Part shown: in pieces, positions 1 through 64,000 of the stretch | Layout of the letters: every line of letters begins with the position of its first letter | Position numbering within the stretch: position 1 is the first letter of the stretch | Assembly: GCA_038883335.1 (NCBI GenBank) | Contig: JAVZMI010000002.1 | Span: 9,242-73,241 of the forward strand | Reading direction: 5' to 3' | Source: Candidatus Bathyarchaeia archaeon | GTDB lineage: Archaea > Thermoproteota > Bathyarchaeia > Hecatellales > Hecatellaceae | Length of the DNA: 64,000 nt | Made by a program: the position numbers and the translations under genes | Notes under the pieces: generated by a model | Seen by the model: the letters and a program-made list of their open reading frames with translations, nothing else | The model's database searches: none | Told to the model about the DNA's origin: nothing

Positions 1-655
1 ACTCAACATTCATCAGGGTTTCAGCTCTCTCCGCGCTTCCAGCTGCAGAAGTTATAGCTCGTGAAGAACTCTTTGGTATGCACAACCCAGCGGCTGCCAC
101 TATTGGAACAACCAACAGCGTGGTTTTGTCGCCGGGAACTCCGCCGATGGAGTGTTTATCTACTATAACTTCTTTGTCAAGTACCAGCGTATCTCCAGTC
201 TCAACCATGGCGTTAGTCAGGCTCACAGCCTCATCCAGGTCTAAACCTTCTTTCGCCAAGGCTATTACGAAGGAGGTTATCTCAACCTCGCTTAGGGCGC
301 CATTCACAACATCCTTGACGATCTCTCTTATCTCGTTAGAATCTAACTGCCTACCCCTCAGCTTATTTCTAATGTATTCAGTAGATCTTGGGAAGCCTAC
401 TGGTTCCACCTCTATTAGACCACCATCAGGTGCCCCTAGATATTTATACACCTCCTCGTAGAGGAATATCTCCCCCCTTGAGAGAAGCTCTGTGGCGGTG
501 TTGACTATGGCCACCCGCTCCCTCAGATTATAACTCAGTTTAACTCTGCCTAGACTTCTCACACCCATGCTTTCCGCGTCCTCACGGTTCAACACAACTA
601 TCGGCTTCCCCCCCGACTCTAACCCGATACGCTTAACCTTGAAGTTCAACCTCAC
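1..655 (-). CDS. deoA: AMP phosphorylase (thymidine-phosphorylase family), partial: N-terminal part is in the window, gene runs off the window start
   Basis: Manual minus-strand translation gives a continuous frame, LNFKVKRIGLESGGKPIVVLNREDAESMGV ... VDKHSIGGVPGDKTTLLVVPIVAAAG. The DKHSxGGVxGD motif is the glycosyl-transferase family 3 / thymidine-phosphorylase signature. The N-terminal extension domain is typical of archaeal AMP phosphorylase. Start is GTG or TTG near 647-655. The ORF track missed it because of the alternative start. Confidence 0.7.
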   Translation of the reverse strand, partial: MRLNFKVKRIGLESGGKPIVVLNREDAESMGVRSLGRVKLSYNLRERVAIVNTATELLSRGEIFLYEEVYKYLGAPDGGLIEVEPVGFPRSTEYIRNKLRGRQLDSNEIREIVKDVVNGALSEVEITSFVIALAKEGLDLDEAVSLTNAMVETGDTLVLDKEVIVDKHSIGGVPGDKTTLLVVPIVAAAGLCIPKSSSRAITSAAGSAERAETLMNVE

Positions 656-700
656 GACCCTTCCCTGATGAGTTTATCTTGAAGATCAGCATTAGATGAC

Positions 701-708
701 TATAAAAC
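701..708 (+). promoter_or_regulatory. TATA-box-like element (TATAAAAC) about 40 nt upstream of the e2b2 ATG, in the divergent deoA / e2b2 intergenic region
   Basis: Sequence tataaaac at 701-708. Its position fits an archaeal TATA at about -26 of a short-leader transcript starting near 730. Confidence 0.3.
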
Positions 709-747
709 TACTACCTCAAAACCATCTATGGCAGGGCGAGTTAATAA

Positions 748-1734
748 ATGGAAACACTTTATCACCCGGAGGCATTAAGTATCGCGGAAGATATTAAAAA
801 CATGAAAATTAGGGGCGCGGGGAGAGTTGCGAGAGCAGCTGTGAAGGCGTTGCTTTTTACAGCGCGCCACTCTAAGGCCACAAACACCGACTCCCTCATA
901 AAAGAACTTGAATCAACCGCGAAAATGCTGATGGAAACCAGGCCCACCGCGGTAAGTCTGCCAAATGGACTCAGATACGTTTTGAAGCGAGTCTCCGACG
1001 CTAAGGGTTACGCGGAGAGTACGGACGCAATTAGAAAGATAACTAGTAACGCTGCTTTACAGTTCATCGCCGAGTCGAAGCGGGCTGTAGAGAGAATCGG
1101 GGAGATCGGAGCTAGAAGAATAGGTAACGGCGATACAATATTGACCCACTGCAACTCTGAGGCCGCAATATCTATAATAGCTACAGCTTGGAGGCAAGGT
1201 AAAGATATACGTGTCTTTGCAACTGAAACTAGACCCAGGTTGCAAGGGAGAACTACCGTGAGAAGATTGGGCAGGGAGGGGATTCCAACCACACTTATAA
1301 TAGACAGTGCTGCCAGACATTTCATGAACAAAGTGGACAAAGTTGTTGTAGGATCTGATGCTGTAGCAGCAAATGGGGCTGTAGTAAACAAGATAGGCAC
1401 TAGCATGATCGCCCTCGCGGCTAAGGAGGCACGGACACCTTTCTACGTAGCCGCTGAGACCTATAAGTTCAGCCCAGCCACCACGCTCGGGGAACTTATT
1501 AGGATAGAGGAGAGGGACGCTTCAGAGGTCATTCCAAAAGGCACCTTGCAAAGTTTAAAGAATGTAACGGTGAGGAACCCTTCCTTCGACGTGACACCCC
1601 CCCAGTACATTGATCTCATAATAACCGAGAAGGGCGTAATACCTCCTCAGTATGCCATATCCGTGATACAACAAGAGTTCGGATGGGCGCTCTTTGAAGA
1701 AGGTGAACGCCCAATAACCCCGGAAGACGAGTAA
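748..1734 (+). CDS. e2b2: ribose-1,5-bisphosphate isomerase (eIF-2B alpha/beta/delta family)
   Basis: 328 aa. ILTHCNSEAA ... TETRPRLQG ... DSAARHFMNKVDKVVVGSDAVAANGAVVNKIGT ... AAETYKF is full-length IF-2B family with the catalytic Cys in THCNS. It sits between AMP phosphorylase and RuBisCO as in the archaeal AMP pathway. Confidence 0.8.
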   Translation: METLYHPEALSIAEDIKNMKIRGAGRVARAAVKALLFTARHSKATNTDSLIKELESTAKMLMETRPTAVSLPNGLRYVLKRVSDAKGYAESTDAIRKITSNAALQFIAESKRAVERIGEIGARRIGNGDTILTHCNSEAAISIIATAWRQGKDIRVFATETRPRLQGRTTVRRLGREGIPTTLIIDSAARHFMNKVDKVVVGSDAVAANGAVVNKIGTSMIALAAKEARTPFYVAAETYKFSPATTLGELIRIEERDASEVIPKGTLQSLKNVTVRNPSFDVTPPQYIDLIITEKGVIPPQYAISVIQQEFGWALFEEGERPITPEDE

Positions 1735-1738
1735 TGAG

Positions 1739-2971
1739 GTGAAACCAGTGGGATACATTGATTTTGTAGATTTGAAGTATATCCCTGCAGCCAGTGATCT
1801 GATATGTAAGTTTTACGTTGAACCTCAAGGATTAAGCCTCGAGGAAGCGGCAGGTGGGGTCGCGGCTGAGAGTTCTGTCGGGACATGGACAGAACTTGGA
1901 ACTATGAGAGAATATGCTTGGAAACTACACGCTACAGTCTTCGAGATCAAAGGCAACCATGTGACGATAGCCTACCCAGCAGAACTTTTCGAGAAAAGTA
2001 ACATGCCTAACATACTTAGCAGTATAGCGGGGAACGTCTTCGGACTTGCCGCCTTAAAGAATCTGAGGCTAGTCGACATTCAGATCCCGAGAGAGCTGGT
2101 TAAGAGCTTTAAAGGGCCAAGATACGGGATTGAAGGAATACGGAGAATCCTTAAAGTGCCTAAGAGACCGCTTGTGGGAACTATTATCAAACCAAAGTTG
2201 GGTTTAAACCCCGGCGACCACGCCGAGGTTGCTTACGAAGCCTGGTCTGGCGGCTGCGACATTGTAAAGGATGATGAGAACTTGGCCAGTCAACGCTTTA
2301 ACAGGTTTGCAACGCGACTGCGTGAGACACTTAGGAGGAGGGATCGTGCTGAGAAGGAGACCGGAGAGAGGAAGATGTACCTTGTCAACATCACAGCAGA
2401 AACTGAGGAGATGCTGAGGAGGGCCCAGCTTGTTAAGGATAGCGGTGGCGAATATGTGATGATAGACATATTGACCTGCGGTTTCGCCAGCGTTCAGACT
2501 CTGAGGGATATGAATCTAGGGCTGGTTCTCCACGGCCACAGGGCGGGGCACGCCGCCTTCACGAGGAACCCAAAGCACGGGATATCGATGAGGGTCATCT
2601 CACGCATTGGAAGAATCATCGGGCTCGATCAGCTCCATGTAGGAGCAGCCGTGGGCAAGATGTCGGAGGAGAGAGATGAAGTTCTTGAGAACGTTCAGGC
2701 GCTAAAGGGGGAGTTATACGGCCTTAAAAGAGTTCTTCCCGTGGCTTCAGGTGGGCTCCACCCCCGCCTCGTCCCCTCCCTCGTGGAGATCTTCGGGAAT
2801 GATGTTGTGATCCAAGCTGGAGGCGGGATCCACGGTCATAAAGATGGAACCTACGCCGGAGCCAGAGCTATGAGACAGGCCATAGATGCTACAGTAGAAG
2901 GGATAACCCTCGCCGAGTATGCAAATAGCCATGGCGAACTGCGGGCGGCGTTGAATACTTGGCCGGCTTGA
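1739..2971 (+). CDS. rbcL: ribulose-bisphosphate carboxylase large subunit, form III
   Basis: 410 aa. The N-terminus YIDFVDLKYIPAASDLICKFYVEP ... AAESSVGTWT and the IKPKLGLNPGDHAEVAYEAWSGGCDIVKDDENL region are RuBisCO large-subunit signatures. GTG start 5 nt after the e2b2 stop suggests translational coupling. Confidence 0.9.
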   Translation: MKPVGYIDFVDLKYIPAASDLICKFYVEPQGLSLEEAAGGVAAESSVGTWTELGTMREYAWKLHATVFEIKGNHVTIAYPAELFEKSNMPNILSSIAGNVFGLAALKNLRLVDIQIPRELVKSFKGPRYGIEGIRRILKVPKRPLVGTIIKPKLGLNPGDHAEVAYEAWSGGCDIVKDDENLASQRFNRFATRLRETLRRRDRAEKETGERKMYLVNITAETEEMLRRAQLVKDSGGEYVMIDILTCGFASVQTLRDMNLGLVLHGHRAGHAAFTRNPKHGISMRVISRIGRIIGLDQLHVGAAVGKMSEERDEVLENVQALKGELYGLKRVLPVASGGLHPRLVPSLVEIFGNDVVIQAGGGIHGHKDGTYAGARAMRQAIDATVEGITLAEYANSHGELRAALNTWPA

Positions 2972-3362
2972 CGGCTAGAGTATAACGGCTTTAATCCTGA
3001 AATGTTTAGGGGAGATATGTGCCGAAGCCCCCCACCCACTAAGGAGCTGGGAAGAGCTTGTTTATCGGCATCTCGCTAACCCTGTAGCGATGTTAATGAA
3101 GTTTGATGGTAGCTTCTGCATAGCTCGGTGTTCTTATATCGCGTTCACTTGCCGTCTCCTTGACTACCCCGAAGCCTTCAGGGTTAAATGTGAACTGAGA
3201 AAAAATGGCTAAGACATACCTTTTTGCATATAACTCTCTCAGACTTACCATTATCTTCATCTACGCATATGAGCGGGAAAACTAGGTTGGGGTATACTAA
3301 AGGTAATCTTTTTAATGAGCTAGAGACATTTAGAGAGGACGTAAATCCTTAGGGGCGATAAT

Positions 3363-3815
3363 TTGGTGGCTACACCATACGAGGTGCCGGCTGACAAGCT
3401 GATTGAGATGCTTTCTAAACATCTAGCCGAGAATGTTGAGGCCGTAAATCCGCCGCAGTGGGCCGCCTACGTTAAGACTGGAGCCCACGCTCAACGCCCC
3501 CCGGATGCGGATGACTGGTGGTATACTAGGTGTGCTTCACTTCTGAGAAAACTATACATCCACGGGCCTATTGGTGTCTCGAGGTTGCGTTTAGAGTATG
3601 GAGGGAGGAGAACTGGTAGAGCATCAAGACCTGAGCGCTTCCGCCGAGGGGGAGGAGCTATTTTGAGGAGGGCTCTCCAACAGCTCGAGTTAGCCGGTCT
3701 CGTGAAGACTTCGAAGAGAGGGCGCTCACTTACCACTGAAGGTAAAAGTTTACTGGAGCAGGTTGCTGGGAAGATTAAGATCGAGATGGAGAAGATCATG
3801 CAGGCAGGAGGTTAA
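3363..3815 (+). CDS. rps19e: ribosomal protein S19e (eS19)
   Basis: 150 aa. VPADKLIEML ... PPQWAAYVKTG ... WWYTRCASLLRKLY is typical eS19. TTG or GTG start. Confidence 0.85.
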   Translation: MVATPYEVPADKLIEMLSKHLAENVEAVNPPQWAAYVKTGAHAQRPPDADDWWYTRCASLLRKLYIHGPIGVSRLRLEYGGRRTGRASRPERFRRGGGAILRRALQQLELAGLVKTSKRGRSLTTEGKSLLEQVAGKIKIEMEKIMQAGG

Positions 3816-3823
3816 CCTGTGGT

Positions 3824-4141
3824 ATGGCGGAAGAAGAACTTGAGCGGTTGAAGCAGCAGCGCCTCATCGATCTGAGGAGGAGGATAGCCGAGGAGGAAGC
3901 TAGAGCTAGAGCTGAAGCTGAAAAGCAGGCTGCTCTAAGGGTGGTTTTGACGGCGGAGGCTAGACAGCGTCTGGCGAACATAAGGATGGTGAGACCTGAT
4001 TTTGCAGAGCAACTAGAGTTGCAGCTAATCCAGCTTGCTCAGGAAGGCAGGCTTCAAATTCCAGTTACAGATGAGAAGTTGAGGGAGCTTCTTGATAAGG
4101 TGAGCTCTCGAAAGAGGGAGATAAGCATTAGGAGATATTGA
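3824..4141 (+). CDS. PDCD5/TFAR19-like double-stranded DNA-binding protein (COG2118)
   Basis: 105 aa, charged and helical (LERLKQQRLIDLRRRIAEEE ...). The position between S19e and L39e is the conserved archaeal context for this family. Confidence 0.55.
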   Translation: MAEEELERLKQQRLIDLRRRIAEEEARARAEAEKQAALRVVLTAEARQRLANIRMVRPDFAEQLELQLIQLAQEGRLQIPVTDEKLRELLDKVSSRKREISIRRY

Positions 4142-4152
4142 GGAGACCTAAA

Positions 4153-4308
4153 GTGGCGAGATATAAGACGCTATCTAAGAAGATTAAGTTGGCCAAAGAG
4201 TTTAAGAAAGCAAATCCTGTCCCAGCTTGGATTATCGCCAAAACGAGGGGAAGAGTCCGCCGGACACCTACTAGGAGACATTGGCGAAGGGTCAAGATAA
4301 AGATCTGA
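4153..4308 (+). CDS. rpl39e: ribosomal protein L39e (eL39)
   Basis: Not in the ORF track because of its GTG start. Manual translation gives VARYKTLSKKIKLAKEFKKANPVPAWIIAKTRGRVRRTPTRRHWRRVKIKI (51 aa), a typical eL39. Confidence 0.8.
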   Translation: MARYKTLSKKIKLAKEFKKANPVPAWIIAKTRGRVRRTPTRRHWRRVKIKI

Positions 4309-4333
4309 AGGGTTATGGACGCTTGACGCTAGG

Positions 4334-4765
4334 ATGAGAGAGGGAGACCAAACAATGGAGACCGGTATGGAAGAGAAGACTGAAAAAGTAGCTGAGGAGA
4401 CGACTCGTTCAAAGAAGGGGGAGGTTAAGGAGGTAAGGGAAGCCGAACCGGCTAAAGTAAAGAAGGATAAGGCTAAAGAGATGGAAGAGGAGATTCTCGA
4501 GGAGAAGATTTACACAATCCCTCTCGGGCGTGTATGGAACATCCAACAGCCCTATAGGACACCGAAGTCGATCAAACTTGTGAGAGATTACGTAAAGAGA
4601 CATATGAAAGTTGACGTGGTAAAGCTCCACGACGGGTTGAATCGCTTCATGTGGCGGAGAGGAATAGAAAAACCGCCACGCCGAGTACGTGTAAGAGCCA
4701 CGAAGGATAAGGAAGGAAATGTCACGGTATACCTGGCTGAGGGGAAGGAGTCGCGTGCCCCTTAA
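4334..4765 (+). CDS. rpl31e: ribosomal protein L31e (eL31), with a Lys/Glu-rich N-terminal extension if the first ATG is used
   Basis: The C-terminal 90 aa, IYTIPLGRVWNIQQPYRTPKSIKLVRDYVKRHMKV ..., are eL31. An alternative internal start MEEEILEEK at 4481 would give a canonical-length protein. Confidence 0.8.
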   Translation: MREGDQTMETGMEEKTEKVAEETTRSKKGEVKEVREAEPAKVKKDKAKEMEEEILEEKIYTIPLGRVWNIQQPYRTPKSIKLVRDYVKRHMKVDVVKLHDGLNRFMWRRGIEKPPRRVRVRATKDKEGNVTVYLAEGKESRAP

Positions 4766-5091
4766 GTCAGCCTGCGTCGTGGTTTCAAGGACATCCGTTT
4801 AACGTTGCCGCAGCTTAAGCAAGTTATGGTGAGGTGGGGCTCCCTTCTCTGCTGTATTCTGACTCTGCAGTTTGAGTTAGGTAGGAGGAAAGTTTTACAT
4901 TTTTTACAGATCAGAAGCTTCCACTTCCTCGGAATTCTAACCCTACATTTCATCCCTACATGGCGGGCCATCTCACTGTAACGTTGAGCAAGCTTAGGAT
5001 CTTGGTTATAGATTTCTAGAGCCAACTTGAATAGCGCCTCTACAGTCTGCTCCGCCAACTGTCTACGATCCCTTCTCTCGCCCAATCCCAA
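4762..5091 (-). CDS. rnp4: ribonuclease P protein component 4 (Rpp21/Rpr2)
   Basis: 109 aa. N-terminal helix LAEQTVEALFKLALEIY, then zinc ribbon ICKKCKTFLLPNSNCRVRIQQRREPHLTITCLSCGNVKR. Confidence 0.65.
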   Translation of the reverse strand: MGLGERRDRRQLAEQTVEALFKLALEIYNQDPKLAQRYSEMARHVGMKCRVRIPRKWKLLICKKCKTFLLPNSNCRVRIQQRREPHLTITCLSCGNVKRMSLKPRRRLT

Positions 5092-5147
5092 ATCGACCGA
5101 CCCTTAATAGTGGAAGCCACATAATATCTAAAGCTTAGGCGGGTGGT

Positions 5148-5855
5148 TTGATGTTAACCTTGATCATAGCAGAGTCTGCGTTAGAGGTTATCCCTGAAGA
5201 GATTAGGGGTGACCCTCGAATTCTAGCATACTCTAAGAGAGCCGGGAAGGATCCGTGCCGGATGTTGTTGGACAAGTCTTATCACTATGCGGCAATGGGA
5301 CGCATCGACCAGAAAGAGAAGCGTGGTAGACCTGACATCGTCCACCTAACACTCTTAGAAGCGTTAGGCTCACCCCTCAACTTAGAGGGTCTACTCCAAA
5401 CCTATGTTCACACTATTAACGATCAGACTATCACCATCAACCCAAAAACCAGAATCCCAAGAAACTATAACCGCTTTGTGGGGTTGATGGAGCAGCTCTT
5501 TCAGACCGGGAAAACTCCGATGAGAGGCGATGTGTTACTTGAACTTAAAAAGGCTGAGCTGAAGAGTTTGATCAAGTCGATCGGGGCCTCTTACGTATAT
5601 GCCTTCAGCAGAGTTGGAAGGCCGGCCACTGTGAAAGAGATCGGGGTGCTCCTGAGAGATCGAAGGAACCCCGCAATTTTAGTCGGCGGTTTCCCGAAGG
5701 GCCATCTTACACCCAAAACATTGGAAGCAGCGAATGACTGTTTCTGCGTAGACCCTTCTCCATTAGACGCGTGGGTAGTAGTTTCAAGAGTCATATCAGC
5801 TTACGAAGAGGCAATAGGACTACCTGAACGGCGGCTGAGCAGGATTCGAAGGTAA
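5148..5855 (+). CDS. nep1: ribosome biogenesis protein Nep1/Emg1 (SPOUT pseudouridine-N1 methyltransferase)
   Basis: 235 aa. RPDIVHLTLLEALGSPLN is the Nep1 signature. Confidence 0.8.
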   Translation: MMLTLIIAESALEVIPEEIRGDPRILAYSKRAGKDPCRMLLDKSYHYAAMGRIDQKEKRGRPDIVHLTLLEALGSPLNLEGLLQTYVHTINDQTITINPKTRIPRNYNRFVGLMEQLFQTGKTPMRGDVLLELKKAELKSLIKSIGASYVYAFSRVGRPATVKEIGVLLRDRRNPAILVGGFPKGHLTPKTLEAANDCFCVDPSPLDAWVVVSRVISAYEEAIGLPERRLSRIRR

Positions 5856-6113
5856 CGGGGGTTATTTTTATTCGTAGACGAATGTGCCCCCCTCCAAAAA
5901 GGATGACTCCGCTCGGATCCCGCAGACTCGTCTCCATATTGACGATGAGAGCTCAGAGAGCCTCCCTAGTTGCCTCTCACATCGAAACATTATCTATTAG
6001 AAACTGAAGATCAAAAGCATAACCAGTTCACCGAGGAATTTTTAGAGTGTATAAGTATAGAATTAGGCGCCGCAAAGCGTGAGCGGCATATAAGCCCTGA
6101 CAGGCTGAGTACA

Positions 6114-7442
6114 CTAGCTCGGCGCAAGGAATTCGGTGATCCGCGTCTGGAGGAGCAGCTGCCTCAAGACTGTACTATTAGCAATCCAAGTTTTGAGGGG
6201 TATGGCAAGATGCCTCGTTGCGTGAGCCAGCGCGGCCTCGAGGCTATCAAATTTCTCAGGGGCGGCTCTAAGGGCTCTCCGGACACTCTCCCTAACGTTC
6301 CAAACACCCACAGGGAGAACATAGCCGGGGTGGATCTCCCTCAGCAGGAGGGCGGCTGCTTGCCTCCGCTCTACGCTGAGCTTCTCGGCTGTGGCTAACC
6401 GTGCGGAGTAGTAGCAGCCGCCTACACTAGCGTAAGTCCTTCGCCCTCCCCAATCTTCCCAGTCGCCCATTATCGCTGGGGCAGCCCCGTTGGCGTTCCA
6501 TGTTGTGCCTGGAAACCACGCCTCAATCCACTCGAAGCGCCATGTGTAAGGCATAAGGAAGACTACGAACCTGTTGTCGAGGTTTGTGTAGGTGTAAACC
6601 CTGTACTCGTTGATCGTCTCGTATTGTTTGATCTCCTTGATGAGGTGGAGGGATAGAATACTGTCGATGGCTGTTATGCTCCACCTCGTCGGCACTAGCT
6701 TCCTACTGGACCTCAGCCCTAACATCCCCAAGCTGAAGGGGCGTTGGATCCTCGTCACCGCAACGCCTTCCTTATAGAGTTGGACAACCGCCTCAGACGC
6801 CCTCAGATCGCCGTCAGAGAAAACCTTCTCAACCCGCCAGTCCGTTTTGATATTTGGCACGTTGAAGAATCTGAGAGGGGCTGAAGGGCCGAACGGTTGC
6901 GAATTGTCGTCAAGAGTTAAAACTCGCCGAGGCGTCTTGGCGAAGGTGGCCTCAGCTTCCGTGGGGGAGATACCCATCGCTAACTCTTGAAGCTTATCGA
7001 GGATTCGCCCTCCTTTGCTCGCGTCATCTACGGAAGCTCTGATCTTGCCTCTGATTAGAGAGAAACGGTAGTCTATTATCTCGCTAATCGATAATCCTAT
7101 CCACCGTTCTGGGGTGTCTAAAATCTCCGTATCGCCGAAGTAAGGTGGCATCATAGGGCCGAAGGCGACCTTAGGGTAGCCTACGTGACCTACAAAGACA
7201 CTTGGAGGAGATGAACCTTCAATATGTTCAGAGGCAATTAGTGGAGTTAGCTTGGCTAGCGCCTTAGCCTTGGCGGCTATTGGGCAGAAGGGCTTGCCGC
7301 AGAGCATCCTTCCCCCTTTACAGAGGAGACAGATGGAAACTTTCGGCTGTATGAACTCAATACCTTCTAGAAACTCGAACCCCTTAAACTCCTCTTCGGA
7401 GAAAATTCTGCGTTGCTGGAGGAGCTCTCTAATGTGTGGCAT
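6114..7442 (-). CDS. NreA-like protein (Nre_N/Nre_C family, putative DNA repair), tentative
   Basis: 442 aa. N-terminal Cys cluster CLLCKGGRMLCGKPFCPI. Size and layout recall archaeal NreA. Called from remembered family features only. Confidence 0.4.
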   Translation of the reverse strand: MPHIRELLQQRRIFSEEEFKGFEFLEGIEFIQPKVSICLLCKGGRMLCGKPFCPIAAKAKALAKLTPLIASEHIEGSSPPSVFVGHVGYPKVAFGPMMPPYFGDTEILDTPERWIGLSISEIIDYRFSLIRGKIRASVDDASKGGRILDKLQELAMGISPTEAEATFAKTPRRVLTLDDNSQPFGPSAPLRFFNVPNIKTDWRVEKVFSDGDLRASEAVVQLYKEGVAVTRIQRPFSLGMLGLRSSRKLVPTRWSITAIDSILSLHLIKEIKQYETINEYRVYTYTNLDNRFVVFLMPYTWRFEWIEAWFPGTTWNANGAAPAIMGDWEDWGGRRTYASVGGCYYSARLATAEKLSVERRQAAALLLREIHPGYVLPVGVWNVRESVRRALRAAPEKFDSLEAALAHATRHLAIPLKTWIANSTVLRQLLLQTRITEFLAPS

Positions 7443-7548
7443 GAATCTTCAGTAGTACTCTTTATTAGTCAAGAATTTAAGGAATTACCGCGTGCCCCAA
7501 AGTTTGAGTTCTAAGGGTTTGTCGTGATGGTAGCTTTACCAGGCTGAG

Positions 7549-8223
7549 GTGGAACTCGTGAGAATATGTGACCGAATATTTTTCTATCCTGGCTCCGAGT
7601 CTGACATCCTAAGCTCCAACACATACTTGATAAACGATAAGGTCTTAGCAGTTGTAGACCCCGGTAGCATAAGCCGGCTGGACACTCTACTCAAACACTT
7701 CAGGGAGGATAGAGTAAACGTTGAAGATCTAGAGCTGATAATCAACACGCACAGCCACTTCGACCACTGCGGAGCGAACTTCCACCTTCAGAGGGCCTCG
7801 AGAGCGAAAATAGCAATGCACGAATTGGAAGAGAAGTTTCTAGCTAATTCGCGGAGTATAGCGCTCAGGTTCGGAGACATGATGCCTACATTCAAGGTTG
7901 ACCGACGCCTTCGGGATGGAGAAAAGCTCGTCACTGGAGACCTAATCTTTGAGGTAGTTCATACCCCAGGCCACACGCCTGGCGGTATTTGCCTCTACGA
8001 ACCAAGCCTCAAGCTCCTTTTCTCAGGCGACACCATATTCCCTTACGGAAATATCGGAAGGACAGACCTCCCGGGAGGAGACCCCGCTCAGCTTGCAAAG
8101 TCGATAAGGCGACTCACCGGGTTAGATGTGAGGATACTTGCCCCAGGTCACATGAATATAGTTACTGAGGCTGTGAATGAGCAGATTGAAGCCTCCTTGA
8201 GAAACGCTGAACTGCTATTATGA
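7549..8223 (+). CDS. metallo-beta-lactamase-fold hydrolase
   Basis: 224 aa. THSHFDHCG (HxHxDH) and HTPGHTPG motifs. Confidence 0.7.
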   Translation: MELVRICDRIFFYPGSESDILSSNTYLINDKVLAVVDPGSISRLDTLLKHFREDRVNVEDLELIINTHSHFDHCGANFHLQRASRAKIAMHELEEKFLANSRSIALRFGDMMPTFKVDRRLRDGEKLVTGDLIFEVVHTPGHTPGGICLYEPSLKLLFSGDTIFPYGNIGRTDLPGGDPAQLAKSIRRLTGLDVRILAPGHMNIVTEAVNEQIEASLRNAELLL

Positions 8224-8302
8224 CCGAAGATAGACGACCTCCCTCCATACGGAGAATTGTCTAAAAACTAACCTTTGTAGGTAGACTCTTTTGGAAGGCA
8301 AG

Positions 8303-9646
8303 CTAAGGCTCTAGTAGATGTCGTTGAAGTAGCTTCTCCATGTAGCGCGGCACACTAGCAGGCTCAACCACCCCATCCTCTGTTATTATGCCCGAGATCA
8401 GACTAGGTGGGGTTATGTCGAAATACAAATTTCTGACGGTCATACTTGGCGGGAAGCTATCCAGCACATCTGATGGGTCCCTCTCCTCGAGTATAGGTTC
8501 TTCGCCAAGATAGTTTCTAACATCGAACTTGGAGAACTCACAAACCGCATAGAACGGGATACCCTTATCCTTCGCGGCCAACGCAATCAAATAAGTTCCC
8601 ACCTTATTGACTAGTGAGCCATCGGCGAGTACGCTATCCGCACCAACTAACACCATGTCAGCTTCAGTAATGAAGTGGCCAACTGCTGCGTCGGTGATTA
8701 GCGTTACGGGTACCCCTACCGTTGAAAGCTCAGCTGCAACCTCTCTTCCCTCGCAGAGCGGCCTTGACTCTGAAACTACGACTCTCATCCTTCTCCCTTC
8801 CGAGGCTACCTGCTTGAATGTCTCAATAACCATCGAGCTGTTGCTATGCGTTAGCACTGTGTACCCGTCGCCAATATTTCTACACGCTTCCCTCACAGCC
8901 TTCTTCGAAGACAGCTCTAAACCTTTAACCGCCTCCTCGACCTCCCGTGCAACTGAGATTTTTAGTGAAGCCAAACTCGTAGCTTTAAGTCTTAAAATTC
9001 GGGAGCACAGGAGATCTATAATGTTAGCAATTGAACACATGCTGGGTTTAAGGTTTCTAAGCCTCTCAGCTGTCTCCTCGAGGCGCCGCAAACATTCCTC
9101 GGGAGCCCCCAGCTCGCATGCATCCGCAGCTAACCTCAAAGTCTGAGCGGCTTCCACTGCAAGTTGCCGTGCACCCCGCTTTCTATCAGATGCTATCTCC
9201 CAGAGTTTCCTAGCGACATCCGGGCTTGGTGGAAGTCTAGCGTCAAACTTAACCCTCATAAGCGCCTGCCGGAGCATGGGCACAGTTTCGTATAGGTCTA
9301 TCTCCTCCGGTTTTATCCACCGGTATTCCTCGTTCTCCCAGTTTACCGTTATACTTGGCTTGTCAGCCTTGAAGAGATAGGGATACACAACCCATAGAAC
9401 ATTTTTCTCCTTGTCGGGAACTAGCAGGAGCTTACCTTTAACGGCTAGGTGAACTTCCCGAGCGTTGAGACCTACCTCCTCTTGGATCTCTATTAGCGCC
9501 CTGCTCGAAGGGTCTTCGTTCCCCTCAATATAGCCGCTGACCCCGGCCCACTTGCCCTTGAAAGTTCCAACCCTACCGCTCCGTTTGAGAATTAAAATCA
9601 GCCCGTTATATTCGAGGAAAACTGTTACAACTTTTCTCAGCTCCAA
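8303..9646 (-). CDS. fusion protein: N-terminal Nudix hydrolase domain + C-terminal eIF-2B alpha/beta/delta-family domain
   Basis: 447 aa. Nudix box GYIEGNEDPSSRALIEIQEEVGL has I in place of the usual R. The C-terminal domain, GYTVLTHSNSS ... SESRPLCEGRE ... LITDAAVGHFITEADMVLVGADSVLADGSLVNKVGT ... FYAVCEFSKF, is full-length IF-2B family but has Ser where e2b2/MtnA carry the catalytic Cys (THSNS vs THCNS). Confidence 0.75.
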   Translation of the reverse strand: MELRKVVTVFLEYNGLILILKRSGRVGTFKGKWAGVSGYIEGNEDPSSRALIEIQEEVGLNAREVHLAVKGKLLLVPDKEKNVLWVVYPYLFKADKPSITVNWENEEYRWIKPEEIDLYETVPMLRQALMRVKFDARLPPSPDVARKLWEIASDRKRGARQLAVEAAQTLRLAADACELGAPEECLRRLEETAERLRNLKPSMCSIANIIDLLCSRILRLKATSLASLKISVAREVEEAVKGLELSSKKAVREACRNIGDGYTVLTHSNSSMVIETFKQVASEGRRMRVVVSESRPLCEGREVAAELSTVGVPVTLITDAAVGHFITEADMVLVGADSVLADGSLVNKVGTYLIALAAKDKGIPFYAVCEFSKFDVRNYLGEEPILEERDPSDVLDSFPPSMTVRNLYFDITPPSLISGIITEDGVVEPASVPRYMEKLLQRHLLEP

Positions 9647-9778
9647 AGGTCCAACCTCCGATTCAGAGTAACAAGCCTCCTTAAAACCTGAGAATTAGGT
9701 TAAAACGACAACTGAGGAGGCGCGCCTAGGAAGTGCAAAGGGGATACAATAATAACATGAGGATACGTATCGCCTATT

Positions 9779-10222
9779 TCAGGTTATGATTATGTTGTCT
9801 ATGTCGTAGTATCTTTTCACAAGGTATCTGCCTCTCTCAGCCTTCTCTCCACCTCGGCCGATAGCTGCACCCTTGTCCCTAGGATCTACCGTGACGACAG
9901 CTATCTTCCTGCCATCGAGCTTCTCGGTTATACGAATCTCCTTTATCCTCGCCGGGCTGAAAAGATTCTTTATGAACTCAGTAGGGGTCTCAGCATACTC
10001 AACTATCTCAATATCTCTCCCAGTCATCCTCTTAAGCGCCTTCACCTTTGACCCCCCTTCCCCTATGGCTAAACCCGCTTCATTAGGCTTAGTCACGAAG
10101 ATAATTCTGTTACTATTCTTGTCAATGAGACAGTCTCGGGAGGTGGCTCCAGTTACACTCTCGAAAAGTGCAATGTAACGCATCTCGTCAGCTGTGAGCT
10201 TTATCTTATTTGATATCAACAC
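9779..10222 (-). CDS. nusA: transcription elongation/termination factor NusA (archaeal, two KH domains)
   Basis: 147 aa. KH GxxG motifs IGEGGSKV and IGRGGEKA. Position after L30e in the RNAP operon. Confidence 0.8.
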   Translation of the reverse strand: MLISNKIKLTADEMRYIALFESVTGATSRDCLIDKNSNRIIFVTKPNEAGLAIGEGGSKVKALKRMTGRDIEIVEYAETPTEFIKNLFSPARIKEIRITEKLDGRKIAVVTVDPRDKGAAIGRGGEKAERGRYLVKRYYDIDNIIIT

Positions 10223-10523
10223 CCTTCACCAACCTCATGAGAGTTTCACTTTCCCCGATCTCCGCCAAAGCCATTGCTGCAACCGTATGAGTTCTACTAC
10301 ATGCGACCCCCAGATCGGTGCTTGAACTCGGATATTGAAATACAGGCGTATTCGACAGTTTCGCGAGCATGTTTACCTCAGCTCTAACTTTCTCAGGACA
10401 ATTTGAAGCTAATATAACAAGTTTAGCCTTCCCACTTTTCAGCATCTCCAAGGCCTGTTTGCAGCCAAACCTAGCCTTACCCGCCTTTAACGCCATCAAG
10501 ATGGCTTTATTCATATATGACAT
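10206..10523 (-). CDS. rpl30e: ribosomal protein L30e (eL30)
   Basis: 105 aa. GKARFGCKQALEMLKSGKAKLVILASNCP is typical eL30. Confidence 0.85.
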   Translation of the reverse strand: MSYMNKAILMALKAGKARFGCKQALEMLKSGKAKLVILASNCPEKVRAEVNMLAKLSNTPVFQYPSSSTDLGVACSRTHTVAAMALAEIGESETLMRLVKGVDIK

Positions 10524-10598
10524 TCTTACACCGCCCTAAACCACACCCTAACAATAGTTGAAATATAATTAAAGCAATATGATTTCGCGATACTAATT

Positions 10599-13500
10599 TT
10601 AAGACCTCTCCTTGCCTGGTGCCATGTAGAGATTAACAGTACCAGTCCCTACAGGGATCATTTGACCACATATCACACTCTCGGTTACTCCGGTTAGATT
10701 ATCCTCCAGACCTCTAACGGCTGCAGAGATCAGTGTTGGAACTGTTATCTCAAAGGCAGCTCTCGCTAGGACACTGGCCTTCTCACCGCTCACCCCATGC
10801 CGCCCAATCTGCATAACTTCGCCAAGACAGGTCATCATGTCTGCGACCAGCATAACATGTCTAATGTCAACATCTAACCCTTGTTCACTCAATACGCTCC
10901 TTATCTCTCTTATCAGAGCGTTCCTAGCAGCCTCTATCCCAAGAGTCTCAGCGATCTCGTGTATGCTGTTAGTATTAGTCCTAGTCGGATCGACACCCTC
11001 TACTCTTATTACCTTTGTTAGATTCGAGCCGTCAGTCTTAATTATCCACTCCCCATCTTCCTGAGTGATTAAGGCCCTACTGATGCCTTGCACCCCCTTT
11101 ATGCATAAGGACGGGATTTTCTCAAAGAGCTTAGTTAACTCGCTAGTATCATCAGGTTTTATTTTCAACGAATCCCCATGAGTTGAGATGGAACACTTCA
11201 TAGACTTAAATGCTGACTTGATCTGGTTGAGGTTTACGCCTCCCTCCTTCATTGCCAGCCTATCAAGTTTCACGATTATCGAAGCCTCAGCCTGATCGAG
11301 AAAGATTCCTGAAGACACGTCGCGGAGGGTGGTGTAGACTAGCTTTTGGGCTATAGCAGTTGCCTTCTCCCTATCCTTTCTGAACTCCCCCTGCAAATAA
11401 ACCGTCATGATAGGTGTGGAAGGGATCTTTCGAGCATCTACCAACTCGATGATTCGTGGAAGACCTAGGGTAACGTTCATCTCCTTAACGCCGGCAAAGT
11501 GGAAGGTTCGTAGAGTCATCTGTGTGCCAGGCTCACCTATCGACTGTGCAGCAACCACCCCCACGGATTCTCCAGGTTCAATCTTCGCCATACTATAATC
11601 GCGAACCGTGGTTGAGATAACCTTGTCCACGGCCTCCTTACTAAGCTTCGACCCTGAGAGGTCCTTCCTCAGCTCATTGATAAGTAGGGGGGTTAATTCA
11701 TTTTTAACCTCGTCCAATCTTTCATTAATATAACGCTCAGACGCAGCCATTCCTCCAGAAGTGGAAAGTTTCACCCTCTCGACAAGCCGCTCAATATTGA
11801 CGGCTTTGCCGTGGTCGCTCTTGGCAGGGTCAACTCCGTCCTCTCCATAACGGAATTGGATAATTTGACCGGTAGCCGTTCTCACAGTCTCGTCATGTTC
11901 AACCCTTAAATCTTGGAGGGCATTAACGAGGCGGCGTTGCATATAACCACTCTGCTGAGTTCGAACAGCCGTGTCCACCAAGCCCTCCCTGCCACCGATA
12001 GCGTGGAAGAAGAATTCAGTCGGCGACAAACCGTCTCGGTATGATCTGTAGACGAAGCCGCGGGCTTCGGGGCTAGGGTCGCCGGGTTCGAAGTGGGGCA
12101 AGGCACGATTCCTGTAGCCGCGAATTATCCTCTTCCCTCGAACTGACTGCTGACCTAGGCAGGCCGTCATTTGACCTATATTTAGGCTTGAACCGCGAGC
12201 TCCAGTCCTAGTCATTATAGCCCCGCTATTCTCCATACCAAAGTAATAGTTAGCCTTGGCCCCAGCCTCGTCGCGAGCCTTGGCAAGCTCGTTCATAGCG
12301 TAGATCTCGAACGACTCCTCGATGGAACGGCCAGGCAGCCTCGGTAGAGTTCCATCCTTAAGTGAGGCTGTCAACTTAGTTATGTACTTTTTAGCGTCAG
12401 CTGTTCTCTTCTCTATAGCCGATTTAACCTCCTGTGATATATCCAACTCTTCCAGAGAGTAGGAGAACCCTTTTAGAGATAAGAAATTGTTTACGAGTCT
12501 GCAGAGAGAATTCATAAAGGCTTTGCCTGCTTCAGTTCCATACTCTTTTATTATTCTGTGTAAAATGCTCTCTGACTTTTCAGCCCCTATAGCACTCCTG
12601 TCTATCACGCCGGACAGCAGTTTCCCATTTTTAATAACGACATAAGCATCCTTGTCGCAGTCTTCGTAGAGGCATTTGGGGCAACCAGGGCAGATGTTAG
12701 CTTTCATGACGTAGTCCAGCCCCTTCGGTAGTAGGAGACTGAATAAGTCCTTGCCAGACCATAACGGTTCTTTACCTTTTACAGTTGGCTCTGGAATTTC
12801 ACCTTCATAACCAATCGAGACCAGCAGATTGCACAGCTCATCCCTACGGAGGAACGTAGTCTTTCTAGTTAGGAGGTATGATGCTGTGATGAAGTCCCGA
12901 ATAGCGCCAATAAGAGGCCCACCATATCTCGGGGAGAGAATTTGATTTTGAACCTGCATTAAGACCCTAGCCTCTGTCACTGCCTCCTCCGTTTGTGGAA
13001 CATGGAGGTTCATTTCATCCCCATCGAAATCAGCGTTGTAGGGAGGACATACACAGAGGTGTAGTCTAAAAGTCTTATATGGTAGAACTTTGACGAAGTG
13101 TGCCATCATAGACATTCTATGAAGGGAAGGCTGCCTATTGAAGACCACCACATCGCCGTCCTTCAGGTGGCGTTCTACGATAAAGTGAGGCTGGAGGCTT
13201 TCGGCGACTTTACTTCTATCGACTACGAATTCAAGTCTGATACGCTTGCCGTCAGGCCTAACCACGTAGAGAGCCCCAGGGTAGGTTGATGGCCCATTCT
13301 TTACAAGTTGCCGGAGCTCTTCGATGTTCCACTCGGTTACAACTTCCGGATAGGTTAGCCGCATCGCTATCTCCAATGGTACCCCTACCTCATCGATGCT
13401 GAGGTTTGGGTCAGGGGAGATTACAGTCCTAGCTGAAAAGTCTACTCGTTTGCCGGAGAGGTTACTTCTGAATCTACCCTCCTTGCCCTTCAACCTCTGC

Positions 13501-14423
13501 GAGAGAGTCCTTAAAGCCCTACCAGACCTGTGCCTAGCTGGAGGAATCCCAGAAGTCTCATTGTCGAAGAAGGTTGTAACATGGTATTGGAGGAGGTCTG
13601 AAAGTTCGCGAAAGATGAGAGGAGGAGCGCCGCCTTCAGCCGCATACTCTTTGAGGCGATTATTTATTCGTATTATATCGACCAGTTTATGTGTTAGATC
13701 GTCCTCAGACCTTATGCCTGACTCGAGCATTATCGAGGGTCTAACGGCAACGGGCGGGACGGGTAAAACTTGTAGAACCATCCATTCTGGTCGAGCGGAT
13801 TGAGGAGAGAAACCTAAGACCGCAAGATCCTCGCTCTTTATTAGTTCTAATCTTCCCCTTATGATGGACGGTTCGAGGGGGCGTGTCCCTTCATCCGTGA
13901 TTTCGAAGAAGTTTGTGGGCTTACTAAATTCGATATGGTTATGTTTCTTCATACAATGTGGACACCTAATATTCTTCCTCGCTTCATGCCTAACCTCCTC
14001 GTATATGTTCACAGGATCGATGCCGACTTCATCTCTGGCTTTTGCTATTCTAGCCTTATACTCCTCAACTTTTTCATCTGAGAGGAGGATTCTACCACAC
14101 TCGCTACAGAATAGGTTTAAAAGTTCATGTATAATCTTTGTAAAACCTGTGTGAATAACTGGCGTAACGAGTTCTATATGACCGAAGTGACCAGGACATT
14201 TCGCCGGGGGATTCCCGCAGGTTTTACACCGTGTCCTAGGCTCCAATGTACCCATGCGTTCATCCATCAGCCCCATCGGTATCGGCGCCCCATCCTCGTC
14301 GTAGGTGTCAGCCTCTTGCAATTCGACGACGGATAATTTCCTGATCTCCTGAGGGGATTGGACGCCGAACTTGATCTTCTTGATAGTTTTTGTTACCTCT
14401 TCTACTACTTCCAGCGACATCAT
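10599..14423 (-). CDS. rpoA: DNA-directed RNA polymerase largest subunit, unsplit (A' and A'' in a single 1274-aa ORF)
   Basis: Zinc motifs CKTCG, the NADFDGDEMN catalytic loop and the bridge helix GGREGLVDTAVRTQQSGYMQRRL are all present. The A'' trigger-loop region AAQSIGEPGTQMTLRTFHFAG follows in the same frame with no stop. Confidence 0.95.
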   Translation of the reverse strand: MMSLEVVEEVTKTIKKIKFGVQSPQEIRKLSVVELQEADTYDEDGAPIPMGLMDERMGTLEPRTRCKTCGNPPAKCPGHFGHIELVTPVIHTGFTKIIHELLNLFCSECGRILLSDEKVEEYKARIAKARDEVGIDPVNIYEEVRHEARKNIRCPHCMKKHNHIEFSKPTNFFEITDEGTRPLEPSIIRGRLELIKSEDLAVLGFSPQSARPEWMVLQVLPVPPVAVRPSIMLESGIRSEDDLTHKLVDIIRINNRLKEYAAEGGAPPLIFRELSDLLQYHVTTFFDNETSGIPPARHRSGRALRTLSQRLKGKEGRFRSNLSGKRVDFSARTVISPDPNLSIDEVGVPLEIAMRLTYPEVVTEWNIEELRQLVKNGPSTYPGALYVVRPDGKRIRLEFVVDRSKVAESLQPHFIVERHLKDGDVVVFNRQPSLHRMSMMAHFVKVLPYKTFRLHLCVCPPYNADFDGDEMNLHVPQTEEAVTEARVLMQVQNQILSPRYGGPLIGAIRDFITASYLLTRKTTFLRRDELCNLLVSIGYEGEIPEPTVKGKEPLWSGKDLFSLLLPKGLDYVMKANICPGCPKCLYEDCDKDAYVVIKNGKLLSGVIDRSAIGAEKSESILHRIIKEYGTEAGKAFMNSLCRLVNNFLSLKGFSYSLEELDISQEVKSAIEKRTADAKKYITKLTASLKDGTLPRLPGRSIEESFEIYAMNELAKARDEAGAKANYYFGMENSGAIMTRTGARGSSLNIGQMTACLGQQSVRGKRIIRGYRNRALPHFEPGDPSPEARGFVYRSYRDGLSPTEFFFHAIGGREGLVDTAVRTQQSGYMQRRLVNALQDLRVEHDETVRTATGQIIQFRYGEDGVDPAKSDHGKAVNIERLVERVKLSTSGGMAASERYINERLDEVKNELTPLLINELRKDLSGSKLSKEAVDKVISTTVRDYSMAKIEPGESVGVVAAQSIGEPGTQMTLRTFHFAGVKEMNVTLGLPRIIELVDARKIPSTPIMTVYLQGEFRKDREKATAIAQKLVYTTLRDVSSGIFLDQAEASIIVKLDRLAMKEGGVNLNQIKSAFKSMKCSISTHGDSLKIKPDDTSELTKLFEKIPSLCIKGVQGISRALITQEDGEWIIKTDGSNLTKVIRVEGVDPTRTNTNSIHEIAETLGIEAARNALIREIRSVLSEQGLDVDIRHVMLVADMMTCLGEVMQIGRHGVSGEKASVLARAAFEITVPTLISAAVRGLEDNLTGVTESVICGQMIPVGTGTVNLYMAPGKERS

Positions 14424-17400
14424 GTTCTGTCCTCCAGAATTAGTCTAGGAGCAAGGCATAGACTCATCAGTTCTTGGAGAAGAAGTTTGAAGGCGTATGA
14501 AACTACCACAGGCGACACAATAGCGTCATCGCCACAAAGGTTGCAGACGTATCTCCTCTGCATCTGGTCGTAGTAAGCGATAAAGCCACAATGCTCACAG
14601 ACATACATCACACACCTATCAGACTCGTCTAATAGCCTGTTCTTTAGGAGAACTGCCGCCCCATGACCTATTAAACAGTCTCTCTCCATCTCCCCAAAAC
14701 GGAGACCACCACCTCTAGCTCTCCCTTCAGTAGGCTGCCTTGTTAACATTTGAACTTGACCTCTAGACCGGGCGTGCATCTTGTCAGCAACCATGTGATG
14801 GAGCTTCTGGTAATAGATCACACCCATGAAGACGTCGGCAACGAGTTTCTCACCTGTCATGCCATTATACAGAGTTTCTCTTCCACTGTGGTGAAAACCT
14901 AACTCCTTTAAAGCTCTCCTCAACTCCTCAGGTTTAGTGCCTACGAAAGGGGTACCATCGATTGTGTGCCCACAAACTGAGGCAACCTTGCCTGCCAGAG
15001 TCTCTACAAGTTGCCCTACAGTCATTCTAGATGGGAAAGCGTGAGGATTTATGATTATATCCGGGACTATCCCGTCCTCCGTGAATGGCATATCTTCTTG
15101 AGGAACCAACATCCCTATGACGCCTTTCTGCCCGTGGCGGGAGGCAAACTTGTCGCCGAGCTCTGCAGGCCGAGTGTCTCTAACCTTGACTTTTACAATT
15201 CTAGTACCTTGCGATGTATCAGTCAAAAAGACTGTGTCCACAACTCCCTTTTCGGATGGTCTCATGGTAATCGAGGTATCCCTCCTCGTAGGCCCTTTGA
15301 CTTCAAACTCCTTGTATTCTTCAAGGAAACGTGGCGGACTTGTCCTGCCCACTAAAACGTCAGAGCCAGAAACCTCGGCTTCAACACCAACTATCCCGTC
15401 GGCTTCCAAGAGGCGATAGCTCTGTTCACCCCTAAAGCCTCTAGCCCCAGCCTCAGGAATCTCGAAGCGGTCTTTCCCTCCACCGAGGTATTGCCTTGAC
15501 TCAGCTTCATATACCCTATAGAAAATCGACCTGCCCAACCCCCGCTCTACTGATGACTTGTTGAAGACCAGAGCATCTTCCATATTATATCCTTCGAAGG
15601 ATAGAACCGCTATAACGTAGTTCTGGCCGAGCGGTCTTTCATCATAACCCACCGTGAGCATAGTCTTAGTGGTGACTAGAGGTGTTTGAGGATAACTCAG
15701 AATGTACGACCTCGAGTCAGCTCTCAGATGGAAGTTAGTGGAGTAGATCCCTAAAGCCTGCTTTACCATTGCCGCCTCGTATGAGTTTCTCGGGGATTGG
15801 TTATGTTCAGGGTACGGTATGAGTGAGGCGCAGATACCTAGGATGGTGTAGGGTGCTATCTCAAGGTGTGTATGTTTCGGTGTGAGGTCACTTTCGAATA
15901 TTGCAATGTAAGCATTCTCCTCTTCGTCAGCGTCTAAAAACTCAATGATGCCATTCTTGATCAGATACTCCCACGAAATCTCTCCACTCTTAAGTTTCTC
16001 TATATGCTCAGAAGTAAGGAGAGGGCGGCCATCCCTGCAGACAATTAAGGGCCGCCGAACTCTTCCGGCATCATAGGTTACGTGAACCTCTCTGAGGATG
16101 ACCCTCGTAGACCTCTCTTCATAAAAGGCGATGTTGATCTCATGGCTGATCTCACCCTTCCTCCTCAGCTCTCTAATTCTCGACACAAGTCCAAGAGGGT
16201 CGCTACAATACCCTATAACCCCATCAAGGAATACTTTAGCTCCGTTAACTTTGAGCTCTCTGCTAGCTTTTTCCAATTCTACAACGCCAAGGTTCAGTAG
16301 AAGCGCCCTGACTTTTTCTCGGTCTATACCTACCGATATAGACGACGAGAGAGCGAGATTCTTTACGAGACCACAATTCGAGCCTTCGGGTGTTTCATTT
16401 GGGCATAGCCGCCCCCAATGGGTGGAGTGGAGGTCTCTAGCTTCAAAGTTGGGCTGACTTCGGCTAAGGGGAGATTGAAGACGGCGAAGGTGGCTTAGAG
16501 AGGCCACGTAGTTTGTCCTATCAAGTAGCTGAGTAACACCAACCTTACCCCGCCCCCAGTTACCGGTGGCTAGGGCATGCTGAATCCTCTCGGTGATAAT
16601 ACCAGGTCTGACTGCAGCGTTAATTGCACCTATGGCGCCAACTCGCTTCAGACTGGTTCGCTCCAGCTGGTATTTCATATCACGGCAAAGGTTGCGAAAC
16701 ATTGTTCTGAATAGATCTGCCAATAGAACTCCGGCCAATTTCACCCGCTTATTAGCATAATGATCTTTGTCGTCAGATGCTCTGATGCCGAGTTTGAGTT
16801 CTATCATCCGATTAGCTATCTCACCTAGGAAATAGGCCTTCTCCTTCCGTTTGTCTGGCGTTCTACCTATGTGTGGTAGAAAGTTCCTGTCTATAACTCC
16901 CTCAGCCTTCTTGAGTCTGTACTCTTCAATCTGACCGAAGGCAACCCTGTTACCAATGTATAGGATCGCATCTGAGGTTTTGAGGACCCCCTCAGACTTC
17001 TCGAATGAAGGCTCCAGTTGATCCTGTATCTCCTCCAGCGGCGAGACAACCTCAGCTATCTCTCTATCTGCCTCAACCCCTAAAGCCTTCATCAAGATTA
17101 CAAATGGTATGTCCGCAACAACTCCAGGGATGGAGACATTTATAGACCCGTCAGATTTCATCTTGACTTCTATGCGAGCTCTGAACCCGACGGTTGTTGA
17201 GAAGACTTTTGCTTTGTAGGCTACACCGACCCCCGACTCGTCATAGTCTACTAGAATACGGTTAGCGGCGAGATCTTCGAGACCTACCATTACTCTTTCT
17301 GAGCCGTTTATGATGAAGTAGCCACCCGGGTCTCTTGGATCCTCACCCATCCGAATTAGTTCATCTTCACTCACCCCTGAAAGGTTGCATTTTTTTGATT

Positions 17401-17770
17401 TTACCATTATGGGTATGTCGCCTATGTAGATGGGTTCGAGTGGGGATATCCTCTTTCCATCCCTCTCGATACACATTTCTAGGTAGAGAGGGGCTGCATA
17501 AGTGATATTGCGAAGCCTAGCCTCCATGGGGAGGATGCCATGGGCGGACCCGTCTACCTCCACAACCTTGGGCTTCTCAAGATTAACCTTCCCAAACCTG
17601 ATTCTGTAACGGTTCTCAGCTGCTATATCTATACCGCCTACCTCATCAACTATAGCTTGCAGACCATTCTCTATGAAGTCATCGTAGGATTTCAGATGTT
17701 GCTTTACCAAACCTTCCTCTTTGAGAAAACGCTCCACGAGGCTCCAATACTGTTCGTGTGACGCGGCCAT
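14420..17770 (-). CDS. rpoB: DNA-directed RNA polymerase subunit B (unsplit)
   Basis: 1116 aa. GEMERDCLIGHGAAVLL, a C-terminal Zn ribbon and a 4-nt overlap with rpoA. Confidence 0.95.
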   Translation of the reverse strand: MAASHEQYWSLVERFLKEEGLVKQHLKSYDDFIENGLQAIVDEVGGIDIAAENRYRIRFGKVNLEKPKVVEVDGSAHGILPMEARLRNITYAAPLYLEMCIERDGKRISPLEPIYIGDIPIMVKSKKCNLSGVSEDELIRMGEDPRDPGGYFIINGSERVMVGLEDLAANRILVDYDESGVGVAYKAKVFSTTVGFRARIEVKMKSDGSINVSIPGVVADIPFVILMKALGVEADREIAEVVSPLEEIQDQLEPSFEKSEGVLKTSDAILYIGNRVAFGQIEEYRLKKAEGVIDRNFLPHIGRTPDKRKEKAYFLGEIANRMIELKLGIRASDDKDHYANKRVKLAGVLLADLFRTMFRNLCRDMKYQLERTSLKRVGAIGAINAAVRPGIITERIQHALATGNWGRGKVGVTQLLDRTNYVASLSHLRRLQSPLSRSQPNFEARDLHSTHWGRLCPNETPEGSNCGLVKNLALSSSISVGIDREKVRALLLNLGVVELEKASRELKVNGAKVFLDGVIGYCSDPLGLVSRIRELRRKGEISHEINIAFYEERSTRVILREVHVTYDAGRVRRPLIVCRDGRPLLTSEHIEKLKSGEISWEYLIKNGIIEFLDADEEENAYIAIFESDLTPKHTHLEIAPYTILGICASLIPYPEHNQSPRNSYEAAMVKQALGIYSTNFHLRADSRSYILSYPQTPLVTTKTMLTVGYDERPLGQNYVIAVLSFEGYNMEDALVFNKSSVERGLGRSIFYRVYEAESRQYLGGGKDRFEIPEAGARGFRGEQSYRLLEADGIVGVEAEVSGSDVLVGRTSPPRFLEEYKEFEVKGPTRRDTSITMRPSEKGVVDTVFLTDTSQGTRIVKVKVRDTRPAELGDKFASRHGQKGVIGMLVPQEDMPFTEDGIVPDIIINPHAFPSRMTVGQLVETLAGKVASVCGHTIDGTPFVGTKPEELRRALKELGFHHSGRETLYNGMTGEKLVADVFMGVIYYQKLHHMVADKMHARSRGQVQMLTRQPTEGRARGGGLRFGEMERDCLIGHGAAVLLKNRLLDESDRCVMYVCEHCGFIAYYDQMQRRYVCNLCGDDAIVSPVVVSYAFKLLLQELMSLCLAPRLILEDRT

Positions 17771-17772
17771 AG

Positions 17773-18021
17773 CTACTCCTCCACAACATACCTATAGTAT
17801 ACACTCTCGCCTGCCGTCTCACTTTTCCTGACGATTTTTATTACGTCCCCAACTTTAGCCTTAAGAGCTTTAACTGCGGGATCCGAGAGCTTAATCCTAG
17901 GCAGCTGGTAAAGTTTGATCCTATAGGTTGATAAAAGCCGTCTAACCTCATCCTCTGAGGCTATCATATGTTCAGGAACCAGTTCATGTTTAGGTAGGGT
18001 GAATTCTTCTTCTTTCACCAA
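17773..18021 (-). CDS. rpoH: DNA-directed RNA polymerase subunit H (Rpb5 homologue)
   Basis: 82 aa. [19 protein letters not shown] ... Position upstream of rpoB. TTG start. Confidence 0.85.
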
Positions 18022-18175
18022 AGGATATGATCACTTCTCTTAGTATAGTTAAACAATTAGTTAACAGATATGGTATTCAACTCTATGATTAACCTGCACG
18101 GGTAGAGTTTCGATAATAGAATGGAACTAATAAACTTTTTGCGAAAATAGCGAAACGTGCGCGGGAGTATAGAAC

Positions 18176-18934
18176 TTAAAAATCGCGGACTCCCTCTGAG
18201 ACAGCTGGTTTACAGTTAGAGACATTTAACTCCTTCATCTTCTGAGCCCACATAGCCACCAGCCTTCGATCCACCACACCTTTAACCCTGTCCCTGCCGG
18301 TGCAGACTGCACCCCTAACGCCGATGATGTCTGCACCTATCCCCCAAACCTTAGCGATATCATCAACGCTCAAGGAGCCCGCCAGAGCAACTGTTAGACC
18401 GTTATCATGAGCTTCAGCTGCAAGCCTATTCAACTCGTTGGTGTCTAGGAAGTCAAAGAGGCGCCTGCCGTCCTTAAGTTTGAGATCGACGAGGATGCCG
18501 TCACACTCAGCTTTATATGCTATAGCTGGAAGATCCAGCGGCGAGATGCATCCTATTTCCTTATAGTCACCATATCCTGAAGCAACGACCTTGACCTTAG
18601 GCCTATATCCTTTCGCAGCCTTACAAACAGCAACCATTAGTTCCGTGGCTTCGCTGAAGTTTCGAGACCCATATAGTCCCGCTTTTACATAGTCGACATC
18701 TGAGCAAGCAGCCCCAAAAGCTGCTAGGGCAGCTGTGCCTGGCAGATTTGGCAGATCGCCTAGTGTGGCGCTAACTTCCACATCTATTGCTACTCGTTTG
18801 ACTCGTTCTATGATCCATGGGAAGTTCGCCCCAAGAGAACCCTCTCGAGGATTCTTCACATCCAGTATATCAGCCCCACCTTTAATTGCCTCTAGTGCCT
18901 CATGCTCATCTACTACACTAACGAGAAGTTTCAC
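18176..18934 (-). CDS. mfnB: (5-formylfuran-3-yl)methyl phosphate synthase-like protein (MfnB / DUF556 family)
   Basis: 252 aa. MKLLVSVVDEHEALEAIKGGADILDVKNPREGSLGANFPWII ... GVRGAVCTGRDR resembles methanogen MfnB (class I aldolase-like). Match is to a sequence recalled from memory. Confidence 0.6.
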   Translation of the reverse strand: MKLLVSVVDEHEALEAIKGGADILDVKNPREGSLGANFPWIIERVKRVAIDVEVSATLGDLPNLPGTAALAAFGAACSDVDYVKAGLYGSRNFSEATELMVAVCKAAKGYRPKVKVVASGYGDYKEIGCISPLDLPAIAYKAECDGILVDLKLKDGRRLFDFLDTNELNRLAAEAHDNGLTVALAGSLSVDDIAKVWGIGADIIGVRGAVCTGRDRVKGVVDRRLVAMWAQKMKELNVSNCKPAVSEGVRDF

Positions 18935-19002
18935 TATAGGCGGCCTCGCAACGCTGTGAACTATTTATCCTCTGAGCGGATATATTTAACCTTGAAATCC
19001 TG

Positions 19003-20241
19003 ATGGTCTTTGATGTCGCAGTTGTTGGGGCTGGGCCTACCGGGTGCATGGCCGCATACACTGCATCAAGGTTAGGTTTGAAGACGGCTCTAATAGAGGA
19101 GCACAGGGAGGCTGGACAGCCTCTACATTGTACTGGAAAGTTGACTGCGAGGGCCTTTGAGGAGTTCAATCTCCCAAAAGACATAATATTGAACAGTGTT
19201 AGGGGTGCCTACTTGTACTCCCCCAGCAATGTTAGGCTGAGGGTCTGTAAGGAGGATGTGGAGTCTCACATAATCGATAGGGAGGCATTGGATGGGTGGC
19301 TGGCAGGGAGAGCATGCGGGGTTGGTGTAGAATTTCTGACAGGCATGAGGTGTCTCGAAGTAACTGGGCACGGCGGTTTTAAGAGGCTGAGGCTGCGGGG
19401 GGAGGAAAACTCATTGGAGGTTCTTACACGGCTGATCATTGACGCTGAAGGGGCTAACGCCACGCTGTTAAGGGGCATGGGTTTAAGGGGTGCAGAATCC
19501 TTCTTGGTTGGGTTACAATACGAAGCGGACGGCGTGGATTACGAAAGGGATGACTATGTAGAACTTTACTTTGGTAGCAGATTTACCCCGGGATTCTTCG
19601 GCTGGATAGTCCCACTCGGAGAGCATAGAGCTAGAGTTGGCCTTTGTGTGAGTAGTAAGGCAGCCTACCCTTGCAGAAAGTATCTGGACAGCCTTCTCAG
19701 AGAACACCCAGTTGTCTCTAAGAAGCTTCGAAGTGCCAAGCTAAGGCGCCTATTTGGCGGGAGAATACCTCTTCACGGGCCAATCTCTAAAACCTACGGT
19801 GACAGCTTCTTGGTTGTTGGGGATGCAGCAGCTCAGACGAAGTCAACCTCAGGTGGGGGGGTCTATTTTGGGTTGAAGGCTGCTAGGATAGCGGGAGAGA
19901 CCGCCGCCGAGTGCTTGAACGCGGGAGATTACAGCCAACAGCAATTGAAGAGATATGAAAGTAGGTGGAGGGCTAAGTTTGGGAGTGAACTGAAGTTCAC
20001 ATCCAAAGTCCGCACCTTCCTAGACAGACTCTCCGACAGAGACCTCGACTTGCTCTTTCGGCTATTTGGTTCCGATGAGAAGTTTATGAGAATTGTTGAG
20101 GTGTACGGTGATACAGCATATCAATCAAGGCTGTTGAAACCGGCTGCTCTCACAGCCGCTAGGGTCACCCTAGAAAATCCATCCAAACTGGGTTTACTCC
20201 TAAAGTTTGCCGCGAAGGGGCTCCTAAGCATCATAAGATGA
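19003..20241 (+). CDS. geranylgeranyl reductase family FAD-dependent oxidoreductase
   Basis: 412 aa. FDVAVVGAGPTGCMAAY FAD-binding fold. Size and internal motifs fit the digeranylgeranylglycerophospholipid reductase family. Confidence 0.75.
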   Translation: MVFDVAVVGAGPTGCMAAYTASRLGLKTALIEEHREAGQPLHCTGKLTARAFEEFNLPKDIILNSVRGAYLYSPSNVRLRVCKEDVESHIIDREALDGWLAGRACGVGVEFLTGMRCLEVTGHGGFKRLRLRGEENSLEVLTRLIIDAEGANATLLRGMGLRGAESFLVGLQYEADGVDYERDDYVELYFGSRFTPGFFGWIVPLGEHRARVGLCVSSKAAYPCRKYLDSLLREHPVVSKKLRSAKLRRLFGGRIPLHGPISKTYGDSFLVVGDAAAQTKSTSGGGVYFGLKAARIAGETAAECLNAGDYSQQQLKRYESRWRAKFGSELKFTSKVRTFLDRLSDRDLDLLFRLFGSDEKFMRIVEVYGDTAYQSRLLKPAALTAARVTLENPSKLGLLLKFAAKGLLSIIR

Positions 20242-20450
20242 AGGGGGCAATAACAATACGTAGCATGTAAAGTGGCTTCTGAAACCTATTCGCGGTCTCT
20301 GTTATTAACAGAGACAAGGTGAGGATGAGACGTTTTCTGGACCACATGGAAGGTGAAATTCAACTTTTATAATCTAACTGCAAGCATCCGTGGTCTTGCC
20401 AGTTAAAAGAAATGAGAGTTGTGGGGAGGTTATGTCTCTCTTCTGCGTGG

Positions 20451-20807
20451 CTATGCTGCAACGGCGCCTGGGAGCACCAGCATTATGAAGACTGCTACTA
20501 TGAGCCCATATATGGCGATAGCTTCGATGAAGACTACAAAGATGAAGAACTTCCCAATAATCTCGGGTCGTTCAGCTCCAGCGGCAGCAATCGAAGAGGT
20601 TGCTATGCTTAACCCTATACCAGCCCCTAATCCTGGCCCAGCTATAGCAATACTAGCACCTATCGCCATTAAGCCCAGCTGTGAAGCCACGGCAGCGGTT
20701 GTAGCCTCGTCTTGGGCGTGCACATTTAGTAGATTAGCCGCTCCAACCAGCGAGACACCCAAAACGAATATGAAGAACATCTTCGAATTGATCTTCACTA
20801 TTTCCAC
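20451..20807 (-). CDS. atpK: A-type ATP synthase subunit K (proteolipid c)
   Basis: GLMAIGASIAIAGPGLGAGIG ... ERPE ... EAIAIYGLIVA is a two-helix proteolipid with a conserved Glu. The true start may be internal. Confidence 0.7.
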   Translation of the reverse strand: MEIVKINSKMFFIFVLGVSLVGAANLLNVHAQDEATTAAVASQLGLMAIGASIAIAGPGLGAGIGLSIATSSIAAAGAERPEIIGKFFIFVVFIEAIAIYGLIVAVFIMLVLPGAVAA

Positions 20808-20872
20808 CCTGCGACCGAATTTGGATGGTTGTCTATTTTCATCCCTTTTGCTTTAAAAGCTTTTTGTTATTT

Positions 20873-21955
20873 TCATAGTGGGTGAGGGGGCTGGTGGAGC
20901 ACAAGTTGACGTTCCGCCTTCTCACTGGGCAAACCTAAATGTTTAGCTACAATAATAGCCATTAAATCACGAACCTCGTAGAGCTTCATATACAGGTAAG
21001 CGAGAATCTCAGTCAAATGGAAGAAGCGTTGAAAGAAGACCCTCCCACACTCGTTAGCATGATAACGCTTGAAGGCAACCTCAAAGATTGATAAATCCTC
21101 GTTTATCTCATATGCACCAAGTAAAGGAGAGATAACGTTTATGTAATAACCTGAGGTGAAGACTTTGAGAGAGTCCTTCTCCGTAGCCGCCGCAGCAGCC
21201 TTCTTGAGCTCTTTCTCCGTAACCCTATGCAGCGCGGGAATAAAATATTCCTCGATATCGCTTGGTTTAAAGCCCATCTTCTTCATCCTCAGGACAACCA
21301 TAATATTAACCATATCAAAGGTTACACCCAAGAGCTCCGTGCATTGACGGTCACGCCCCTTCAGCCCTCTAGCTTTTTCCCACTCCATAATGGACGTATA
21401 CTTGATTATGGTCTGCTCAACCTCCAAGGCTTGCCTTACAGGATTTACAATCTCCTTTACGAGATCCCAAATCTTAGCTTCTAGGATCCCGTCGCCGAGG
21501 AGCTTCAGGACAGGCTTAACATTCTTACTCTCCACAAGGCTTTTACAAGCTGCGGCGTCGATGTCTCTGTATGGGTGGATGAAGTTGGAGGCTTTCTCCC
21601 ACGGTATCTCCAAAATGATGGATTTGACTATTTGAGCGATGCATCTTCGGCGTATAGAATTGCTGAATTCTCCGAGGAAGTTTATCGCGTTATTGTCTTT
21701 TAGACGCGAGACGAAGAAGTTAAGGTCTGCCTCATATGACTTCATTAGGCTGTGTTCTACTTTCAGGATGTCAAGCTCTCCAAGCGCTGCCGAGGACACG
21801 TAGGGGGCGTATGGTGTACCTTCAAGCCGCCTCAATATGGCTTGGACGCTTTCAGCCCCTAGCATAGCATCATAATCACTCTTGACAAGAAGACGGGACT
21901 TCTTCCCCCTAGCCCTCGGCGAGAGCTCCCCATATTTGTATACTGAACTTAGCAC
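20873..21955 (-). CDS. atpC: A-type ATP synthase subunit C (V-type subunit d)
   Basis: 360 aa. N-terminus VYKYGELSPRARGKKSRLL ... LEGTPYAPYV matches the Y-Y-x-ARxR ... LL pattern of subunit C/d. Confidence 0.6.
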   Translation of the reverse strand: MLSSVYKYGELSPRARGKKSRLLVKSDYDAMLGAESVQAILRRLEGTPYAPYVSSAALGELDILKVEHSLMKSYEADLNFFVSRLKDNNAINFLGEFSNSIRRRCIAQIVKSIILEIPWEKASNFIHPYRDIDAAACKSLVESKNVKPVLKLLGDGILEAKIWDLVKEIVNPVRQALEVEQTIIKYTSIMEWEKARGLKGRDRQCTELLGVTFDMVNIMVVLRMKKMGFKPSDIEEYFIPALHRVTEKELKKAAAAATEKDSLKVFTSGYYINVISPLLGAYEINEDLSIFEVAFKRYHANECGRVFFQRFFHLTEILAYLYMKLYEVRDLMAIIVAKHLGLPSEKAERQLVLHQPPHPL

Positions 21956-22207
21956 TTTTCTTTCACCTTGGCAAACTCGAGAATTCTATTTGATAGACGA
22001 AGTAGCAAGATGACACTGCCGATAAACCCAACCGCCACTGCTATGAGGACTATAACAAACCTCACCGCAAGCGTTAACCCCATTGAGGCTGTGATGAACA
22101 AGCTTGCGAACAGAGAGATAAGTACCAACGCGGGCGATATTAGGCCGGCCAGTAGAATCCGCTTCATCGAGTAGCCTTTAATCTCCACTGGACGTAATTG
22201 AGCTAAT

Positions 22208-24682
22208 TTAAACAACCTTCGCAAACTTCCACTCAATTTTGAACGCCTCAAATGGTACACCATCTCCCCTATAGAACTTGGAGAACCATTCAACCCAGTG
22301 AAGCCTAAGGGTGTGGGCGAAGGTTATGATACCTTCCAGAGCTAGGATCATGAAGAGCGTGACCAAGAAGAAGATAGGCACGAACATAAAGCTACCCCAC
22401 CCCAATAGAGCTATCTCAGAGAATAATGCATGCACGATCCCTAAAGCCATTATCCGCCCATAAGATATGGTGTTAGATAGTGACTCAATCGCCTTGGTGA
22501 TAGCCTCGGAGAAACCTTCTGAGAAACCTTCAGCAATACCGTGGAGTAGTATCATCCCAACAAATGGCGCTATCAAGATAAGAGTGAAACTTAGAGGCTC
22601 ATCTATGATCATCCTGCCTACCTGGAGACCTCTGGTTAGTATGAGATAAGATAAGCCGCCATAGAACCAGAGCCATGAAACAGGGCACAAACATTCTTTA
22701 AATTCCCTATGTACCAGTTTGTTAGCTAAGTCGAGGACTATCCCAAAAATTATCTGAATTATCCCAACGATTATGGCGACCTTTAGCAATACGATAGGAC
22801 CACCGAAGTCCATTAAAGCAGGATTGAACCACAGCGGCTCCGATAGACCAGTCAACATCGTATACCAGTAGGGGCCCTCAGGGTAGTGGTGGTTATGAGT
22901 AAACGTTGGTCCGAAGAAGTCACCGTAGAGGAGACCGAACAAAATCGCCATAACTCCACAACTTATGATTAGCACACGCCCCTTATAGAGGGGATCCCAC
23001 ATCTCCCCCTGTATCTTATACTTGTCGAAGATGGGCTTTATGAGAAGGCCACCAACCAAGACAATTATGCCGTGGCCTATATCCCCGAACATCATGCCGA
23101 AGATTATCGGGAATGAGAGCACCATTATAATCGATGGATCCAACTCGTGATAGTTGGGCAACCCATATGCTTCCACAAGCCGCTCATAGCACCTTGCAAT
23201 GGTCGGATTCCTCAACACCGTTGGAGGCTTATCACCCTCCTCCTCACTTGCAACGTGAAGAACCACACCGGGGAAAGCCTCCCTCACCATGTTAGCGAGC
23301 TTTTCAATATCCGATTCTTTGACCCACATCTCGAATACAGTGGTTCTAGCTGTCCGTCTAGATCTCCTCTTCAACTCCTCCAACTTAAGCTCGATGCCGA
23401 CAGCTTCATCATAGGCGTGTAGAGGGGCTACTTTCCTCGCTATCTCCTCCAACTTGGCTAAGAGCTTGGGGTGCTCATCTGTGAGCACTTTTATCCTTTG
23501 TTCTATACGTAAAATATTGAGGGCTCTCTCCAATATTCTAACATGCTCAAGAGGGGCAACAGCCAGCAGCCGTCTGACTCTTTCCAGCAATGACTCAACC
23601 TCTGAGGGCTGCTCCTCACGCACAGCGTTAATTATTACGTCAACTTCTTGAAGAGTTAGATATTTATCGACATTGAGCAGAACCTCGAAGCCTCTCGAAA
23701 TTTCTTGCGCACTCCTAGAAACCCCTCGCACCGCTTCCTCAACTTCAGGAGAACCTAAGGTTAGACCAGCCAATTTATCAAGTAACCTTTCAGTCTCTCC
23801 GGCATTTGCCCAGAAACGCTCTCCAAGTATGGCTACGATTTCCTTGCTTAACTTCTCTCTTAGGTTCTTCATCGCCTCCTTAATGGTGACAGCCGATGTG
23901 CGGGCGGAATTCAGTTTGCCGACTGCCTCAAGCTTCTTCTCAACAACGTCTTTAGCATCGCGGAGAGTAACTTCAAGTTTTGCTACATGCTCCTGCGCAT
24001 CAGGCAGACTCACTCGGGTCTTCTCGGTGAGGGAGAGGAGCTCATTTATCTCATCGTAAGCTTCCCTTAGCTTAGCCTCATCGGGCGGTAGTTCCCCATA
24101 GGGGAGGGCTAACTTTCCGACCATATCCACATAGAGTAGAGCTTTCTGGACTTCCAGAAGTCTGCTATGGAGATCTTTTATGATATCCCTCTCAGCTAGA
24201 GATCGCCGATCTATTGCGGGGATGGATGAGAGGTCAAGCCCATACTCGCGGAGGAAGCCCTTAACCCCCTGCAGTTCATCATAGAACTGAACTCGGTCGC
24301 GTTCAAGGGATGACTTCTCCTCAGCAGCCATCTTAACCAGATTCTCAACTTCGGCGATACTAACCTCTATGCTCCGCAGCTGTTCTTCTATCTCTCTCAA
24401 AAGTTCCGCGGGCTCCGACCTGAGGGCTACTGGTTCAGGGGGGTGAGGGATGCACCCAAGTTTCTTCTTAACATTAATTATCCTGTTGGACAGGTGAAGG
24501 AGGTGGTCTTCCCTCGTAGACCTCTCAACATCCTCGGTTACAGTTTTATATTTGTTGATCTTCACGGTGTTAAGATTGATGAAGTGCGCTAAACCGAGTC
24601 TGCCTATGCTTCGTAATAGATCATCTATCCTATCAGACGGGGCTACAACCTCGACCCTAACCATACTCGCTGGGCGGAGCAA
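22208..24682 (-). CDS. atpI: A-type ATP synthase subunit I (a subunit)
   Basis: 824 aa. N-terminus MLRPASMVRVEVVAPSDRIDDLLRSIGRLGLAHF. Long coiled soluble domain then a multi-TM C-terminal domain. Confidence 0.75.
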   Translation of the reverse strand: MLRPASMVRVEVVAPSDRIDDLLRSIGRLGLAHFINLNTVKINKYKTVTEDVERSTREDHLLHLSNRIINVKKKLGCIPHPPEPVALRSEPAELLREIEEQLRSIEVSIAEVENLVKMAAEEKSSLERDRVQFYDELQGVKGFLREYGLDLSSIPAIDRRSLAERDIIKDLHSRLLEVQKALLYVDMVGKLALPYGELPPDEAKLREAYDEINELLSLTEKTRVSLPDAQEHVAKLEVTLRDAKDVVEKKLEAVGKLNSARTSAVTIKEAMKNLREKLSKEIVAILGERFWANAGETERLLDKLAGLTLGSPEVEEAVRGVSRSAQEISRGFEVLLNVDKYLTLQEVDVIINAVREEQPSEVESLLERVRRLLAVAPLEHVRILERALNILRIEQRIKVLTDEHPKLLAKLEEIARKVAPLHAYDEAVGIELKLEELKRRSRRTARTTVFEMWVKESDIEKLANMVREAFPGVVLHVASEEEGDKPPTVLRNPTIARCYERLVEAYGLPNYHELDPSIIMVLSFPIIFGMMFGDIGHGIIVLVGGLLIKPIFDKYKIQGEMWDPLYKGRVLIISCGVMAILFGLLYGDFFGPTFTHNHHYPEGPYWYTMLTGLSEPLWFNPALMDFGGPIVLLKVAIIVGIIQIIFGIVLDLANKLVHREFKECLCPVSWLWFYGGLSYLILTRGLQVGRMIIDEPLSFTLILIAPFVGMILLHGIAEGFSEGFSEAITKAIESLSNTISYGRIMALGIVHALFSEIALLGWGSFMFVPIFFLVTLFMILALEGIITFAHTLRLHWVEWFSKFYRGDGVPFEAFKIEWKFAKVV

Positions 24683-24911
24683 ACAGACTCACAACCAGTA
24701 AATTTCAATCTGAGGTAACATCTAAGTATCTTATAATTTTTAAGATTTCCGCAAGTTGCTTAGAAGCTGCTTAAAACTTTGAAAATAGACGAGAAACGCT
24801 TAAGACGTTATTGCCACCTATTGGAATCTTGCAATTAAAGGCTGCTCAGGACAGCAGCGGAGTGAGCCTTGACATTTCGCACCTAATAAATCTGGAGGAG
24901 GTTGAGGAGGG

Positions 24912-26735
24912 TTGTGTGGGATCTTCGGCTGCGTGCAGAGATCTGATCAGGTAGCCAAAGTCATCTACCAAGCTTTAAAAAGGTTGGAGTATAGGGGATA
25001 CGACTCAGCTGGGATAGCAACCCTCCACGAAGGAGTTATATTCGTGAAAAAAGATCAGGGAAAACTTGATCACATCCATGCGCGACTAAACCTTGAAGAT
25101 CTTCCCGGCAGGGTCGGAATTGGACATACACGGTGGGCAACCCATGGTGCACCGCTACAAGTTAACGCTCACCCACACATTGATTGTTCACATCGAATCG
25201 CCGCGGTCCATAATGGAATTATTGAGAATTTTGTAGAGCTGAAGAAAGAGCTGGAAGGATCCGGGCACATCTTCGTATCGAAGACCGACAGCGAAGTTAT
25301 CCCCCACCTTATAGAGGACAAAATAAAGGCTGGGTTAAAGTTCCCAGTGGCTGTGAGGGAAGCTGCAAAAAGGCTGGAGGGTTCATATTCAGCTGCAGTC
25401 ATCTATGAGGGAGAGCAGGATGGGATTGTCTGCCTGAGGGAGAAGAACCCTCTGCTAATCGGCGTAGGTTCAGAAGGGCTTTACGTGGCTTCAGATATAC
25501 CAGCCATCCTTCCATTCACCAATAGGATAGTTGACGTAATGGATGGCGAATTAGTAGTAATTTCTGATACTGGTTACGAGATACGAAAAATAGAAGATTG
25601 GAGTATCGTTGAGAGGAAGCCAAAAATTATTGACTGGAGCATTGAGACAGCTCAGAAGGGAGGCTTCCCCCATTACATGCTCAAGGAGATACATGAACAG
25701 GCTCGGTCGCTCAGAAACGCTCTGTTACTTCAAGATAGATACCTAGATCTGATAGCTACTTTTCTAGACCGCTCCAAACAGATATTCCTTTTAGCCTCAG
25801 GCACCTCATACCATGCTTGTCTTGCAGCTTCATATATGTTCAGCAAGTTTGCATGCGTCGCTGCCTACCCAGTCGTCGGATCTGAGCTGATCCAGCAGTA
25901 TGGCGATTCAATCCACATAGATAGTACCATACTCGCCGTCAGCCAATCCGGAGAGACGGCTGATATCCTCCAAGCCGCCGAGTACGCAAGGCTAAGAGCA
26001 GCGACAGTGCTGGGGCTGACTAACGTTATCGGGTCAACTTTGACTAGGATCTCCCGTGCATATATCTGCCAACAGTCAGGACCAGAGATCGGAGTGGCTG
26101 CTACCAAGACCTTCACAGCTCAACTTATTGTCTTGGCGCAGTTGGCCTTGCGGCTTGCAAAACTCAGAGGAAAGATTTCTCAAGATGAGATTGATGAGTT
26201 CAACGTTAGACTTAAGGAAACACCTAACCTTGTCGAGCTTGTTATCAAAAGGGAGGAGGGTAAGATAAAGCTCCTCGCGAAGAAATATCGAGAGTCGCCT
26301 ATTTTCTATTTCCTAGGTAGGGGAATTAGTAGTGCAACAGCGCTGGAAGGACGATTGAAACTCCTCGAAGTTGCCCGAGTTCCAGCCCTCTCTTACCCAG
26401 CTGGGGAGAGCAAACATGGCCCTATTAGTCTTGTCGAACCTGGTTTCCCCATAATATTCATTGTGCCTAGGGATGAAACGCGAAAGATGGCGCTAAGCAA
26501 CATGATGGAGATGAAGGCTAGGGGAGGGGTTATTATACCTGTTGCAGAGGAGGGCGACGAAGAAGTGTTAGGGTATGGTGAAGACCATATAGAGGTCCCT
26601 AAGGGCGCTCCAGAAATCCTCTCACCTATCCTCTACGTGGTGCCTTTGCAACTTTTCGCATACTATATGGCAGTGGAGAGGGGTTACGACCCTGACAAAC
26701 CATGTAATCTAGCAAAATGTGTCACAGTACTTTGA
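24912..26735 (+). CDS. glmS: glutamine--fructose-6-phosphate aminotransferase
   Basis: 607 aa. (M)CGIFGCV N-terminal nucleophile Cys, two SIS domains. TTG start preceded by GGAGGAGG. Confidence 0.9.
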   Translation: MCGIFGCVQRSDQVAKVIYQALKRLEYRGYDSAGIATLHEGVIFVKKDQGKLDHIHARLNLEDLPGRVGIGHTRWATHGAPLQVNAHPHIDCSHRIAAVHNGIIENFVELKKELEGSGHIFVSKTDSEVIPHLIEDKIKAGLKFPVAVREAAKRLEGSYSAAVIYEGEQDGIVCLREKNPLLIGVGSEGLYVASDIPAILPFTNRIVDVMDGELVVISDTGYEIRKIEDWSIVERKPKIIDWSIETAQKGGFPHYMLKEIHEQARSLRNALLLQDRYLDLIATFLDRSKQIFLLASGTSYHACLAASYMFSKFACVAAYPVVGSELIQQYGDSIHIDSTILAVSQSGETADILQAAEYARLRAATVLGLTNVIGSTLTRISRAYICQQSGPEIGVAATKTFTAQLIVLAQLALRLAKLRGKISQDEIDEFNVRLKETPNLVELVIKREEGKIKLLAKKYRESPIFYFLGRGISSATALEGRLKLLEVARVPALSYPAGESKHGPISLVEPGFPIIFIVPRDETRKMALSNMMEMKARGGVIIPVAEEGDEEVLGYGEDHIEVPKGAPEILSPILYVVPLQLFAYYMAVERGYDPDKPCNLAKCVTVL

Positions 26736-26833
26736 AATAGAGCAACTCCCGAGCCACTCCAAGATATCCTTATATAATAAAGTCGTAAATAAATAGCCAC
26801 TTCCATCCGTGAATATAAAAAAAAGTGATTGAA

Positions 26834-27259
26834 ATGCCGGGCGAGTTTGCTGGTAGGAAGCTCAGACTCACTAGACAGTCCTTCAGGTGGAGTGACCGTT
26901 ACTACAAACGGAGAATGCTAAAGCTGGATGTAAAGTCAGACCCCCTCCAAAAGGCGCCGATGGGACGGGGAATAGTCCTTGAGAAAGTAGGCATTGAAAG
27001 TCGGCAGCCTAACAGTGCCGTCAGGAAGTGTGTAAGGGTTCAGCTGATAAAGAACGGCAAGGTAGTAACAGCTTTTCTGCCAGGTGACGGCGCACTCAAC
27101 TTTGTGGAAGAACATGATGAAGTTTTAATCTGCGGCATCGGAGGACCTCGTGGTAGGGCTTACGGAGACCTCCCCGGCGTTCGATACCAGACCATCGCCA
27201 TAAATGGTGTATCCTTAACAGAGTTGCTGTTAGGGAAGAAGCAGAAGCCTGCACGCTGA
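26834..27259 (+). CDS. rps12: ribosomal protein S12 (uS12)
   Basis: [12 protein letters not shown] ... [47 protein letters not shown] ... ICGIGG is near-identical in pattern to archaeal S12. The ORF track starts 9 nt earlier at a GTG. Confidence 0.9.
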
Positions 27260-27871
27260 AAGGCGATGGTGGCGCTCTCTTTACAGCTTCTACCGGCGAA
27301 TGGACATACCTTTGTCCGTTTATTTTTAGACTCTTATTCCGCCACGACTACGCGAGTTTGAAACAGTGATAAATTAAGGCAATCTTATTTAAGAGTGGTA
27401 AGACTTGTCTTCGCACGCAATATACTTTAGTGAGTATTGTTGCGTGTTCGAGACGGAGCTGTGTATTGCTTGTTGTCTCTCTCTTTGGTTGGCTCGAAGA
27501 GCCTTGTTCTCCCACCCATAATTGTCATCTTGACACTGTTTTCTTTCACCAGCAACTTCACGTAGCGGTTTACAGTGTACCAGAGGGGATTTGTTAAGAC
27601 TCCGATGTCGGATACTGTGAGAAGTCTAGTTGCGTCCTCTGAGAGAGCCGAGAAGACTGCCTAATTTCGTCTTGGTAAATATTCAACGTGGGTTACAGAT
27701 TTTGTAGGGTTTCGACATTTTAACATTTCCAATGTCGATCGATTTTCTTAGCACCATGTTAAATATGGAAATTCAACACTCAATCAGTAAGTAAACCCAT
27801 GGGCTAGATTATACTCAAAAAGGAAATCGAGCCCAACCCATGTGGCATAAAAATTACCTACTTGACCTCCA

Positions 27872-28321
27872 ATGTATAGGAAAACCTGCAAGTCTGAGGT
27901 TGGAATGCTAATTAAATTTTTAAATTGCCTAAGAAAGACCTTAACACCCTCGGTCGCTGATGTTTTTATTTATTACTCGGCGAAAGAGTGTGGAATCTAC
28001 TTGTACGGCTGGTTGAACGCTAACTATGAGCCTAAAAATGTTGACGAGCTTCTGTCATATCTCCAACGGTTCATGAAAGAAATGAAGCTAGGATTACTAA
28101 ACATATGCGCGTTCAACCCTGAGGATGGAAAGATTGTTTTAAGAGTCGAGAGAGGCTTCGAGGTGGAAACTGGTGTAGGCGGTGAGACATGTGTTTTTAT
28201 GCGAGGAATGCTCGAAGGTCTGATCGAGCAGATCATAGTCAGAAACATTACATTGGAGGAAACAGCGTGTGCCTCAGCTGGCTCGCCTTACTGCGAATTT
28301 AGCGCAACCATTAAGCGGTGA
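27872..28321 (+). CDS. V4R-domain protein
   Basis: 149 aa. C-terminal GETCVFMRGMLEGLIEQ ... EETACASAGSPYCEFS matches the conserved Cys/Gly pattern of the V4R (vinyl-4-reductase) small-molecule-binding domain. Confidence 0.55.
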   Translation: MYRKTCKSEVGMLIKFLNCLRKTLTPSVADVFIYYSAKECGIYLYGWLNANYEPKNVDELLSYLQRFMKEMKLGLLNICAFNPEDGKIVLRVERGFEVETGVGGETCVFMRGMLEGLIEQIIVRNITLEETACASAGSPYCEFSATIKR

Positions 28322-28598
28322 AGAGTAGATTTAGTGAACAAACGTGGGGTCCCTAGTCGAGAAAGACTTCACCCCTGGTATTACTTTAAATTCTTTAAAA
28401 ATCAACAAATACCGTTCTGTCAGTCTTAAAAGTCTGACCAGAGGAGACATTTTTACCTTTAGTCTTCTATTGGGATATTGGTGTATACGCCCCCAATTTT
28501 TACTCGTTCTATAGAAGCCTTCCATAGCTGCGATGCTTAGCTCCGCAGCCTCTCAGAAGATCGCTATTTTCACATTCATCTTGCCAATAGAATAGTGA

Positions 28599-28631
28599 GG
28601 CGAATAATCTTTTAACCAGAGGTTATTCGCC
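28599..28631 (-). terminator. hairpin immediately 3' of the S7 stop codon (9-bp stem GGCGAATAA / TTATTCGCC, 15-nt loop)
   Basis: Perfect inverted repeat at 28599-28607 and 28623-28631, 1 nt from the S7 stop. The role of hairpins in archaeal termination is uncertain. Confidence 0.3.
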
Positions 28632-28632
28632 T

Positions 28633-29253
28633 TTACCTGGAGGAGAGCGCAATCCTCTCTTGTTCATCTCTCTTGGCCACGGCATAGCTCTTGCTATCTC
28701 TCTCAGCTGCCAATAGTATCTCATCAGCAAGGCTTTCATCTATTGTCTTAATGTTGCCGAAAGCATTTTTCCTAGCCCCATCGGCCAAGAACCTCAAAGC
28801 TAAGTCAAGCCTGCGGAGAGGCGCCACATCCACGGCGACGTGATATACAATTCCTCCATAACTAATTCGGGTAGTATCTTCGCAGGGCGCCGAGTTCTCT
28901 ATAGCGCGAATTAGAACCTCTATCGGATTTCTCCCCGACTTGAGGTGAATTATCTCAAAAGCGTTCTTTACTATCTGTAAAGCACGGGCTTTCTTGCCAC
29001 CATTTTTTCCAGGCCTCATCAATTGGTTTGCAAGTCTCTCAACTATCGAGATCTCAGACTTGAGAAAACGTTGATGTTCATGCCTGCCCCCTGAGTGGGC
29101 TGTAAGAGTATCCTTTACTGAAATGTATCGTGCGAGCCCTGGATCCTTTACCTCTAAACCTTCGAAACCCCACTTGCCAAAGAGCTTTATGGGCTCAGAC
29201 CCAACCTTCTCAGCCACACAATCACCAGCAGTTTTGCAGTGTATACTTCCCAA
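28633..29253 (-). CDS. rps7: ribosomal protein S7 (uS7)
   Basis: 206 aa. KLFGKWGFEGLEVKDPGLARYISV ... is typical archaeal S7. It is encoded on the strand opposite to S12 and EF-1alpha. Confidence 0.9.
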   Translation of the reverse strand: MGSIHCKTAGDCVAEKVGSEPIKLFGKWGFEGLEVKDPGLARYISVKDTLTAHSGGRHEHQRFLKSEISIVERLANQLMRPGKNGGKKARALQIVKNAFEIIHLKSGRNPIEVLIRAIENSAPCEDTTRISYGGIVYHVAVDVAPLRRLDLALRFLADGARKNAFGNIKTIDESLADEILLAAERDSKSYAVAKRDEQERIALSSR

Positions 29254-29403
29254 CCTCGATTTAAATATTTCACGCGTAATGAACGGAGCGACAATTTGTT
29301 GAGAAAAAGTTTAAATCGACGGAATATGATAAGCCATAAGCCAAGGCTGATAAATAAGCCGTATATAAACTTGTAGGAATGACACTCGGAGGTTTGAAGT
29401 AGA

Positions 29404-30696
29404 TTGCCTGAGAAGCCTCACCTGAACATAGTCGTAAGCGGACATGTAGACCATGGAAAGTCGACTTGTATGGGTCACCTGCTTTTCTTGAAGGGTGCAG
29501 TCAGCGAACGGGATATAAAGGAGTATGCGGCGCAGTCAGAGAAAGCTGGGCGAGGAGAGACTTTCAAGTTTGCCTGGGTTATGGACCGGATGAAGGAGGA
29601 ACGGGAGAGAGGGTTAACCATCGACCTTGCCTACTGGAAGTTTGAAACCGGCAAATACTTCTTCACGATCATCGACGCACCTGGCCACCGTGACTTTATA
29701 AAAAACATGATTACAGGTGCCAGCCAGGCTGACTGTGCAATCTTGGTATCCTCGGCTAAGAAGGGAGAGTTCGAGGCTGGGATTGAGGCGGGAGGCCAGA
29801 CCAGGGAGCATGCTTTCCTCTTGAAGACATTGGGGGTAAATCAGTTAGTTGTGGCAATTAATAAAATGGACGACCCTACAGTCAATTACAGCCAAACTAG
29901 GTATGAAGAGTGCCGAAAGCAGCTTGAACACCTACTTAGGACTGTCGGCTTTGACACCTCGAAAATCCAATTTATACCGATATCGGCTTGGGTTGGCGAT
30001 AACCTTGTAAAACCGAGTGATAAGATGGGTTGGTATAAAGGACCGACTCTAGAAGGGGCTTTAGATCTATTCGAGGTTCCACCCAAGCCTATAGATAAGC
30101 CTCTCAGAGTTCCAATACAAGATGTCTACACTATAACCGGCATTGGAACAGTACCGGTTGGGAGAGTTGAGACCGGCATCATGAAGGAGGGAGACAATGT
30201 CGTCTTCATGCCGGCTAATGTGAAGGGTGAGGTTAAATCCATTGAAACCCACCATGTAAAAATCCCACAGGCTATCCCTGGGGACAACATAGGCTTTAAC
30301 GTGAGAGGCATCTCGAAAGCCGACGTTAAGAGGGGGGACGTATGTGGGCATGTGACAAATCCCCCGAAGGTGGCGAAGGAGTTTATAGCTCAGATAATAG
30401 TTGTCCACCACCCGACCTCGCTCGCCCAAGGTTACACGCCGGTGCTTCACGCCCATACAGCGCAGGTGGCATGCAAGTTCGCAGATTTGATGAAGAAGAT
30501 TAATCCTCGAACTGGTGAAACCGTAGAGGAGAAGCCTGCCTTCCTAAAGACTGGGGATGGGGCGTTGGTGAGATTGCAACCAGTGCGCCCAATAGCGATC
30601 GAGACCTATGCTCAGATACCGCAGTTAGGGCGGTTTGCTATAAGAGATATGGGCACGACTGTAGCTGCAGGAATCGTAAAGGAGATAGTCGAGTGA
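29404..30696 (+). CDS. tuf: translation elongation factor 1-alpha
   Basis: 430 aa. [22 protein letters not shown]-domain motifs. TTG start. Confidence 0.95.
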
Positions 30697-30753
30697 TAGG
30701 TTCGACTTACCTTACCATCCTACTATAGCGTTAAATGTTGGACAGAGGATTGC

Positions 30754-31062
30754 ATGGTGCAGAAAGCCAGAATTCGCTTGACTAGCGTGAATCAGCAGAA
30801 ACTGGACGAGATCTGCAAAGAGATCAAGGATATAGCGGAGAAGGTTGGAGCGAAGATTTCAGGCCCCATACCACTCCCCACAAAGCGGATCGTGCAACCC
30901 ACAAGAAAGAGCCCCTGCGGCGAAGGCACCGCCACATGGGATCATTTCGAGTTGAGGGTCCATAAACGGCTGATTGAAGTTGAAGCCAATGAGAGGCTTA
31001 TGCGGCGGGTTATGCGAGTAAGAGTCCCCGACGATGTATATATCGAGATAAGCCTCGTTTAA
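30754..31062 (+). CDS. rps10: ribosomal protein S10 (uS10)
   Basis: 102 aa. [40 protein letters not shown]. Confidence 0.9.
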
Positions 31063-31227
31063 GAGATGACCGAATCCTTTTTCCCTCCTCTCATTACGTT
31101 TGGAAGCAAAGTGTAACCACGGCGTTCTAGGTAAGGCTGCCCGTTAGGGCATGAGAACCTTGGGAGAACAGATTTCAACACTCCGTACGTGGAGCGTCAG
31201 CCATAGCACATCCGTGGAGGTTCTTAC

Positions 31228-32673
31228 TTGTTAAAGACGAAGATAATTTGCACGATTGGGCCCTCAACTTTCTCTTACGAGAAGCTGCGCGCGTTAGTTG
31301 AGGCAGGTATGGATGTGGCCCGCCTCAACATGTCCCACGGAACACTCGACAGCCACAAAAAGATTATAAGTTTAGTTCGGGAGCTCTCATTGGAGCTAGG
31401 GAAACCTCTTGCCATACTTTTAGATCTACCCGGGCCTCGACTGAGGATAGGCAACTTCTCGGCTGGGTTCGTTCGCCTCCAGGACGGGGAAGAGTTTACA
31501 CTTACAGCCGACCAGGTCGACGGTGATGCGAGTCGGGTATCAATTAACTATCCTGACCTAGTCGACGAGGTTAGTGCAGGCGATGAAATCCACCTAGCCG
31601 ACGGAACGATCAAGCTTGGTGTTTCCGAGGTTAAAGGGTCTGATATACGCTGCAAGGTCTTAACGGGCGGCATACTCCACTCAGGTAAGGGAATGAATAT
31701 CCCGGGAAAGAGGCTTAACATACCAGCGATAACGAAGAAGGACATTGAAGGGATAGGGTTCGGAGCTGAGAATAAAGTTGACTTCGTAGCTTTATCCTTC
31801 GTTCAAACAGATGCGGATTTGAAAAAAGCCAGAGAACTTCTAACTGAGAAGGGGAGCCAGGCGGGTTTGGTGGCCAAGATCGAGCGTAAGATCGCAATCA
31901 AGAATCTCAAGAGGATACTTAGAGCCTCAGACGGCGTGATGGTCGCCCGTGGAGATTTGGGGGTTGAGACAGGCTTTGAGAATATCCCCCTCCTCCAAAA
32001 ACAGATAATACGTGCCTGTAATATGGCTGGGAAGCCTGTGATAACCGCCACCCAAATGTTAGTCTCGATGGTGACGAACCCTAACCCAACGAGGGCTGAG
32101 GTGAGTGATATAGCAAACGCCGTCATAGACGGAACTGACGCTTTAATGCTCTCAGAGGAGACTGCGGTTGGGATGTATCCGGTCGAGGCCGTTAAGGTCA
32201 TGGTTAGAGTTGCGAGGAATGCTGAGAGGAGTCTCCCCTATGCGCGGATTCTTACCGAGAGGAGGGAAGCTCTCAAGCGTACAATGGCTGGCATTATCAG
32301 TTACTCAGCATGCCAAATAGCCATGGATATAAACGCAAAAGCGATGGTCGTACCTACTAGGTCGGGCCTGAGTGCCTATAGGGTGTCCATGTGTAGACCT
32401 TCACAGCCCATCATCGCCTTAGTTAGAAATGAGACACTTCAGAGAAGGTTACTCTTATCTTGGGGGGTGAGACCCTACCTGCTGGATACTCATCTTCCCG
32501 GCGAAGTGCTTCCCCCTACGGTGGAGAGGTTGCTGGTTAGGGAGGTACCCCCGCAGGGACCTCAACATGTGGTTATCGTATACGGTGGATTGAAAACCAA
32601 GGTTGGCTCCACGAATAGTATAAATGTTCAAATTATAGGGCGTAAATCTCAGAGTCCACACTTAAAGGGTTGA
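31228..32673 (+). CDS. pyk: pyruvate kinase
   Basis: 481 aa. TKIICTIGPST, MVARGDLGVE. Confidence 0.9.
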   Translation: MLKTKIICTIGPSTFSYEKLRALVEAGMDVARLNMSHGTLDSHKKIISLVRELSLELGKPLAILLDLPGPRLRIGNFSAGFVRLQDGEEFTLTADQVDGDASRVSINYPDLVDEVSAGDEIHLADGTIKLGVSEVKGSDIRCKVLTGGILHSGKGMNIPGKRLNIPAITKKDIEGIGFGAENKVDFVALSFVQTDADLKKARELLTEKGSQAGLVAKIERKIAIKNLKRILRASDGVMVARGDLGVETGFENIPLLQKQIIRACNMAGKPVITATQMLVSMVTNPNPTRAEVSDIANAVIDGTDALMLSEETAVGMYPVEAVKVMVRVARNAERSLPYARILTERREALKRTMAGIISYSACQIAMDINAKAMVVPTRSGLSAYRVSMCRPSQPIIALVRNETLQRRLLLSWGVRPYLLDTHLPGEVLPPTVERLLVREVPPQGPQHVVIVYGGLKTKVGSTNSINVQIIGRKSQSPHLKG

Positions 32674-32676
32674 GAA

Positions 32677-33282
32677 ATGTTAGAAGAGTATGCAATGCTT
32701 CCTGAGCCTCTCATGGCCCTTACAAGAGGTGTGGTCGCCTTATTCATAATAATGGACCCGCTGGGGAACATCCCCATATTTGTGGGTTTGACTACTGATT
32801 TAAACCTTGAAGAGCGGAGAAGAACCTTTCGTGTGGCTCTGATCGTATCATTCGCCCTACTGGTAGTATTCGCACTCACAGGCGACCGGCTGCTCTCTAT
32901 TTTCAACATCTCCCTAGACAGTTTCATGATAGCTGGGGGGATGCTGCTTCTGCTACTTGCTATGAAGATTCTAGTCTATGGCGGGTGGGAGGAGAAGAAA
33001 GTTGAGCCTGATAGCGTCGGAGCAGTCCCCATCGCTTGCCCGCTTTTGGTTGGCCCCGGAGCGATAGTTACCGTTATTATACTCCTCCAAAGCTCAGGGA
33101 TACTCATAACTTTCTCAGCAGTCATAATAGTCCTAATTATAACATGGCTCATCCTGCGGTACATTGGTTACATTTACCGTTTTCTGGGTAAGACTGGGTC
33201 TCTGGTTATTGCTAGGGTTATGGCCATCTTCATCGCTGCCATAGCGGTCGGCTACATCGTGGATGGATTGTCTACCATATGA
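32677..33282 (+). CDS. MarC-family integral membrane protein (UPF0056)
   Basis: 201 aa, 6 TM, FIIMDPLGNIPIF motif. Confidence 0.7.
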   Translation: MLEEYAMLPEPLMALTRGVVALFIIMDPLGNIPIFVGLTTDLNLEERRRTFRVALIVSFALLVVFALTGDRLLSIFNISLDSFMIAGGMLLLLLAMKILVYGGWEEKKVEPDSVGAVPIACPLLVGPGAIVTVIILLQSSGILITFSAVIIVLIITWLILRYIGYIYRFLGKTGSLVIARVMAIFIAAIAVGYIVDGLSTI

Positions 33283-33766
33283 CGCAGACTTGCTGCTAAG
33301 TTTACTCGCCACAGAAGACAAGAAGCTGTAAATTTTACAAGCTTAGCTGTCGAATTTAAGCAACTCACGCTTGTTTTTTAGGCTCTAAACATTTTCTAAA
33401 GCTGTTTTTCGGCTAATTTTTCTATAATAAAACGTATTAGTTGTAAAATATAATAAAGCTTAAAGCTCGGAGGTGAAAGCTTACGGGAGACACGCCGAAA
33501 GCTGGGGAGATTAAGGTCGTCGAGAGGAAGGGACGGAGAATTACGATGGTGGCCACTGGCAAGAAAGGGTTTGGAGCTTGGAAGATAATCAGGAATGAGT
33601 CTATATCCTAACGGCTCGATTGATCTGCTCTATTCTAGTCTCGATTTTTTTTATATCATCTAGCACTCAACCACTTCAATAGCACGCTTGTAATCTAGTC
33701 TACATACCTGCCAGCATGCCGGATGCTTTAGGGTAATTCCGGATGGCATAAGCATTCCAAGTGCAA

Positions 33767-34834
33767 TCAAACCTTGAGAATTGCACGATCCCCCACAATA
33801 AATCTAAATCCCTTAGGTAAACACTCAGCGTCATGGGTTATCTCGGAGTGTTTCCCTATCAGGCTATCGACAATTCTTCCTTTGCATGCGATGAACACGT
33901 CGTCCATGATTATGGAGTTCTCAACCTCAGCATCCCTAATGGTAACATTATTGCCTATAGAAGTGTAAGGCCCAATGTAGGCGTTGGGGCCGATCTCGCA
34001 CCCCTCGCCGATTATAGCCGGCCCCCTTATATGCGTGCCACTCAGAATTTTAGTTCCCGCCCCAATGCCGACATTCCCAGTCAGAGACGCATTTTTCTCT
34101 ACAACGCCATAATTGAAGCCCTCCAGATCAAAAAGCACTAGCTGGTTAGCTTCGAGTATATCCTCCGGCCTTCCTGTATCCTTCCACCATCCCCGCACGA
34201 CATGAGCATGAACATCCCCGCCCAGGTCTATCAACTGTTGTATAGCGTCAGTTATCTCTAGCTCGTTCCTCCAAGAGACTTTAATCCTTTTTATAGCATC
34301 GAAGATCTTCGAGGTGAAGAAATAAACACCCACAAGTGCGAAGTTACTCCTAGGCTCCCTAGGTTTCTCCACCAACCTTACAGGCTTCCCGTCTACTATC
34401 TCAACTACACCAAACCTCTCAGGGGCATTCACCTGAGCTACCGCGATGAGCGCATCGCATCTTGAACCTTTAAACTCATTCACAAGGTAGCTTATACCGT
34501 TCTTTAGGAGGTTATCGCCAAGGTACATCACGAAAGGCTCGTCGCCGAGAAAATCCTTAGATATCAAAGCTGCGTGGGCTAGACCCTTAGGTTCAGGTTG
34601 CTCTATATATGTGACTTTGACTCCAAACTTTGAGCCATCACCAACCGCCTCCAAGATGCCCTCCTTCACAGGGCCTAAAACTATCCCTATCTCACTTATC
34701 CCCGCATCTTTGAGGTGGCCTAAACCATAGAAGAGCATAGGTTTGTTCGCTATTGGAATCATATGTTTATTGCCGGTGTAAGTTAAGGGTCTAAGCCTAG
34801 TGCCGTAGCCTCCGGCTAATAGTAAGCCCTTCAT
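33767..34834 (-). CDS. rmlA: glucose-1-phosphate thymidylyltransferase-like sugar nucleotidyltransferase (with C-terminal left-handed beta-helix)
   Basis: 355 aa. KGLLLAGGYGTRLRPLTYTGNKHMIPIANKPM. Confidence 0.75.
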   Translation of the reverse strand: MKGLLLAGGYGTRLRPLTYTGNKHMIPIANKPMLFYGLGHLKDAGISEIGIVLGPVKEGILEAVGDGSKFGVKVTYIEQPEPKGLAHAALISKDFLGDEPFVMYLGDNLLKNGISYLVNEFKGSRCDALIAVAQVNAPERFGVVEIVDGKPVRLVEKPREPRSNFALVGVYFFTSKIFDAIKRIKVSWRNELEITDAIQQLIDLGGDVHAHVVRGWWKDTGRPEDILEANQLVLFDLEGFNYGVVEKNASLTGNVGIGAGTKILSGTHIRGPAIIGEGCEIGPNAYIGPYTSIGNNVTIRDAEVENSIIMDDVFIACKGRIVDSLIGKHSEITHDAECLPKGFRFIVGDRAILKV

Positions 34835-35721
34835 AACCCCCCTCTAACCTCCTCCTCCCTCATTTGAGTGAGGGCCTGACTTAGATTGAAGTTTTTCAAC
34901 TTAAGCTCGCTAGTAAACTTTCCTATATTAAGCGACGAGTCTCTCGGCCTCCTCGCTTTCCAACCTAACAAGCTAGAGGGTACAGGCCGGATAAGATTTC
35001 TATTCAGTCCAAAAATTTCGGATACAGTTATAGCCATCTGGTATCTGCTCGCCCTCTCAGATCCAGCCACGTGGAATATGCCGGTTAACCGCTTATCAGC
35101 GATCTCCATAATCAACCTAGCCAAGTCGGTATTAAAAGTTGGTGAGACGTACTGGTCGGTTGCAATGTTCAGAACATGCCCCGACCTCAACCCATTTATC
35201 ACCCACGTAGCAAAGTTAAGTTTAGCCCCGATCCCCCAACCAAACAACGCGCTGGTTCTCACTATACACCAGTCTCTGGCTAGGTTCCTCACCTTCTCTT
35301 CTCCGAGAAGTTTAGTATAACCATAGAAGTTGATAGGGTTTGGAGGGTCGCTCTCAATATACATACCTTTCTCGCCATCGAACACGTAGTCTGTTGATAC
35401 ATGGAGAAAGTATGCCCTGACCTGTGAGGCGGCTTCGGAGATGTAGCCCACCGCATTGGCATTGACTTCCAATGCGACGTTTTTTTCAACCTCACATTTA
35501 TCCACATCGGTGAAAGCAGCAGTGTTTATAATCACCTCAGGGTTTACCTTGCGTATGGTTTGCAACACCAGTCTCTTGTCTGTGACATCCAGCAGTAGGG
35601 GTTTAGGCGCTCCTGCTATGGGTGTTCTAGCGGCTGCATAGACGTCGCAACCTCTCATCACGGCCTCCTTTAAGACTTTCGCGCCCAGGAGACCTCCTGC
35701 GCCGATGATGAGGATCTTCAA
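34831..35721 (-). CDS. rmlD: dTDP-4-dehydrorhamnose reductase
   Basis: 296 aa. MKILIIGAGGLLG Rossmann fold, YGYTK (YxxxK). Overlaps rmlA by 4 nt. Confidence 0.7.
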   Translation of the reverse strand: MKILIIGAGGLLGAKVLKEAVMRGCDVYAAARTPIAGAPKPLLLDVTDKRLVLQTIRKVNPEVIINTAAFTDVDKCEVEKNVALEVNANAVGYISEAASQVRAYFLHVSTDYVFDGEKGMYIESDPPNPINFYGYTKLLGEEKVRNLARDWCIVRTSALFGWGIGAKLNFATWVINGLRSGHVLNIATDQYVSPTFNTDLARLIMEIADKRLTGIFHVAGSERASRYQMAITVSEIFGLNRNLIRPVPSSLLGWKARRPRDSSLNIGKFTSELKLKNFNLSQALTQMREEEVRGGL

Positions 35722-35754
35722 TTTGAATCCGCTGGTGACAACCAGATTTAGGTT

Positions 35755-36207
35755 TCACGTCCAATTGTATGGAATCTTGTCTGAGTTGTAGGGAAGCCTC
35801 TCCTCGTCTGGGTTCGCATAGTCGTAGAGTTTCGTTGGCATGTTGATTAGGATTGCAGGCTTGTCCCCTATTACCTTGAAGCCATGCCAACAATCTCCCG
35901 GTATTCTCAATAGCATCGGTTTATCTTCACCTATAAGGAACTCGTTTATCATTCCGCATGTAGGGGAGCCTTCTCTGTCATCATAGATAGCTACTTTAAT
36001 GCGGCCCGAGGGTACCGTGAAAAAGTCTATCTGCCCCCTGAGGTGCCTGTGCCATGCGCGTATCACACCTGGATGGCTCTTTGAGAAGTATGCCATCTTA
36101 ACATCCTCATATATATCCCAGTCCTCCCGTATAATCTCGCAGAGTAGCCCCCTCTCGTCTATATGCTCCTCAAGCTCTCTGACCATTACTCCCTTGATTA
36201 GCTTCAT
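35755..36207 (-). CDS. rmlC: dTDP-4-dehydrorhamnose 3,5-epimerase (cupin)
   Basis: 150 aa. DERGLLCEI ... RAWHRH. Confidence 0.7.
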   Translation of the reverse strand: MKLIKGVMVRELEEHIDERGLLCEIIREDWDIYEDVKMAYFSKSHPGVIRAWHRHLRGQIDFFTVPSGRIKVAIYDDREGSPTCGMINEFLIGEDKPMLLRIPGDCWHGFKVIGDKPAILINMPTKLYDYANPDEERLPYNSDKIPYNWT

Positions 36208-36316
36208 CCAACCACCTCTAGGTTAGTTATAACGCTTAACAAGTGTATATGCAGTTTTCTACGTGTCAGCTCCACTCGCTGGCTGAGAAGCCACCCGCTG
36301 ACTCCGCGTGACCTAT

Positions 36317-37309
36317 TCACTTTAGGAGTTGCGTATAGATGCACGCTACTTTCTCAATGATCTGTGAGGGGTTATGGTAGGCGTGGATATACTTCTCCTG
36401 AGCCTCCGCCACTCTCTCCCTCACTGGGGGATCAACTAGAAGGGTGAGCCCCTCCACAACTCCTTCTTCACCTTCAACGCTTACAACTGGTGGTGGGGGT
36501 GGCACGCCGTTCCTACCGTATAGGGAGTTGTCTATGGATTGGAGGACTGGTCTATGGCAGGCCATTGCCTCGAGCGATGTCATATGGAGGTAAGGCAGAC
36601 GGAAATCCGTTGCAACTACATCTACATGGTGATAGAGGCTGGCCATCTCTTCGTGTGGACGTCTAGGGTGTACTCTACACTTTACATTTAGGCTTTTTAG
36701 TAGAGAGAGCAACTGCCATCGCTCATTACCGTAATCTATAACCTCTACCGCGCAGTTGGGGTGGTTGCGTTGAAATTTTGCAAACCCTTTCAGAAAGATG
36801 TCTGCGCCCCTCATGGTACTTAGGCTCGACGCAAGCAGGACTCTAAACCTATCCGTCTGGGGTAGGGGGGCTGGCTTGAAGAGGTGGAGGTTTACTGGGT
36901 TAGGGAGATACTCGGCATCTTCCCTGAAGTACTTGGCAACTTTGATTATGTCAGGGACTGAGACCAGTATTCTGTCGGCGGTTTTCAGGTTCTTTTTCAC
37001 GATCCAGCCGAGTCTAGTATTGAGCGTATATCTTAGATCGGAGCCGTGGAACTGGCAGACTGTAGGTTGCCTCTTCAACATTTTCACAAGGTAGTGATCT
37101 TGGAGACCGTAGTGGACGTGGAAGATCTCGGCCTTCGTGAATAGAATTTTGAACAATATACCTAAGGTCTTCGAGTATAAACCTCGAGTCCTCCGTTTGT
37201 GAGTATACTTGATCCATGGCGGCGCATATTTTATAAGCGTCTCACCGACGTAGGCGCAATCGCCAACCATCGCGACGGAGAGCGGCTCAGTTCTCATCAT
37301 CCCGACCAA
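36317..37309 (-). CDS. glycosyltransferase, GT-B fold (family 1/4-like)
   Basis: 330 aa. Weak GT4-like N-terminal pattern (HVHYG ... QFHGSDL). Confidence 0.45.
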   Translation of the reverse strand: MVGMMRTEPLSVAMVGDCAYVGETLIKYAPPWIKYTHKRRTRGLYSKTLGILFKILFTKAEIFHVHYGLQDHYLVKMLKRQPTVCQFHGSDLRYTLNTRLGWIVKKNLKTADRILVSVPDIIKVAKYFREDAEYLPNPVNLHLFKPAPLPQTDRFRVLLASSLSTMRGADIFLKGFAKFQRNHPNCAVEVIDYGNERWQLLSLLKSLNVKCRVHPRRPHEEMASLYHHVDVVATDFRLPYLHMTSLEAMACHRPVLQSIDNSLYGRNGVPPPPPVVSVEGEEGVVEGLTLLVDPPVRERVAEAQEKYIHAYHNPSQIIEKVACIYTQLLK

Positions 37310-37425
37310 TCAACTCTGTCTAGACATTGTCAAGCTGGCAGTTATAATTATGGCTTCTCAGCGATCACAGATTTGCGTCATAATTTAATTTAACTTGCCG
37401 CTATTTTTTATGTTGAGGTAGAGGT

Positions 37426-38157
37426 ATGGCGGAGGTGAAAGCCCCTCCCAACACTCGAGGGTTAGTGTCGATAATAATTCCAGTCCATAATAAGGTCAAG
37501 GCTGAGAGGTGCCTCCGCGAGATTGAGAGGCAAACATACCCAAATATAGAGGTCATCACGGTAGAGTTCAAGGGTTTCCCTGCTGAGAAGAGGAACTACG
37601 GCTTCCGAAAGAGCCGAGGGGAGTATGTGTATTTCCTAGATGAGGACGAATATTTAAGCCCCACGGTGGTTGAAGAGTGCGTGGCTAAAGCTATGGAAAG
37701 CTACGACGTAGTGGCGGTGCCAGTCGTCAAGAAGCCAACTAAATCATATATGGCAAACAGTATCTCTATCATTAGGGAGAGCACCTTCAAGACTATGTTC
37801 TTCAAGAGAAGAGTGCTAGAAGATATAGGACTCTTCGACCCCTCCTTCACCCTATGCGACGACCTAGAACTCTTGGAGCGTGCGAGAGGAGCTGGCTACA
37901 AGATGGCCGCAATATCGAAGGGATACTTAATCCACGATGAGGAGGTCGGGTTGAAGGATGTAGTCTACAAGACACTTGCCTCACGTAGGGCTTTCAGAGG
38001 GCTGAAGAAGAAATATGGAAAGGCAAAATTTAACCAGATAGTAAGACCGGTCTTCCACAGGAAGAGAATCTTCAGAGAAATCCTCAGAAGACCTAAATAC
38101 ATTGTAGGTGTTCTCCTCACGATGTACATACGCTTCATCACTAGAAGACTACCGTAG
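37426..38157 (+). CDS. glycosyltransferase family 2
   Basis: VSIIIPVHNK ... YFLDEDE (DxD). Confidence 0.7.
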   Translation: MAEVKAPPNTRGLVSIIIPVHNKVKAERCLREIERQTYPNIEVITVEFKGFPAEKRNYGFRKSRGEYVYFLDEDEYLSPTVVEECVAKAMESYDVVAVPVVKKPTKSYMANSISIIRESTFKTMFFKRRVLEDIGLFDPSFTLCDDLELLERARGAGYKMAAISKGYLIHDEEVGLKDVVYKTLASRRAFRGLKKKYGKAKFNQIVRPVFHRKRIFREILRRPKYIVGVLLTMYIRFITRRLP

Positions 38158-38178
38158 AACTTAGGTGGCTGTGAATCT

Positions 38179-39033
38179 TTGAAGAAAGAGACAGGGCGAT
38201 CCCCAACAAATTTGGCATGCTCCGTTGTCGTGATAGCACGTAACGCAGAAGCTACATTAGAGGCTTGCCTAAGGTCGATTAAGAAACAGAGCCGATATCC
38301 GGACGAAATTATAGTAGTTGACAACGGCTCTACCGACTCGACATCCAAGGTTGCTACCAGAATGGAGGTTAGGGTCATAAGCGAGCCGAGGCGTGGGAGG
38401 GCTAGGGCTAGAAACGCCGGGATAAAGGCGGCGAGAGGTGATTTGATCGTCTTCATTGATTCTGACGCGGTGGCAGATGAGAGCTGGTTGGTAAATCTTT
38501 TAAAATATCAGGGTTTAGAAGATGAGAGAGTTGCAGGGGTTGCGGGTAACATTCTCGCTAGCAACCGGCAAAAAAGGATTCCGAGGTTGCTAGATCTCGT
38601 CGTTGCCAACTGTCCACACTATGGTACTGGGAATATTCTTTACTTTAAGAGGGTTCTAGAGGAGACCGGAGGCTTTGATGAAAGACTTGGGGCTGCCGAA
38701 GATGTGGAGTTGGCTTGGAGAATAATCCGTAGAGGGTATACATTAGGGTTCGAGCCTAGGGCAGTGGTTTACCACAACCACCCTGAGAGACTATACAGCT
38801 TTGTAAGGCAGCAGTTCAACTTCGGGCGTTGGTCAATATTCGCAAGAGAAATCTCTCAGATGCCCCGCTTGAAGACGAAGCTCCTAATACCTTTCGCGCC
38901 ACTAACCTTTTTTAAACATCTACCCCAAGCTAGAAAACATCCACTCCTACCCATCCTGCTAACCTCGGCCTCTATAAGCTACGCCCTAGGAACTTTGACT
39001 GGGCTACTTAGAGGCCCACCTGACCTACCATGA
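38179..39033 (+). CDS. glycosyltransferase family 2
   Basis: CSVVVIARNAEATLEACLRSI ... IIVVDNGSTDST ... FIDSDA. Confidence 0.7.
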   Translation: MKKETGRSPTNLACSVVVIARNAEATLEACLRSIKKQSRYPDEIIVVDNGSTDSTSKVATRMEVRVISEPRRGRARARNAGIKAARGDLIVFIDSDAVADESWLVNLLKYQGLEDERVAGVAGNILASNRQKRIPRLLDLVVANCPHYGTGNILYFKRVLEETGGFDERLGAAEDVELAWRIIRRGYTLGFEPRAVVYHNHPERLYSFVRQQFNFGRWSIFAREISQMPRLKTKLLIPFAPLTFFKHLPQARKHPLLPILLTSASISYALGTLTGLLRGPPDLP

Positions 39034-39067
39034 GAAGTCTAGGAACTATTAAAGAGCGTTTGAAGAG

Positions 39068-40204
39068 ATGAAAATCGGAGTTATACACCGGAATGTGGCT
39101 ACCACTAAAGGCCTTGTCGGTGGAGGTGATGTATTTCTCGTCTACCTTTTGAGGGCTCTCAAGGAGAAAGGCCACACCGTAACTCTGTTGACCACCAAGC
39201 CGACCAGATGGGATGTAATCGAGAGGGATCTCGGATGGGTCTTTAAGCCTGATGTGGAGGGTCGGAGTTCTCTGCTACCCAGCCTTGAGGTGGCTGGCTT
39301 ATACAGGCAGTTCCTCCCTCCTCTACCAGTGCTGTGGTTGAAGCATAAATGCGACGTAACTTTTGACTCTTATGGACGCAACCTCTTCTGGAACACTGAC
39401 ATAATTTACATACATACCCCTCCAACCAGAGAGGAACTCTCCACCAAGTATAACAGGAACAACCTCACCAAAACATACTATAACATTTACCGAGCTATCG
39501 CGGGGCGGTTGAAGCGGGGACTCAAAACTCGGATTCTCACGAACAGCGAATACTCGAAGGAAATAATCTCAGCTACCACTGGGTTGGAAGCCAGAGTAGT
39601 CTACCCCCCTGTAGATGTCAAGCTCTATAGGGCGCTGATCAATTGCGACGGTCTTAGGAAGAACTGGGTTGCCACAGTCTCCCGTTTCACGGCGGAGAAG
39701 AGACTTGAACTTATCCCCGAGATAGCTGAACGTGTAAGGGACGCGGTTTTTCACATAGTAGGCACCACCCCCTCTAAGCAGACATCCAGCACCGTCATCG
39801 AGTCTATAAAGAAAAGAAGCCAAGAGTTGGGAGTGACTGGCAGGGTTAAACTCCACATCAACACATCTTTCGACGAGAAGATGGCTGTGTTGGCAGCTTC
39901 AAAGGTCTATCTTCACACAACAAGAGACGAACATTTTGGAATGGCGATCGCCGAGGCGATGAGCGGAGGACTCGCCCCCATAGTGCCAGACGAAGGAGGG
40001 CAGAAGGAGATCGTGCCCTGCAAGGACTTCACATACAGAAACCTGGAGGAGGCGGCTCAGAAGGTTGAATACTGGTTGAATAATTGGAGTAGAGAGTCCG
40101 CGCTCTACTTCGCCAAATCAGCAGAGAGGTTCAGCTTTGAGAGGTTCAGAGAGGAGATCGACAGCATCATCCGCGAGGTTGCAACCTCAAAACTCAGAGG
40201 TTGA
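39068..40204 (+). CDS. glycosyltransferase family 4 (GT-B)
   Basis: 378 aa. C-terminal EHFGMAIAEAMSGGLAPIV. Confidence 0.7.
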   Translation: MKIGVIHRNVATTKGLVGGGDVFLVYLLRALKEKGHTVTLLTTKPTRWDVIERDLGWVFKPDVEGRSSLLPSLEVAGLYRQFLPPLPVLWLKHKCDVTFDSYGRNLFWNTDIIYIHTPPTREELSTKYNRNNLTKTYYNIYRAIAGRLKRGLKTRILTNSEYSKEIISATTGLEARVVYPPVDVKLYRALINCDGLRKNWVATVSRFTAEKRLELIPEIAERVRDAVFHIVGTTPSKQTSSTVIESIKKRSQELGVTGRVKLHINTSFDEKMAVLAASKVYLHTTRDEHFGMAIAEAMSGGLAPIVPDEGGQKEIVPCKDFTYRNLEEAAQKVEYWLNNWSRESALYFAKSAERFSFERFREEIDSIIREVATSKLRG

Positions 40205-41156
40205 ACACCCAGTATTTGAAGAAACCGTAGAGTAAACCCACCAGATATACTGTGGAGAGTAGCAACCCTACCATGGCGAGGTGGATTTTCCAAGGTCTCT
40301 TTAGTTTTGCCGCTTGCCGCACAAGCAGAATGGGGAGAGGTATAAACGCCCAAATCGCCGCGGAGATTAAACCATAGACGAGGAGAAACCAAGCCGCAAT
40401 CGTCACTAATCCTGAAAGTGTAGCTCTAATGATGCTGCCCCCTATAACCTTCTGGTGGAGTTTAAGGTTGAGAGCCCTAGCCATACCTCGATATATTAGT
40501 CGACGGACCTCCTCTTGGAGGGATGGAGTTCTAATATGCCTAGCGACAGGCTCGTCCAGATCTACAACGGCCTTGTAACCCCGCTCAGTAACCTGATGAT
40601 GCAGGGAAACATCCTCCCCCGCCCTCCTGAGCCGCCCATCCATACGTATAGCCCTAGCAAGTTCAGGCCGCATAATCAAGCAGACAGTTGCACCGCCACT
40701 AGCTACCTTCACACCCCTCTCATCAGCTGATTTGAGCTCCTTGTAGTACCCAGCTACTGAACCAAGCCCGCCGCCTTCGAGGCGTGCCGTAAGCTCAGCA
40801 GTCCCCACCGAAGGATCATCGAATAAGGGGATAAGCCTTTGGAAGAAGTTCTTCGGGACAACTATGTCGGAGTCTACCCAACAGTAGAAGTCAGCGCCAG
40901 TTGGGGCATGATCCAAGGCGAAGTTTCTGCATACCGCGAGATTCCTCTCTGGACAGTGGAGTATAATCGCTCTGTCCCCAAATGTGGCTCTCACCGCCTC
41001 CACGGTACCGTCGGTTGAGCCGCCGTCTACGACTAGGAGATGGTGATCATATCCTTCAGCAGCCTCCTTGAGGGCTGTTAGAACACCTTTATTGAGCCAC
41101 CTCTCGCTGTTGAGCGTGAGCATCATGGTTACAATCTTCACCAGGAGAGACGACAC
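40194..41156 (-). CDS. glycosyltransferase family 2 with C-terminal transmembrane segments
   Basis: 320 aa. LLVVDGGSTDGT ... VDSDIVV, then 3-4 predicted TM helices. Confidence 0.65.
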   Translation of the reverse strand: MSSLLVKIVTMMLTLNSERWLNKGVLTALKEAAEGYDHHLLVVDGGSTDGTVEAVRATFGDRAIILHCPERNLAVCRNFALDHAPTGADFYCWVDSDIVVPKNFFQRLIPLFDDPSVGTAELTARLEGGGLGSVAGYYKELKSADERGVKVASGGATVCLIMRPELARAIRMDGRLRRAGEDVSLHHQVTERGYKAVVDLDEPVARHIRTPSLQEEVRRLIYRGMARALNLKLHQKVIGGSIIRATLSGLVTIAAWFLLVYGLISAAIWAFIPLPILLVRQAAKLKRPWKIHLAMVGLLLSTVYLVGLLYGFFKYWVFNL

Positions 41157-41653
41157 ATCTCCCTCGCTATGTTCTCGCTCTGATAACTCGTCTAAAGATT
41201 AATCACTTACTCCTTAAAAGTGGCGCCGAAGATCCACATAGACCTATCATTCAACCAGTTAACTTGCAGACTACCGACCCGCTACGTATGATATGTTGAA
41301 ATAGGATGCTTAAGGTAATATTAATACAAGGGCCTGTAAAAAAATAAAACTAAGATGACTGGGGATAGCTTAGGGCGAAGATGCCTAGATTAGGTCTCTA
41401 CACGGCGGCTCAAGATTATGTTCGATGCCTCGCCGATGATGTAACCTGACAAATATGAGAAACATGATATATCAGAGTTAAGCTGAGGCGAACTATGCGG
41501 CATCTTTAATTGGGGCTGGAAGCTAGTTAACCCAGGCTAACACAAAAACTATACTCTACCCGCTAATATTTTTATAACCACGGCATAGTTCGAGGTGCAC
41601 GCCAACTGGGTTCAAAATTTCACTACGGCTGGGTAATAGTCGCCTCAGGGCTG

Positions 41654-42847
41654 ATGGTAGTCACAGGCGCACTGGGCTTCGCCAGATTTGGATACGCCAT
41701 GATACTGCCCGCCATGCAAGACGACCTAGGACTGACCAACTCCCAAATGGGGCTGCTCGCCTCAGGAAACCTCATCGGCTACATGGCCTTTACCCTCATA
41801 GCGGGTGTGCTAGCAACCAAGTACGGCCAGAGGATAACAGTTGGGCTATCCATGGCGGCAACCGCAACGGCTCTAACGCTGACTGGAGCCGTGCGGTCCT
41901 TCGGGGCAGCTCTAGCTATGCGAACGTTAACGGGGATCGGTAGCGGGGGAGCAAATGTCCCAACTATGTCCCTCTGCACGGCGTGGTTTGCACCTGAAAG
42001 GAGAGGTACAGCAGCTGGCATTATGGCAGCCGGCAGCGGGATAGGGCTCATATCCACAGGGCTGCTGGTGCCGCAGCTCCGCCTACTCTACGGTGACCTT
42101 GGATGGCGCTACGCTTGGTATCTCCTCGGGCTGCTCACCTTCAGTATAGCTGCCGCCGCATACGTTACGCTAAGAAACCGCCCTGCGAAGAAAGGAGCCA
42201 CCACAGTTGGCGGAGAGCTGCACAAGCATCTAGAGGACTATGACCCGCCAGAGCCAGTGAGGTGGGCGGCAGTCTATAAGAGCCCAGCCCTACTTCAATT
42301 GGGTCTAACCTACTTCATGTACGGTTTCAGCTACATAATATACGCCACATTCTTCGCGGCTTACCTAGAGAAGGAGGCAGGGTTGACGCCTTTAGCGGCG
42401 GGGGAGTTGTGGCTTCTAGCCGGCGTGTTAAGCATCTTCAGTGGCTTCATATGGGGTACCTTCTCGGACAGAGTAGGTAGGCGGTACGGTCTAGCGACGA
42501 CCTACCTACTCCTCGCAACCTCATTCCTCCTCCTAGCAACCGTCAAGAGCCTAGAGGGATTTTGCTCCTCAGCCATAATCTTCGGTTTGACAGCGTGGGC
42601 AGTACCAACCATAATGGCCGCGGCCTCAGGGGACTGCGTCGGCCCAAGGATGGCCCCAGCCGCGTTAGCATTCATAACTACTGTCTTCTTCGGAGCTGGG
42701 CAGTCCATGGCGCCTTACGTCGCAGGTTACATGAAAGACGCAACCGGCACCTTCGCTCCCGCCTTCCTGCTGGCAGCAGCTGCCGCAACAGTGGGCGCGA
42801 TATTAGCCCTCCTACCGAGAAAACCATGCAAGCCAAGCGAGCAATAA
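41654..42847 (+). CDS. MFS transporter
   Basis: 397 aa, 12 predicted TM helices, MFS loop motifs. Confidence 0.75.
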   Translation: MVVTGALGFARFGYAMILPAMQDDLGLTNSQMGLLASGNLIGYMAFTLIAGVLATKYGQRITVGLSMAATATALTLTGAVRSFGAALAMRTLTGIGSGGANVPTMSLCTAWFAPERRGTAAGIMAAGSGIGLISTGLLVPQLRLLYGDLGWRYAWYLLGLLTFSIAAAAYVTLRNRPAKKGATTVGGELHKHLEDYDPPEPVRWAAVYKSPALLQLGLTYFMYGFSYIIYATFFAAYLEKEAGLTPLAAGELWLLAGVLSIFSGFIWGTFSDRVGRRYGLATTYLLLATSFLLLATVKSLEGFCSSAIIFGLTAWAVPTIMAAASGDCVGPRMAPAALAFITTVFFGAGQSMAPYVAGYMKDATGTFAPAFLLAAAAATVGAILALLPRKPCKPSEQ

Positions 42848-42995
42848 AGCCTTACTAAGGGAGACTAGGCTCCACATACCTACTTTCTGAGTTCAATGAC
42901 TCTGCCAAGAGACTTTCAATGTTTCACTTATAAACGGAGTATACGCCTAAGAAGGGACTTTTAGAAGCCATATGGTATAGCATCCGCTAGTTATA

Positions 42996-43775
42996 ATGTG
43001 TTGGGGGATATTATTGAGTACGGTGCAATATGACCCGTTAAGGCTGGCACGGGAAACTGAGAGTATTGTGACCAGAGGCGCTCTCAGAAAGTATTATCGG
43101 GTTGCCAGGCCGGGGCGATGGTATGGCGGCATCGCAACCGCTGACTGTTGTGGGTGTTGTTTGAGGTGTGTGTTTTGTTGGAGCGGCACCCCGAGGGATT
43201 ATCCAGATAGAGTTGGGGCATTCTACACTCCTGAACATATATTCAAACAGCTTACTAGGTGTGCTGAGAAGTTTGGTTACGGAAAAATGAGGGTGAGTGG
43301 AAACGAACCCACAATAGGTAGAAGACATCTCTTAGAGTTACTTGAGCTAATTGACCGTACTCACTATGAGTTCATCTTGGAATCGAATGGGATACTAATA
43401 GACTTTGAATTCGCCAGACAGCTTTCCAAGTTCAAGCATCTTCATGTGAGAATTTCGATCAAAGGAACAACTCGAGAGGAATTTTCATTACTCACAGGGG
43501 CTGCGCCTGAAGCGTTCGACCTGCAGTTAAATGCATTAAAGAATTTGCTAGATGCAAGCGTCCAATGCCACCCTGCTGTTATGCTCTCATTCAGCTCTGA
43601 AGACAATTTTGAGGCGTTGAAAGAGAAGATACGCGCAATAGACGCTAAGCTGGTAGGCGAAGTTGAGGAAGAATATGTTTTCCTCTATCCTCACGTCGCC
43701 GAGAGGTTGAGAAAATCTGGAATTAAACCGCGCATTGCTTACAGCCCCGAACGCATTCCTGAGGAGCTAATATAG
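42996..43775 (+). CDS. radical SAM protein, activating-enzyme-like (PflA/NrdG/QueE-like size and motifs)
   Basis: 259 aa. CCLRCVFC (CxxxCxxC) preceded by RPGRWYGGIATADC. SGNEPT glycine-rich SAM motif. Confidence 0.65.
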   Translation: MCWGILLSTVQYDPLRLARETESIVTRGALRKYYRVARPGRWYGGIATADCCGCCLRCVFCWSGTPRDYPDRVGAFYTPEHIFKQLTRCAEKFGYGKMRVSGNEPTIGRRHLLELLELIDRTHYEFILESNGILIDFEFARQLSKFKHLHVRISIKGTTREEFSLLTGAAPEAFDLQLNALKNLLDASVQCHPAVMLSFSSEDNFEALKEKIRAIDAKLVGEVEEEYVFLYPHVAERLRKSGIKPRIAYSPERIPEELI

Positions 43776-43861
43776 TTTGGTGAATCCATCTGAACTAGAT
43801 GAACTCTTCTGTAAAAATTGACCCGACACAATAACTTTGTTCCCGGAGGCTCCGCAAAGGT

Positions 43862-44140
43862 TCAGACTGCATAGACTTGCGCCCGCTCTCCTACCTCTTC
43901 CCCCTCTTTAGCCTTTCTCTTCTTCTTGACTTTTAGCTGGTAGGAGGCGATCATTTCCTGTATTAGCATCTTGAGTTCCCAGCTGTCCTCTCTAGCCTTA
44001 TCCTCTAAGGCAGCATGCAGCTCCTCGTGGCTGGAGACCTTCAACCTTCTCATCAAGTCGTCTTCCAGCCTTCTGAGAAGATCTTTGTCCTCAGGTATTC
44101 TAAGACCTAAACCTTTGAGGAGCAGAATATAACATGGCAT
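43862..44140 (-). CDS. hypothetical charged helical protein
   Basis: 92 aa, K/E-rich with no recognisable motif. May not be translated. Confidence 0.25.
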   Translation of the reverse strand: MPCYILLLKGLGLRIPEDKDLLRRLEDDLMRRLKVSSHEELHAALEDKAREDSWELKMLIQEMIASYQLKVKKKRKAKEGEEVGERAQVYAV

Positions 44141-44222
44141 AAGCTATCTGTCATAGATATTATGGAAACCAAGTTATTTAAGGTTAAGTCTTTGTTTCCT
44201 CATCTTCAGTGAGGACGCTGCG

Positions 44223-44636
44223 TTGAAGAGGGGAGTGGCTGAGGAGAGGGAGCTGGTTCATAGGTTGGACACTCTGGGCTTCGCAGTCCTTCGAGCCCCA
44301 GCTTCTGGATCCCGAACTAAGCTTGACAGGCCTGACCTGGTGGCTGGGGGGTACGGGGTACACCTTGCATTAGAGGTAAAGACTTCCAGTAGACCAACAC
44401 TCTACATAAGTAAGATCACTATAGACCAGTTGTCGAGGTTCGCCCAGAGGTTCGGGGCCACCCCATACCTAGCGGTGAAGTTCAAACATCAACATAAGGG
44501 TTGGGTGCTTATAGACCCAAAGAAACTTGCAAGGACGAAGACTGGATACAAGCTGACACTAAAAGAGGCGTTAAAAGTTGGATTGCGACTTGAGGCTGTG
44601 GCTAGCGGCAAACTCACCGATTATATTCCAACCTGA
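44223..44636 (+). CDS. hjc: Holliday junction resolvase Hjc
   Basis: 137 aa. ERELVHRLDTLGFAVLRAPASGS ... PDLVAGG ... LALEVKTS ... PYLAVKF follows the Hjc catalytic E ... PD ... ExK layout. Confidence 0.75.
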   Translation: MKRGVAEERELVHRLDTLGFAVLRAPASGSRTKLDRPDLVAGGYGVHLALEVKTSSRPTLYISKITIDQLSRFAQRFGATPYLAVKFKHQHKGWVLIDPKKLARTKTGYKLTLKEALKVGLRLEAVASGKLTDYIPT

Positions 44637-44639
44637 GAT

Positions 44640-45689
44640 CTATCTCCTCGTTCCAAGAGAAGCCATCCGCATATGCTCCATTTGCCTGTAGACAAATAGT
44701 ATAATCACCGTCAAACCTGATATCACCCCCACCACCGCAATATATACGGTGCCCTCAGGTTTGATTCCTTCAAGTATATAACCCACGGTGAGAAGGAGCC
44801 CTGTGGTAAGGTGGGTTATTATTGTGGAAGCATTAGCCGGGGCGAGGTTAGAGGGCTCTGAATGGTATACTTTTGCATGCTGCACAGCCCTGACGGCGAA
44901 GGGCAATGTAAGGATGCCCAGTAGAGTGTAGGGGGAGATCACCTTGCAACCAACCCCTGCGAAGATGGAGAAATAAGTCGAGGTCATTAAAACTCCATAG
45001 CCCACAGCAGCTCTCCGCCTGCCTAAGCGTACCACGAGATGACGCTTGCCGACGGTCTTGTCCGCTGTGTAGTCTGGAAATTCATTTATGTAGAGTACCG
45101 CGGTGATCAACATGGAGACTGGAATGGCTGCGAAGACGGGCTCCCAAGTTAGGGCCTGAGTTTGAACATAGAAAGCTCCTGCAGTCATCATGACTCCGAA
45201 GTTTAAGCCCACGAAGAGCTCTCCTATACCTCTGCTGGCGAGGTTGAATGGAGGGGCAGTATAGAAGAACCCTGAGAACACTCCAATTAGACCAAATATC
45301 AAGATCACAAACCCCCTTGCCAATGCGAGATATAACCCTATAGCGCCACCTGCCGCGAAGAATAGCAGCGCCCCACTAAGCACAGCCCTCGGCGTTAGCA
45401 TGCCAAGCTGAATCATCCTGCTTCCACCACTGAAGGGTCTGACGAATTCCACGTTAACGTCATCATCCCGTGATTTATGGTCGAAGTAGTCGTTAGCAAC
45501 ATTTGTCCCGATATGAAGGCATACCCCCCCAAGCAAGGTTAATATAAACAATGGAAACAGGAAAGTGTTAGTTGTAGCCCAAGCTACAGCCGTACCTAGT
45601 AGGACTGGTATGACGCTGGCAGTTAAGAAAGGAAGCCTCATCTCCACCAGCCAAGCTTGAAGACCTCCCAACCCTACGCACCTTGACAC
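44640..45689 (-). CDS. UbiA-family prenyltransferase (MenA-like)
   Basis: 349 aa, 8-9 TM. NDYFDHKSRDDD aspartate-rich motif. Confidence 0.7.
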   Translation of the reverse strand: MSRCVGLGGLQAWLVEMRLPFLTASVIPVLLGTAVAWATTNTFLFPLFILTLLGGVCLHIGTNVANDYFDHKSRDDDVNVEFVRPFSGGSRMIQLGMLTPRAVLSGALLFFAAGGAIGLYLALARGFVILIFGLIGVFSGFFYTAPPFNLASRGIGELFVGLNFGVMMTAGAFYVQTQALTWEPVFAAIPVSMLITAVLYINEFPDYTADKTVGKRHLVVRLGRRRAAVGYGVLMTSTYFSIFAGVGCKVISPYTLLGILTLPFAVRAVQHAKVYHSEPSNLAPANASTIITHLTTGLLLTVGYILEGIKPEGTVYIAVVGVISGLTVIILFVYRQMEHMRMASLGTRR

Positions 45690-45815
45690 TATACTACCTC
45701 GCCTCCATGAGGCGCTATCTTAAGGCGTCGATAGCGTGGCACCTCAGAAGTTAAAGTAGAATTTCTCAGGTATAAATTCATTAACCCGGTATCGGAGAGG
45801 TCTTAGGGAGCTTAG

Positions 45816-46889
45816 ATGGTGGAAATAGACGGTAGCATGCTTGAAGGGGGCGGCCAGATTCTCAGAACTGCAGTATGTCTCTCGGCACTCACCAACAGAC
45901 CTCTAAGAATATATAATATCCGCGCCAAACGCCCAAAACCAGGCCTCAGGCCTCAGCACCTCTCCGCTGTATCTGCAGTTGCCGAATTAAGCGGGGCAGA
46001 GCTTGAGGGTTTAAATGTAGGCTCCATGGAGGTCAAGTTCACGCCGAGAGCCCTACGGTCGGGGGCTTTCCGGTTCGATATAGGAACCGCCGGCAGCTCA
46101 ACCCTCCTCTTACAGTCAGCACTCCCAGTAGCAGCCTACGCGCCAGGGGTAACCCTCCTCGAGATACACGGAGGTACGAACAACCCACTCTCGCCCCCTA
46201 TCGACTACCTCAAAATGGTGCTCCTACCCACATTGGAGAAGACAGGTTTCAAGGGTCGGATCGAGCTATTGAGGAGGGGCTTCTATCCGAGAGGTGGCGG
46301 AGGCTTAATCGCCGAAGTTCAGCCTGTTAAAAGGCTGAAGCCAATTCGCTTGTCAAATTTTGGTGAAGTGCTCAAGATTAGAGGTCTGTCCTATAGTTCT
46401 CTTCTACCGAGGCACATCATCGAACGAATGGCGAAGAGCGCGGAGGACCGCCTGAAGAAGTGGGGTTTTAGGGATGTGGAGATCGACTTGGAGGCGCTTG
46501 AGAGTGGAGATGCAAAGTGTGCAATCGACCCCGGTTGTGGCATAGTTCTGGTGGCTGAGCTTGATGACGGAGCGCTCTTGGGCGTAGACCGCCTTGGCGA
46601 AGTCGGTAAACGAGCAGAGGTAGTAGGTTCAGAAGCTGCCGAGGATCTCATAAAACAGCTGGAAAGACGAGCCCCAGTTGACAGGCATCTTGGCGACCAG
46701 CTTATCATGTGGGCAGCCCTCGCAGAAGACACGTCGGTCATGAAGGTAAGCGAACTCACCCTTCATACAGTTACTTGCATTAGGGTCTGTGAAAGCTTCC
46801 TCGAAGCCAAGTTCGAAGTTGAAGGGAAAGTTGGTGAGCTTGCAACTATCAGGTGTAAGGGAGCTGCTTTTGAGAACAAACTTATCTAA
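45816..46889 (+). CDS. rtcA: RNA 3'-terminal phosphate cyclase
   Basis: 357 aa. IDGSMLEGGGQILRTAVCLSALT ... PGLRPQHL. Confidence 0.85.
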   Translation: MVEIDGSMLEGGGQILRTAVCLSALTNRPLRIYNIRAKRPKPGLRPQHLSAVSAVAELSGAELEGLNVGSMEVKFTPRALRSGAFRFDIGTAGSSTLLLQSALPVAAYAPGVTLLEIHGGTNNPLSPPIDYLKMVLLPTLEKTGFKGRIELLRRGFYPRGGGGLIAEVQPVKRLKPIRLSNFGEVLKIRGLSYSSLLPRHIIERMAKSAEDRLKKWGFRDVEIDLEALESGDAKCAIDPGCGIVLVAELDDGALLGVDRLGEVGKRAEVVGSEAAEDLIKQLERRAPVDRHLGDQLIMWAALAEDTSVMKVSELTLHTVTCIRVCESFLEAKFEVEGKVGELATIRCKGAAFENKLI

Positions 46890-47511
46890 GCCGCTTGGAG
46901 GGTACATCACGGGCGAAATACCACCTCAACTTTTAATTTACTATTCTAGGGTTGGGGAAACGTGGTTTTGTGTAGCTGCGGATAGTGAAGACCAAATACT
47001 GGCCGCCAAATTCGCCCTTAAAGGATTAAAGCAAGCCTTAGAGCAGACGGGAAAATGCTTCGAAGGGTGGCAATTAAAAGTTGAGAGACAACCCAAAAAG
47101 GAGATCCAAACTGTGCTTTCGACACTAGCCCGCATTTGGCGGGGCGAAGGGTTAGACGCGCTGCCTAGGCTTTCTATGGAAACACTTCCTCCTTTTAACA
47201 GACGGGTTCTTGATGTCGTTTTAAAAATCCCCAAGGGTTTCGTGTCTACATATAGGGAAGTTGCGATGGCTGCGGGTAGTCCTCGGGCTGTGAGGGCTGT
47301 GGGTAACGCTCTGGCAGCTAACCCTTTCACACTTATCGTTCCATGCCACCGAGTAGTCAGGACTGATCTATCTGTCGGAGGCTACTGGTTGGGGGCGGGT
47401 GTTAAGGAGATGCTTCTTAGAAGGGAGGGTGTCGTATTCCGTCGGAACTCATCTGAGGGTTTGATGGTGGAGGAGGAGAGTGTTTATAAATTTTCTAGGT
47501 TGAGTTTGTGA
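46789..47511 (+). CDS. ogt: methylated-DNA--protein-cysteine methyltransferase
   Basis: PCHRVV active site and an upstream helix-turn-helix. Longest ORF uses a GTG that overlaps rtcA by 101 nt. The real start is uncertain: only in-frame TTG/GTG codons lie upstream of the rtcA stop. Confidence 0.75.
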   Translation: MKASSKPSSKLKGKLVSLQLSGVRELLLRTNLSKPLGGYITGEIPPQLLIYYSRVGETWFCVAADSEDQILAAKFALKGLKQALEQTGKCFEGWQLKVERQPKKEIQTVLSTLARIWRGEGLDALPRLSMETLPPFNRRVLDVVLKIPKGFVSTYREVAMAAGSPRAVRAVGNALAANPFTLIVPCHRVVRTDLSVGGYWLGAGVKEMLLRREGVVFRRNSSEGLMVEEESVYKFSRLSL

Positions 47512-47556
47512 AAAGTTTATATTTATCGCTAGAGATATCTCTAGTGATATGAGGTA

Positions 47557-48036
47557 ATGGAAATGGCAAAAACTCGAGCCCTAATACCAAGAGGCTTCTC
47601 CAGATTCTACATACTCCACCTACTTAGAGAGAAAGGACCAATGACTGGAAAGGAGATTATAGATGAGGCTGAAAGGAGGAGTGAAGGATTATGGAGGCCT
47701 TCTCCAGGGTTAGTCTACCCACTCTTGGGACGGCTACTCTCAGATGAGCTCATCGAGGAGACTGAAGGGGGGCGATACACTCTAACCGGGAAGGGTGCAG
47801 AGGTCCTCAAAGAGTTTGCCAGAGTTCAGGAGGAGATAGGTAAGCGCGTAGAGGTTGTCAGGAAACTAGGCTTCTCTGGCAAGATGTTAGCGGAAGACGC
47901 CCTCGACCGCCTCATGGCAATGGCCAGCGACCAGAGAAAATACATCTCTCAAATGTCCGCCGAAACAAAGAGCGCACTCCTCAAAAAGTATAAGGCCTTC
48001 CTAGAAAGCGAGTTGAAGAAACTGGAGGAGACCTAA
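47557..48036 (+). CDS. PadR-family transcriptional regulator
   Basis: 159 aa. YILHLLREKGPMTGKEI ... SPGLVYPLLGRL winged helix. Confidence 0.7.
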   Translation: MEMAKTRALIPRGFSRFYILHLLREKGPMTGKEIIDEAERRSEGLWRPSPGLVYPLLGRLLSDELIEETEGGRYTLTGKGAEVLKEFARVQEEIGKRVEVVRKLGFSGKMLAEDALDRLMAMASDQRKYISQMSAETKSALLKKYKAFLESELKKLEET

Positions 48037-48052
48037 CCTTTTTTTCTTAGCT

Positions 48053-48589
48053 TCATCCTTCAACGAATACGTCTACCTTATTAAAGGCCACTTGAGAGAA
48101 AAGCTTCTTAACCTGTTTAAAATGCTCTTTATCGGTTTCAAAGCGGAGATTGAGAACTCCTGAGCTGCCTAGCCTGCCAAAACGTGCAACCTCTTTCACT
48201 TCTGGATTGGTTAGACCAAGATCGTCTAGCAGCCTACGAACCTCAGCGACCTCGTCGGCTACATATGCAGGAAGCTCCTGAAGGAGTAATCTGGCTTCCA
48301 ACTCCTCTAGTTTCTTCTCCAGAGCGTTGGTCTCACGTTTGATAGGCCTAAGGGCCTCTTCGGTTTTCTTGTTAAGCTCACGGATCTTTGCGCGGAATTC
48401 CTTGGGAGGTATATTTGATGTATTTAACTCTTCTCTCTCTTTCTGCGAGTCTCGGAGGATGGCGGCTGACCGCTGCCTTGTGGCGTCCATCTCGTCGAGG
48501 ATGGCTTTACACTCCGCGCATCTTCGAATGGTGTCCTTAACTTCCCTAACTACGTCCGACTTCGCGTAGACCATCACGAAAAACTCCAC
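48053..48589 (-). CDS. hypothetical coiled-coil protein
   Basis: 178 aa, heptad-rich, no known motif. Last gene of a three-gene minus-strand unit. Confidence 0.35.
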   Translation of the reverse strand: MEFFVMVYAKSDVVREVKDTIRRCAECKAILDEMDATRQRSAAILRDSQKEREELNTSNIPPKEFRAKIRELNKKTEEALRPIKRETNALEKKLEELEARLLLQELPAYVADEVAEVRRLLDDLGLTNPEVKEVARFGRLGSSGVLNLRFETDKEHFKQVKKLFSQVAFNKVDVFVEG

Positions 48590-48616
48590 GAAACAACCCC
48601 CTCCGGGTCTGGCACA

Positions 48617-49078
48617 TTAGGCGAGCTTCTGCTTCCTCTTCAATATCACTTGAAGCACACCATTATGGTATGTAGTTTCAGCTTCTCCCACCTCTTCAGG
48701 AAGCTTTATTTGGCGGTAGAAGTTACCGCCCCCTCTTATCTCAAGTGTACGGTTGATTATATTTATGGAGATCTGTTCTTCCGGGCCCGGAACCTCCGCT
48801 ATGACTGCTATCTCTGCTCCTCTATCTACGAGGTCGTATGTCCACTCTGCTTTGCTGGGTGGGGCCTCCGGTAGCCACTCCTTCTTGGCAGTTTTTCTGA
48901 GCTCCCTCAACCAGTAGAAGAGGAGGAGAGCCGCTGCAACCGCTAGGATGACCCCCAACAGTCCCCTCTGGAAACGGACTATAAACGCTAACAATATGCC
49001 TATGACTAGTAGGCCTATGACTAGCACGGCGAGTGAAATTGTTTCTTCAATGGTTCCGAGAGGTTTTCTCTTCATCAT
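48617..49078 (-). CDS. Hsp20/alpha-crystallin family small heat-shock protein with two N-terminal transmembrane helices
   Basis: 153 aa. TM segments ISLAVLVIGLLVIGILLAFIV and LLGVILAVAAALLLFYWL. C-terminal alpha-crystallin domain AEVPGPEEQISINIINRTLEIRGG ... YHNGVLQVIL. Confidence 0.7.
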   Translation of the reverse strand: MMKRKPLGTIEETISLAVLVIGLLVIGILLAFIVRFQRGLLGVILAVAAALLLFYWLRELRKTAKKEWLPEAPPSKAEWTYDLVDRGAEIAVIAEVPGPEEQISINIINRTLEIRGGGNFYRQIKLPEEVGEAETTYHNGVLQVILKRKQKLA

Positions 49079-49147
49079 TTATGTAACCCTTAAACCTAGA
49101 CTCAAGGTAATATGATATGAAGAAGAAATATAATAATATCGCGGGCT

Positions 49148-51874
49148 TTAACTTTGCTCAACCAGCTGCTGGATCTGGTTCCATAGGTCTTGGAACCGCT
49201 GGAAGTGCTTACCCGCCTCCTCATATTTGCCTTGAGCCCAGAGCTGGTGGTAAGCTTGGAGTTCATCGTTCGCCTGTTTTATGAGCTCCTCCAGTGTAAG
49301 CTCAGTTGGTGGAGGAGTTGGCGGCGGCGTTACAGCGGCGCCTGGGAGGGTATTCAAGAAGGCTTTGAAGGCTGCCTGAGCCGTGTTCCCAAGACCGACA
49401 TAATATTCGCCTGTAAAAGTAGCGCCTACCGCGGCTATGGTACCTATCTCGCTTACCACACCCCCAGCGCCGGCGGTGTAGACTGGTATGAAATATACGT
49501 CATAGTCACCTATCCGGTAAATTATGTTGTCACCTACTCTTGGTGCGCGGAGTAGCGTTCTGAGTGTGGCAAAGTCCGGATTCCTCTCCAATGCCTCTCT
49601 CACAGCCGTGGGCCCTAGCAGCTTAGTCGGCGATTCTGTGTCAACTTGATAGAAGGTCATCTGGCCGAAATTGTCATACTCGTTGTCCACTATCATATAA
49701 CCAGCCAAGTTTCGGCCCGCTGCCCCCTTCAACTCTAATGACAACAACCCTACATACTTGATTTCCTCGGAGCCAGGAGGCTGGCTCATTACGTAGTAGG
49801 TAGTTAACCCTGCAGGCACCTCGTAGAACATTCTTCCAACAATAAATGTGACAGGATCTCTTACATGGTAGTAGTTATACATGCCCACTCGCCACTCGAA
49901 GAGTTCTTGCGGGTATCTTAGTTGGTCACGGAGCCAGTCTGGGACCTCGCTCATAACGTAGTCGCTGTAGACAGTTTTGAATAGTGTACTGAAGAAGTCG
50001 TCGCCTAAGACTAGGAGTTGGATGCTACCATTGTAGATATCAATTAGAGCGTAGCCTGTTAGCCTCATGAAGTAGTTTTCCCTGCTCCAAGGTACATTAT
50101 TGACGTTGAGGTTCACTATTAACGGCATCAGCCAATAGGTATCTTTCCCGTCGGTCACGGGCAGCATATCAACTTGCTTCTCGCCGAAGGTATACTGGAA
50201 GTAGGGGAAGAGTAAGCTTGTACGGTCATATACATCCTTATATCGCATTACATGGACGGTTTGGTCGCGGAAAGATAGGAAGAATATAAACTCGAAGATC
50301 CAACTCAATGGCGGCTGGAGATCTATCCCGCCAGTCCCATCGTAGAAGAAGTTCTCTATCTCGTCTGTTGTCTGACGGCCAACAGGGTAAGCAGCCCAGA
50401 CTTCGTGGAGAAGACCTCCTTCACCATAATAGATTCTTCTCTGTTTGAAGAAACTTCCAGTATCAACGATCGTGCCTTTGTTGGCGTCTAACATTAAGAA
50501 ACCCCTGGGGGCGTGAGTGTAAACTAGATGTTCGGCATACCATTTATCTTGCTGTAAGACGGTAGCAGGCAGGACTGGTTTCATCGAGGCACTCCAATAC
50601 AAAGTCTTATTGAAGCGTAATATGTCTGAATCCTGGAAATCTAGATACGGGATGAGCCCTATCTCGGGCTTCAGCTTGGCGAATGCCGCTTCCCAATCCC
50701 ATAACCTTATACGATCTAAAATCTCAGCGTTTTCTGAGATTACCGCGTCGGCTCCTTCAGACGGAGCCTTTAACATACCGAAATGATGGGGCACCTCCTG
50801 TACTTCGTCAAGTTGGGCTAGATAGCGGTTGACAGAAATTTGTTGCGTCACGTAAGGACCCAGCCATTCGCGTTTTCTGGCGTCGGCAGTGCTGTTCTGT
50901 ATTGCGATAGCTGAGCTTACTATGAGAACTATCAGGGCTACAGCTACCATTCTAGTGAATATGCCACGCTTTGTGAGAAATAAACCCAACCCTCTGTCTT
51001 TTACGCCGTCCAGATATGCAAAGAAGCAGAACAATATTCCAGCGGCAGCGAGGCCTCCGATAATGAGCTTAGTGTTGTAGTCTATGTAGGAAGTGAAGAA
51101 CGAGTTTATCACCCCCCAAAAAAGCCCCATAGCGATAAGTGCCTCCACTACCGCCACTCGCCAACCTATTCTCCGCCTCCCCTCACTCATCTCCACAACT
51201 GAGGGTGTGAAAACTCTGATGAGTTGCGTGAGGGCGACTAGGAGACCTAGGCGTATTCCTATGGCTCCAAGTACCGGGGCGATGATGAGGCTTAAGGCAG
51301 GCACCATAGGGATGACGATCTCTTGGGCGTATGCCGTGTCGAAGGGCGGGGTGACGAAGGGAAGACTGAAGATGCCAGTTACGGAACCCAAATTAGCGTC
51401 CCACCCATCCACCATAGCCACCACAGCCATCCCAAATAGGAGGTTCATGAGCAGCAACATCCCAAGAATCACTTTGGTAGCCTGCCATGCGACGAAGTTG
51501 AAAGGCGTCATCCTGAAGGTTTTGAAATCTAAGTAGTTCGGGGGAACAGCCTCCAGGATGCCTCTCTGGCGGATGAGCCGTATTATTAGACGGACAGCCC
51601 ACCAAACGATAGAGCGCCTGTTCTTAATATCGATTCGTGCGAAGGCAATTACTGCCAAGATAAAGCCCCCGACCAGTTGGAAGTAAATGGGGCGTATGTA
51701 GAGATCACCAAACTCCAATATGTTAAGGTAGAACCATAGAATATTCCCAACAGAGGCTAAGCTGATAATCATCGCCAAGGCGGCTACTAGCATTACGCGT
51801 AGCAACCGCGGATAAGCCGCTTTGGTGGCGCCTCCTCCCATGGCATCATCTGAACCCATTGCGTCATCCAGCAC
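49148..51874 (-). CDS. UPF0182-family large membrane protein
   Basis: 908 aa. About 7 N-terminal TM helices and a large beta-rich extracytoplasmic part with RYPQELF. Pro-rich linker PPPTPPPT near the C-terminus. Family call is from remembered layout. Confidence 0.55.
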   Translation of the reverse strand: MLDDAMGSDDAMGGGATKAAYPRLLRVMLVAALAMIISLASVGNILWFYLNILEFGDLYIRPIYFQLVGGFILAVIAFARIDIKNRRSIVWWAVRLIIRLIRQRGILEAVPPNYLDFKTFRMTPFNFVAWQATKVILGMLLLMNLLFGMAVVAMVDGWDANLGSVTGIFSLPFVTPPFDTAYAQEIVIPMVPALSLIIAPVLGAIGIRLGLLVALTQLIRVFTPSVVEMSEGRRRIGWRVAVVEALIAMGLFWGVINSFFTSYIDYNTKLIIGGLAAAGILFCFFAYLDGVKDRGLGLFLTKRGIFTRMVAVALIVLIVSSAIAIQNSTADARKREWLGPYVTQQISVNRYLAQLDEVQEVPHHFGMLKAPSEGADAVISENAEILDRIRLWDWEAAFAKLKPEIGLIPYLDFQDSDILRFNKTLYWSASMKPVLPATVLQQDKWYAEHLVYTHAPRGFLMLDANKGTIVDTGSFFKQRRIYYGEGGLLHEVWAAYPVGRQTTDEIENFFYDGTGGIDLQPPLSWIFEFIFFLSFRDQTVHVMRYKDVYDRTSLLFPYFQYTFGEKQVDMLPVTDGKDTYWLMPLIVNLNVNNVPWSRENYFMRLTGYALIDIYNGSIQLLVLGDDFFSTLFKTVYSDYVMSEVPDWLRDQLRYPQELFEWRVGMYNYYHVRDPVTFIVGRMFYEVPAGLTTYYVMSQPPGSEEIKYVGLLSLELKGAAGRNLAGYMIVDNEYDNFGQMTFYQVDTESPTKLLGPTAVREALERNPDFATLRTLLRAPRVGDNIIYRIGDYDVYFIPVYTAGAGGVVSEIGTIAAVGATFTGEYYVGLGNTAQAAFKAFLNTLPGAAVTPPPTPPPTELTLEELIKQANDELQAYHQLWAQGKYEEAGKHFQRFQDLWNQIQQLVEQS

Positions 51875-52166
51875 AGGCAGATTTAGTAACCAACATTAAA
51901 GCCCACCTATTTTTAAATCTATGTATTTACTTTGAGGATATACCGAAACTTTTTAGCTCGCCTAGCGGAATCCATCAAACTCAGTGCATGCGAAGAATGC
52001 CACACAACCTTAAAACGTAATTTTTAATTGGTGGATAGTCCACGGTTTTCATTGCCAAACTCTTAAAATATCAGCCCACTCAATTTCAACCACCATGAGA
52101 CGCTGAAGGGTGCATCTAACTTTATTAGAGGCAGAAGTTAAAAATCTAAGCCAACAGGGGAACACT

Positions 52167-52412
52167 ATGAGTGAAGTTAAGACTTTCAAAGTGAAAGGAG
52201 AGGTTAAAACTGGCTTCAAGGGAATGCCCTTCGCGAAAGAAGTCAGGGCACTCAGTATGGAGGAGGCTGTGGGGAAAGTCTACGATGAGATCGGCAGTAA
52301 GCATGGAGTGAAGCGGCATCAGATTAAAATTCTAAACGCAGAGGAGATAGACCCCCACACAGCCAAAAATCCTCTAATAGCTAAGTTATCAAGAAATGGT
52401 GAACAGAAATGA
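52167..52412 (+). CDS. rplX: ribosomal protein LX (eL20/L18Ae)
   Basis: MSEVKTFKVKGEVKTGFKGMPFAKEVRALSMEEAVGKVYDEIGSKHGVKRHQIKI. The internal ATG is preceded by GGGGA. Context LX / prefoldin-alpha / FtsY is conserved in archaea. Confidence 0.75.
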   Translation: MSEVKTFKVKGEVKTGFKGMPFAKEVRALSMEEAVGKVYDEIGSKHGVKRHQIKILNAEEIDPHTAKNPLIAKLSRNGEQK

Positions 52413-52846
52413 GCGACGGATCCAAGGAGGAGTTGGAAGATAAGCTGAGGAATCTAATCATCGAATCCCGAATTTTAGAAGGTACCGCCTCGGAGATACA
52501 AGCCAGGATAGGAGTCGTAGACGCCGCAGCGAGGGAGTATAGGGTCTCAGAACTCACTTTGGCGGGGCTGAAGGAAGTTGGGAAAGGATCTGAAATACTC
52601 GTCCCAATAGGTGGAGGGTCATATCTAAAAGCTTCGATCGCCGACGTAGAGAATGTTGTCACTGGCATAGGAGCGGGTGTTACTCTCGAGAAGAGACTCC
52701 CTGAGGCTGAAAGCTACGTAAAAACTAGGATAGAGGAGCTTAAAAAGGTGAGGTCTGCGTTAGAGGAACAATTTAGCCAGGTAATGGGAAGGATGCAAGC
52801 GGTGAGGCGAGAGATGGAGCAAGTTATAGCTAAACTGAGAATGTGA
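52409..52846 (+). CDS. pfdA: prefoldin alpha subunit
   Basis: 145 aa. Coiled coils flanking the ILVPIGGGSYLKASIADVENVVTGIGAGVTLEK beta-hairpin core. Confidence 0.8.
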   Translation: MSDGSKEELEDKLRNLIIESRILEGTASEIQARIGVVDAAAREYRVSELTLAGLKEVGKGSEILVPIGGGSYLKASIADVENVVTGIGAGVTLEKRLPEAESYVKTRIEELKKVRSALEEQFSQVMGRMQAVRREMEQVIAKLRM

Positions 52847-52853
52847 CTACCTG

Positions 52854-53765
52854 ATGTTCGAACGGTTAAAGAGAAGTTTCAGCTTCCTCATCGAAAAGGT
52901 TACAACCGAGACGTTAAGCGAGGAGAAACTTGACTCTATCCTATGGGATTTTAAAGTAGCCCTTATGGAGAGTGATGTAGCCTTAGCTGTAGTAGATAAG
53001 ATCTGTGAGGATCTTAAGAAAAATCTCGCCGGGTTGAAGGTTGGAAGACTGGAAGACAGAAAGAAGATCGTGAAGGAGGCTCTAGTGAAGTCACTTATAG
53101 ATGTGCTAACGCATGAGGGCGAGGTAGACCTCCTAAAGTTAGCCGAAGAGAAACGAAAGCAGAGGATACCTCTCTCCATAGTCTTCGTAGGCATAAACGG
53201 GACTGGAAAGACTACAACCGTAGCCAAAGTTTCACGGCTATTCATGGATAAAGGCTACTCCGTAGTATTAGCTTGCAGCGATACCTATAGAGCTGGCGCG
53301 ATCGAGCAGCTAGAGGAGCATGCCAAGCGCCTCGGAGTGAAGATGATTAAACACCAGTATGGGTCTGACGCTGCCTCGGTAGCTTTCGATGGTGTAGCTT
53401 ATGCGAAGGCGAGGGGGATTAACGTGGTATTAATTGATACGGCTGGTAGGATTGAAACTAACCGTAACCTGCTGGAGGAGATGCGGAAGATAGTGAAGGT
53501 TGTTAACCCTGATTTGGTGATCTTTGTTGGGGACGCTTTAGCTGGGAACGATGCTGCAACGCAGGCGGAGGAGTTCAGCAAGTTCGTACCCATATCTGCG
53601 TCTATACTTACTAAGATGGATGCCGACGCGAAAGGTGGGGCTGCTCTATCGGTGGCTTATGTGACTAAGAAACCTATAATTTTGATTGGAGTTGGCCAAA
53701 CCTATACGGACCTAGTACCCTTTAAACCGGCAGAGTTCGCAGAAACCCTGGTGGGAAAACTGTAG
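52854..53765 (+). CDS. ftsY: signal recognition particle receptor FtsY
   Basis: 303 aa. GINGTGKTTT, DTAGR, TKMD SRP-GTPase motifs. Confidence 0.9.
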   Translation: MFERLKRSFSFLIEKVTTETLSEEKLDSILWDFKVALMESDVALAVVDKICEDLKKNLAGLKVGRLEDRKKIVKEALVKSLIDVLTHEGEVDLLKLAEEKRKQRIPLSIVFVGINGTGKTTTVAKVSRLFMDKGYSVVLACSDTYRAGAIEQLEEHAKRLGVKMIKHQYGSDAASVAFDGVAYAKARGINVVLIDTAGRIETNRNLLEEMRKIVKVVNPDLVIFVGDALAGNDAATQAEEFSKFVPISASILTKMDADAKGGAALSVAYVTKKPIILIGVGQTYTDLVPFKPAEFAETLVGKL

Positions 53766-53797
53766 GCTTCAGTGTAGCATTATTAGGTGGAACCTAG

Positions 53798-54607
53798 GTG
53801 ACCTATCTTGTAGCGGCCTCAAAGCTTGACTCAGCAGCCCTCAACATTGCAGAGAAGTTAATCGCAAAATATGGCTTCAGGGCGGTTGGGCGGTATGCTG
53901 GGTGGGGTGAAATCTACGAGAGAGACGATGTGAAGTTACTCTACCTTGACATTGACAGTGTCACAGTAACCAGCCTTGAAAGGTTCTCTGACGTTGAGGC
54001 AGTGGTCTTCGCCTCGAGGCATAAGAGCGAGAGCGGTGAACCTACCCTAACAGTACATGCCCCAGGGAACCTAACGGCGGAGGCCAGGCATGGTGGACGC
54101 CCTCGAGAGTTGGCTTGGGCTTGGCCTCAGAGGATGAGAAACGCCTTGAAAAAAATGATGACGAGGGCTGAGGGTACAGAGTATAAGGTCTCCCTAGAGG
54201 CAACACACCACGGTCCAACCTCGCTTACCATGCCTGTCTGGTTTGTGGAGATTGGAGGCTCAGATCGATATTGGTGTGATAGTGAGGCTGGGATGATTGC
54301 AGCTGAGGCGATTTGGGCGTCATTAAAAGAGCCGCCGGAGGGTCGGGGGTGTGTAGGCTTTGGAGGAGGACACTACGCTCCGAGGCATACAGCCATATGT
54401 TTGGAGAGCGATCTGGCAATAGGTCACATCGTCCCAAAATATCTGCTGGATTTGGTCACTGACGCCATAATAGCTGAGGCGCTTAGTAAGACTTTAGGGG
54501 GCTGTAGTGCCGCTGTCATAGATTGGAAGGGGTTTAAAGGTTCTCAGAGAAGCCGTATATTAGGCGCCTTAAGCAAGAGAGGTGTGGTGGAGGTTATAAA
54601 GGTTTAA
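53798..54607 (+). CDS. dtdA: D-aminoacyl-tRNA deacylase, archaeal type (DtdA)
   Basis: 269 aa. EATHHGP and FGGGHYAPR motifs. Confidence 0.75.
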   Translation: MTYLVAASKLDSAALNIAEKLIAKYGFRAVGRYAGWGEIYERDDVKLLYLDIDSVTVTSLERFSDVEAVVFASRHKSESGEPTLTVHAPGNLTAEARHGGRPRELAWAWPQRMRNALKKMMTRAEGTEYKVSLEATHHGPTSLTMPVWFVEIGGSDRYWCDSEAGMIAAEAIWASLKEPPEGRGCVGFGGGHYAPRHTAICLESDLAIGHIVPKYLLDLVTDAIIAEALSKTLGGCSAAVIDWKGFKGSQRSRILGALSKRGVVEVIKV

Positions 54608-54634
54608 AAACCACCATCCTCAAAACTTGGAGGT

Positions 54635-54814
54635 GTGGGCTTGAAGAGTTGGTTCACATCTGCAAGTAAACTGTTACGGTCCGCCTCAAAGCCGGGGATA
54701 GATGAGTTCTGGCTACTGTTCCGAGTATGCCTTATAGGGATAGCAGTGCTAGGAGTTCTTGGCTTCATAATAAGGCTCATCTTTGCCTTGATTGGGCTGG
54801 CTGGGGTAGTGTAG
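54635..54814 (+). CDS. secE: preprotein translocase subunit SecE (Sec61 gamma)
   Basis: Missed by the ORF track because of its GTG/TTG start. Translation VGLKSWFTSASKLLRSASKPGIDEFWLLFRVCLIGIAVLGVLGFIIRLIFALIGLAGVV has a single C-terminal TM helix and the KPxxxEF motif. Sits upstream of spt5 as expected. GGAGG lies 4 nt upstream. Confidence 0.6.
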   Translation: MGLKSWFTSASKLLRSASKPGIDEFWLLFRVCLIGIAVLGVLGFIIRLIFALIGLAGVV

Positions 54815-54900
54815 CGGTAAAAGGCCTAAGCGGTAATGGGAGATGTTATATATTTTTAAGCATGTTTGTTCTCTACGGTCTGCTCTCTGAGAGGGGAAAA

Positions 54901-55368
54901 ATGAGTAGCGAAGGTAAAGCCCAGATCTATGTCCTCCGCACAACTGCCGGACAGGAACGCAATGTAGCGAACTTGCTCCAGAGTAGAGCCACTGTCGCTC
55001 ATGCACCCATCTTCAGCATAATGGTTCCAGAAATGTTGAGGGGGTATATCTTCATCGAGGCTTTAGGTCCTCACTTTGTGGATGAACTTGCTTCCGGTGT
55101 CAAGCATGCAAGGCAGAGGGTTGCGGGTGTTGTTAAAGTCTCGGAGTTAGAGAAGTATATAATTACGAAGCCTGTTATCGAGGAGTTGAACGTTGAGGAT
55201 GTAGTGGATGTAATCGGGGGGCCACTTAAAGGCATGAGGGCGAAGATTACCAAAATAGATAAATTGAAGAATGAGGTTACTCTTGAACTTCTAGAGGCAA
55301 CAGTCCCTTTGCCAATAACTGTTCACGCAGATTATGTAAGGTTGGTGGAGCGAGCTAAGAAGGGTTAA
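54901..55368 (+). CDS. spt5: transcription elongation factor Spt5 (NusG homologue)
   Basis: NGN domain IYVLRTTAGQERNVANLL and KOW motif. The ORF track's upstream extension from 54727 overlaps secE and is not credited. GAGGGG precedes this ATG. Confidence 0.8.
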   Translation: MSSEGKAQIYVLRTTAGQERNVANLLQSRATVAHAPIFSIMVPEMLRGYIFIEALGPHFVDELASGVKHARQRVAGVVKVSELEKYIITKPVIEELNVEDVVDVIGGPLKGMRAKITKIDKLKNEVTLELLEATVPLPITVHADYVRLVERAKKG

Positions 55369-55372
55369 GATT

Positions 55373-55855
55373 ATGGGTGAGCAGAAGATCGTAGAGGCGC
55401 TTGTAAGCGGGGGTAAAGCTACAGCTGGACCACCTCTAGGACCGAGCCTAGGCCCACTGGGGGTTAACGTGGTTGCTGTTGTCAACAAGATAAACGAGTT
55501 GACGAAAGATTATGCTGGCATGAAAGTTCCAGTCAAGATTAAGGTAGATGTCAGCACCAAGCAGTTTGAGGTAGAGCTTGGAACCCCCTCCACCGTGGCG
55601 TTAATAGTGAGGGAGTTGGGCATCCAGAAGGGTTCAGGGAACCCTAAGGCTGTGAAGGTGGGTAACATTACGATGGAACAAATTCGAAAGATAGCGAAGA
55701 TAAAGATGACAGAGACCTATGCGAAGGACCTCAAAGGGGCTGTCAGAGAGGTTTTAGGGGTCTGTACCAGCATGGGTGTCACAGTTGAGGGAAAAGACCC
55801 TAAAGAAGTTGGGAGAGAGGTAAAAGAGGGACTCTACGACGGAGTCCTCAAATAA
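55373..55855 (+). CDS. rpl11: ribosomal protein L11 (uL11)
   Basis: GKATAGPPLGPSLGPLGVNV. Confidence 0.9.
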   Translation: MGEQKIVEALVSGGKATAGPPLGPSLGPLGVNVVAVVNKINELTKDYAGMKVPVKIKVDVSTKQFEVELGTPSTVALIVRELGIQKGSGNPKAVKVGNITMEQIRKIAKIKMTETYAKDLKGAVREVLGVCTSMGVTVEGKDPKEVGREVKEGLYDGVLK

Positions 55856-55856
55856 A

Positions 55857-56537
55857 TTGATGCAGGGCAGGGGCTTTGTGATGTCTGCAGAGATCAAAAA
55901 GTTTACAGCAGCCTTGGAAGCGATCAAGCGAAGTAGAAAGAGAGGATTCAACCAGTCAGTAGATCTGATAGTTAACCTAAAAGACATCGACATGAAGTCT
56001 GGTAGCAAGATAAATGAGCTGATTGAACTTCCTCACTCCATACAAAAGGCAATTAAGGTATGCGTTGTAGGTTCAGGTCAGATGGCATTAGATGCGAAGA
56101 AGGAGGGGGCAGACGGGGTTCTCCGGAGAGAAGATCTTGAGGTTTTGAGTAAGGATAAGAAGGCTGCTCGGAAGCTCGTATCACAATATGATTTCTTCAT
56201 ATCAGAAGCATCTCTGATGCCAATGGTAGGTAAGACTCTTGGCGTCTTTCTCGGTCCGCGGGGGAAGATGCCTACGCCGGTTCCGCCTAATGCACCCCTC
56301 GGCCCAATAATTGCTCGTCATAAAAAGTCAGTTCAGGTGAAGTTAAAAGATAACCCTACTATTCAGTGTAGAGTTGGAACTGAGGATATGTCAGTCGACC
56401 AGTTGTATGAGAATGTGAAGGCGGTTTTGGAGAGGTTGAAGCAGAAGTTGGAGCGTGGTGCGAGGAACATCGGAGCGATTTACCTCAAAACCACTATGGG
56501 GGAGCCAATTAAGATTGAGTTGGGAGATGAGAAGTAG
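55857..56537 (+). CDS. rpl1: ribosomal protein L1 (uL1)
   Basis: 226 aa, typical uL1. Confidence 0.9.
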   Translation: MMQGRGFVMSAEIKKFTAALEAIKRSRKRGFNQSVDLIVNLKDIDMKSGSKINELIELPHSIQKAIKVCVVGSGQMALDAKKEGADGVLRREDLEVLSKDKKAARKLVSQYDFFISEASLMPMVGKTLGVFLGPRGKMPTPVPPNAPLGPIIARHKKSVQVKLKDNPTIQCRVGTEDMSVDQLYENVKAVLERLKQKLERGARNIGAIYLKTTMGEPIKIELGDEK

Positions 56538-57418
56538 TGGCTCTAAAACTGAAGGAAGTAAAGGATTGGAAGAGAAGCGAAGTCAAGAAGATCATTGAGC
56601 TCATTCGAAAATATAGGGTAGTAGCTTTAGCTGACCTTTACAAGGTGAGAGCGGCTCAGATCCAAGAGCTGAGGAAGAAGTTGAGGGGAGAACTTGTCTT
56701 CAGATGTTCCAAGTCTAGTCTCTTGAAGAGGGCTCTAAAGGAAGTGGCAGCCGAGAAGCCCAATATTGACAGGCTGATGGAGAGTCTCAACAGATCTAGT
56801 GCCTGCATCTACACAGAACTCGACGCCTTCAAGCTCTCCTTCCTCCTTGAGAAGAGCAAGATCCCCATGCCAGCTAAGGCTGAAGATATAGCCCCGCGTG
56901 ACATTGTGATTGCTGAAGGTAATACTGGGATGCCTCCAGGACCGATAATAAGCGAGTTCACTGAGTTGAATGTGCCTACCAAGATTGAGGGCGGAAGCAT
57001 CTGGATAGTTGAGGATACCGTGGTGGTGGAGAAGGGAAAACCCATCTCCGCCAAGGTTGCGAGCCTTCTATCTAAGTTAGGTATAAAACCGATGGAGAGC
57101 GGAATAAGCATCAATATTGCCTATGAGAATGGACTGATCTACCCCCAAGAACTGTTAAGGATAGACCTCCAAGCGACAAAGGCAAGCCTCCAGAAGGCGG
57201 TTGAGGATGCTTTCAACCTCGCCCTGAACTTGGCGTACCCAACACCTGAAACCCTACCGATACTTTTAGGGCGTGGCATTCAAGAGTCTATGAACCTCGC
57301 GGCAGCTGGCGTAGATTTCGGCAAGGATACACTCCCCCTATTACTGGGTAAGTGCCATAGCGAAGCTGTAGTCTTATTGGAAAAGTTGAAAGAGAAGGCC
57401 CCCACATTAGCATCATAA
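56537..57418 (+). CDS. rpl10: ribosomal protein L10 (uL10/P0), C-terminally short (293 aa, no acidic tail)
   Basis: N-terminal uL10 domain with the archaeal insertion. C-terminus ends ...LLEKLKEKAPTLAS, without the poly-Glu / GLxALFG tail. Confidence 0.85.
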   Translation: MALKLKEVKDWKRSEVKKIIELIRKYRVVALADLYKVRAAQIQELRKKLRGELVFRCSKSSLLKRALKEVAAEKPNIDRLMESLNRSSACIYTELDAFKLSFLLEKSKIPMPAKAEDIAPRDIVIAEGNTGMPPGPIISEFTELNVPTKIEGGSIWIVEDTVVVEKGKPISAKVASLLSKLGIKPMESGISINIAYENGLIYPQELLRIDLQATKASLQKAVEDAFNLALNLAYPTPETLPILLGRGIQESMNLAAAGVDFGKDTLPLLLGKCHSEAVVLLEKLKEKAPTLAS

Positions 57419-57476
57419 AGAGGCAAACGTCCAGCTTGAGGGGCTAGCGGTTGGAGGACTCCATGTTCAGATGGTC

Positions 57477-58604
57477 CTACGGCCCCTTCAAGTTTAACCT
57501 CTTAAGAACCTTTGATATGAGTCGTTGTGAGGCAGCTGTCTTTATACCTTGGGGATTGAAATGTGTGAGAGCTGCCTCAAACCCCTCCTGCCTCAGCGCC
57601 TCAACTATGCGGGATATCGGTGGAGTTTGGAGATTTAGAAGGTCGCAAAGACGACTTGGAATATAATAGGTTGGGGGGGCCCCAATCTCTCCTATAATCC
57701 TTTTTACTATACTTTCAACACGCCTTGCATGGCTGAGGCGTGTGCCTCCGATTGCTTCCTCGATTCTCTGACAGAGGTTTTTATTCCACAGTCCGCCTAA
57801 CCAGAGAGGCCCAGCGTATTCAAACTCTCCACCACACTCTTCACAGGATAACCCAAGAAACTTCGGGAAGAGGCCTCTAGCGGGCGTACGGTTTAAACAT
57901 CTGAAGCAGTGAAGGATGAAGCCCATGGCTTCCAAGTATGAGTCTGCGTCTCTCGCCCCACGCTTCAGTCTTAGGTATACCCTCACATAATGATCAGTGT
58001 AGTGGCAGAAGAGAGGTTCAGCAACCTGATCCTTACTCGCAGCTACCCGGATAGCAAACCCAACTAGGAGCCTAACAGCTAACTCATGGCAGTACTCAGT
58101 TCGCAGAGGTTTAGCCCCATAACGCCTTACACATGCCTTTTGATGTGTACCACATAAGGGGGCCATATCGGTAGCAGTGAGAGCTACGACCCCTCCATCA
58201 CGTAAAGCCCTAAATGCCGAGTCGAGGAATGGAGCTGGAGAGCCGAAAGGGTCTAGATCTATATAGTCGAATCGACAACCTGGTTGTGCGTGGAGGCTTA
58301 GTAGAAGGTTAGCATCTTTATCTTCAACCTTCACCAAACCGTCGAAACCTAACCTTTCGACGTTTAATTTAGCTAGTTGAGCTGCATTGGGGTTCAGATC
58401 ATTGATCACGATCTCTCTTATGCCCTTGACCTCGGACGCAAACCTGAGGCCTCTCACCCCGCAGCCTGTGAGGGGTTCACATACTCTTAGAGGACGACCA
58501 ACCAACTCTTGGAATACCTTCAGGAATATAACGGCTACATCTCTGTTGAGACCCATTCGGGGGTTATAGAATACTGGACTTTTGAGAACACCACTACCTC
58601 CCAT
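57477..58604 (-). CDS. trm1: tRNA (guanine26-N2)-dimethyltransferase
   Basis: 375 aa. FYNPRMGLNRD and SAM-binding motifs. C-terminal Cys cluster. Confidence 0.85.
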   Translation of the reverse strand: MGGSGVLKSPVFYNPRMGLNRDVAVIFLKVFQELVGRPLRVCEPLTGCGVRGLRFASEVKGIREIVINDLNPNAAQLAKLNVERLGFDGLVKVEDKDANLLLSLHAQPGCRFDYIDLDPFGSPAPFLDSAFRALRDGGVVALTATDMAPLCGTHQKACVRRYGAKPLRTEYCHELAVRLLVGFAIRVAASKDQVAEPLFCHYTDHYVRVYLRLKRGARDADSYLEAMGFILHCFRCLNRTPARGLFPKFLGLSCEECGGEFEYAGPLWLGGLWNKNLCQRIEEAIGGTRLSHARRVESIVKRIIGEIGAPPTYYIPSRLCDLLNLQTPPISRIVEALRQEGFEAALTHFNPQGIKTAASQRLISKVLKRLNLKGP

Positions 58605-58753
58605 GAATTCAATCTTAGGAATTAGAAAGGAGACACCACCTTCCTCAGCCTCTACTAGAGGAAACCCTACCCCTAGCGAAGAGCAACCACCAACCAGGAG
58701 TCCTTCACCACCAGTGAAGTTATTTTTACCTCAACACTTAAGATTATAGCAGA

Positions 58754-59287
58754 TTGAAGAAGCTAATCTTCCTGACAGGCCACCCGGGGGTAGGTAAGAC
58801 GACAGCCCTCAGAAGGGCGATAAACCTACTCACAGAGAGAGGTTTGAGAGTGGGCGGGATGGTCTCCTCCGAGATTAGAGAAGGGGGGAGACGCGTTGGC
58901 TTCGAGGTTATTGATATCTCCACGAGCCGAAGGGGCATCTTAGCCCAGGTTTACAAAGGCGTAGGACCCAGATTCGGCAGGTATACTGTGAACATTGCGG
59001 ACTTGGTCGCGGTAGGTGTTAACGCGATAAAGAGGGCAGTGAACACCGCCGACATAATTGTCGTGGATGAGGTCGGGCCTATGGAATTACTCTCACCTGA
59101 ATTCAGGGAGGCTGTGAAAAAGGCAGTGGACTCTGGAAAGGTTGTGGTAGGCACGCTTCACCATAATGCAAGAGGTGATCTGATAGACTGGATAAGATCT
59201 AACCTCGCCTCCAAAATAATCGAGGTCACACTAGCCAACAGGGAAGGATTACCTAGAGCTATAGTTGATATGGTATTAGACGCATAA
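58754..59287 (+). CDS. nucleoside-triphosphatase THEP1 family (COG1618)
   Basis: 177 aa. Walker A GHPGVGKTT, DExG-like VVDEVGPME. Confidence 0.8.
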   Translation: MKKLIFLTGHPGVGKTTALRRAINLLTERGLRVGGMVSSEIREGGRRVGFEVIDISTSRRGILAQVYKGVGPRFGRYTVNIADLVAVGVNAIKRAVNTADIIVVDEVGPMELLSPEFREAVKKAVDSGKVVVGTLHHNARGDLIDWIRSNLASKIIEVTLANREGLPRAIVDMVLDA

Positions 59288-59434
59288 CTCCGAACCGTTT
59301 AACATCTCCACCTCGGCCCAGCAGACCTTTTGGCGTTTTGCACTAGCGGGGAGTAGAAAAGTGAAAGCTGTAAACTGTTTAATTTAAAAGGTTAGAAGAG
59401 CTTAACTTACGCTGGATTTACTGAGGGTTAAGGC

Positions 59435-60151
59435 ATGCGTAAGAGCCTATTGGAAGAGATGACGTGGGAGGAGGTTGAGGAAGCACTGAAAGTATCTAAG
59501 ACTGTAATAGTTCCTTGGGGTTCAACCGAGGAGCATGGATACCACCTCCCACTTGCCACGGACTCTCTTATAGCATACGAGATCGCGAAGAGGGCCGCGG
59601 AGAGAACTAAAGCCCTAGTAGCACCTCCCATAAACTATGGCCTCTGCAGAAGGACTGCGCCTTTCCCTGGGACTGTGACCATTAGCTTCGACACTGTTCG
59701 AGACCTGATGTGGGACATCTGTAAAAGTCTCTACAATGGTGGTTTTAGGAGAATCATCATCTTTCCAGGCCACCTCGGCGCGGCACACTTAACAGCCTTA
59801 GAGATGGCTGCCCAGATCCTCCTCCAGACCTTCCCCGAACTCAAGATTGCCATAGTAGATCTACCAAGGATGCTGAGGAAGCTAAAAGGTCTGATAGAGG
59901 ATGAGAAAGATCTCCACGCGGGGGAGATTGAGACGTCGATGGTTCTTGCTATTAACCGAAGCCTTGTGGCGGCAGATAAGCTCGTAGCTGAGCATCCCGT
60001 GTTCCCCGACCACATTGTCATAAAGGAACCACGCCGCTACATGACCTCCGGCATCATCGGTGATGCTACAAAAGCCTCAGAGGAGAAAGGAAAGATGCTC
60101 CTTGAGGTAGCCGTCCAAGGGCTTAGCAACCTGGTAATGGAGTTGGAGTAG
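59435..60151 (+). CDS. creatininase-family amidohydrolase, possibly ArfB (FAPy deformylase)
   Basis: 238 aa. EEHGYHLPLATD, FPGHLGA, HAGEIETS metal-binding pattern of the creatininase fold. Confidence 0.6.
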   Translation: MRKSLLEEMTWEEVEEALKVSKTVIVPWGSTEEHGYHLPLATDSLIAYEIAKRAAERTKALVAPPINYGLCRRTAPFPGTVTISFDTVRDLMWDICKSLYNGGFRRIIIFPGHLGAAHLTALEMAAQILLQTFPELKIAIVDLPRMLRKLKGLIEDEKDLHAGEIETSMVLAINRSLVAADKLVAEHPVFPDHIVIKEPRRYMTSGIIGDATKASEEKGKMLLEVAVQGLSNLVMELE

Positions 60152-60208
60152 AAGAATACGCCGTTTACGATACTCGATACTCTATTGAAACTCAGTAGTT
60201 GATTGTCT

Positions 60209-61138
60209 CTATTTGCCGGTAGGGTAGGGTTTCGCAATTATTGTGAGACCCTTGATGCCCTCTATCTCCCGCCTCAAATCGCGTTCTATGGCGTCTTTCA
60301 ACTCACCTACCTTGTAGAGAGTAAGATTCCCGTCCACAATAATACATATCTCACCAGCAAGATAAGGCCCCAGCTTACGCAACTTTATGCTCTCAACTTG
60401 AACTTTGTAGACACCCTCCACGACCCTCTTGATTTTGTTAATGAGATCTGGGCAGTAGCAAGCGTCCACAAGAACCAGTGATGATTCCTTAATCGCCATG
60501 TACGCTATTTGGATGATGAAGCCGGCTATCACCATAGCACCAATTGCGTCCATCTGGTAGAAGCCTAGATATGCTGCGATGAGACTGGCGAAAATAATGA
60601 AGGACGCGGAGCCATCCTTAATCGAGTTATATGCGCCAGCCTTAAGTGAGACCATATTGTATTTTTGTGAGATGCGCCTCATCTGGAAAGCACGGTATAG
60701 GGAGATACATCCAGCCCCAAATATAGTGGCCAAAGCGATGTGAGGATAAAAGAGCTCTTGAGGGTTAATAAACCTTTGATAAGCTTGGTAGAGTATGTAG
60801 GATGCAACTCCCACCATCGCTATAGCTGTGACCAGAGCGGAGAAGGTCTCCACCCTAAAGTAGCCGTAATGGAACTTTTTGTCTGGAGACTTCATAGACA
60901 ACCTTAAGCCGAGCCAGACGATGAAAGATATAACCGCGTCGCCTAAAGAGTCAACTCCATCAGCAACCAAACCCACACTCTTACTTAACAGCCCGACGAG
61001 AATCTCAACTACTCCAATGCCCAGCAGAGTTAAAACTGATAATTTGGCGATCCTTTCGCCTTCTATGAAGCCACGGCTGTAATTATCCAACTTATCTTCA
61101 CTAAATATGAGGCATGTTAAAAAATGTACTCTGAACAA
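60209..61138 (-). CDS. cation diffusion facilitator family transporter
   Basis: 309 aa, 6 TM plus a C-terminal cytoplasmic domain. LVADGVDSLGD motif. Confidence 0.8.
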   Translation of the reverse strand: MFRVHFLTCLIFSEDKLDNYSRGFIEGERIAKLSVLTLLGIGVVEILVGLLSKSVGLVADGVDSLGDAVISFIVWLGLRLSMKSPDKKFHYGYFRVETFSALVTAIAMVGVASYILYQAYQRFINPQELFYPHIALATIFGAGCISLYRAFQMRRISQKYNMVSLKAGAYNSIKDGSASFIIFASLIAAYLGFYQMDAIGAMVIAGFIIQIAYMAIKESSLVLVDACYCPDLINKIKRVVEGVYKVQVESIKLRKLGPYLAGEICIIVDGNLTLYKVGELKDAIERDLRREIEGIKGLTIIAKPYPTGK

Positions 61139-61465
61139 CCAAAGTTGACTGTAAGTCGGTTAAGTTCTACGCAAATTCTGTGCTTGTAAGATGCAAGTTA
61201 CCGTTGTTAGAATTAAGGCTTCTGTCATGAAGTTTATCTGGTTTTTAGTGGCTCTATACTTGTCCCCTTTCCTTGAAATATATGGAGGCGATTACTTTTA
61301 CTTTTTACCTGTAAACTTTTGGAAGATAGACACCGCTCAACGACCTCCTAGCCAATGTAAAGTTCTTGTGGCGCCGGAGAATAGAGGGTAATATGCGTTC
61401 AGATTATGCACGTCTGTGTATGCTGATTTAGTGAGAACCTTACTCGTGTTTGGTATTAAGTCAGC

Positions 61466-61732
61466 TTATCCTATTTTCAGCTCTTGTCTTATAGCATTGA
61501 GCAACTCTTCTCTACTTGGGATTTTTCCTGAAGTCACAACTCTACCGTTGACCACAAGGCTCGGCGTGATCATTACGTTGTACTTATCAGCTTCTTCTGA
61601 GAACACAGTATACTCTTTTACTTCAACCGCGTTGCCGAACTCTTTAGCCACCTCTTCGGAGAGCTTGACTGCTGCCCTACATTTGGCACATGGCGGATCA
61701 GAGCCGAAGATTTCTATTTTTACTTTTGCCAT
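61466..61732 (-). CDS. small thioredoxin-fold protein (Thioredoxin_3-like, CxxC)
   Basis: 88 aa. KIEIFGSDPPCAKC ... ITPSLVVNGRVV. Confidence 0.65.
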   Translation of the reverse strand: MAKVKIEIFGSDPPCAKCRAAVKLSEEVAKEFGNAVEVKEYTVFSEEADKYNVMITPSLVVNGRVVTSGKIPSREELLNAIRQELKIG

Positions 61733-61743
61733 ATTTCAACCTC

Positions 61744-62685
61744 CTAACTTTCTTGCATATAAACCCTTACGACCAAAGGGATACTGCCTATGATGAAAGC
61801 AGTTATCGCAGCCAGCGCTATGGTGGTAAGTATGTAAACTAGTGCCTTCTTTGCTGTAAATATTCTTACGATCACTATCATGTTCGGTAGGCTGAGTCCA
61901 GGCCCAGCCAATAGAAGCGCCAGAGCAGGGCTCTTGCCCATTCCTAAACTTATAAGCGTATCCACAAACGGGGCTTCCGTAAGCGTTGCAAAATAGATTA
62001 GAGCCCCGAGCAGTGAAGCCAGAAATGTAGAGAGAAATGTATTTCCACCTAGCCAAGTCTGAATCCACTCCGCAGGTAGTATTTTACCAACAATTCCTAT
62101 GATAAATACGCCGACCAAGAGCAGTGGGAATATTAGTCTGACAAACCACAATGCCTCTTTAAGCCACACCTTAACAGAAGACACACCAAGCTTGAACCAG
62201 GCGTAAATAAACGTTATCACCATAGGTATAAGGAAGATGATAATCTTATGGAGATAGGGTCTCCCTACGCCAAGGTAGTTAGGTAAAAGAAGCGTAGCTA
62301 TAAGTATAATAAAGAGCACCATATGCTTTGAACTAGTTATCTGAGATCTCACTAAAGACGAGGGATTGCCAAATTTTTCGGTTCGTTTTCTCTCTTCTGA
62401 CCTGAAGACATACGTCATTATCAAGCCTACAATGAATGCGGTTGATACGGCGGCGACGATTCTCATAACAGCTATATCCAAACCGAGTATTGCCCCCGTA
62501 TATACTAGGGCTAGCAGGTTGGTCGCTGGCGCTGTCCAGAGTAGAATGAAGGCCGGCCCTAGACTGCTGCCCCTACGATATAAGCCGCTGGCTATTGGGA
62601 TTACTGTACAAGAGCAGACGGCTAAACCTATACCTGCAAAGGCTGCTAGCGGAAAAGATACTGTTTTCTTAGCGGTTGAACCCAT
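61744..62685 (-). CDS. predicted permease (COG0701/DUF318 family)
   Basis: 313 aa, about 8 TM. Paired with the downstream thioredoxin-fold gene, as is typical for this family. Confidence 0.6.
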   Translation of the reverse strand: MGSTAKKTVSFPLAAFAGIGLAVCSCTVIPIASGLYRRGSSLGPAFILLWTAPATNLLALVYTGAILGLDIAVMRIVAAVSTAFIVGLIMTYVFRSEERKRTEKFGNPSSLVRSQITSSKHMVLFIILIATLLLPNYLGVGRPYLHKIIIFLIPMVITFIYAWFKLGVSSVKVWLKEALWFVRLIFPLLLVGVFIIGIVGKILPAEWIQTWLGGNTFLSTFLASLLGALIYFATLTEAPFVDTLISLGMGKSPALALLLAGPGLSLPNMIVIVRIFTAKKALVYILTTIALAAITAFIIGSIPLVVRVYMQES

Positions 62686-62905
62686 ATACCGAAGTATGGT
62701 CTCCCTCGAAAGGAAAGCGGTTATCGCTCCAGCTAAGAGGAAGGCGGGAACCAGACAGGTTAATGTGTGGAGGGCTATGTAATCCTCTAACGCATAAAGC
62801 CCAGCAAAGATTAGATTAAATAGTAGAATATTCTTACCCCTCCTCTGCCTCTAGTCATCCCTTGGCTGACTCCGTTCAACAAGGGATAATATTTGAGATA
62901 TTTTA

Positions 62906-62936
62906 ATATATCGCTATATGCGAATATGTGCATATA
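62906..62936. promoter_or_regulatory. two overlapping AT-rich palindromes (ATATA-TCGC-TATAT and TATATGC-GAATATGT-GCATATA) in the divergent intergenic region
   Basis: Perfect inverted repeats read directly in ATATATCGCTATATGCGAATATGTGCATATA. Candidate operator and/or bidirectional TATA elements. Confidence 0.3.
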
Positions 62937-63045
62937 AGAATAAAACTTGCTAAAGGAGAAGCTTGAGCAATATGACTGAAACGAAAGAGACCTGGTTGCT
63001 GGGAAAAATACGCATGAGAATGTAATCTATGCCTGCTTTGGCGGT

Positions 63046-63411
63046 ATGTCAAACACAGGCATAGTAACTGCTCTTGCGAGTATTGAAGCAGTTAAGGAGT
63101 TGGGGCTACGAAAAGCCGCCATCGGATGTTTAGGCAGGCTTCCTACGAATGTGCTTTCTGTCCTTGGGAAAACCAGAACGGCCAAGAAAATCGTGACTGT
63201 TGATTGTTGCTCCTTCGAGTGCAGTAAGAAAATTGTTGAGAACTCTGGTTTTAAGGTTAGTAAAAATATCGTACTGGTGAGAGACATAGGCATGAAAAAG
63301 AAAGCGTTGCACGAAGATGTTGGCAGAAACTTGGGGTTGGCGAGTTACGTCTCAGAGGATGATGTGAGAAGGGCAAAGGAGCTAATCATTAAAGCAGTAA
63401 TGGAAGACTAG
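63046..63411 (+). CDS. DGC-domain-like putative zinc-binding protein
   Basis: 121 aa from the first ATG. The family-like N-terminal motif IYACFGGMSNTG begins 15 nt upstream of that ATG in the same frame, so the real start is unclear. Cys pair VDCCSFEC. Confidence 0.45.
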   Translation: MSNTGIVTALASIEAVKELGLRKAAIGCLGRLPTNVLSVLGKTRTAKKIVTVDCCSFECSKKIVENSGFKVSKNIVLVRDIGMKKKALHEDVGRNLGLASYVSEDDVRRAKELIIKAVMED

Positions 63412-63437
63412 ATTATTCGGCTAGGGCTGATGATTAA

Positions 63438-64000
63438 ATGGATGAAATTAGGAAAGTTAAACCGCCGCCGGAATATCCGCCTGAAGAGGGGTGCTTCCTG
63501 CGGGGCAATGATTATTCCCCTGTTGCTGTCTGCGTGCTCCTAGACACATTCTACGAAAAGATAACCCCCTGGCTTGAATTGCTGGTTCGCACGGGAATTG
63601 AGAGCGGTGCGGCCCTTGCAGGGTATCTTCAGACTGAGAATATTGGGGTGGAGAAGATAATCTGTAATGTTATCGCAAACACAAACATCAGATATCTAGT
63701 TGTTTGTGGGGCAGAGTCAGCTGGACATAGCCCTGGACAGACACTCCAAGCACTGGTTGATAACGGCGTTGATAGTAAGAGGTTTATAGTTGGTGCTGTG
63801 GCGCCTACGCCTTACCTCTATAATATACCTCTCGAGGCGATAGATAGGTTTCGGAGACAGATAACTCTGGTCAACTTGGCACTTGAAGAGGATGTAATGT
63901 TGGCGCGCAAACCTGAAATTATACGGGAAGCAGTACGGTGTTGCTATCAGGAGAAACCTACGCAGTTCATGAAGTGGACACTTTATGACAAGGGAGCATT
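63438..64000 (+). CDS. MtrA-like protein (tetrahydromethanopterin S-methyltransferase subunit A homologue), partial at window end
   Basis: YSPVAVC, QTENIGVEKIICNVIANTNIRYLVVCGAESAGHSPGQ and EAIDRFRRQI parallel remembered conserved MtrA segments (HTENLGIEK / NIRFxIVCG / ERFRRQI). Confidence 0.6.
   Translation, partial: MDEIRKVKPPPEYPPEEGCFLRGNDYSPVAVCVLLDTFYEKITPWLELLVRTGIESGAALAGYLQTENIGVEKIICNVIANTNIRYLVVCGAESAGHSPGQTLQALVDNGVDSKRFIVGAVAPTPYLYNIPLEAIDRFRRQITLVNLALEEDVMLARKPEIIREAVRCCYQEKPTQFMKWTLYDKGA

Follow-up and report, generated by a model that had tools for sequence, protein, structure and literature searches.

Two questions that the literature leaves open (Dev 2009; Kuhle 2015; Schramm 2021) are the role of the Cys-less archaeal 'aIF2B' proteins and the way in which sugar-phosphate enzymes gave rise to the eIF2B regulatory subunits. 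The gene considered here, found in a 64,000-nucleotide stretch of Candidatus Bathyarchaeia DNA (the window, i.e., the whole stretch that was analyzed), encodes a Nudix domain fused to such an IF-2B domain. It is an orthologue-level member of the catalogued 'NUDIX hydrolase/eIF-2B domain protein' family, whose studied type member is HVO_1934 of H. volcanii, and not a lineage-specific oddity. No phenotype was seen in 12 conditions when HVO_1934 was deleted, whether singly or along with HVO_2706 (PMC3828320), and the protein was co-isolated with an RpoB2 bait (PMC8576121). Only one or two interactions were reported for it, with no stable complex with other aIF2B-like proteins, and the authors doubt a role as initiation factor (PMC8576121, PMC3828320). 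The Haloferax homologues P0111 and P0120 (410-413 aa) present the same domain order, with 33-34% identity along 95-96% of the query and an E-value of about 1e-47, and related Haloferax loci share with the fusion both the Nudix Glu set and the Ser/Ser/Glu/Asp/Asn/Lys/Lys pocket. They are, however, distant sequences in another genomic context, with His rather than Arg at position 157.

Among characterized proteins, ribose-1,5-bisphosphate isomerase (R15Pi; TK0185, PH0208 and a copy in the window) is the best overall sequence and structure match of the C-terminal domain and has the same fold. R15Pi differs in carrying the catalytic Cys instead of Ser and Gln166 instead of Glu, in its AMP-activator site, in belonging to another clade and in lacking a Nudix domain. 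The C135S variant of the P. horikoshii (Ph) enzyme has lost catalysis but not the binding of R15P, with a Kd of 13.8 uM, while C135A loses substrate binding (PMC5789824). As the Ser variant binds and the Ala variant does not, a conserved Ser at this position fits ligand binding.

The stand-alone, 276-aa 'aIF2B' PH0440 of P. horikoshii (1vb5) shares its pocket with the fusion family (THSFS, ESSPDYEG, GAD and NKAGT, and the Lys) but has neither a Nudix domain nor a C-terminal helix. PH0440-type aIF2Bs bind the cognate aIF2α in vitro, according to later papers that cite Dev 2009. Eukaryotic eIF2Bα, a regulatory subunit with an ancestral pocket for sugar phosphates, binds GMP (2.9 uM), AMP (10 uM) and R5P (24 uM), but not RuBP; binding uses the homologous pocket and needs the equivalents of Asp337 and Asn347 of the fusion, and mutation at the Asp337 equivalent abolishes AMP, GMP and R5P binding (PMC4787765). 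A Cys-less pocket with 5-phosphate and ribose ligands is common to the fusion and eIF2Bα, which also share a side of the tree, but the Ser, Glu and Asp of the fusion family correspond in the human protein to Ala (THAYS), Ser (ESQPDLSG) and Glu (GAEG), respectively. To our knowledge, the decameric GEF complex in which eIF2Bα works has no counterpart in prokaryotes.

The fusion gene and its surroundings in the window

The fusion gene occupies positions 8303..9646 of the minus strand and encodes 447 aa between a TTG start and a TAG stop, as given in the ORF list, with Pfam NUDIX and IF-2B matches. TTG is the sole candidate start within the first 50 codons and is preceded, 15 codons 5', by an in-frame stop; the resulting N-terminus, MELRKVVTVFL, fits the family consensus MxxxxVVTxFL. 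A Shine-Dalgarno-like GGAGG (9655..9659, minus strand), read from the sequence 8 nt 5' of the TTG, sits inside the 132-nt gap that separates nusA from the fusion gene and presumably serves as the ribosome-binding site of the latter. An identical 447-aa protein, derived from a Candidatus Bathyarchaeia MAG, is present in NCBI. Two genes joined by a frameshift, a concern that the initial annotation had raised against its own reading, were looked for and ruled out: the ORF is continuous, at least 75 full-length homologues (Haloferax and Natronomonas proteins among them) have the same architecture with both Pfam domains, and the AF2 model of the whole chain reaches a pLDDT of 94.9 and a pTM of 0.90.

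On the minus strand, the gene order is rpoB-rpoA-L30e-nusA followed by the fusion gene, as first described, while S12 (26825-27259) is found on the opposite strand, 17 kb from the fusion gene. This RNAP-operon slot is true of the window but is not conserved: no NusA, L30e, Nre or RNAP genes were found near the fusion homologue in 80 related loci, and in the closest relative (62% identity) the fusion gene adjoins a cation ATPase instead. Across these loci, the RNAP operon, nusA and S12 are thus ruled out as conserved neighbours of the gene.

The window also contains a canonical, Cys-type R15Pi (THCNS; 748..1734, plus strand), which lies outside the unit and is considered here for comparison only. 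With 420.5 bits against the TIGR00511 cut-off of 314.1, it confirms the earlier statement that the genome has a separate e2b2 copy. A type III RuBisCO gene (1739-2971) follows it after 4 bp, and the two lie 5.3-7.6 kb from the fusion gene. Neither RuBisCO nor a Cys-type R15Pi was found nearby in any of the 80 related loci, which rules out a conserved linkage to either.

The Nudix module

The Nudix domain, of the small MutT/NudI-like type, covers aa 1-135 (9242..9646, minus strand), with a PF00293 match at aa 5-120 (E 5.4e-9; 36.6 bits against a cut-off of 21.1), and closes with a conserved, family-specific C-terminal ETVP..L..RV motif. The translated Nudix box, GYIEGNEDPSSRALIEIQEEVGL (aa 38-60; 9467..9535, minus strand), retains the G, E7, E16, U, E19, E20, G and U positions of the GX5EX7REUXEEXGU consensus, while R15 is replaced by Ile. 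The box is therefore indeed without its usual Arg, as had been noted; across the family, position 15 varies (R/K/L/T/W/I) and the box Glu residues are conserved. In the family alignments (A1/A3), W33, G38, E53, E57, E104 and W110 are invariant, and the alignment of Nudix modules from the 80 loci shows E53, E56, E57 and E104 in every module except two. In the AF2 model, a helix at residues 46-58 spans the box, with β-strands on either side. As every metal-binding and catalytic Glu is retained, the module is predicted to be still active and would most likely cleave a nucleoside-diphosphate-linked compound.

The nearest solved structures are those of E. coli and Klebsiella NudI and small MutT types (E 6e-11 to 5e-10), including the MutT-related protein 3grn and the pyrophosphohydrolase 3ees. 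NudI-like enzymes share with the N-terminal domain the single-domain size of ~135 aa and the Nudix-box helix, but the fusion differs in its Ile for the box Arg and in its own ETVP motif. With E-values of about 1e-10, these PDB matches are too weak for the substrate class to be read from the sequence or transferred from them. A linker of 14 residues' span (aa 136-149; 9200..9241, minus strand) lies between the two Pfam matches; pLDDT falls to 78 for aa 131-140 and is lower only in a C-terminal block (73).

The IF-2B domain: pocket, profile scores and phylogeny

The remainder of the chain, aa 150-447 (8306..9199, minus strand), is an aIF2B-type IF-2B domain with a bundle of helices at its N-terminus and a Rossmann-like domain, as assigned by Pfam, Foldseek and the neighbor-joining (NJ) tree. 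PF01008 matches aa 156-429 with an E-value of 2e-73 over profile positions 2-280 of 280, so that the two-domain anatomy first proposed, with a full-length IF-2B domain, stands. In the alignment to 5yfs/5yfj, the THSNS motif (aa 266-270; 8837..8851, minus strand) matches THCHS of Ph R15Pi and places Ser268 in the catalytic Cys slot of R15Pi and MtnA (Cys160 in B. subtilis MtnA numbering). The Ser-for-Cys replacement reported earlier is thereby supported, and the best PDB match of the fusion is 5yfs, the engineered C135S mutant of Ph R15Pi. The Ser268 codon, AGC, is a single base away from the Cys codon TGC. A sequencing error is nonetheless ruled out, as 117 of 120 relatives (75 fused and 45 stand-alone proteins, the set used for all residue counts given here) carry Ser at this position.

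Residues that bind the 5-phosphate and the sugar in R15Pi (Ser137, Lys240 and Asn214) are all matched in the fusion, by Ser270, Lys373 and Asn347. Ser270 and Lys373 are invariant in the 120 relatives, as is Asp337 (in GADS; 8636..8638, minus strand), the equivalent of the catalytic, ligand-binding Asp204/Asp202 of R15Pi, while the Lys215 equivalent, Lys348, is present in 119/120. The 1-phosphate ligand set of R15Pi, on the other hand, is incomplete. Arg22 and Lys215 correspond to Arg157 and Lys348, whereas Arg65 is replaced by Lys200 and Gln166 by Glu299 (8750..8752, minus strand). Glu is found at the Gln166 position in 119 of the 120 relatives and also in PH0440 (ESSPDYEG); at the Arg22 position, most relatives have His rather than the Arg157 of the window protein. 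The AMP-activator residues Arg124, Arg190, Lys194, Arg229 and Trp231 are absent from the fusion, which has Asn257, Gly323, Thr327, Gly362 and Pro364 instead, and these positions are not conserved among the 120 relatives. The pocket signature was also seen in the 80 genome loci aligned with hmmalign. It should be noted that in the convergent split-gene subfamily, which comes from Dehalococcoidia and a small number of other phyla, the majority of members have Thr or Ser in place of Glu299, and that Lys348 gives way to Gly; the pocket is therefore not uniform across loci. The near-invariant Ser/Glu/Asp/Lys combination would suit a true active site and a binding site equally well.

None of the NCBIfam equivalogs is reached by the fusion or by its stand-alone Ser-type relatives. 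The fusion scores 198 bits against the 314.1 of TIGR00511 (e2b2 R15Pi), 141.7 against 279 and 168.3 against 271 for the MtnA models TIGR00512 and NF004326, respectively, and 156.3 against 339 for PRK08335 (aIF-2B alpha), a cut-off that the stand-alone relatives likewise fail to reach (128-172 bits). Only the broad 'eIF-2B_rel' subfamily model TIGR00524 is narrowly passed (189.4 against 185.85). This narrow pass would explain the public name of the protein, 'S-methyl-5-thioribose-1-phosphate isomerase', which is probably wrong. In Foldseek comparisons, the domain gives a TM of 0.89 both to ligand-bound, closed-form Ph R15Pi (rmsd 1.8-1.9 Å) and to PH0440 (1vb5).

In the tree, which was built by NJ only with 200 bootstraps and with three R15Pi, five MtnA and one eIF2Bα sequences as outgroups, the fused proteins, the stand-alone Ser clade, PH0440 and human eIF2Bα are separated from R15Pi and MtnA in 97.5% of the bootstraps. 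MtnA forms a separate clade (100%), and the Haloferacales form a sub-clade of their own with their own genomic context. The domain thus lies on the PH0440/eIF2Bα side and away from both isomerases, a placement that is the first half of what the initial annotation had itself named as refuting its reading. Calling the fusion a 'diverged paralogue' of e2b2 is too mild: the Ser-type clade is old, separate and widespread, and with 37% identity between the fusion C-domain and the window R15Pi, a recent duplication of e2b2 is rejected.

The survey proposed at the outset showed the family to be widespread: among archaea it is present in Bathyarchaeia, Nitrososphaeria and haloarchaea, and beyond them in many bacterial phyla and in some green algae. 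Bacterial carriers include Dehalococcoidia, Brocadiaceae and Gammaproteobacteria on Mb-size contigs, and at the three loci checked (L007, L083 and L092), the flanking genes are of bacterial type. Among the best 150 Nudix-domain representatives, 38 are fused.

Coupling of the modules and candidate functions

Both modules occur in 80 of the best 80 genome loci, a ranking that favours loci with an IF-2B gene and that was based on a query alignment of 12 sequences. In 42 of these loci (GTDB genomes) the modules are fused, in 11 they are adjacent on the same strand, in 25 they converge within 600 bp and in two they lie further apart. Compared with the Nudix domain of the window protein, the split Nudix proteins show 44-52% identity. 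Elsewhere, the same Nudix subfamily is fused to PncC/CinA-C (the NMN deamidase family), TudS, HAD phosphatase or AcnX-swivel domains; in these proteins the Nudix part is 40-52% identical to that of the window over its full length, and the partner domain differs. Several of these partner families use 5'-phosphomonoester substrates. The family thus ties a Ser-type IF-2B protein to a dedicated Nudix protein in archaea and bacteria alike, as a fusion, a same-strand pair or a convergent pair, and this link points to a nucleotide-metabolic origin and role.

Beyond the two modules, no universal conserved neighbour was found among the loci compared, and gene order depends on the lineage. Loci of Bathyarchaeia show MocA-like, dihydropyrimidinase-like, SsnA-like, fusion, an uncharacterized 127-aa protein, and MFS and HAD genes, in this order, with the SsnA-like aminohydrolase immediately 5' of the fusion. 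At locus L003, a gene with a Nuc_deoxyrib_tr domain lies 19 bp upstream. In Dehalococcoidia-type loci, the IF-2B gene adjoins RNase PH and converges on a cluster of metallo-β-lactamase-fold (MBL), radical-SAM-like, CinA and Nudix genes; a CinA-Nudix gene pair adjoins the Ser-type IF-2B gene there.

The explanation that we prefer, with about an even chance of being correct, is one polypeptide with two functionally coupled modules, an active Nudix enzyme and an IF-2B domain that binds ligands of the ribose-5-phosphate/NMP type. The first module, a MutT/NudI-like pyrophosphohydrolase, would cleave an NTP, NAD(H), NDP-X or similar compound and yield a product with a 5'-phosphomonoester, such as NMP, NMN or ribose 5-phosphate. 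The second, PH0440-like module keeps the 5-phosphate site (Ser270/Lys373), the ribose ligands (Asp337/Asn347/Lys348) and the closed-pocket fold, and its pocket would thus accept a ribose-5-phosphate moiety without a 1-phosphate, as in an NMP, NMN or R5P-type ligand. Such a ligand may be the product of the first module or the nucleotide half of its substrate, and its binding could either control the Nudix module allosterically or serve a second step other than isomerization. Overall, the protein would act in nucleotide housekeeping or salvage, and neither in RuBisCO feeding nor in canonical translation initiation. A non-catalytic, eIF2Bα-like sugar-phosphate sensor, which the initial annotation had offered as its second choice, comes closer to this evidence than its first, but the Ser/Glu/Asp/Lys pocket is also compatible with another type of catalysis.

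Such catalysis is the core of a tentative alternative, to which we give clearly less weight: a new bifunctional enzyme, in which the Ser/Glu-type IF-2B domain acts on the Nudix product through Glu299 and/or Asp337. Isomerization of R5P from aldose to ketose or cleavage of the N-glycosidic bond of NMP are examples of the chemistry that would make the protein a two-step converter of nucleotides to pentose phosphates. Ser268, Ser270, Glu299, Asp337, Lys348 and Lys373 are near-invariant in archaea, bacteria and algae, and the Glu stands exactly at the region that accommodates the 1-phosphate and C1 of the R15Pi substrate. Coupling by fusion and adjacency is typical of consecutive pathway steps, the other partners of the Nudix subfamily (PncC, TudS and HAD) are enzyme families, and some neighbourhoods suggest nucleobase or nucleotide catabolism, namely those with the SsnA-like gene in Bathyarchaeia and Nuc_deoxyrib_tr at L003. 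Nonetheless, catalysis is without precedent in the Cys-less branch, where eIF2Bα uses a similar pocket purely for binding; Glu299 and Lys348 are lost in the convergent split-gene subfamily; the HVO_1934 deletion shows no growth phenotype (PMC3828320); and the proposed chemistry is one that we infer at every step. The broader proposition, that Ser/Glu-type IF-2B proteins at large, including archaeal 'aIF2B' and its bacterial relatives, are not a sensor but an undiscovered enzyme in which Glu299 replaces Cys as base or acid and which acts on a ribose-5-phosphate or NMP-type product of the dedicated Nudix partner, is likewise doubtful, if conceivable. If true, the Nudix/IF-2B pair would be a new two-step route of nucleotide recycling and, as a metabolic ancestor, would have passed its NMP/sugar-phosphate pocket on to the eIF2B regulatory subunits.

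Should the C-terminal domain instead be a bona fide aIF2B that binds aIF2α (or RNA polymerase or the ribosome), with the Nudix domain as an accessory, the rpoB-rpoA-L30e-nusA neighbourhood would reflect a translation-factor-like regulatory role. We regard this as unlikely, though conceivable for archaea in view of the aIF2α binding of PH0440-type proteins. Grouping of the domain with PH0440 and eIF2Bα and the position of the gene after nusA agree with it, as do the in vitro aIF2α binding of PH0440-type proteins (Dev 2009, as cited by later papers) and the co-isolation of HVO_1934 with RpoB2 (PMC8576121). HVO_1934, however, has few interactions and no phenotype, and an initiation role is doubted by its authors (PMC8576121, PMC3828320). 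The NusA, L30e and RNAP genes are absent near the gene in the 80 loci and in the 62%-identical relative, and the 132-nt gap with its own Shine-Dalgarno-like motif may allow separate transcription even in the window. Moreover, the fusion family and the Ser-type IF-2B proteins that stand alone are frequent in bacteria, which argues against aIF2α binding as the general function of the family. Bacteria, as far as we know, have no a/eIF2.

The route favoured by the initial annotation, in which PRPP or ADP-ribose would be turned into R15P or R5P by the Nudix domain and this product isomerized by the IF-2B domain to a ribulose phosphate for the nearby RuBisCO, fared poorly, and we consider it highly improbable. 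It draws on the canonical R15Pi and RuBisCO III genes 5.3-7.6 kb away, on the high similarity to R15Pi (160 bits to the Ph enzyme and a TM of 0.89 to its closed form) and on Arg157 (the Arg22 ligand) and Lys200 (for Arg65), which the window protein has, unlike most of its relatives; a Nudix route from PRPP to R15P has, furthermore, been proposed for RuBisCO-bearing Thaumarchaeota (PMC7300363). Yet the Ser that the fusion carries inactivates R15Pi when introduced as C135S (PMC5789824), Gln166 is replaced by Glu299 and the AMP-activator site is absent. The scores stay under the R15Pi and MtnA cut-offs (198 against 314 and 142 against 279), and the tree separates the domain from the two isomerase clades. 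The Nudix domain is nearer to the NudI/MutT type than to ADP-ribose pyrophosphatases, the genome already has a canonical R15Pi, RuBisCO linkage is seen in 0/80 loci, and the family is common in bacteria without the AMP/RuBisCO pathway. It is thus very unlikely that the IF-2B domain is an R15P or MTR-1-P isomerase, or a second ribose-bisphosphate isomerase serving RuBisCO. Metabolic reconstructions of Bathyarchaeia should, accordingly, not count the fusion as either isomerase or as a PRPP-to-RuBP shunt.

Least probable of all is an RNA 5'-end enzyme, with an RppH/NudC-like Nudix domain acting on 5'-triphosphate or NAD-capped RNA and an aIF2B-like domain recognizing the 5'-nucleotide or a partner protein. 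In its favour, the solved structures closest to the Nudix domain include a Bdellovibrio pyrophosphohydrolase (3ees, the RppH of this bacterium) and Ap4A hydrolases, Dehalococcoidia-type loci have RNase PH as a conserved neighbour and the gene adjoins transcription genes in the window. Against it, the matches of the Nudix domain are weak and non-specific, with E-values of 1e-9 to 1e-10, the fusion has no RNA-binding domain, each of the two contexts, RNase PH and RNAP, is confined to one lineage and the other Nudix fusion partners point to small-molecule metabolism.

The convergent neighbour of the fusion gene in the window (7549..8223, plus strand) encodes a small YcbL/glyoxalase-II-like protein of the MBL fold (Pfam Lactamase_B; best PDB match 2xf4). 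It is 37-41% identical to the MBL of the Dehalococcoidia-type cluster and 39% identical to an MBL that in Hecatella (L010) lies 4.6 kb away from the fusion, and is thus possibly a recurrent associate of the fusion and perhaps a member of the unit.

Domains and ligand pocket of the fusion protein

The fusion gene (8303..9646, minus strand) encodes 447 amino acids from a TTG, and the first 50 codons offer no other start. Upstream of this TTG lie an in-frame stop, 15 codons away, and a GGAGG motif (9655-9659, minus strand), 8 nt away, and the resulting N-terminus, MELRKVVTVFL, agrees with the family consensus MxxxxVVTxFL. As proposed in the initial annotation, a single reading frame holds both a Nudix domain (residues 5-120; Pfam, E 5.4e-9, above the gathering score) and a complete IF-2B domain (residues 156-429; Pfam, profile positions 2-280 of 280, E 2e-73). 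The Nudix box, GYIEGNEDPSSRALIEIQEEVGL, indeed lacks the usual Arg, which is replaced by Ile, while every box Glu is retained. That a frameshift had joined two genes is ruled out by 75 full-length homologues and by the AlphaFold2 model of the whole chain (mean pLDDT 94.9, lower at the linker; pTM 0.90).

To characterize the IF-2B pocket, the ligand-binding and catalytic residues of Pyrococcus horikoshii (Ph) ribose-1,5-bisphosphate isomerase (R15Pi; PMC5789824) were mapped onto the fusion, 75 fused relatives and 45 stand-alone relatives. The THSNS motif of the fusion (residues 266-270) aligns with THCHS of Ph R15Pi, so that the reported replacement of the catalytic Cys (Ph Cys135) by Ser268 holds, and Ser is found in 117 of the 120 relatives. 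Among the 1-phosphate ligands, Gln166 is replaced by Glu299 (Glu in 119/120), Arg22 is kept as Arg157 (mostly His in the relatives) and Arg65 corresponds to Lys200 (Arg, Gln or Lys). The 5-phosphate ligands Ser137 and Lys240 (Ser270 and Lys373) and the catalytic Asp204 (Asp337, in GADS) are invariant, Lys215, which contacts both the 1-phosphate and the sugar, is conserved as Lys348 (119/120), and the sugar ligand Asn214 corresponds to Asn347 (Asn or His). The five AMP-activator residues of Ph R15Pi are conserved neither in the fusion nor in the relatives. Alignment of the genome loci considered below repeats this pattern.

The best PDB match of the fusion is the engineered Ph R15Pi mutant C135S (5yfs), ahead of the wild type. 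This mutant shows no catalysis, yet binds R15P (Kd 13.8 µM) and RuBP (7.5 µM), while substrate binding is lost in C135A (PMC5789824); the conserved Ser therefore suits ligand binding and not Cys-dependent isomerase chemistry. The homologous pocket of C. thermophilum eIF2Bα binds GMP (2.9 µM), AMP (10 µM), R5P (24 µM) and CMP (65 µM), does not bind RuBP, ATP, GTP or NADP+, and loses binding when the equivalents of Asp337 and Asn347 are mutated (PMC4787765). As the pocket of the fusion retains the 5-phosphate and ribose sites and has an acidic residue in place of one 1-phosphate ligand, we infer from its residues that it would bind a ribose-5-phosphate moiety without a 1-phosphate, i.e., an NMP, NMN or R5P-like ligand.

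In raw similarity and fold, ligand-bound R15Pi is closest to the C-terminal domain (160 bits, TM 0.89, rmsd 1.8-1.9 Å), with PH0440, the archetypal archaeal 'aIF2B' of P. horikoshii (PDB 1vb5), likewise at TM 0.89; the window's own R15Pi is 37% identical to it. The signature of the fusion, however, is the same as that of PH0440 (THSFS, ESSPDYEG, GAD, NKAGT, ETYKF), and the corresponding motifs of human eIF2Bα are THAYS, ESQPDLSG and GAEG. In a neighbor-joining (NJ) tree (107 sequences, 304 columns, Kimura distances, 200 bootstraps) that included the PDB sequences of R15Pi, MTR-1-P isomerase (MtnA), PH0440 and eIF2Bα, the fused forms, the stand-alone Ser clade, the split-gene forms, PH0440 and eIF2Bα were separated from R15Pi and MtnA in 97.5% of replicates. 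MtnA and R15Pi were supported at 100% and 99.5%, respectively, and the fused and stand-alone Ser forms were intermixed. This split and the residue signature together therefore place the C-terminal domain with aIF2B and eIF2Bα, in the part of the family that lacks the Cys, which speaks against the isomerase-like reading, one of the two initially put forward.

These results bear on public databases, as the identical protein at NCBI, from a Candidatus Bathyarchaeia MAG, is named 'S-methyl-5-thioribose-1-phosphate isomerase'. Neither the fusion nor its stand-alone Ser-type relatives reach the NCBIfam equivalog cut-offs for R15Pi, MtnA, aIF-2Bα or aIF-2Bδ, and the catalytic Cys is absent. The MtnA name is thus probably a misannotation, its most likely source being the broad TIGR00524 subfamily model, which the fusion passes with 3.5 bits to spare, its only such pass. 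This should be considered in metabolic reconstructions, which such a name could mislead.

Distribution and coupling of the two modules

Searched against 5.8 billion proteins, the fusion gave 221 relatives at E <= 1e-10, and the full-length Nudix+IF-2B architecture is present in 75 of the best 120 of these. They come, among others, from Bathyarchaeia, Nitrososphaerales, 'Methanobacteriota', Poribacteria, Desulfuromonas, Haloferax and Natronomonas, as well as the green algae Micractinium and Tetradesmus. The two algal proteins (P0051 and P0099) are Nudix+IF-2B members of the same family, of 535 and 753 aa, with TTSLS at the position of the Cys motif; they may be organellar, horizontally acquired or contaminants. 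One genome per GTDB species was also scanned with two peptide patterns of the Nudix domain, and 389 stretches were confirmed. The best 80 of these loci come from archaea (Bathyarchaeia, Hecatella, Thaumarchaeota, Haloferacales) and from bacteria (Dehalococcoidia, Desulfomonilia, Brocadiaceae, Planctomycetes, Spirochaetota, Armatimonadetes and others), including Gammaproteobacteria/Chromatiaceae, with contigs of up to 2.6 Mb. Where bacterial loci were checked, the flanks were of bacterial type (e.g., histidine kinase, DegP-like protease, Tex, UvrD, lipid A acyltransferase). The survey thus finds the fusion in archaea, many bacteria and green algae, and the window protein joins a known, catalogued and functionally unsolved family, the "NUDIX hydrolase/eIF-2B domain protein" family, of which HVO_1934 of Haloferax volcanii is the type member.

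Both modules are present in all of the best 80 loci, which should not be taken as an unbiased frequency, because the ranking of loci favours the presence of an IF-2B gene. They form one ORF in 42 loci, adjacent ORFs on the same strand in 11 (some of which may be frameshifted fusions) and convergent genes less than 600 bp apart in 25, and lie further apart in two. In the split forms, the stand-alone Nudix protein is 44-52% identical to the Nudix domain of the window protein and carries the ETVP motif as well. In Dehalococcoidia, Thermodesulfovibrionales and Calditrichales (loci L037-L080), the Nudix gene lies inside a minus-strand cluster (in L038: metallo-β-lactamase-type MBL, radical-SAM-like, CinA-C/PncC (PF02464), Nudix) that converges on a stand-alone Ser-type IF-2B gene, the whole arrangement occupying, e.g., 5956-10131 of L038. 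RNase PH and aldehyde dehydrogenase genes are found on the opposite side of the IF-2B gene.

Nudix partners and proposed role

Compared alone with 1.84 billion representatives, the Nudix domain matched 2068 of them at E <= 1e-3, and 800 also passed E <= 1e-10. The best 150 include 38 Nudix+IF-2B proteins, 62 stand-alone proteins and 32 with another N-terminal domain. In a set of 49 members that have a partner other than IF-2B, or none, Pfam identified the AcnX swivel (8), CinA-C/PncC (7), α/β-hydrolase families (3), HAD (2), TudS, the 2-thiouracil desulfurase family (1), and DUF6390 (1), making the Nudix module unusually promiscuous. A triple-Nudix protein also occurs in this subfamily (the examples, including this one, are P0142, P0143, P0145, P0149, P0163, P0167, P0202 and P0121). 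Several partner families use 5'-phosphomonoesters: PncC uses NMN, TudS uses 4-thio-UMP and HAD phosphatases use phosphomonoesters generally. The range of partners fits a Nudix enzyme that would make a monophosphate product, which the partner would then handle. With two exceptions, every Nudix module in the alignment of the 80 loci carries Glu53, Glu56, Glu57 and Glu104. The nearest solved structures are NudI, the MutT-related 3grn, the pyrophosphohydrolase 3ees, NudG and Ap4A hydrolases; as these matches reach only E ~1e-10, the substrate cannot be named from them.

Taken together, the best-supported role, in which we place moderate confidence, is that of a small Nudix pyrophosphohydrolase, predicted to be active, coupled to an aIF2B-type domain that would bind ribose-5-phosphate or an NMP-type ligand, the whole presumably acting in nucleotide housekeeping or salvage and not as an R15P or MTR-1-P isomerase. 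The conservation of Glu299 and Asp337 might instead reflect a new enzyme working through these two residues, which we consider unlikely; in the Ser-type split forms of Dehalococcoidia, Thermodesulfovibrionales and Calditrichales, Glu299 is replaced by Thr or Ser and Lys348 by Gly, each in most loci.

The comparative picture, in which the family has its Ser/Glu signature in common with PH0440, extends into bacteria, takes three genomic architectures and includes a Nudix subfamily with a range of partners, bears on the open question of the role of aIF2B-type proteins. It brings no categorical novelty, and the function of the fusion is a prediction from sequence.

Genomic neighbourhoods

In the window, the fusion lies on the minus strand downstream of rpoB (14420-17770, unsplit, 1116 aa), rpoA (10599-14423), L30e and nusA, with a 132-nt gap after nusA. 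The A' and A'' parts of rpoA appear unsplit, judging from its single 1274-aa ORF and the NADFDGDEMN motif. The fusion does take the place after nusA where S12 and S7 were expected: this genome departs from the usual nusA-S12-S7 succession, and S12 (26825-27259), a probable S7 (27872-28321) and EF-1α (29404-30696) lie with GlmS in a plus-strand block (24912-30696) about 17 kb away.

Such a position could suggest an archaeal aIF2B linked to translation or transcription, and HVO_1934 was co-isolated with RpoB2 as bait, its pull-downs yielding one or two partners only (PMC8576121). However, the family is spread in bacteria, deletion of HVO_1934, alone or with HVO_2706, gave no phenotype under 12 conditions (PMC3828320), and the RNAP-operon placement is not conserved, so that this explanation is improbable.

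The initial annotation further envisaged a two-step route from a PRPP-type or ADP-ribose-type substrate to a phosphoribose product that could feed the RuBisCO branch. The R15Pi gene (748-1734, plus strand) is canonical, as stated there (TIGR00511, 420.5 bits vs 314.1; THCNS), and a type III RuBisCO gene follows 4 bp downstream (748-2971 for the pair, plus strand), a spacing that points to an operon; the larger ORFs annotated in the window include no AMP phosphorylase. NusA, L30e, Nre and RuBisCO homologues were found in none of the best 80 loci, where the IF-2B-family genes are of the Ser type only. We regard a shunt from PRPP or ADP-ribose to RuBP as very improbable, and an RNA 5'-end enzyme likewise.

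The neighbourhoods of relatives are lineage-specific, with none universal. A 62%-identical relative adjoins a cation ATPase gene. One Bathyarchaeia group (L014-L033, L073) presents MocA-like, dihydropyrimidinase-like and SsnA-like aminohydrolase genes, the last 27 bp upstream of the fusion, followed by a 127-aa unknown, MFS and HAD. In the loci carrying P0011 and P0013 (L005 and L001), the fusion lies amid IMPDH, a PALP enzyme and an OTCase-like gene, with HAD after it and, in L001, a carbamate-kinase-like gene nearby; on one contig a GDPD+Nuc_deoxyrib_tr gene lies 19 bp upstream. We take the SsnA/OTCase/PALP/carbamate-kinase-like set to resemble the ygeW-ssnA purine-catabolism region of E. 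coli. These contexts hint at nucleotide or nucleobase metabolism.

Three contigs from soil MAGs, which bear the labels Acidiferrales, Acidoferrum and Methylomirabilota (L023, L026, L027), share the Bathyarchaeia order (dihydropyrimidinase-like, SsnA-like, fusion, 127-aa unknown, MFS, HAD), pointing to a mis-binning of archaeal contigs or to a recent transfer. A YcbL/glyoxalase-II-like MBL gene (7549-8223, plus strand) converges on the fusion in the window. Its product shares 37-41% identity with the MBL encoded in the Dehalococcoidia-type clusters (e.g., L038 9469-10131) and 39% with one near a Hecatella fusion (L010 741-1379), a weak recurrent association that may reflect a functional associate or a coincidence within a very common family. 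Stand-alone Ser-type IF-2B genes of Bathyarchaeia (L090, L091 and L093, 5001-5939) have a divergent AP_endonuc_2 (xylose-isomerase-like TIM barrel) neighbour and a CxxCxxCC-domain gene downstream, a pattern kept in two protein clusters.

Follow-up and report, generated by a model that had tools for sequence, protein, structure and literature searches.

Gene content of the locus

The window, i.e. the whole 64,000-nucleotide stretch of DNA that was analyzed, belongs to a small hot-spring archaeon with a genome of 1.22 Mb. At its far end lies a divergently transcribed gene unit (Table 1). One arm consists of a permease gene and, 11 nt downstream of it, the gene of a thioredoxin-like protein. The plus-strand arm comprises a DGC-domain gene, an MtrA-like gene and an ArsR gene in this order, the latter being last; in the DNA past the window end it is followed by Cbf5 and a ribosomal-protein cluster. 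A preliminary description of this DNA had placed a permease and a CxxC-thioredoxin opposite a DGC-like and an MtrA-like protein, outside of any mtr operon. This arrangement was confirmed, and Pfam matched all four families (Thioredoxin_3, ArsP_1, DGC and MtrA) where they had been located. The accompanying statement that no regulator gene lies between the two arms holds true, but the unit does have a regulator: ArsR closes the plus-strand operon shortly beyond base 64000. MtrH or another methyltransferase partner, envisaged as a possible continuation of the operon, does not follow there.

Table 1. Position and assignment of the features described in this work, numbered from the first base of the window.
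Feature	Position	Strand	Evidence or remark
CDF cation exporter	60209-61138		adjoins unit
Thioredoxin_3 (PF13192) thioredoxin-like protein	61466..61732	-	Pfam E 2.4e-19; 88 aa; CAKC motif
ArsP_1 (PF03773) permease	61744..62829 (canonical-start ORF 61744-62685)	-	Pfam E 7e-61 for 61744-62685; AVCSCTVIP
Divergent promoter spacer	62830..62971	.	142 nt, 37% GC; sequence read directly
Perfect inverted repeat TATATGC-N8-GCATATA	62915..62936	.	candidate ArsR operator
DGC-domain (PF08859) Cys-rich protein	62972..63411 (ORF from ATG 63046)	+	Pfam E 2.6e-11 for 63046-63411
MtrA-like (PF04208) protein	63438..64136, beyond window end 64000	+	Pfam E 2.3e-38 for 63438-63998
ArsR/SmtB gene	64139-64486 in window numbering (L002 5381-5728), outside window	+	NF033788

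ArsC, ACR3, ArsM and ArsA are absent from the window, and the lack of any arsenic-specific gene there counts against an arsenic-related function. Elsewhere in the source genome a separate arsR-acr3 pair is present. The genome contains a single gene of the MtrA family and one MtrH gene, which is unlinked to the MtrA-like locus.

Permease and thioredoxin-like protein

Translation of the permease gene from its first canonical start codon (ATG 62685) yields 313 aa, and conserved coding sequence extends further upstream to an ATT codon at 62829-62827 (361 codons) within an open frame of 368 aa. Neither ATG, GTG nor TTG occurs in this extension up to about position 62829. ATT can serve as a rare start codon, and here it is preceded by GGAGGGG, which includes the Shine-Dalgarno-like sequence GGAGG. 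With the extension included, the ArsP_1 score rose from 206 bits (313-aa ORF) to 247.6 bits, covering profile positions 2-293 of 294, and the added N-terminus aligns with that of a Chloroflexota homolog. The vicinal C-x-C pair (C-S-C) is located in the first half of the protein. Judged by PF03773 and this pair, the permease belongs to the ArsP family and may transport methylarsenite; the family also includes Cu/Zn exporters. The nearest NCBIfam models were SaoE (89.6 bits; cut-off 325) and the SO_0444 Cu/Zn efflux family (83.2 bits; cut-off 300).

The thioredoxin-like protein, which matches PF13192 and carries the CxxC motif, appears to be ArsE-like, with a score of 52.9 bits against TIGR00412 (MTH895/ArsE) that is below the cut-off of 62. 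Against SaoT it reached 22.3 bits (cut-off 65). The missed ArsE cut-off and the position of the permease far below those of SaoE and SO_0444 were both counted against the main interpretation given below.

A frameshift in the DGC-domain gene

The N-terminus of the DGC-domain protein lies upstream of ATG 63046 and is cut off by a -1 frameshift; read through, the protein comprises about 146 aa. ATG 62972, with AGGAG ahead of it at 62954-58, opens a piece of 12 codons. The reading frame switches at the heptamer G GGA AAA (63001-63007), and the remainder, including the first conserved cysteine (IYACFGG) upstream of ATG 63046, is in the -1 frame. In homologs the corresponding start, M.EEKEWQEGM.THENII, matches MTETKETWLLGK in the frame of ATG 62972 and then NTHENVIY in the DGC frame. 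The PF08859 score was 43.9 bits from ATG 63046 and 53.1 bits with the upstream in-frame stretch, the profile then being matched from position 1 (cut-off 27). The profile score and the conserved cysteines identify the product as a DGC-domain protein, in which the eponymous motif reads DCC. A stem-loop at 63026-63063 was not supported as a stimulator of frameshifting, as its z-score was only -1.8 and it begins 18 nt past the heptamer.

The MtrA-like protein retains the cobamide site

When read past the window end to its stop at 64136, the MtrA-like ORF encodes 232 aa. The protein scored 131.9 bits against PF04208 (cut-off 25; E 2.4e-38) and 172.3 bits against NF002126, the soluble subfamily (cut-off 161). 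Its AF2 model (pLDDT 89.7) was matched by Foldseek to 5LAA and 5L8X with a TM score of 0.91. His84, Glu54, Thr53, Gly57, Asn64 and Tyr18 have been named as cobamide residues of MtrA (PMC4915002). In the alignment with 5LAA and 8Q3V, His97 of the MtrA-like protein stands at the position of the Co ligand His84, so that the cobamide-binding histidine for which the preliminary description proposed a check is retained, while Glu54, Thr53, Gly57, Asn64 and Tyr18 correspond to E67, T66, G70, N77 and F20. H97, T66, G70 and N77 were invariant among 28 homologs. The meander GAIPF.xEN is kept only in part (APTPYLYN). On this basis the protein is a member of the MtrA superfamily with a conserved cobamide site, and cobamide binding is predicted.

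The C-terminal membrane anchor that the preliminary description had also considered was not found; the tail is charged (…SEEEEAIIKRIKAAALKASELRGN), and residues 210-231 form one soluble helix in the AF2 model. The last ~20 residues present in homologs, a K/E-rich helix ending with LLxLL, are missing. The protein is not the Mtr-complex subunit: its TIGR01111 score is below the equivalog cut-off (126 bits vs. 249.15), it has no membrane anchor, and it is encoded outside of an mtr operon in a genome without Mcr. An arsenic-binding cysteine triad confined to the ars clade was sought and not found, which counts against the main interpretation; C90 and C169 are shared with canonical MtrA. In some homologs a 2x[4Fe-4S] ferredoxin is fused to the N-terminus, which argues for cycling of the cobalt between redox states.

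The ArsR regulator and the divergent promoter region

The ArsR gene starts 2 nt after the MtrA-like gene and is preceded by GAGGGG, located within the 3' end of the latter. Its product scored 81.9 bits against NF033788 (cut-off 55), and its best match among solved structures was CadC, whose ELCVCDI aligns with ERCVCDI of the C-V-C sensor motif. An N-terminal cysteine is absent. From the profile score and the predicted thiolate C-V-C site on helix alpha-3, the regulator is classified as an ArsR/SmtB protein.

The AT-rich core of the spacer (62897-62945) contains overlapping inverted repeats, among them TATATGC-N8-GCATATA, which is the sole perfect copy in the 1.22-Mb genome. A repeat search with arms of at least 10 gave no match. 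The strong palindromes noted previously are thus present but statistically not compelling alone: an equally good inverted repeat arose in about 11-12% of shuffled AT-rich spacers (arms of at least 7 nt in 531 of 5000 shuffles), and the palindrome was rejected as strong evidence for an operator. As a mere lead, the half-site ATGTGCATA recurs around arsR of the Chloroflexota locus L010.

Linkage of MtrA-like genes with ars genes

Neighbors within 5 kb were counted at 96 loci encoding the long soluble MtrA type. ArsR was found at 33 loci, ACR3 at 28, ArsP at 25, LMWP-ArsC at 17, ArsM-like at 9 and ArsA at 4; the thioredoxin-like (Trx3) and DGC families were present at 34 and 17 loci, respectively. 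The four families of the preliminary description occur together in other genomes as well. Strict ars genes within this distance were mostly co-directional with the MtrA-like gene (111 of 124), and their density dropped 17-fold from 4.4 per 10 kb (at most 1 kb away) to 0.26 per 10 kb (5-8 kb away). Among the related loci whose flanks span 3 kb or more, 48 of 70 had at least one arsenic-specific gene within 5 kb, compared with none of 13 loci encoding mtr-operon or short-form MtrA. The linkage exceeds chance. A literature search for MtrA together with ArsR, ArsP, Acr3 or arsenic did not retrieve a description of it.

In the phylogenetic tree, 91 proteins from ars contexts form one clade (SH-aLRT 94, stem 1.65) separate from mtr-operon MtrA. 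In the closest relatives, 10-14 nt separate ArsP from the MtrA-like gene downstream of it. Depending on the locus, the MtrA-like gene is closely coupled (0-30 nt) to ArsP, ACR3 or a P-type ATPase, and at many loci it is paired with ACR3 alone. The presence of ArsM-like genes alongside at nine loci indicates that the MtrA-like protein is no simple substitute for ArsM. MtrH was rejected as a dedicated partner: although encoded in all six ars-type carriers, it also occurs in 146 of 401 genomes of the phylum and in most of the class, with or without an MtrA-like gene, and is located within 5 kb at only 3 of the 96 loci. A plasmid collection yielded only distant DUF4346 proteins.

Comparison with known systems

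The most similar gene set is 'operon C' of Pseudodesulfovibrio mercurii ND132, arsR5-arsP-arsE-DGC (DND132_2311-2314), which is up-regulated by arsenic and for which the roles of ArsE and DGC are likewise predictions (bioRxiv 10.1101/2022.10.17.512643). Both systems combine ArsR with members of PF03773 (permease), PF13192 (thioredoxin-like) and PF08859 (DGC). However, operon C is a single co-directional operon devoid of an MtrA-like gene, whereas here two divergent arms are found, with a cobamide-type protein encoded between DGC and ArsR. This additional member of an otherwise described arsenic-type operon is what is new here. Permease/thioredoxin pairs of the SaoE/SaoT and SO_0444 types (bioRxiv 10.1101/2022.07.06.499078) likewise consist of a C-S-C permease of the TCDB ArsP family and a small thioredoxin-like neighbor, but the scores obtained here are far under their cut-offs, and selenoproteins and the SAO ABC transporter are lacking.

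The MtrA-like protein resembles the MtrA subunit of methanogen methyl-H4MPT:CoM methyltransferase and the cytoplasmic MtrA homologs (5LAA, 5L8X, 8Q3V; PMC4915002) in its fold, in the conserved His ligand and Glu relay and in its contact residues for the nucleotide loop, in addition to the PF04208 and NF002126 matches. Unlike methanogen MtrA, it has no mtrB-H neighbors, its host lacks McrA, and its clade stands on a long stem in an ars-gene context. In place of linker and membrane helix, a conserved soluble C-terminal extension (LYDPGAYPEPP.C.KITWR..PW) is found. Real mtr operons (mtrEDCBAFGH) do exist in related genomes, whereas the neighbors here are DGC and ArsR.

Two further comparisons concern arsenic or mercury chemistry. 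ArsI, a C-As lyase, and ArsM, a SAM-dependent As(III) methyltransferase, add or remove arsenic methyl groups and are encoded at the equivalent position of ars operons, beside ArsP or ACR3 pumps. Their folds and cofactors are unrelated to those of the MtrA-like protein, ArsI needs O2, and ArsM-like genes are accompanied rather than replaced. HgcA and HgcB, which methylate mercury, represent a corrinoid protein that acts on a soft metal(loid), is often encoded near arsR and has a 2[4Fe-4S] ferredoxin partner, comparable to the ferredoxin fused to some MtrA-like homologs. HgcA is CFeSP-like, membrane-bound and not homologous to the MtrA-like protein.

Proposed function and alternative explanations

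The locus very probably represents an ArsR-controlled, divergently transcribed detoxification unit of the arsenic type. One arm encodes the ArsP-family efflux permease with its C-S-C motif and thioredoxin-like partner, the other the Cys-rich DGC protein, the soluble MtrA-family protein and the ArsR repressor. ArsR is proposed to bind the AT-rich dyad between the two starts and to be freed when its C-V-C thiolate site captures a trivalent arsenical, which would open both arms. The preliminary interpretation, partly supported as a whole, has to be modified where it invoked a methyl-transfer-linked redox system, the context being that of an arsenic-type (ars) detoxification operon.

The chances are about even that the MtrA-like protein performs a cobamide-dependent step on arsenic. 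It would carry a His-on cobamide, which must be imported because CobS and CbiB are not encoded in the source genome, and would convert arsenic ahead of export. As to the chemistry, we favor a transfer of methyl groups at arsenic, with demethylation as the most likely direction. Co(I) would take the methyl group off methylarsenite, an oxygen-free counterpart of the ArsI reaction; export of the resulting arsenite would fall to the ACR3 pump, whose gene lies elsewhere, and that of intact methylarsenite to ArsP. Each specific reaction by itself has a low probability: removal of methyl groups from methylarsenite leads, arsenic methylation ranks below it, and other cobalt redox chemistry is improbable. 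A methyltransferase linked to the MtrA-like gene is not found, which counts against a cobamide-dependent arsenic reaction.

If methylation were the reaction, a methyl-cobamide form of the MtrA-like protein would methylate thiol-bound As(III), and ArsP would export the methylarsenite, a SAM-independent, B12-based route with HgcAB-like logic that we consider unlikely. ArsP-family permeases are reported to export methylarsenite, and the position of ArsP directly upstream in the closest relatives fits this route, yet ACR3 is the sole pump partner at many loci. The stand-alone MtrH of the source genome could load methyl groups, but MtrH is unlinked and common regardless. Ferredoxin-fused homologs are reminiscent of HgcA plus HgcB; on the other hand, nine loci already possess an ArsM-like gene, and intracellular production of MAs(III), which is more toxic, would be an odd resistance step. 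That the unit deals with a thiophilic metal cation (Cd, Zn, Cu or Hg) instead of arsenic is less probable still. Among solved structures, CadC, with the same C-V-C-D-I stretch, matches the regulator best; CadC-type sensing also relies on N-terminal cysteines, which the regulator lacks. The nearest NCBIfam models of the permease, SaoE and the SO_0444 Cu/Zn efflux family, would fit a metal cation, but both curated cut-offs are missed by far. A CDF cation exporter gene next door and the absence of arsenic-specific genes from the window would suit a metal cation, whereas in relatives the MtrA-like gene accompanies ArsC, ACR3, ArsM-like and ArsA genes, and the ND132 operon of the same families responds to arsenic.

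Two other explanations are both improbable. The MtrA-like protein might be non-catalytic, a chaperone or buffer that, for example, passes substrate to the coupled pump or that shields or stores cobamide during arsenic stress. Its tight coupling to three pump types and the missing link to a dedicated methyltransferase would agree with this, but the entire cobamide site is strictly conserved, the His-Glu relay included, and the ferredoxin fusions suggest redox turnover of cobalt. The unit might also be a decaying, non-working remnant in a reduced genome of only 1.22 Mb. It may indeed be impaired, given the frameshift that splits DGC and the permease without canonical start codon, and the shortened C-terminus of the MtrA-like protein points in the same direction. 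However, the reading frames are otherwise open with good scores, and Shine-Dalgarno-like sequences precede ATT 62829, ATG 62972 and the arsR start. Moreover, ATT is a rare but known start codon, and the DGC shift coincides with a homopolymer, A5 at 63004-63008, a frequent kind of site for assembly errors, and with a heptamer of the classic slippery form X XXY YYZ.

ArsI requires oxygen, and the anaerobic route of arsenic demethylation was described as open in a 2026 preprint, with corrinoid methyltransferases merely suspected. The MtrA-like protein, a conserved cobamide-type protein that has been transferred widely and is encoded within ars operons, offers a concrete candidate for oxygen-free demethylation. 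It is conceivable, although we lean against it, that the missing O2-independent, cobamide-dependent makers or breakers of C-As bonds in anaerobes (methylarsenite demethylase or arsenite methylase) are the MtrA-like proteins of the ars clade. These would then be the arsenic counterpart of HgcAB, with DGC and thioredoxin as arsenic-handling partners. Being small and soluble, the MtrA-like protein is amenable to standard biochemistry. The NF002126 label 'tetrahydromethanopterin S-methyltransferase subunit A' is misleading for such proteins, as it implies methanogenesis genes where Mcr and the other Mtr subunits are missing.

Organization of the divergent unit

All four families that the preliminary description had placed in the unit were recovered by profile matches. 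The window (G000:C2:9242-73241) belongs to an archaeal genome of 1.22 Mb and 98.9% completeness.

Features of the divergent unit in window coordinates
Feature	Position	Strand	Basis
Thioredoxin_3	61466-61732	-	profile match; CAKC motif
ArsP_1 permease	61744-62685	-	profile match (ORF from first canonical start)
DGC	63046-63411	+	profile match
MtrA	63438 onward	+	profile match

Reading of the contig past the window end (stretch L002; window = L002 + 58758) showed that the MtrA-like ORF comprises 232 aa with its stop at 64136. An ArsR/SmtB regulator of 115 aa starts 2 nt after it (81.9 bits on NF033788, cut-off 55). The arms are therefore ordered permease, thioredoxin on the minus strand and DGC, MtrA-like, ArsR on the plus strand. 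It holds true that no regulator gene lies between the divergent genes, but the unit does possess one. A GAGGGG within the 3' end of the MtrA-like gene, ahead of ArsR, suggests that the two genes are translationally coupled. ArsR is followed by a convergent Cbf5 gene and a ribosomal-protein cluster; MtrH or other methyltransferase partners, sought beyond 64000, were absent from this stretch. The regulator lacks N-terminal cysteines, and its ERCVCDI aligns with the ELCVCDI thiolate site of CadC. A CDF cation-efflux transporter is also encoded on the minus strand, at 60209-61138; 327 nt separate it from the thioredoxin gene upstream.

Gene starts and spacer

Neither the permease gene nor the DGC gene next to it has an ordinary start. 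Upstream of the first canonical permease start, the ArsP_1 domain and the homology to relatives carry on for another 48 codons, raising the score from 206 to 247.6 bits. This open stretch (62686-62829, -) contains no ATG, GTG or TTG; the likely start is ATT 62829 (62829-62827), which follows GGAGG at a distance of 9 nt. In DGC, the first eight profile positions including the first conserved Cys (IYACFGG) fall before ATG 63046. Homologues open with M.EEKEWQEGM.THENII; ATG 62972 (AGGAG 13 nt upstream) reads MTETKETWLLGK, and NTHENVIYACFGG goes on in the -1 frame. Similarity to homologue N-termini is still evident in the 12-codon upstream piece. A -1 frameshift located exactly at G GGA AAA (63001-63007) splits the gene. 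This site is an A5 homopolymer and at the same time a slippery heptamer of the canonical X XXY YYZ type, and the split may stem from an assembly error, a real frameshift or programmed frameshifting. A perfect 9-bp stem (CTATGCCTG…CAGGCATAG, 63026-63063) surrounds the internal ATG 63046, with a folding z-score of only -1.8.

With these upstream starts, the true spacer between the arms is 62830-62971 (142 nt). Its core carries overlapping dyads, the best being TATATGC-N8-GCATATA (62915-62936). The palindrome noted previously exists and is unique in the genome, but shuffling this AT-rich DNA yields an equally good repeat in 11-12% of cases. The half-site ATGTGCATA, common to the spacer and the vicinity of arsR in a Chloroflexota locus, is a lead only. 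The dyad region is therefore no more than a candidate ArsR operator.

Features of the MtrA-like protein

The protein exceeds the cut-offs of PF04208 and of NF002126, the NCBIfam model of a soluble subfamily (172 bits vs 161), and stays below that of the true-MtrA equivalog TIGR01111 (126 vs 249). In an alignment with solved MtrA structures, the expected cobamide-binding histidine is retained: His97 falls on the cobalt ligand His84. Among the cobalamin contacts tabulated by Wagner et al. (PMC4915002), Glu54, Thr53, Gly57, Asn64 and Tyr18 correspond to E67, T66, G70, N77 and F20, and most contact residues are invariant across 28 homologues. The AlphaFold model (pLDDT 89.7) matches 5LAA and 5L8X with a TM-score of 0.91. 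A C-terminal membrane anchor, also looked for, was not found; where the TM helix would be, the protein has a soluble extension of conserved sequence (…CYQE.PT.F…LYDPGAYPEPP.C.KITWR..PW) and a charged helix. Homologues are 20-25 residues longer and end in LLxLL, which the window's protein lacks; in some of them a 2x[4Fe-4S] ferredoxin domain is present at the N-terminus.

Linkage to ars genes

The nine genome loci of the first set were extended by 80 from a metagenome scan; counts refer to 96 loci encoding the long soluble type and to families within 5 kb. These were Trx3 (34/96), ArsR (33), ACR3 (28), ArsP (25), LMWP-type ArsC (17), DGC (17), DUF169 (10), DsbD-like (10), ArsM-like (9), ArsA (4) and MtrH (3). 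The MtrA-like gene is statistically linked to ars genes. At least one strict (arsenic-specific) ars gene was present in 24/36 loci with flanks of at least 6 kb and in 24/34 with flanks of 3-6 kb; density fell from 4.4 per 10 kb (up to 1 kb away) to 0.26 (5-8 kb away), and 111 of 124 strict ars genes within 5 kb were co-directional with the MtrA-like gene. None occurred beside mtr-operon or short-form MtrA in 13 loci.

Co-occurrence of the four families recurred elsewhere, as on a Chloroflexota contig with ArsR, ArsP, Trx, DGC, FeS protein, ACR3, DsbD-like and MtrA-like. Hot-spring archaeal relatives (72-78% identical) encode Trx, (DGC), DUF169, ArsP, MtrA-like and ArsR, all in one direction, and one Bathyarchaeon locus MtrA-like, ACR3 and ArsR. 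DUF169 (COG2043) regularly lies between thioredoxin and ArsP in the closest relatives' cassettes (L004, L008, L011, L066-L070) and is absent from the window. In one subclade (L048, L073-L078), DUF5714, LplA-like lipoate-ligase domains and a GcvH-like protein come after the MtrA-like gene, often with XdhC and ArsR-ACR3 close by.

Host genome

The host has one MtrA-family gene, a separate acr3-arsR pair on contig 8 and one unlinked MtrH, which is flanked by CDC48 and a histidine phosphatase gene. MtrH was rejected as partner of the MtrA-like protein because genomes of this class commonly encode it in any case. CobS and CbiB were not found in the genome and B12-domain proteins (one MtaC-like) are present; complete cobamides are therefore probably imported. 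McrA was found neither in the host nor in two other members of its family, and a further member (G002:C1, L045) has McrA and a full mtr operon (mtrEDCBAFGH). The family is thus mixed, with non-Mcr members alongside one of methanogen or alkane-oxidiser type.

Proposed function

The unit is an ars-type operon that includes a putative cobamide protein not described before. Its kind is known from the arsR-arsP-arsE-DGC set of P. mercurii ND132, an arsenic-induced operon with predicted functions, and the pairing of a C-S-C permease with a small thioredoxin has been treated for the SAO and SO_0444 systems. The MtrA-like protein is the addition: literature searches yielded no description of an MtrA-family protein in ars operons. 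The window copy further adds the divergent layout, the two atypical gene starts and a host that is no methanogen and probably auxotrophic for cobamides. The original observation was confirmed, and its interpretation was supported in part.

Family memberships, conserved cobamide residues, operon structure and statistical ars linkage are established. In the proposed mechanism, ArsR would repress both arms until binding of a trivalent arsenical releases them, the permease would export a trivalent (organo)arsenical aided by the thioredoxin-like protein, and the MtrA-like protein would convert arsenic with imported cobamide. Tentatively, and at a low probability, we favour a Co(I) that takes the methyl group off methylarsenite, because in many relatives the arsenite pump ACR3 is the only one paired with the MtrA-like protein, because demethylation is sensible as a resistance step, and because the sole known lyase, ArsI, requires oxygen. 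Methylation of arsenic, which we consider slightly less probable, would fit the ferredoxin fusions, reminiscent of HgcAB, and the close coupling to ArsP seen in the nearest relatives; a role in other redox chemistry of cobalt, or one without catalysis, is less probable still.

Phylogeny

In a maximum-likelihood tree (quick search, SH-aLRT support only), ars-context MtrA-like proteins formed one clade of 91 (support 94, stem 1.65), apart from mtr-operon MtrA (97*), two long-branch MtrH-adjacent forms and a short 155-160-aa form. The tree rules out that the window's gene is a remnant of a G002-type mtr operon; its product falls into a starred 15-member subclade with ArsP, DUF169 and ArsR contexts. 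The window's permease and DGC are 53% and 62% identical to Chloroflexota versions, and the permease shares no more than 26-28% identity with that beside the closest MtrA-like relatives. Judged by these identities, the module is a mosaic.

The short form (loci L060 and L061), stand-alone and without ars or mtr neighbours, has a very long branch (3.7) and is nearly universal, at 48/56 genomes, in family code f15 with its genomes of ~1.6 Mb. At loci L049 and L057, outside the ars clade, divergent MtrA-like genes directly adjoin MtrH (one also SHMT), in what seems to be a separate kind of MtrAH pair, of C1 type.
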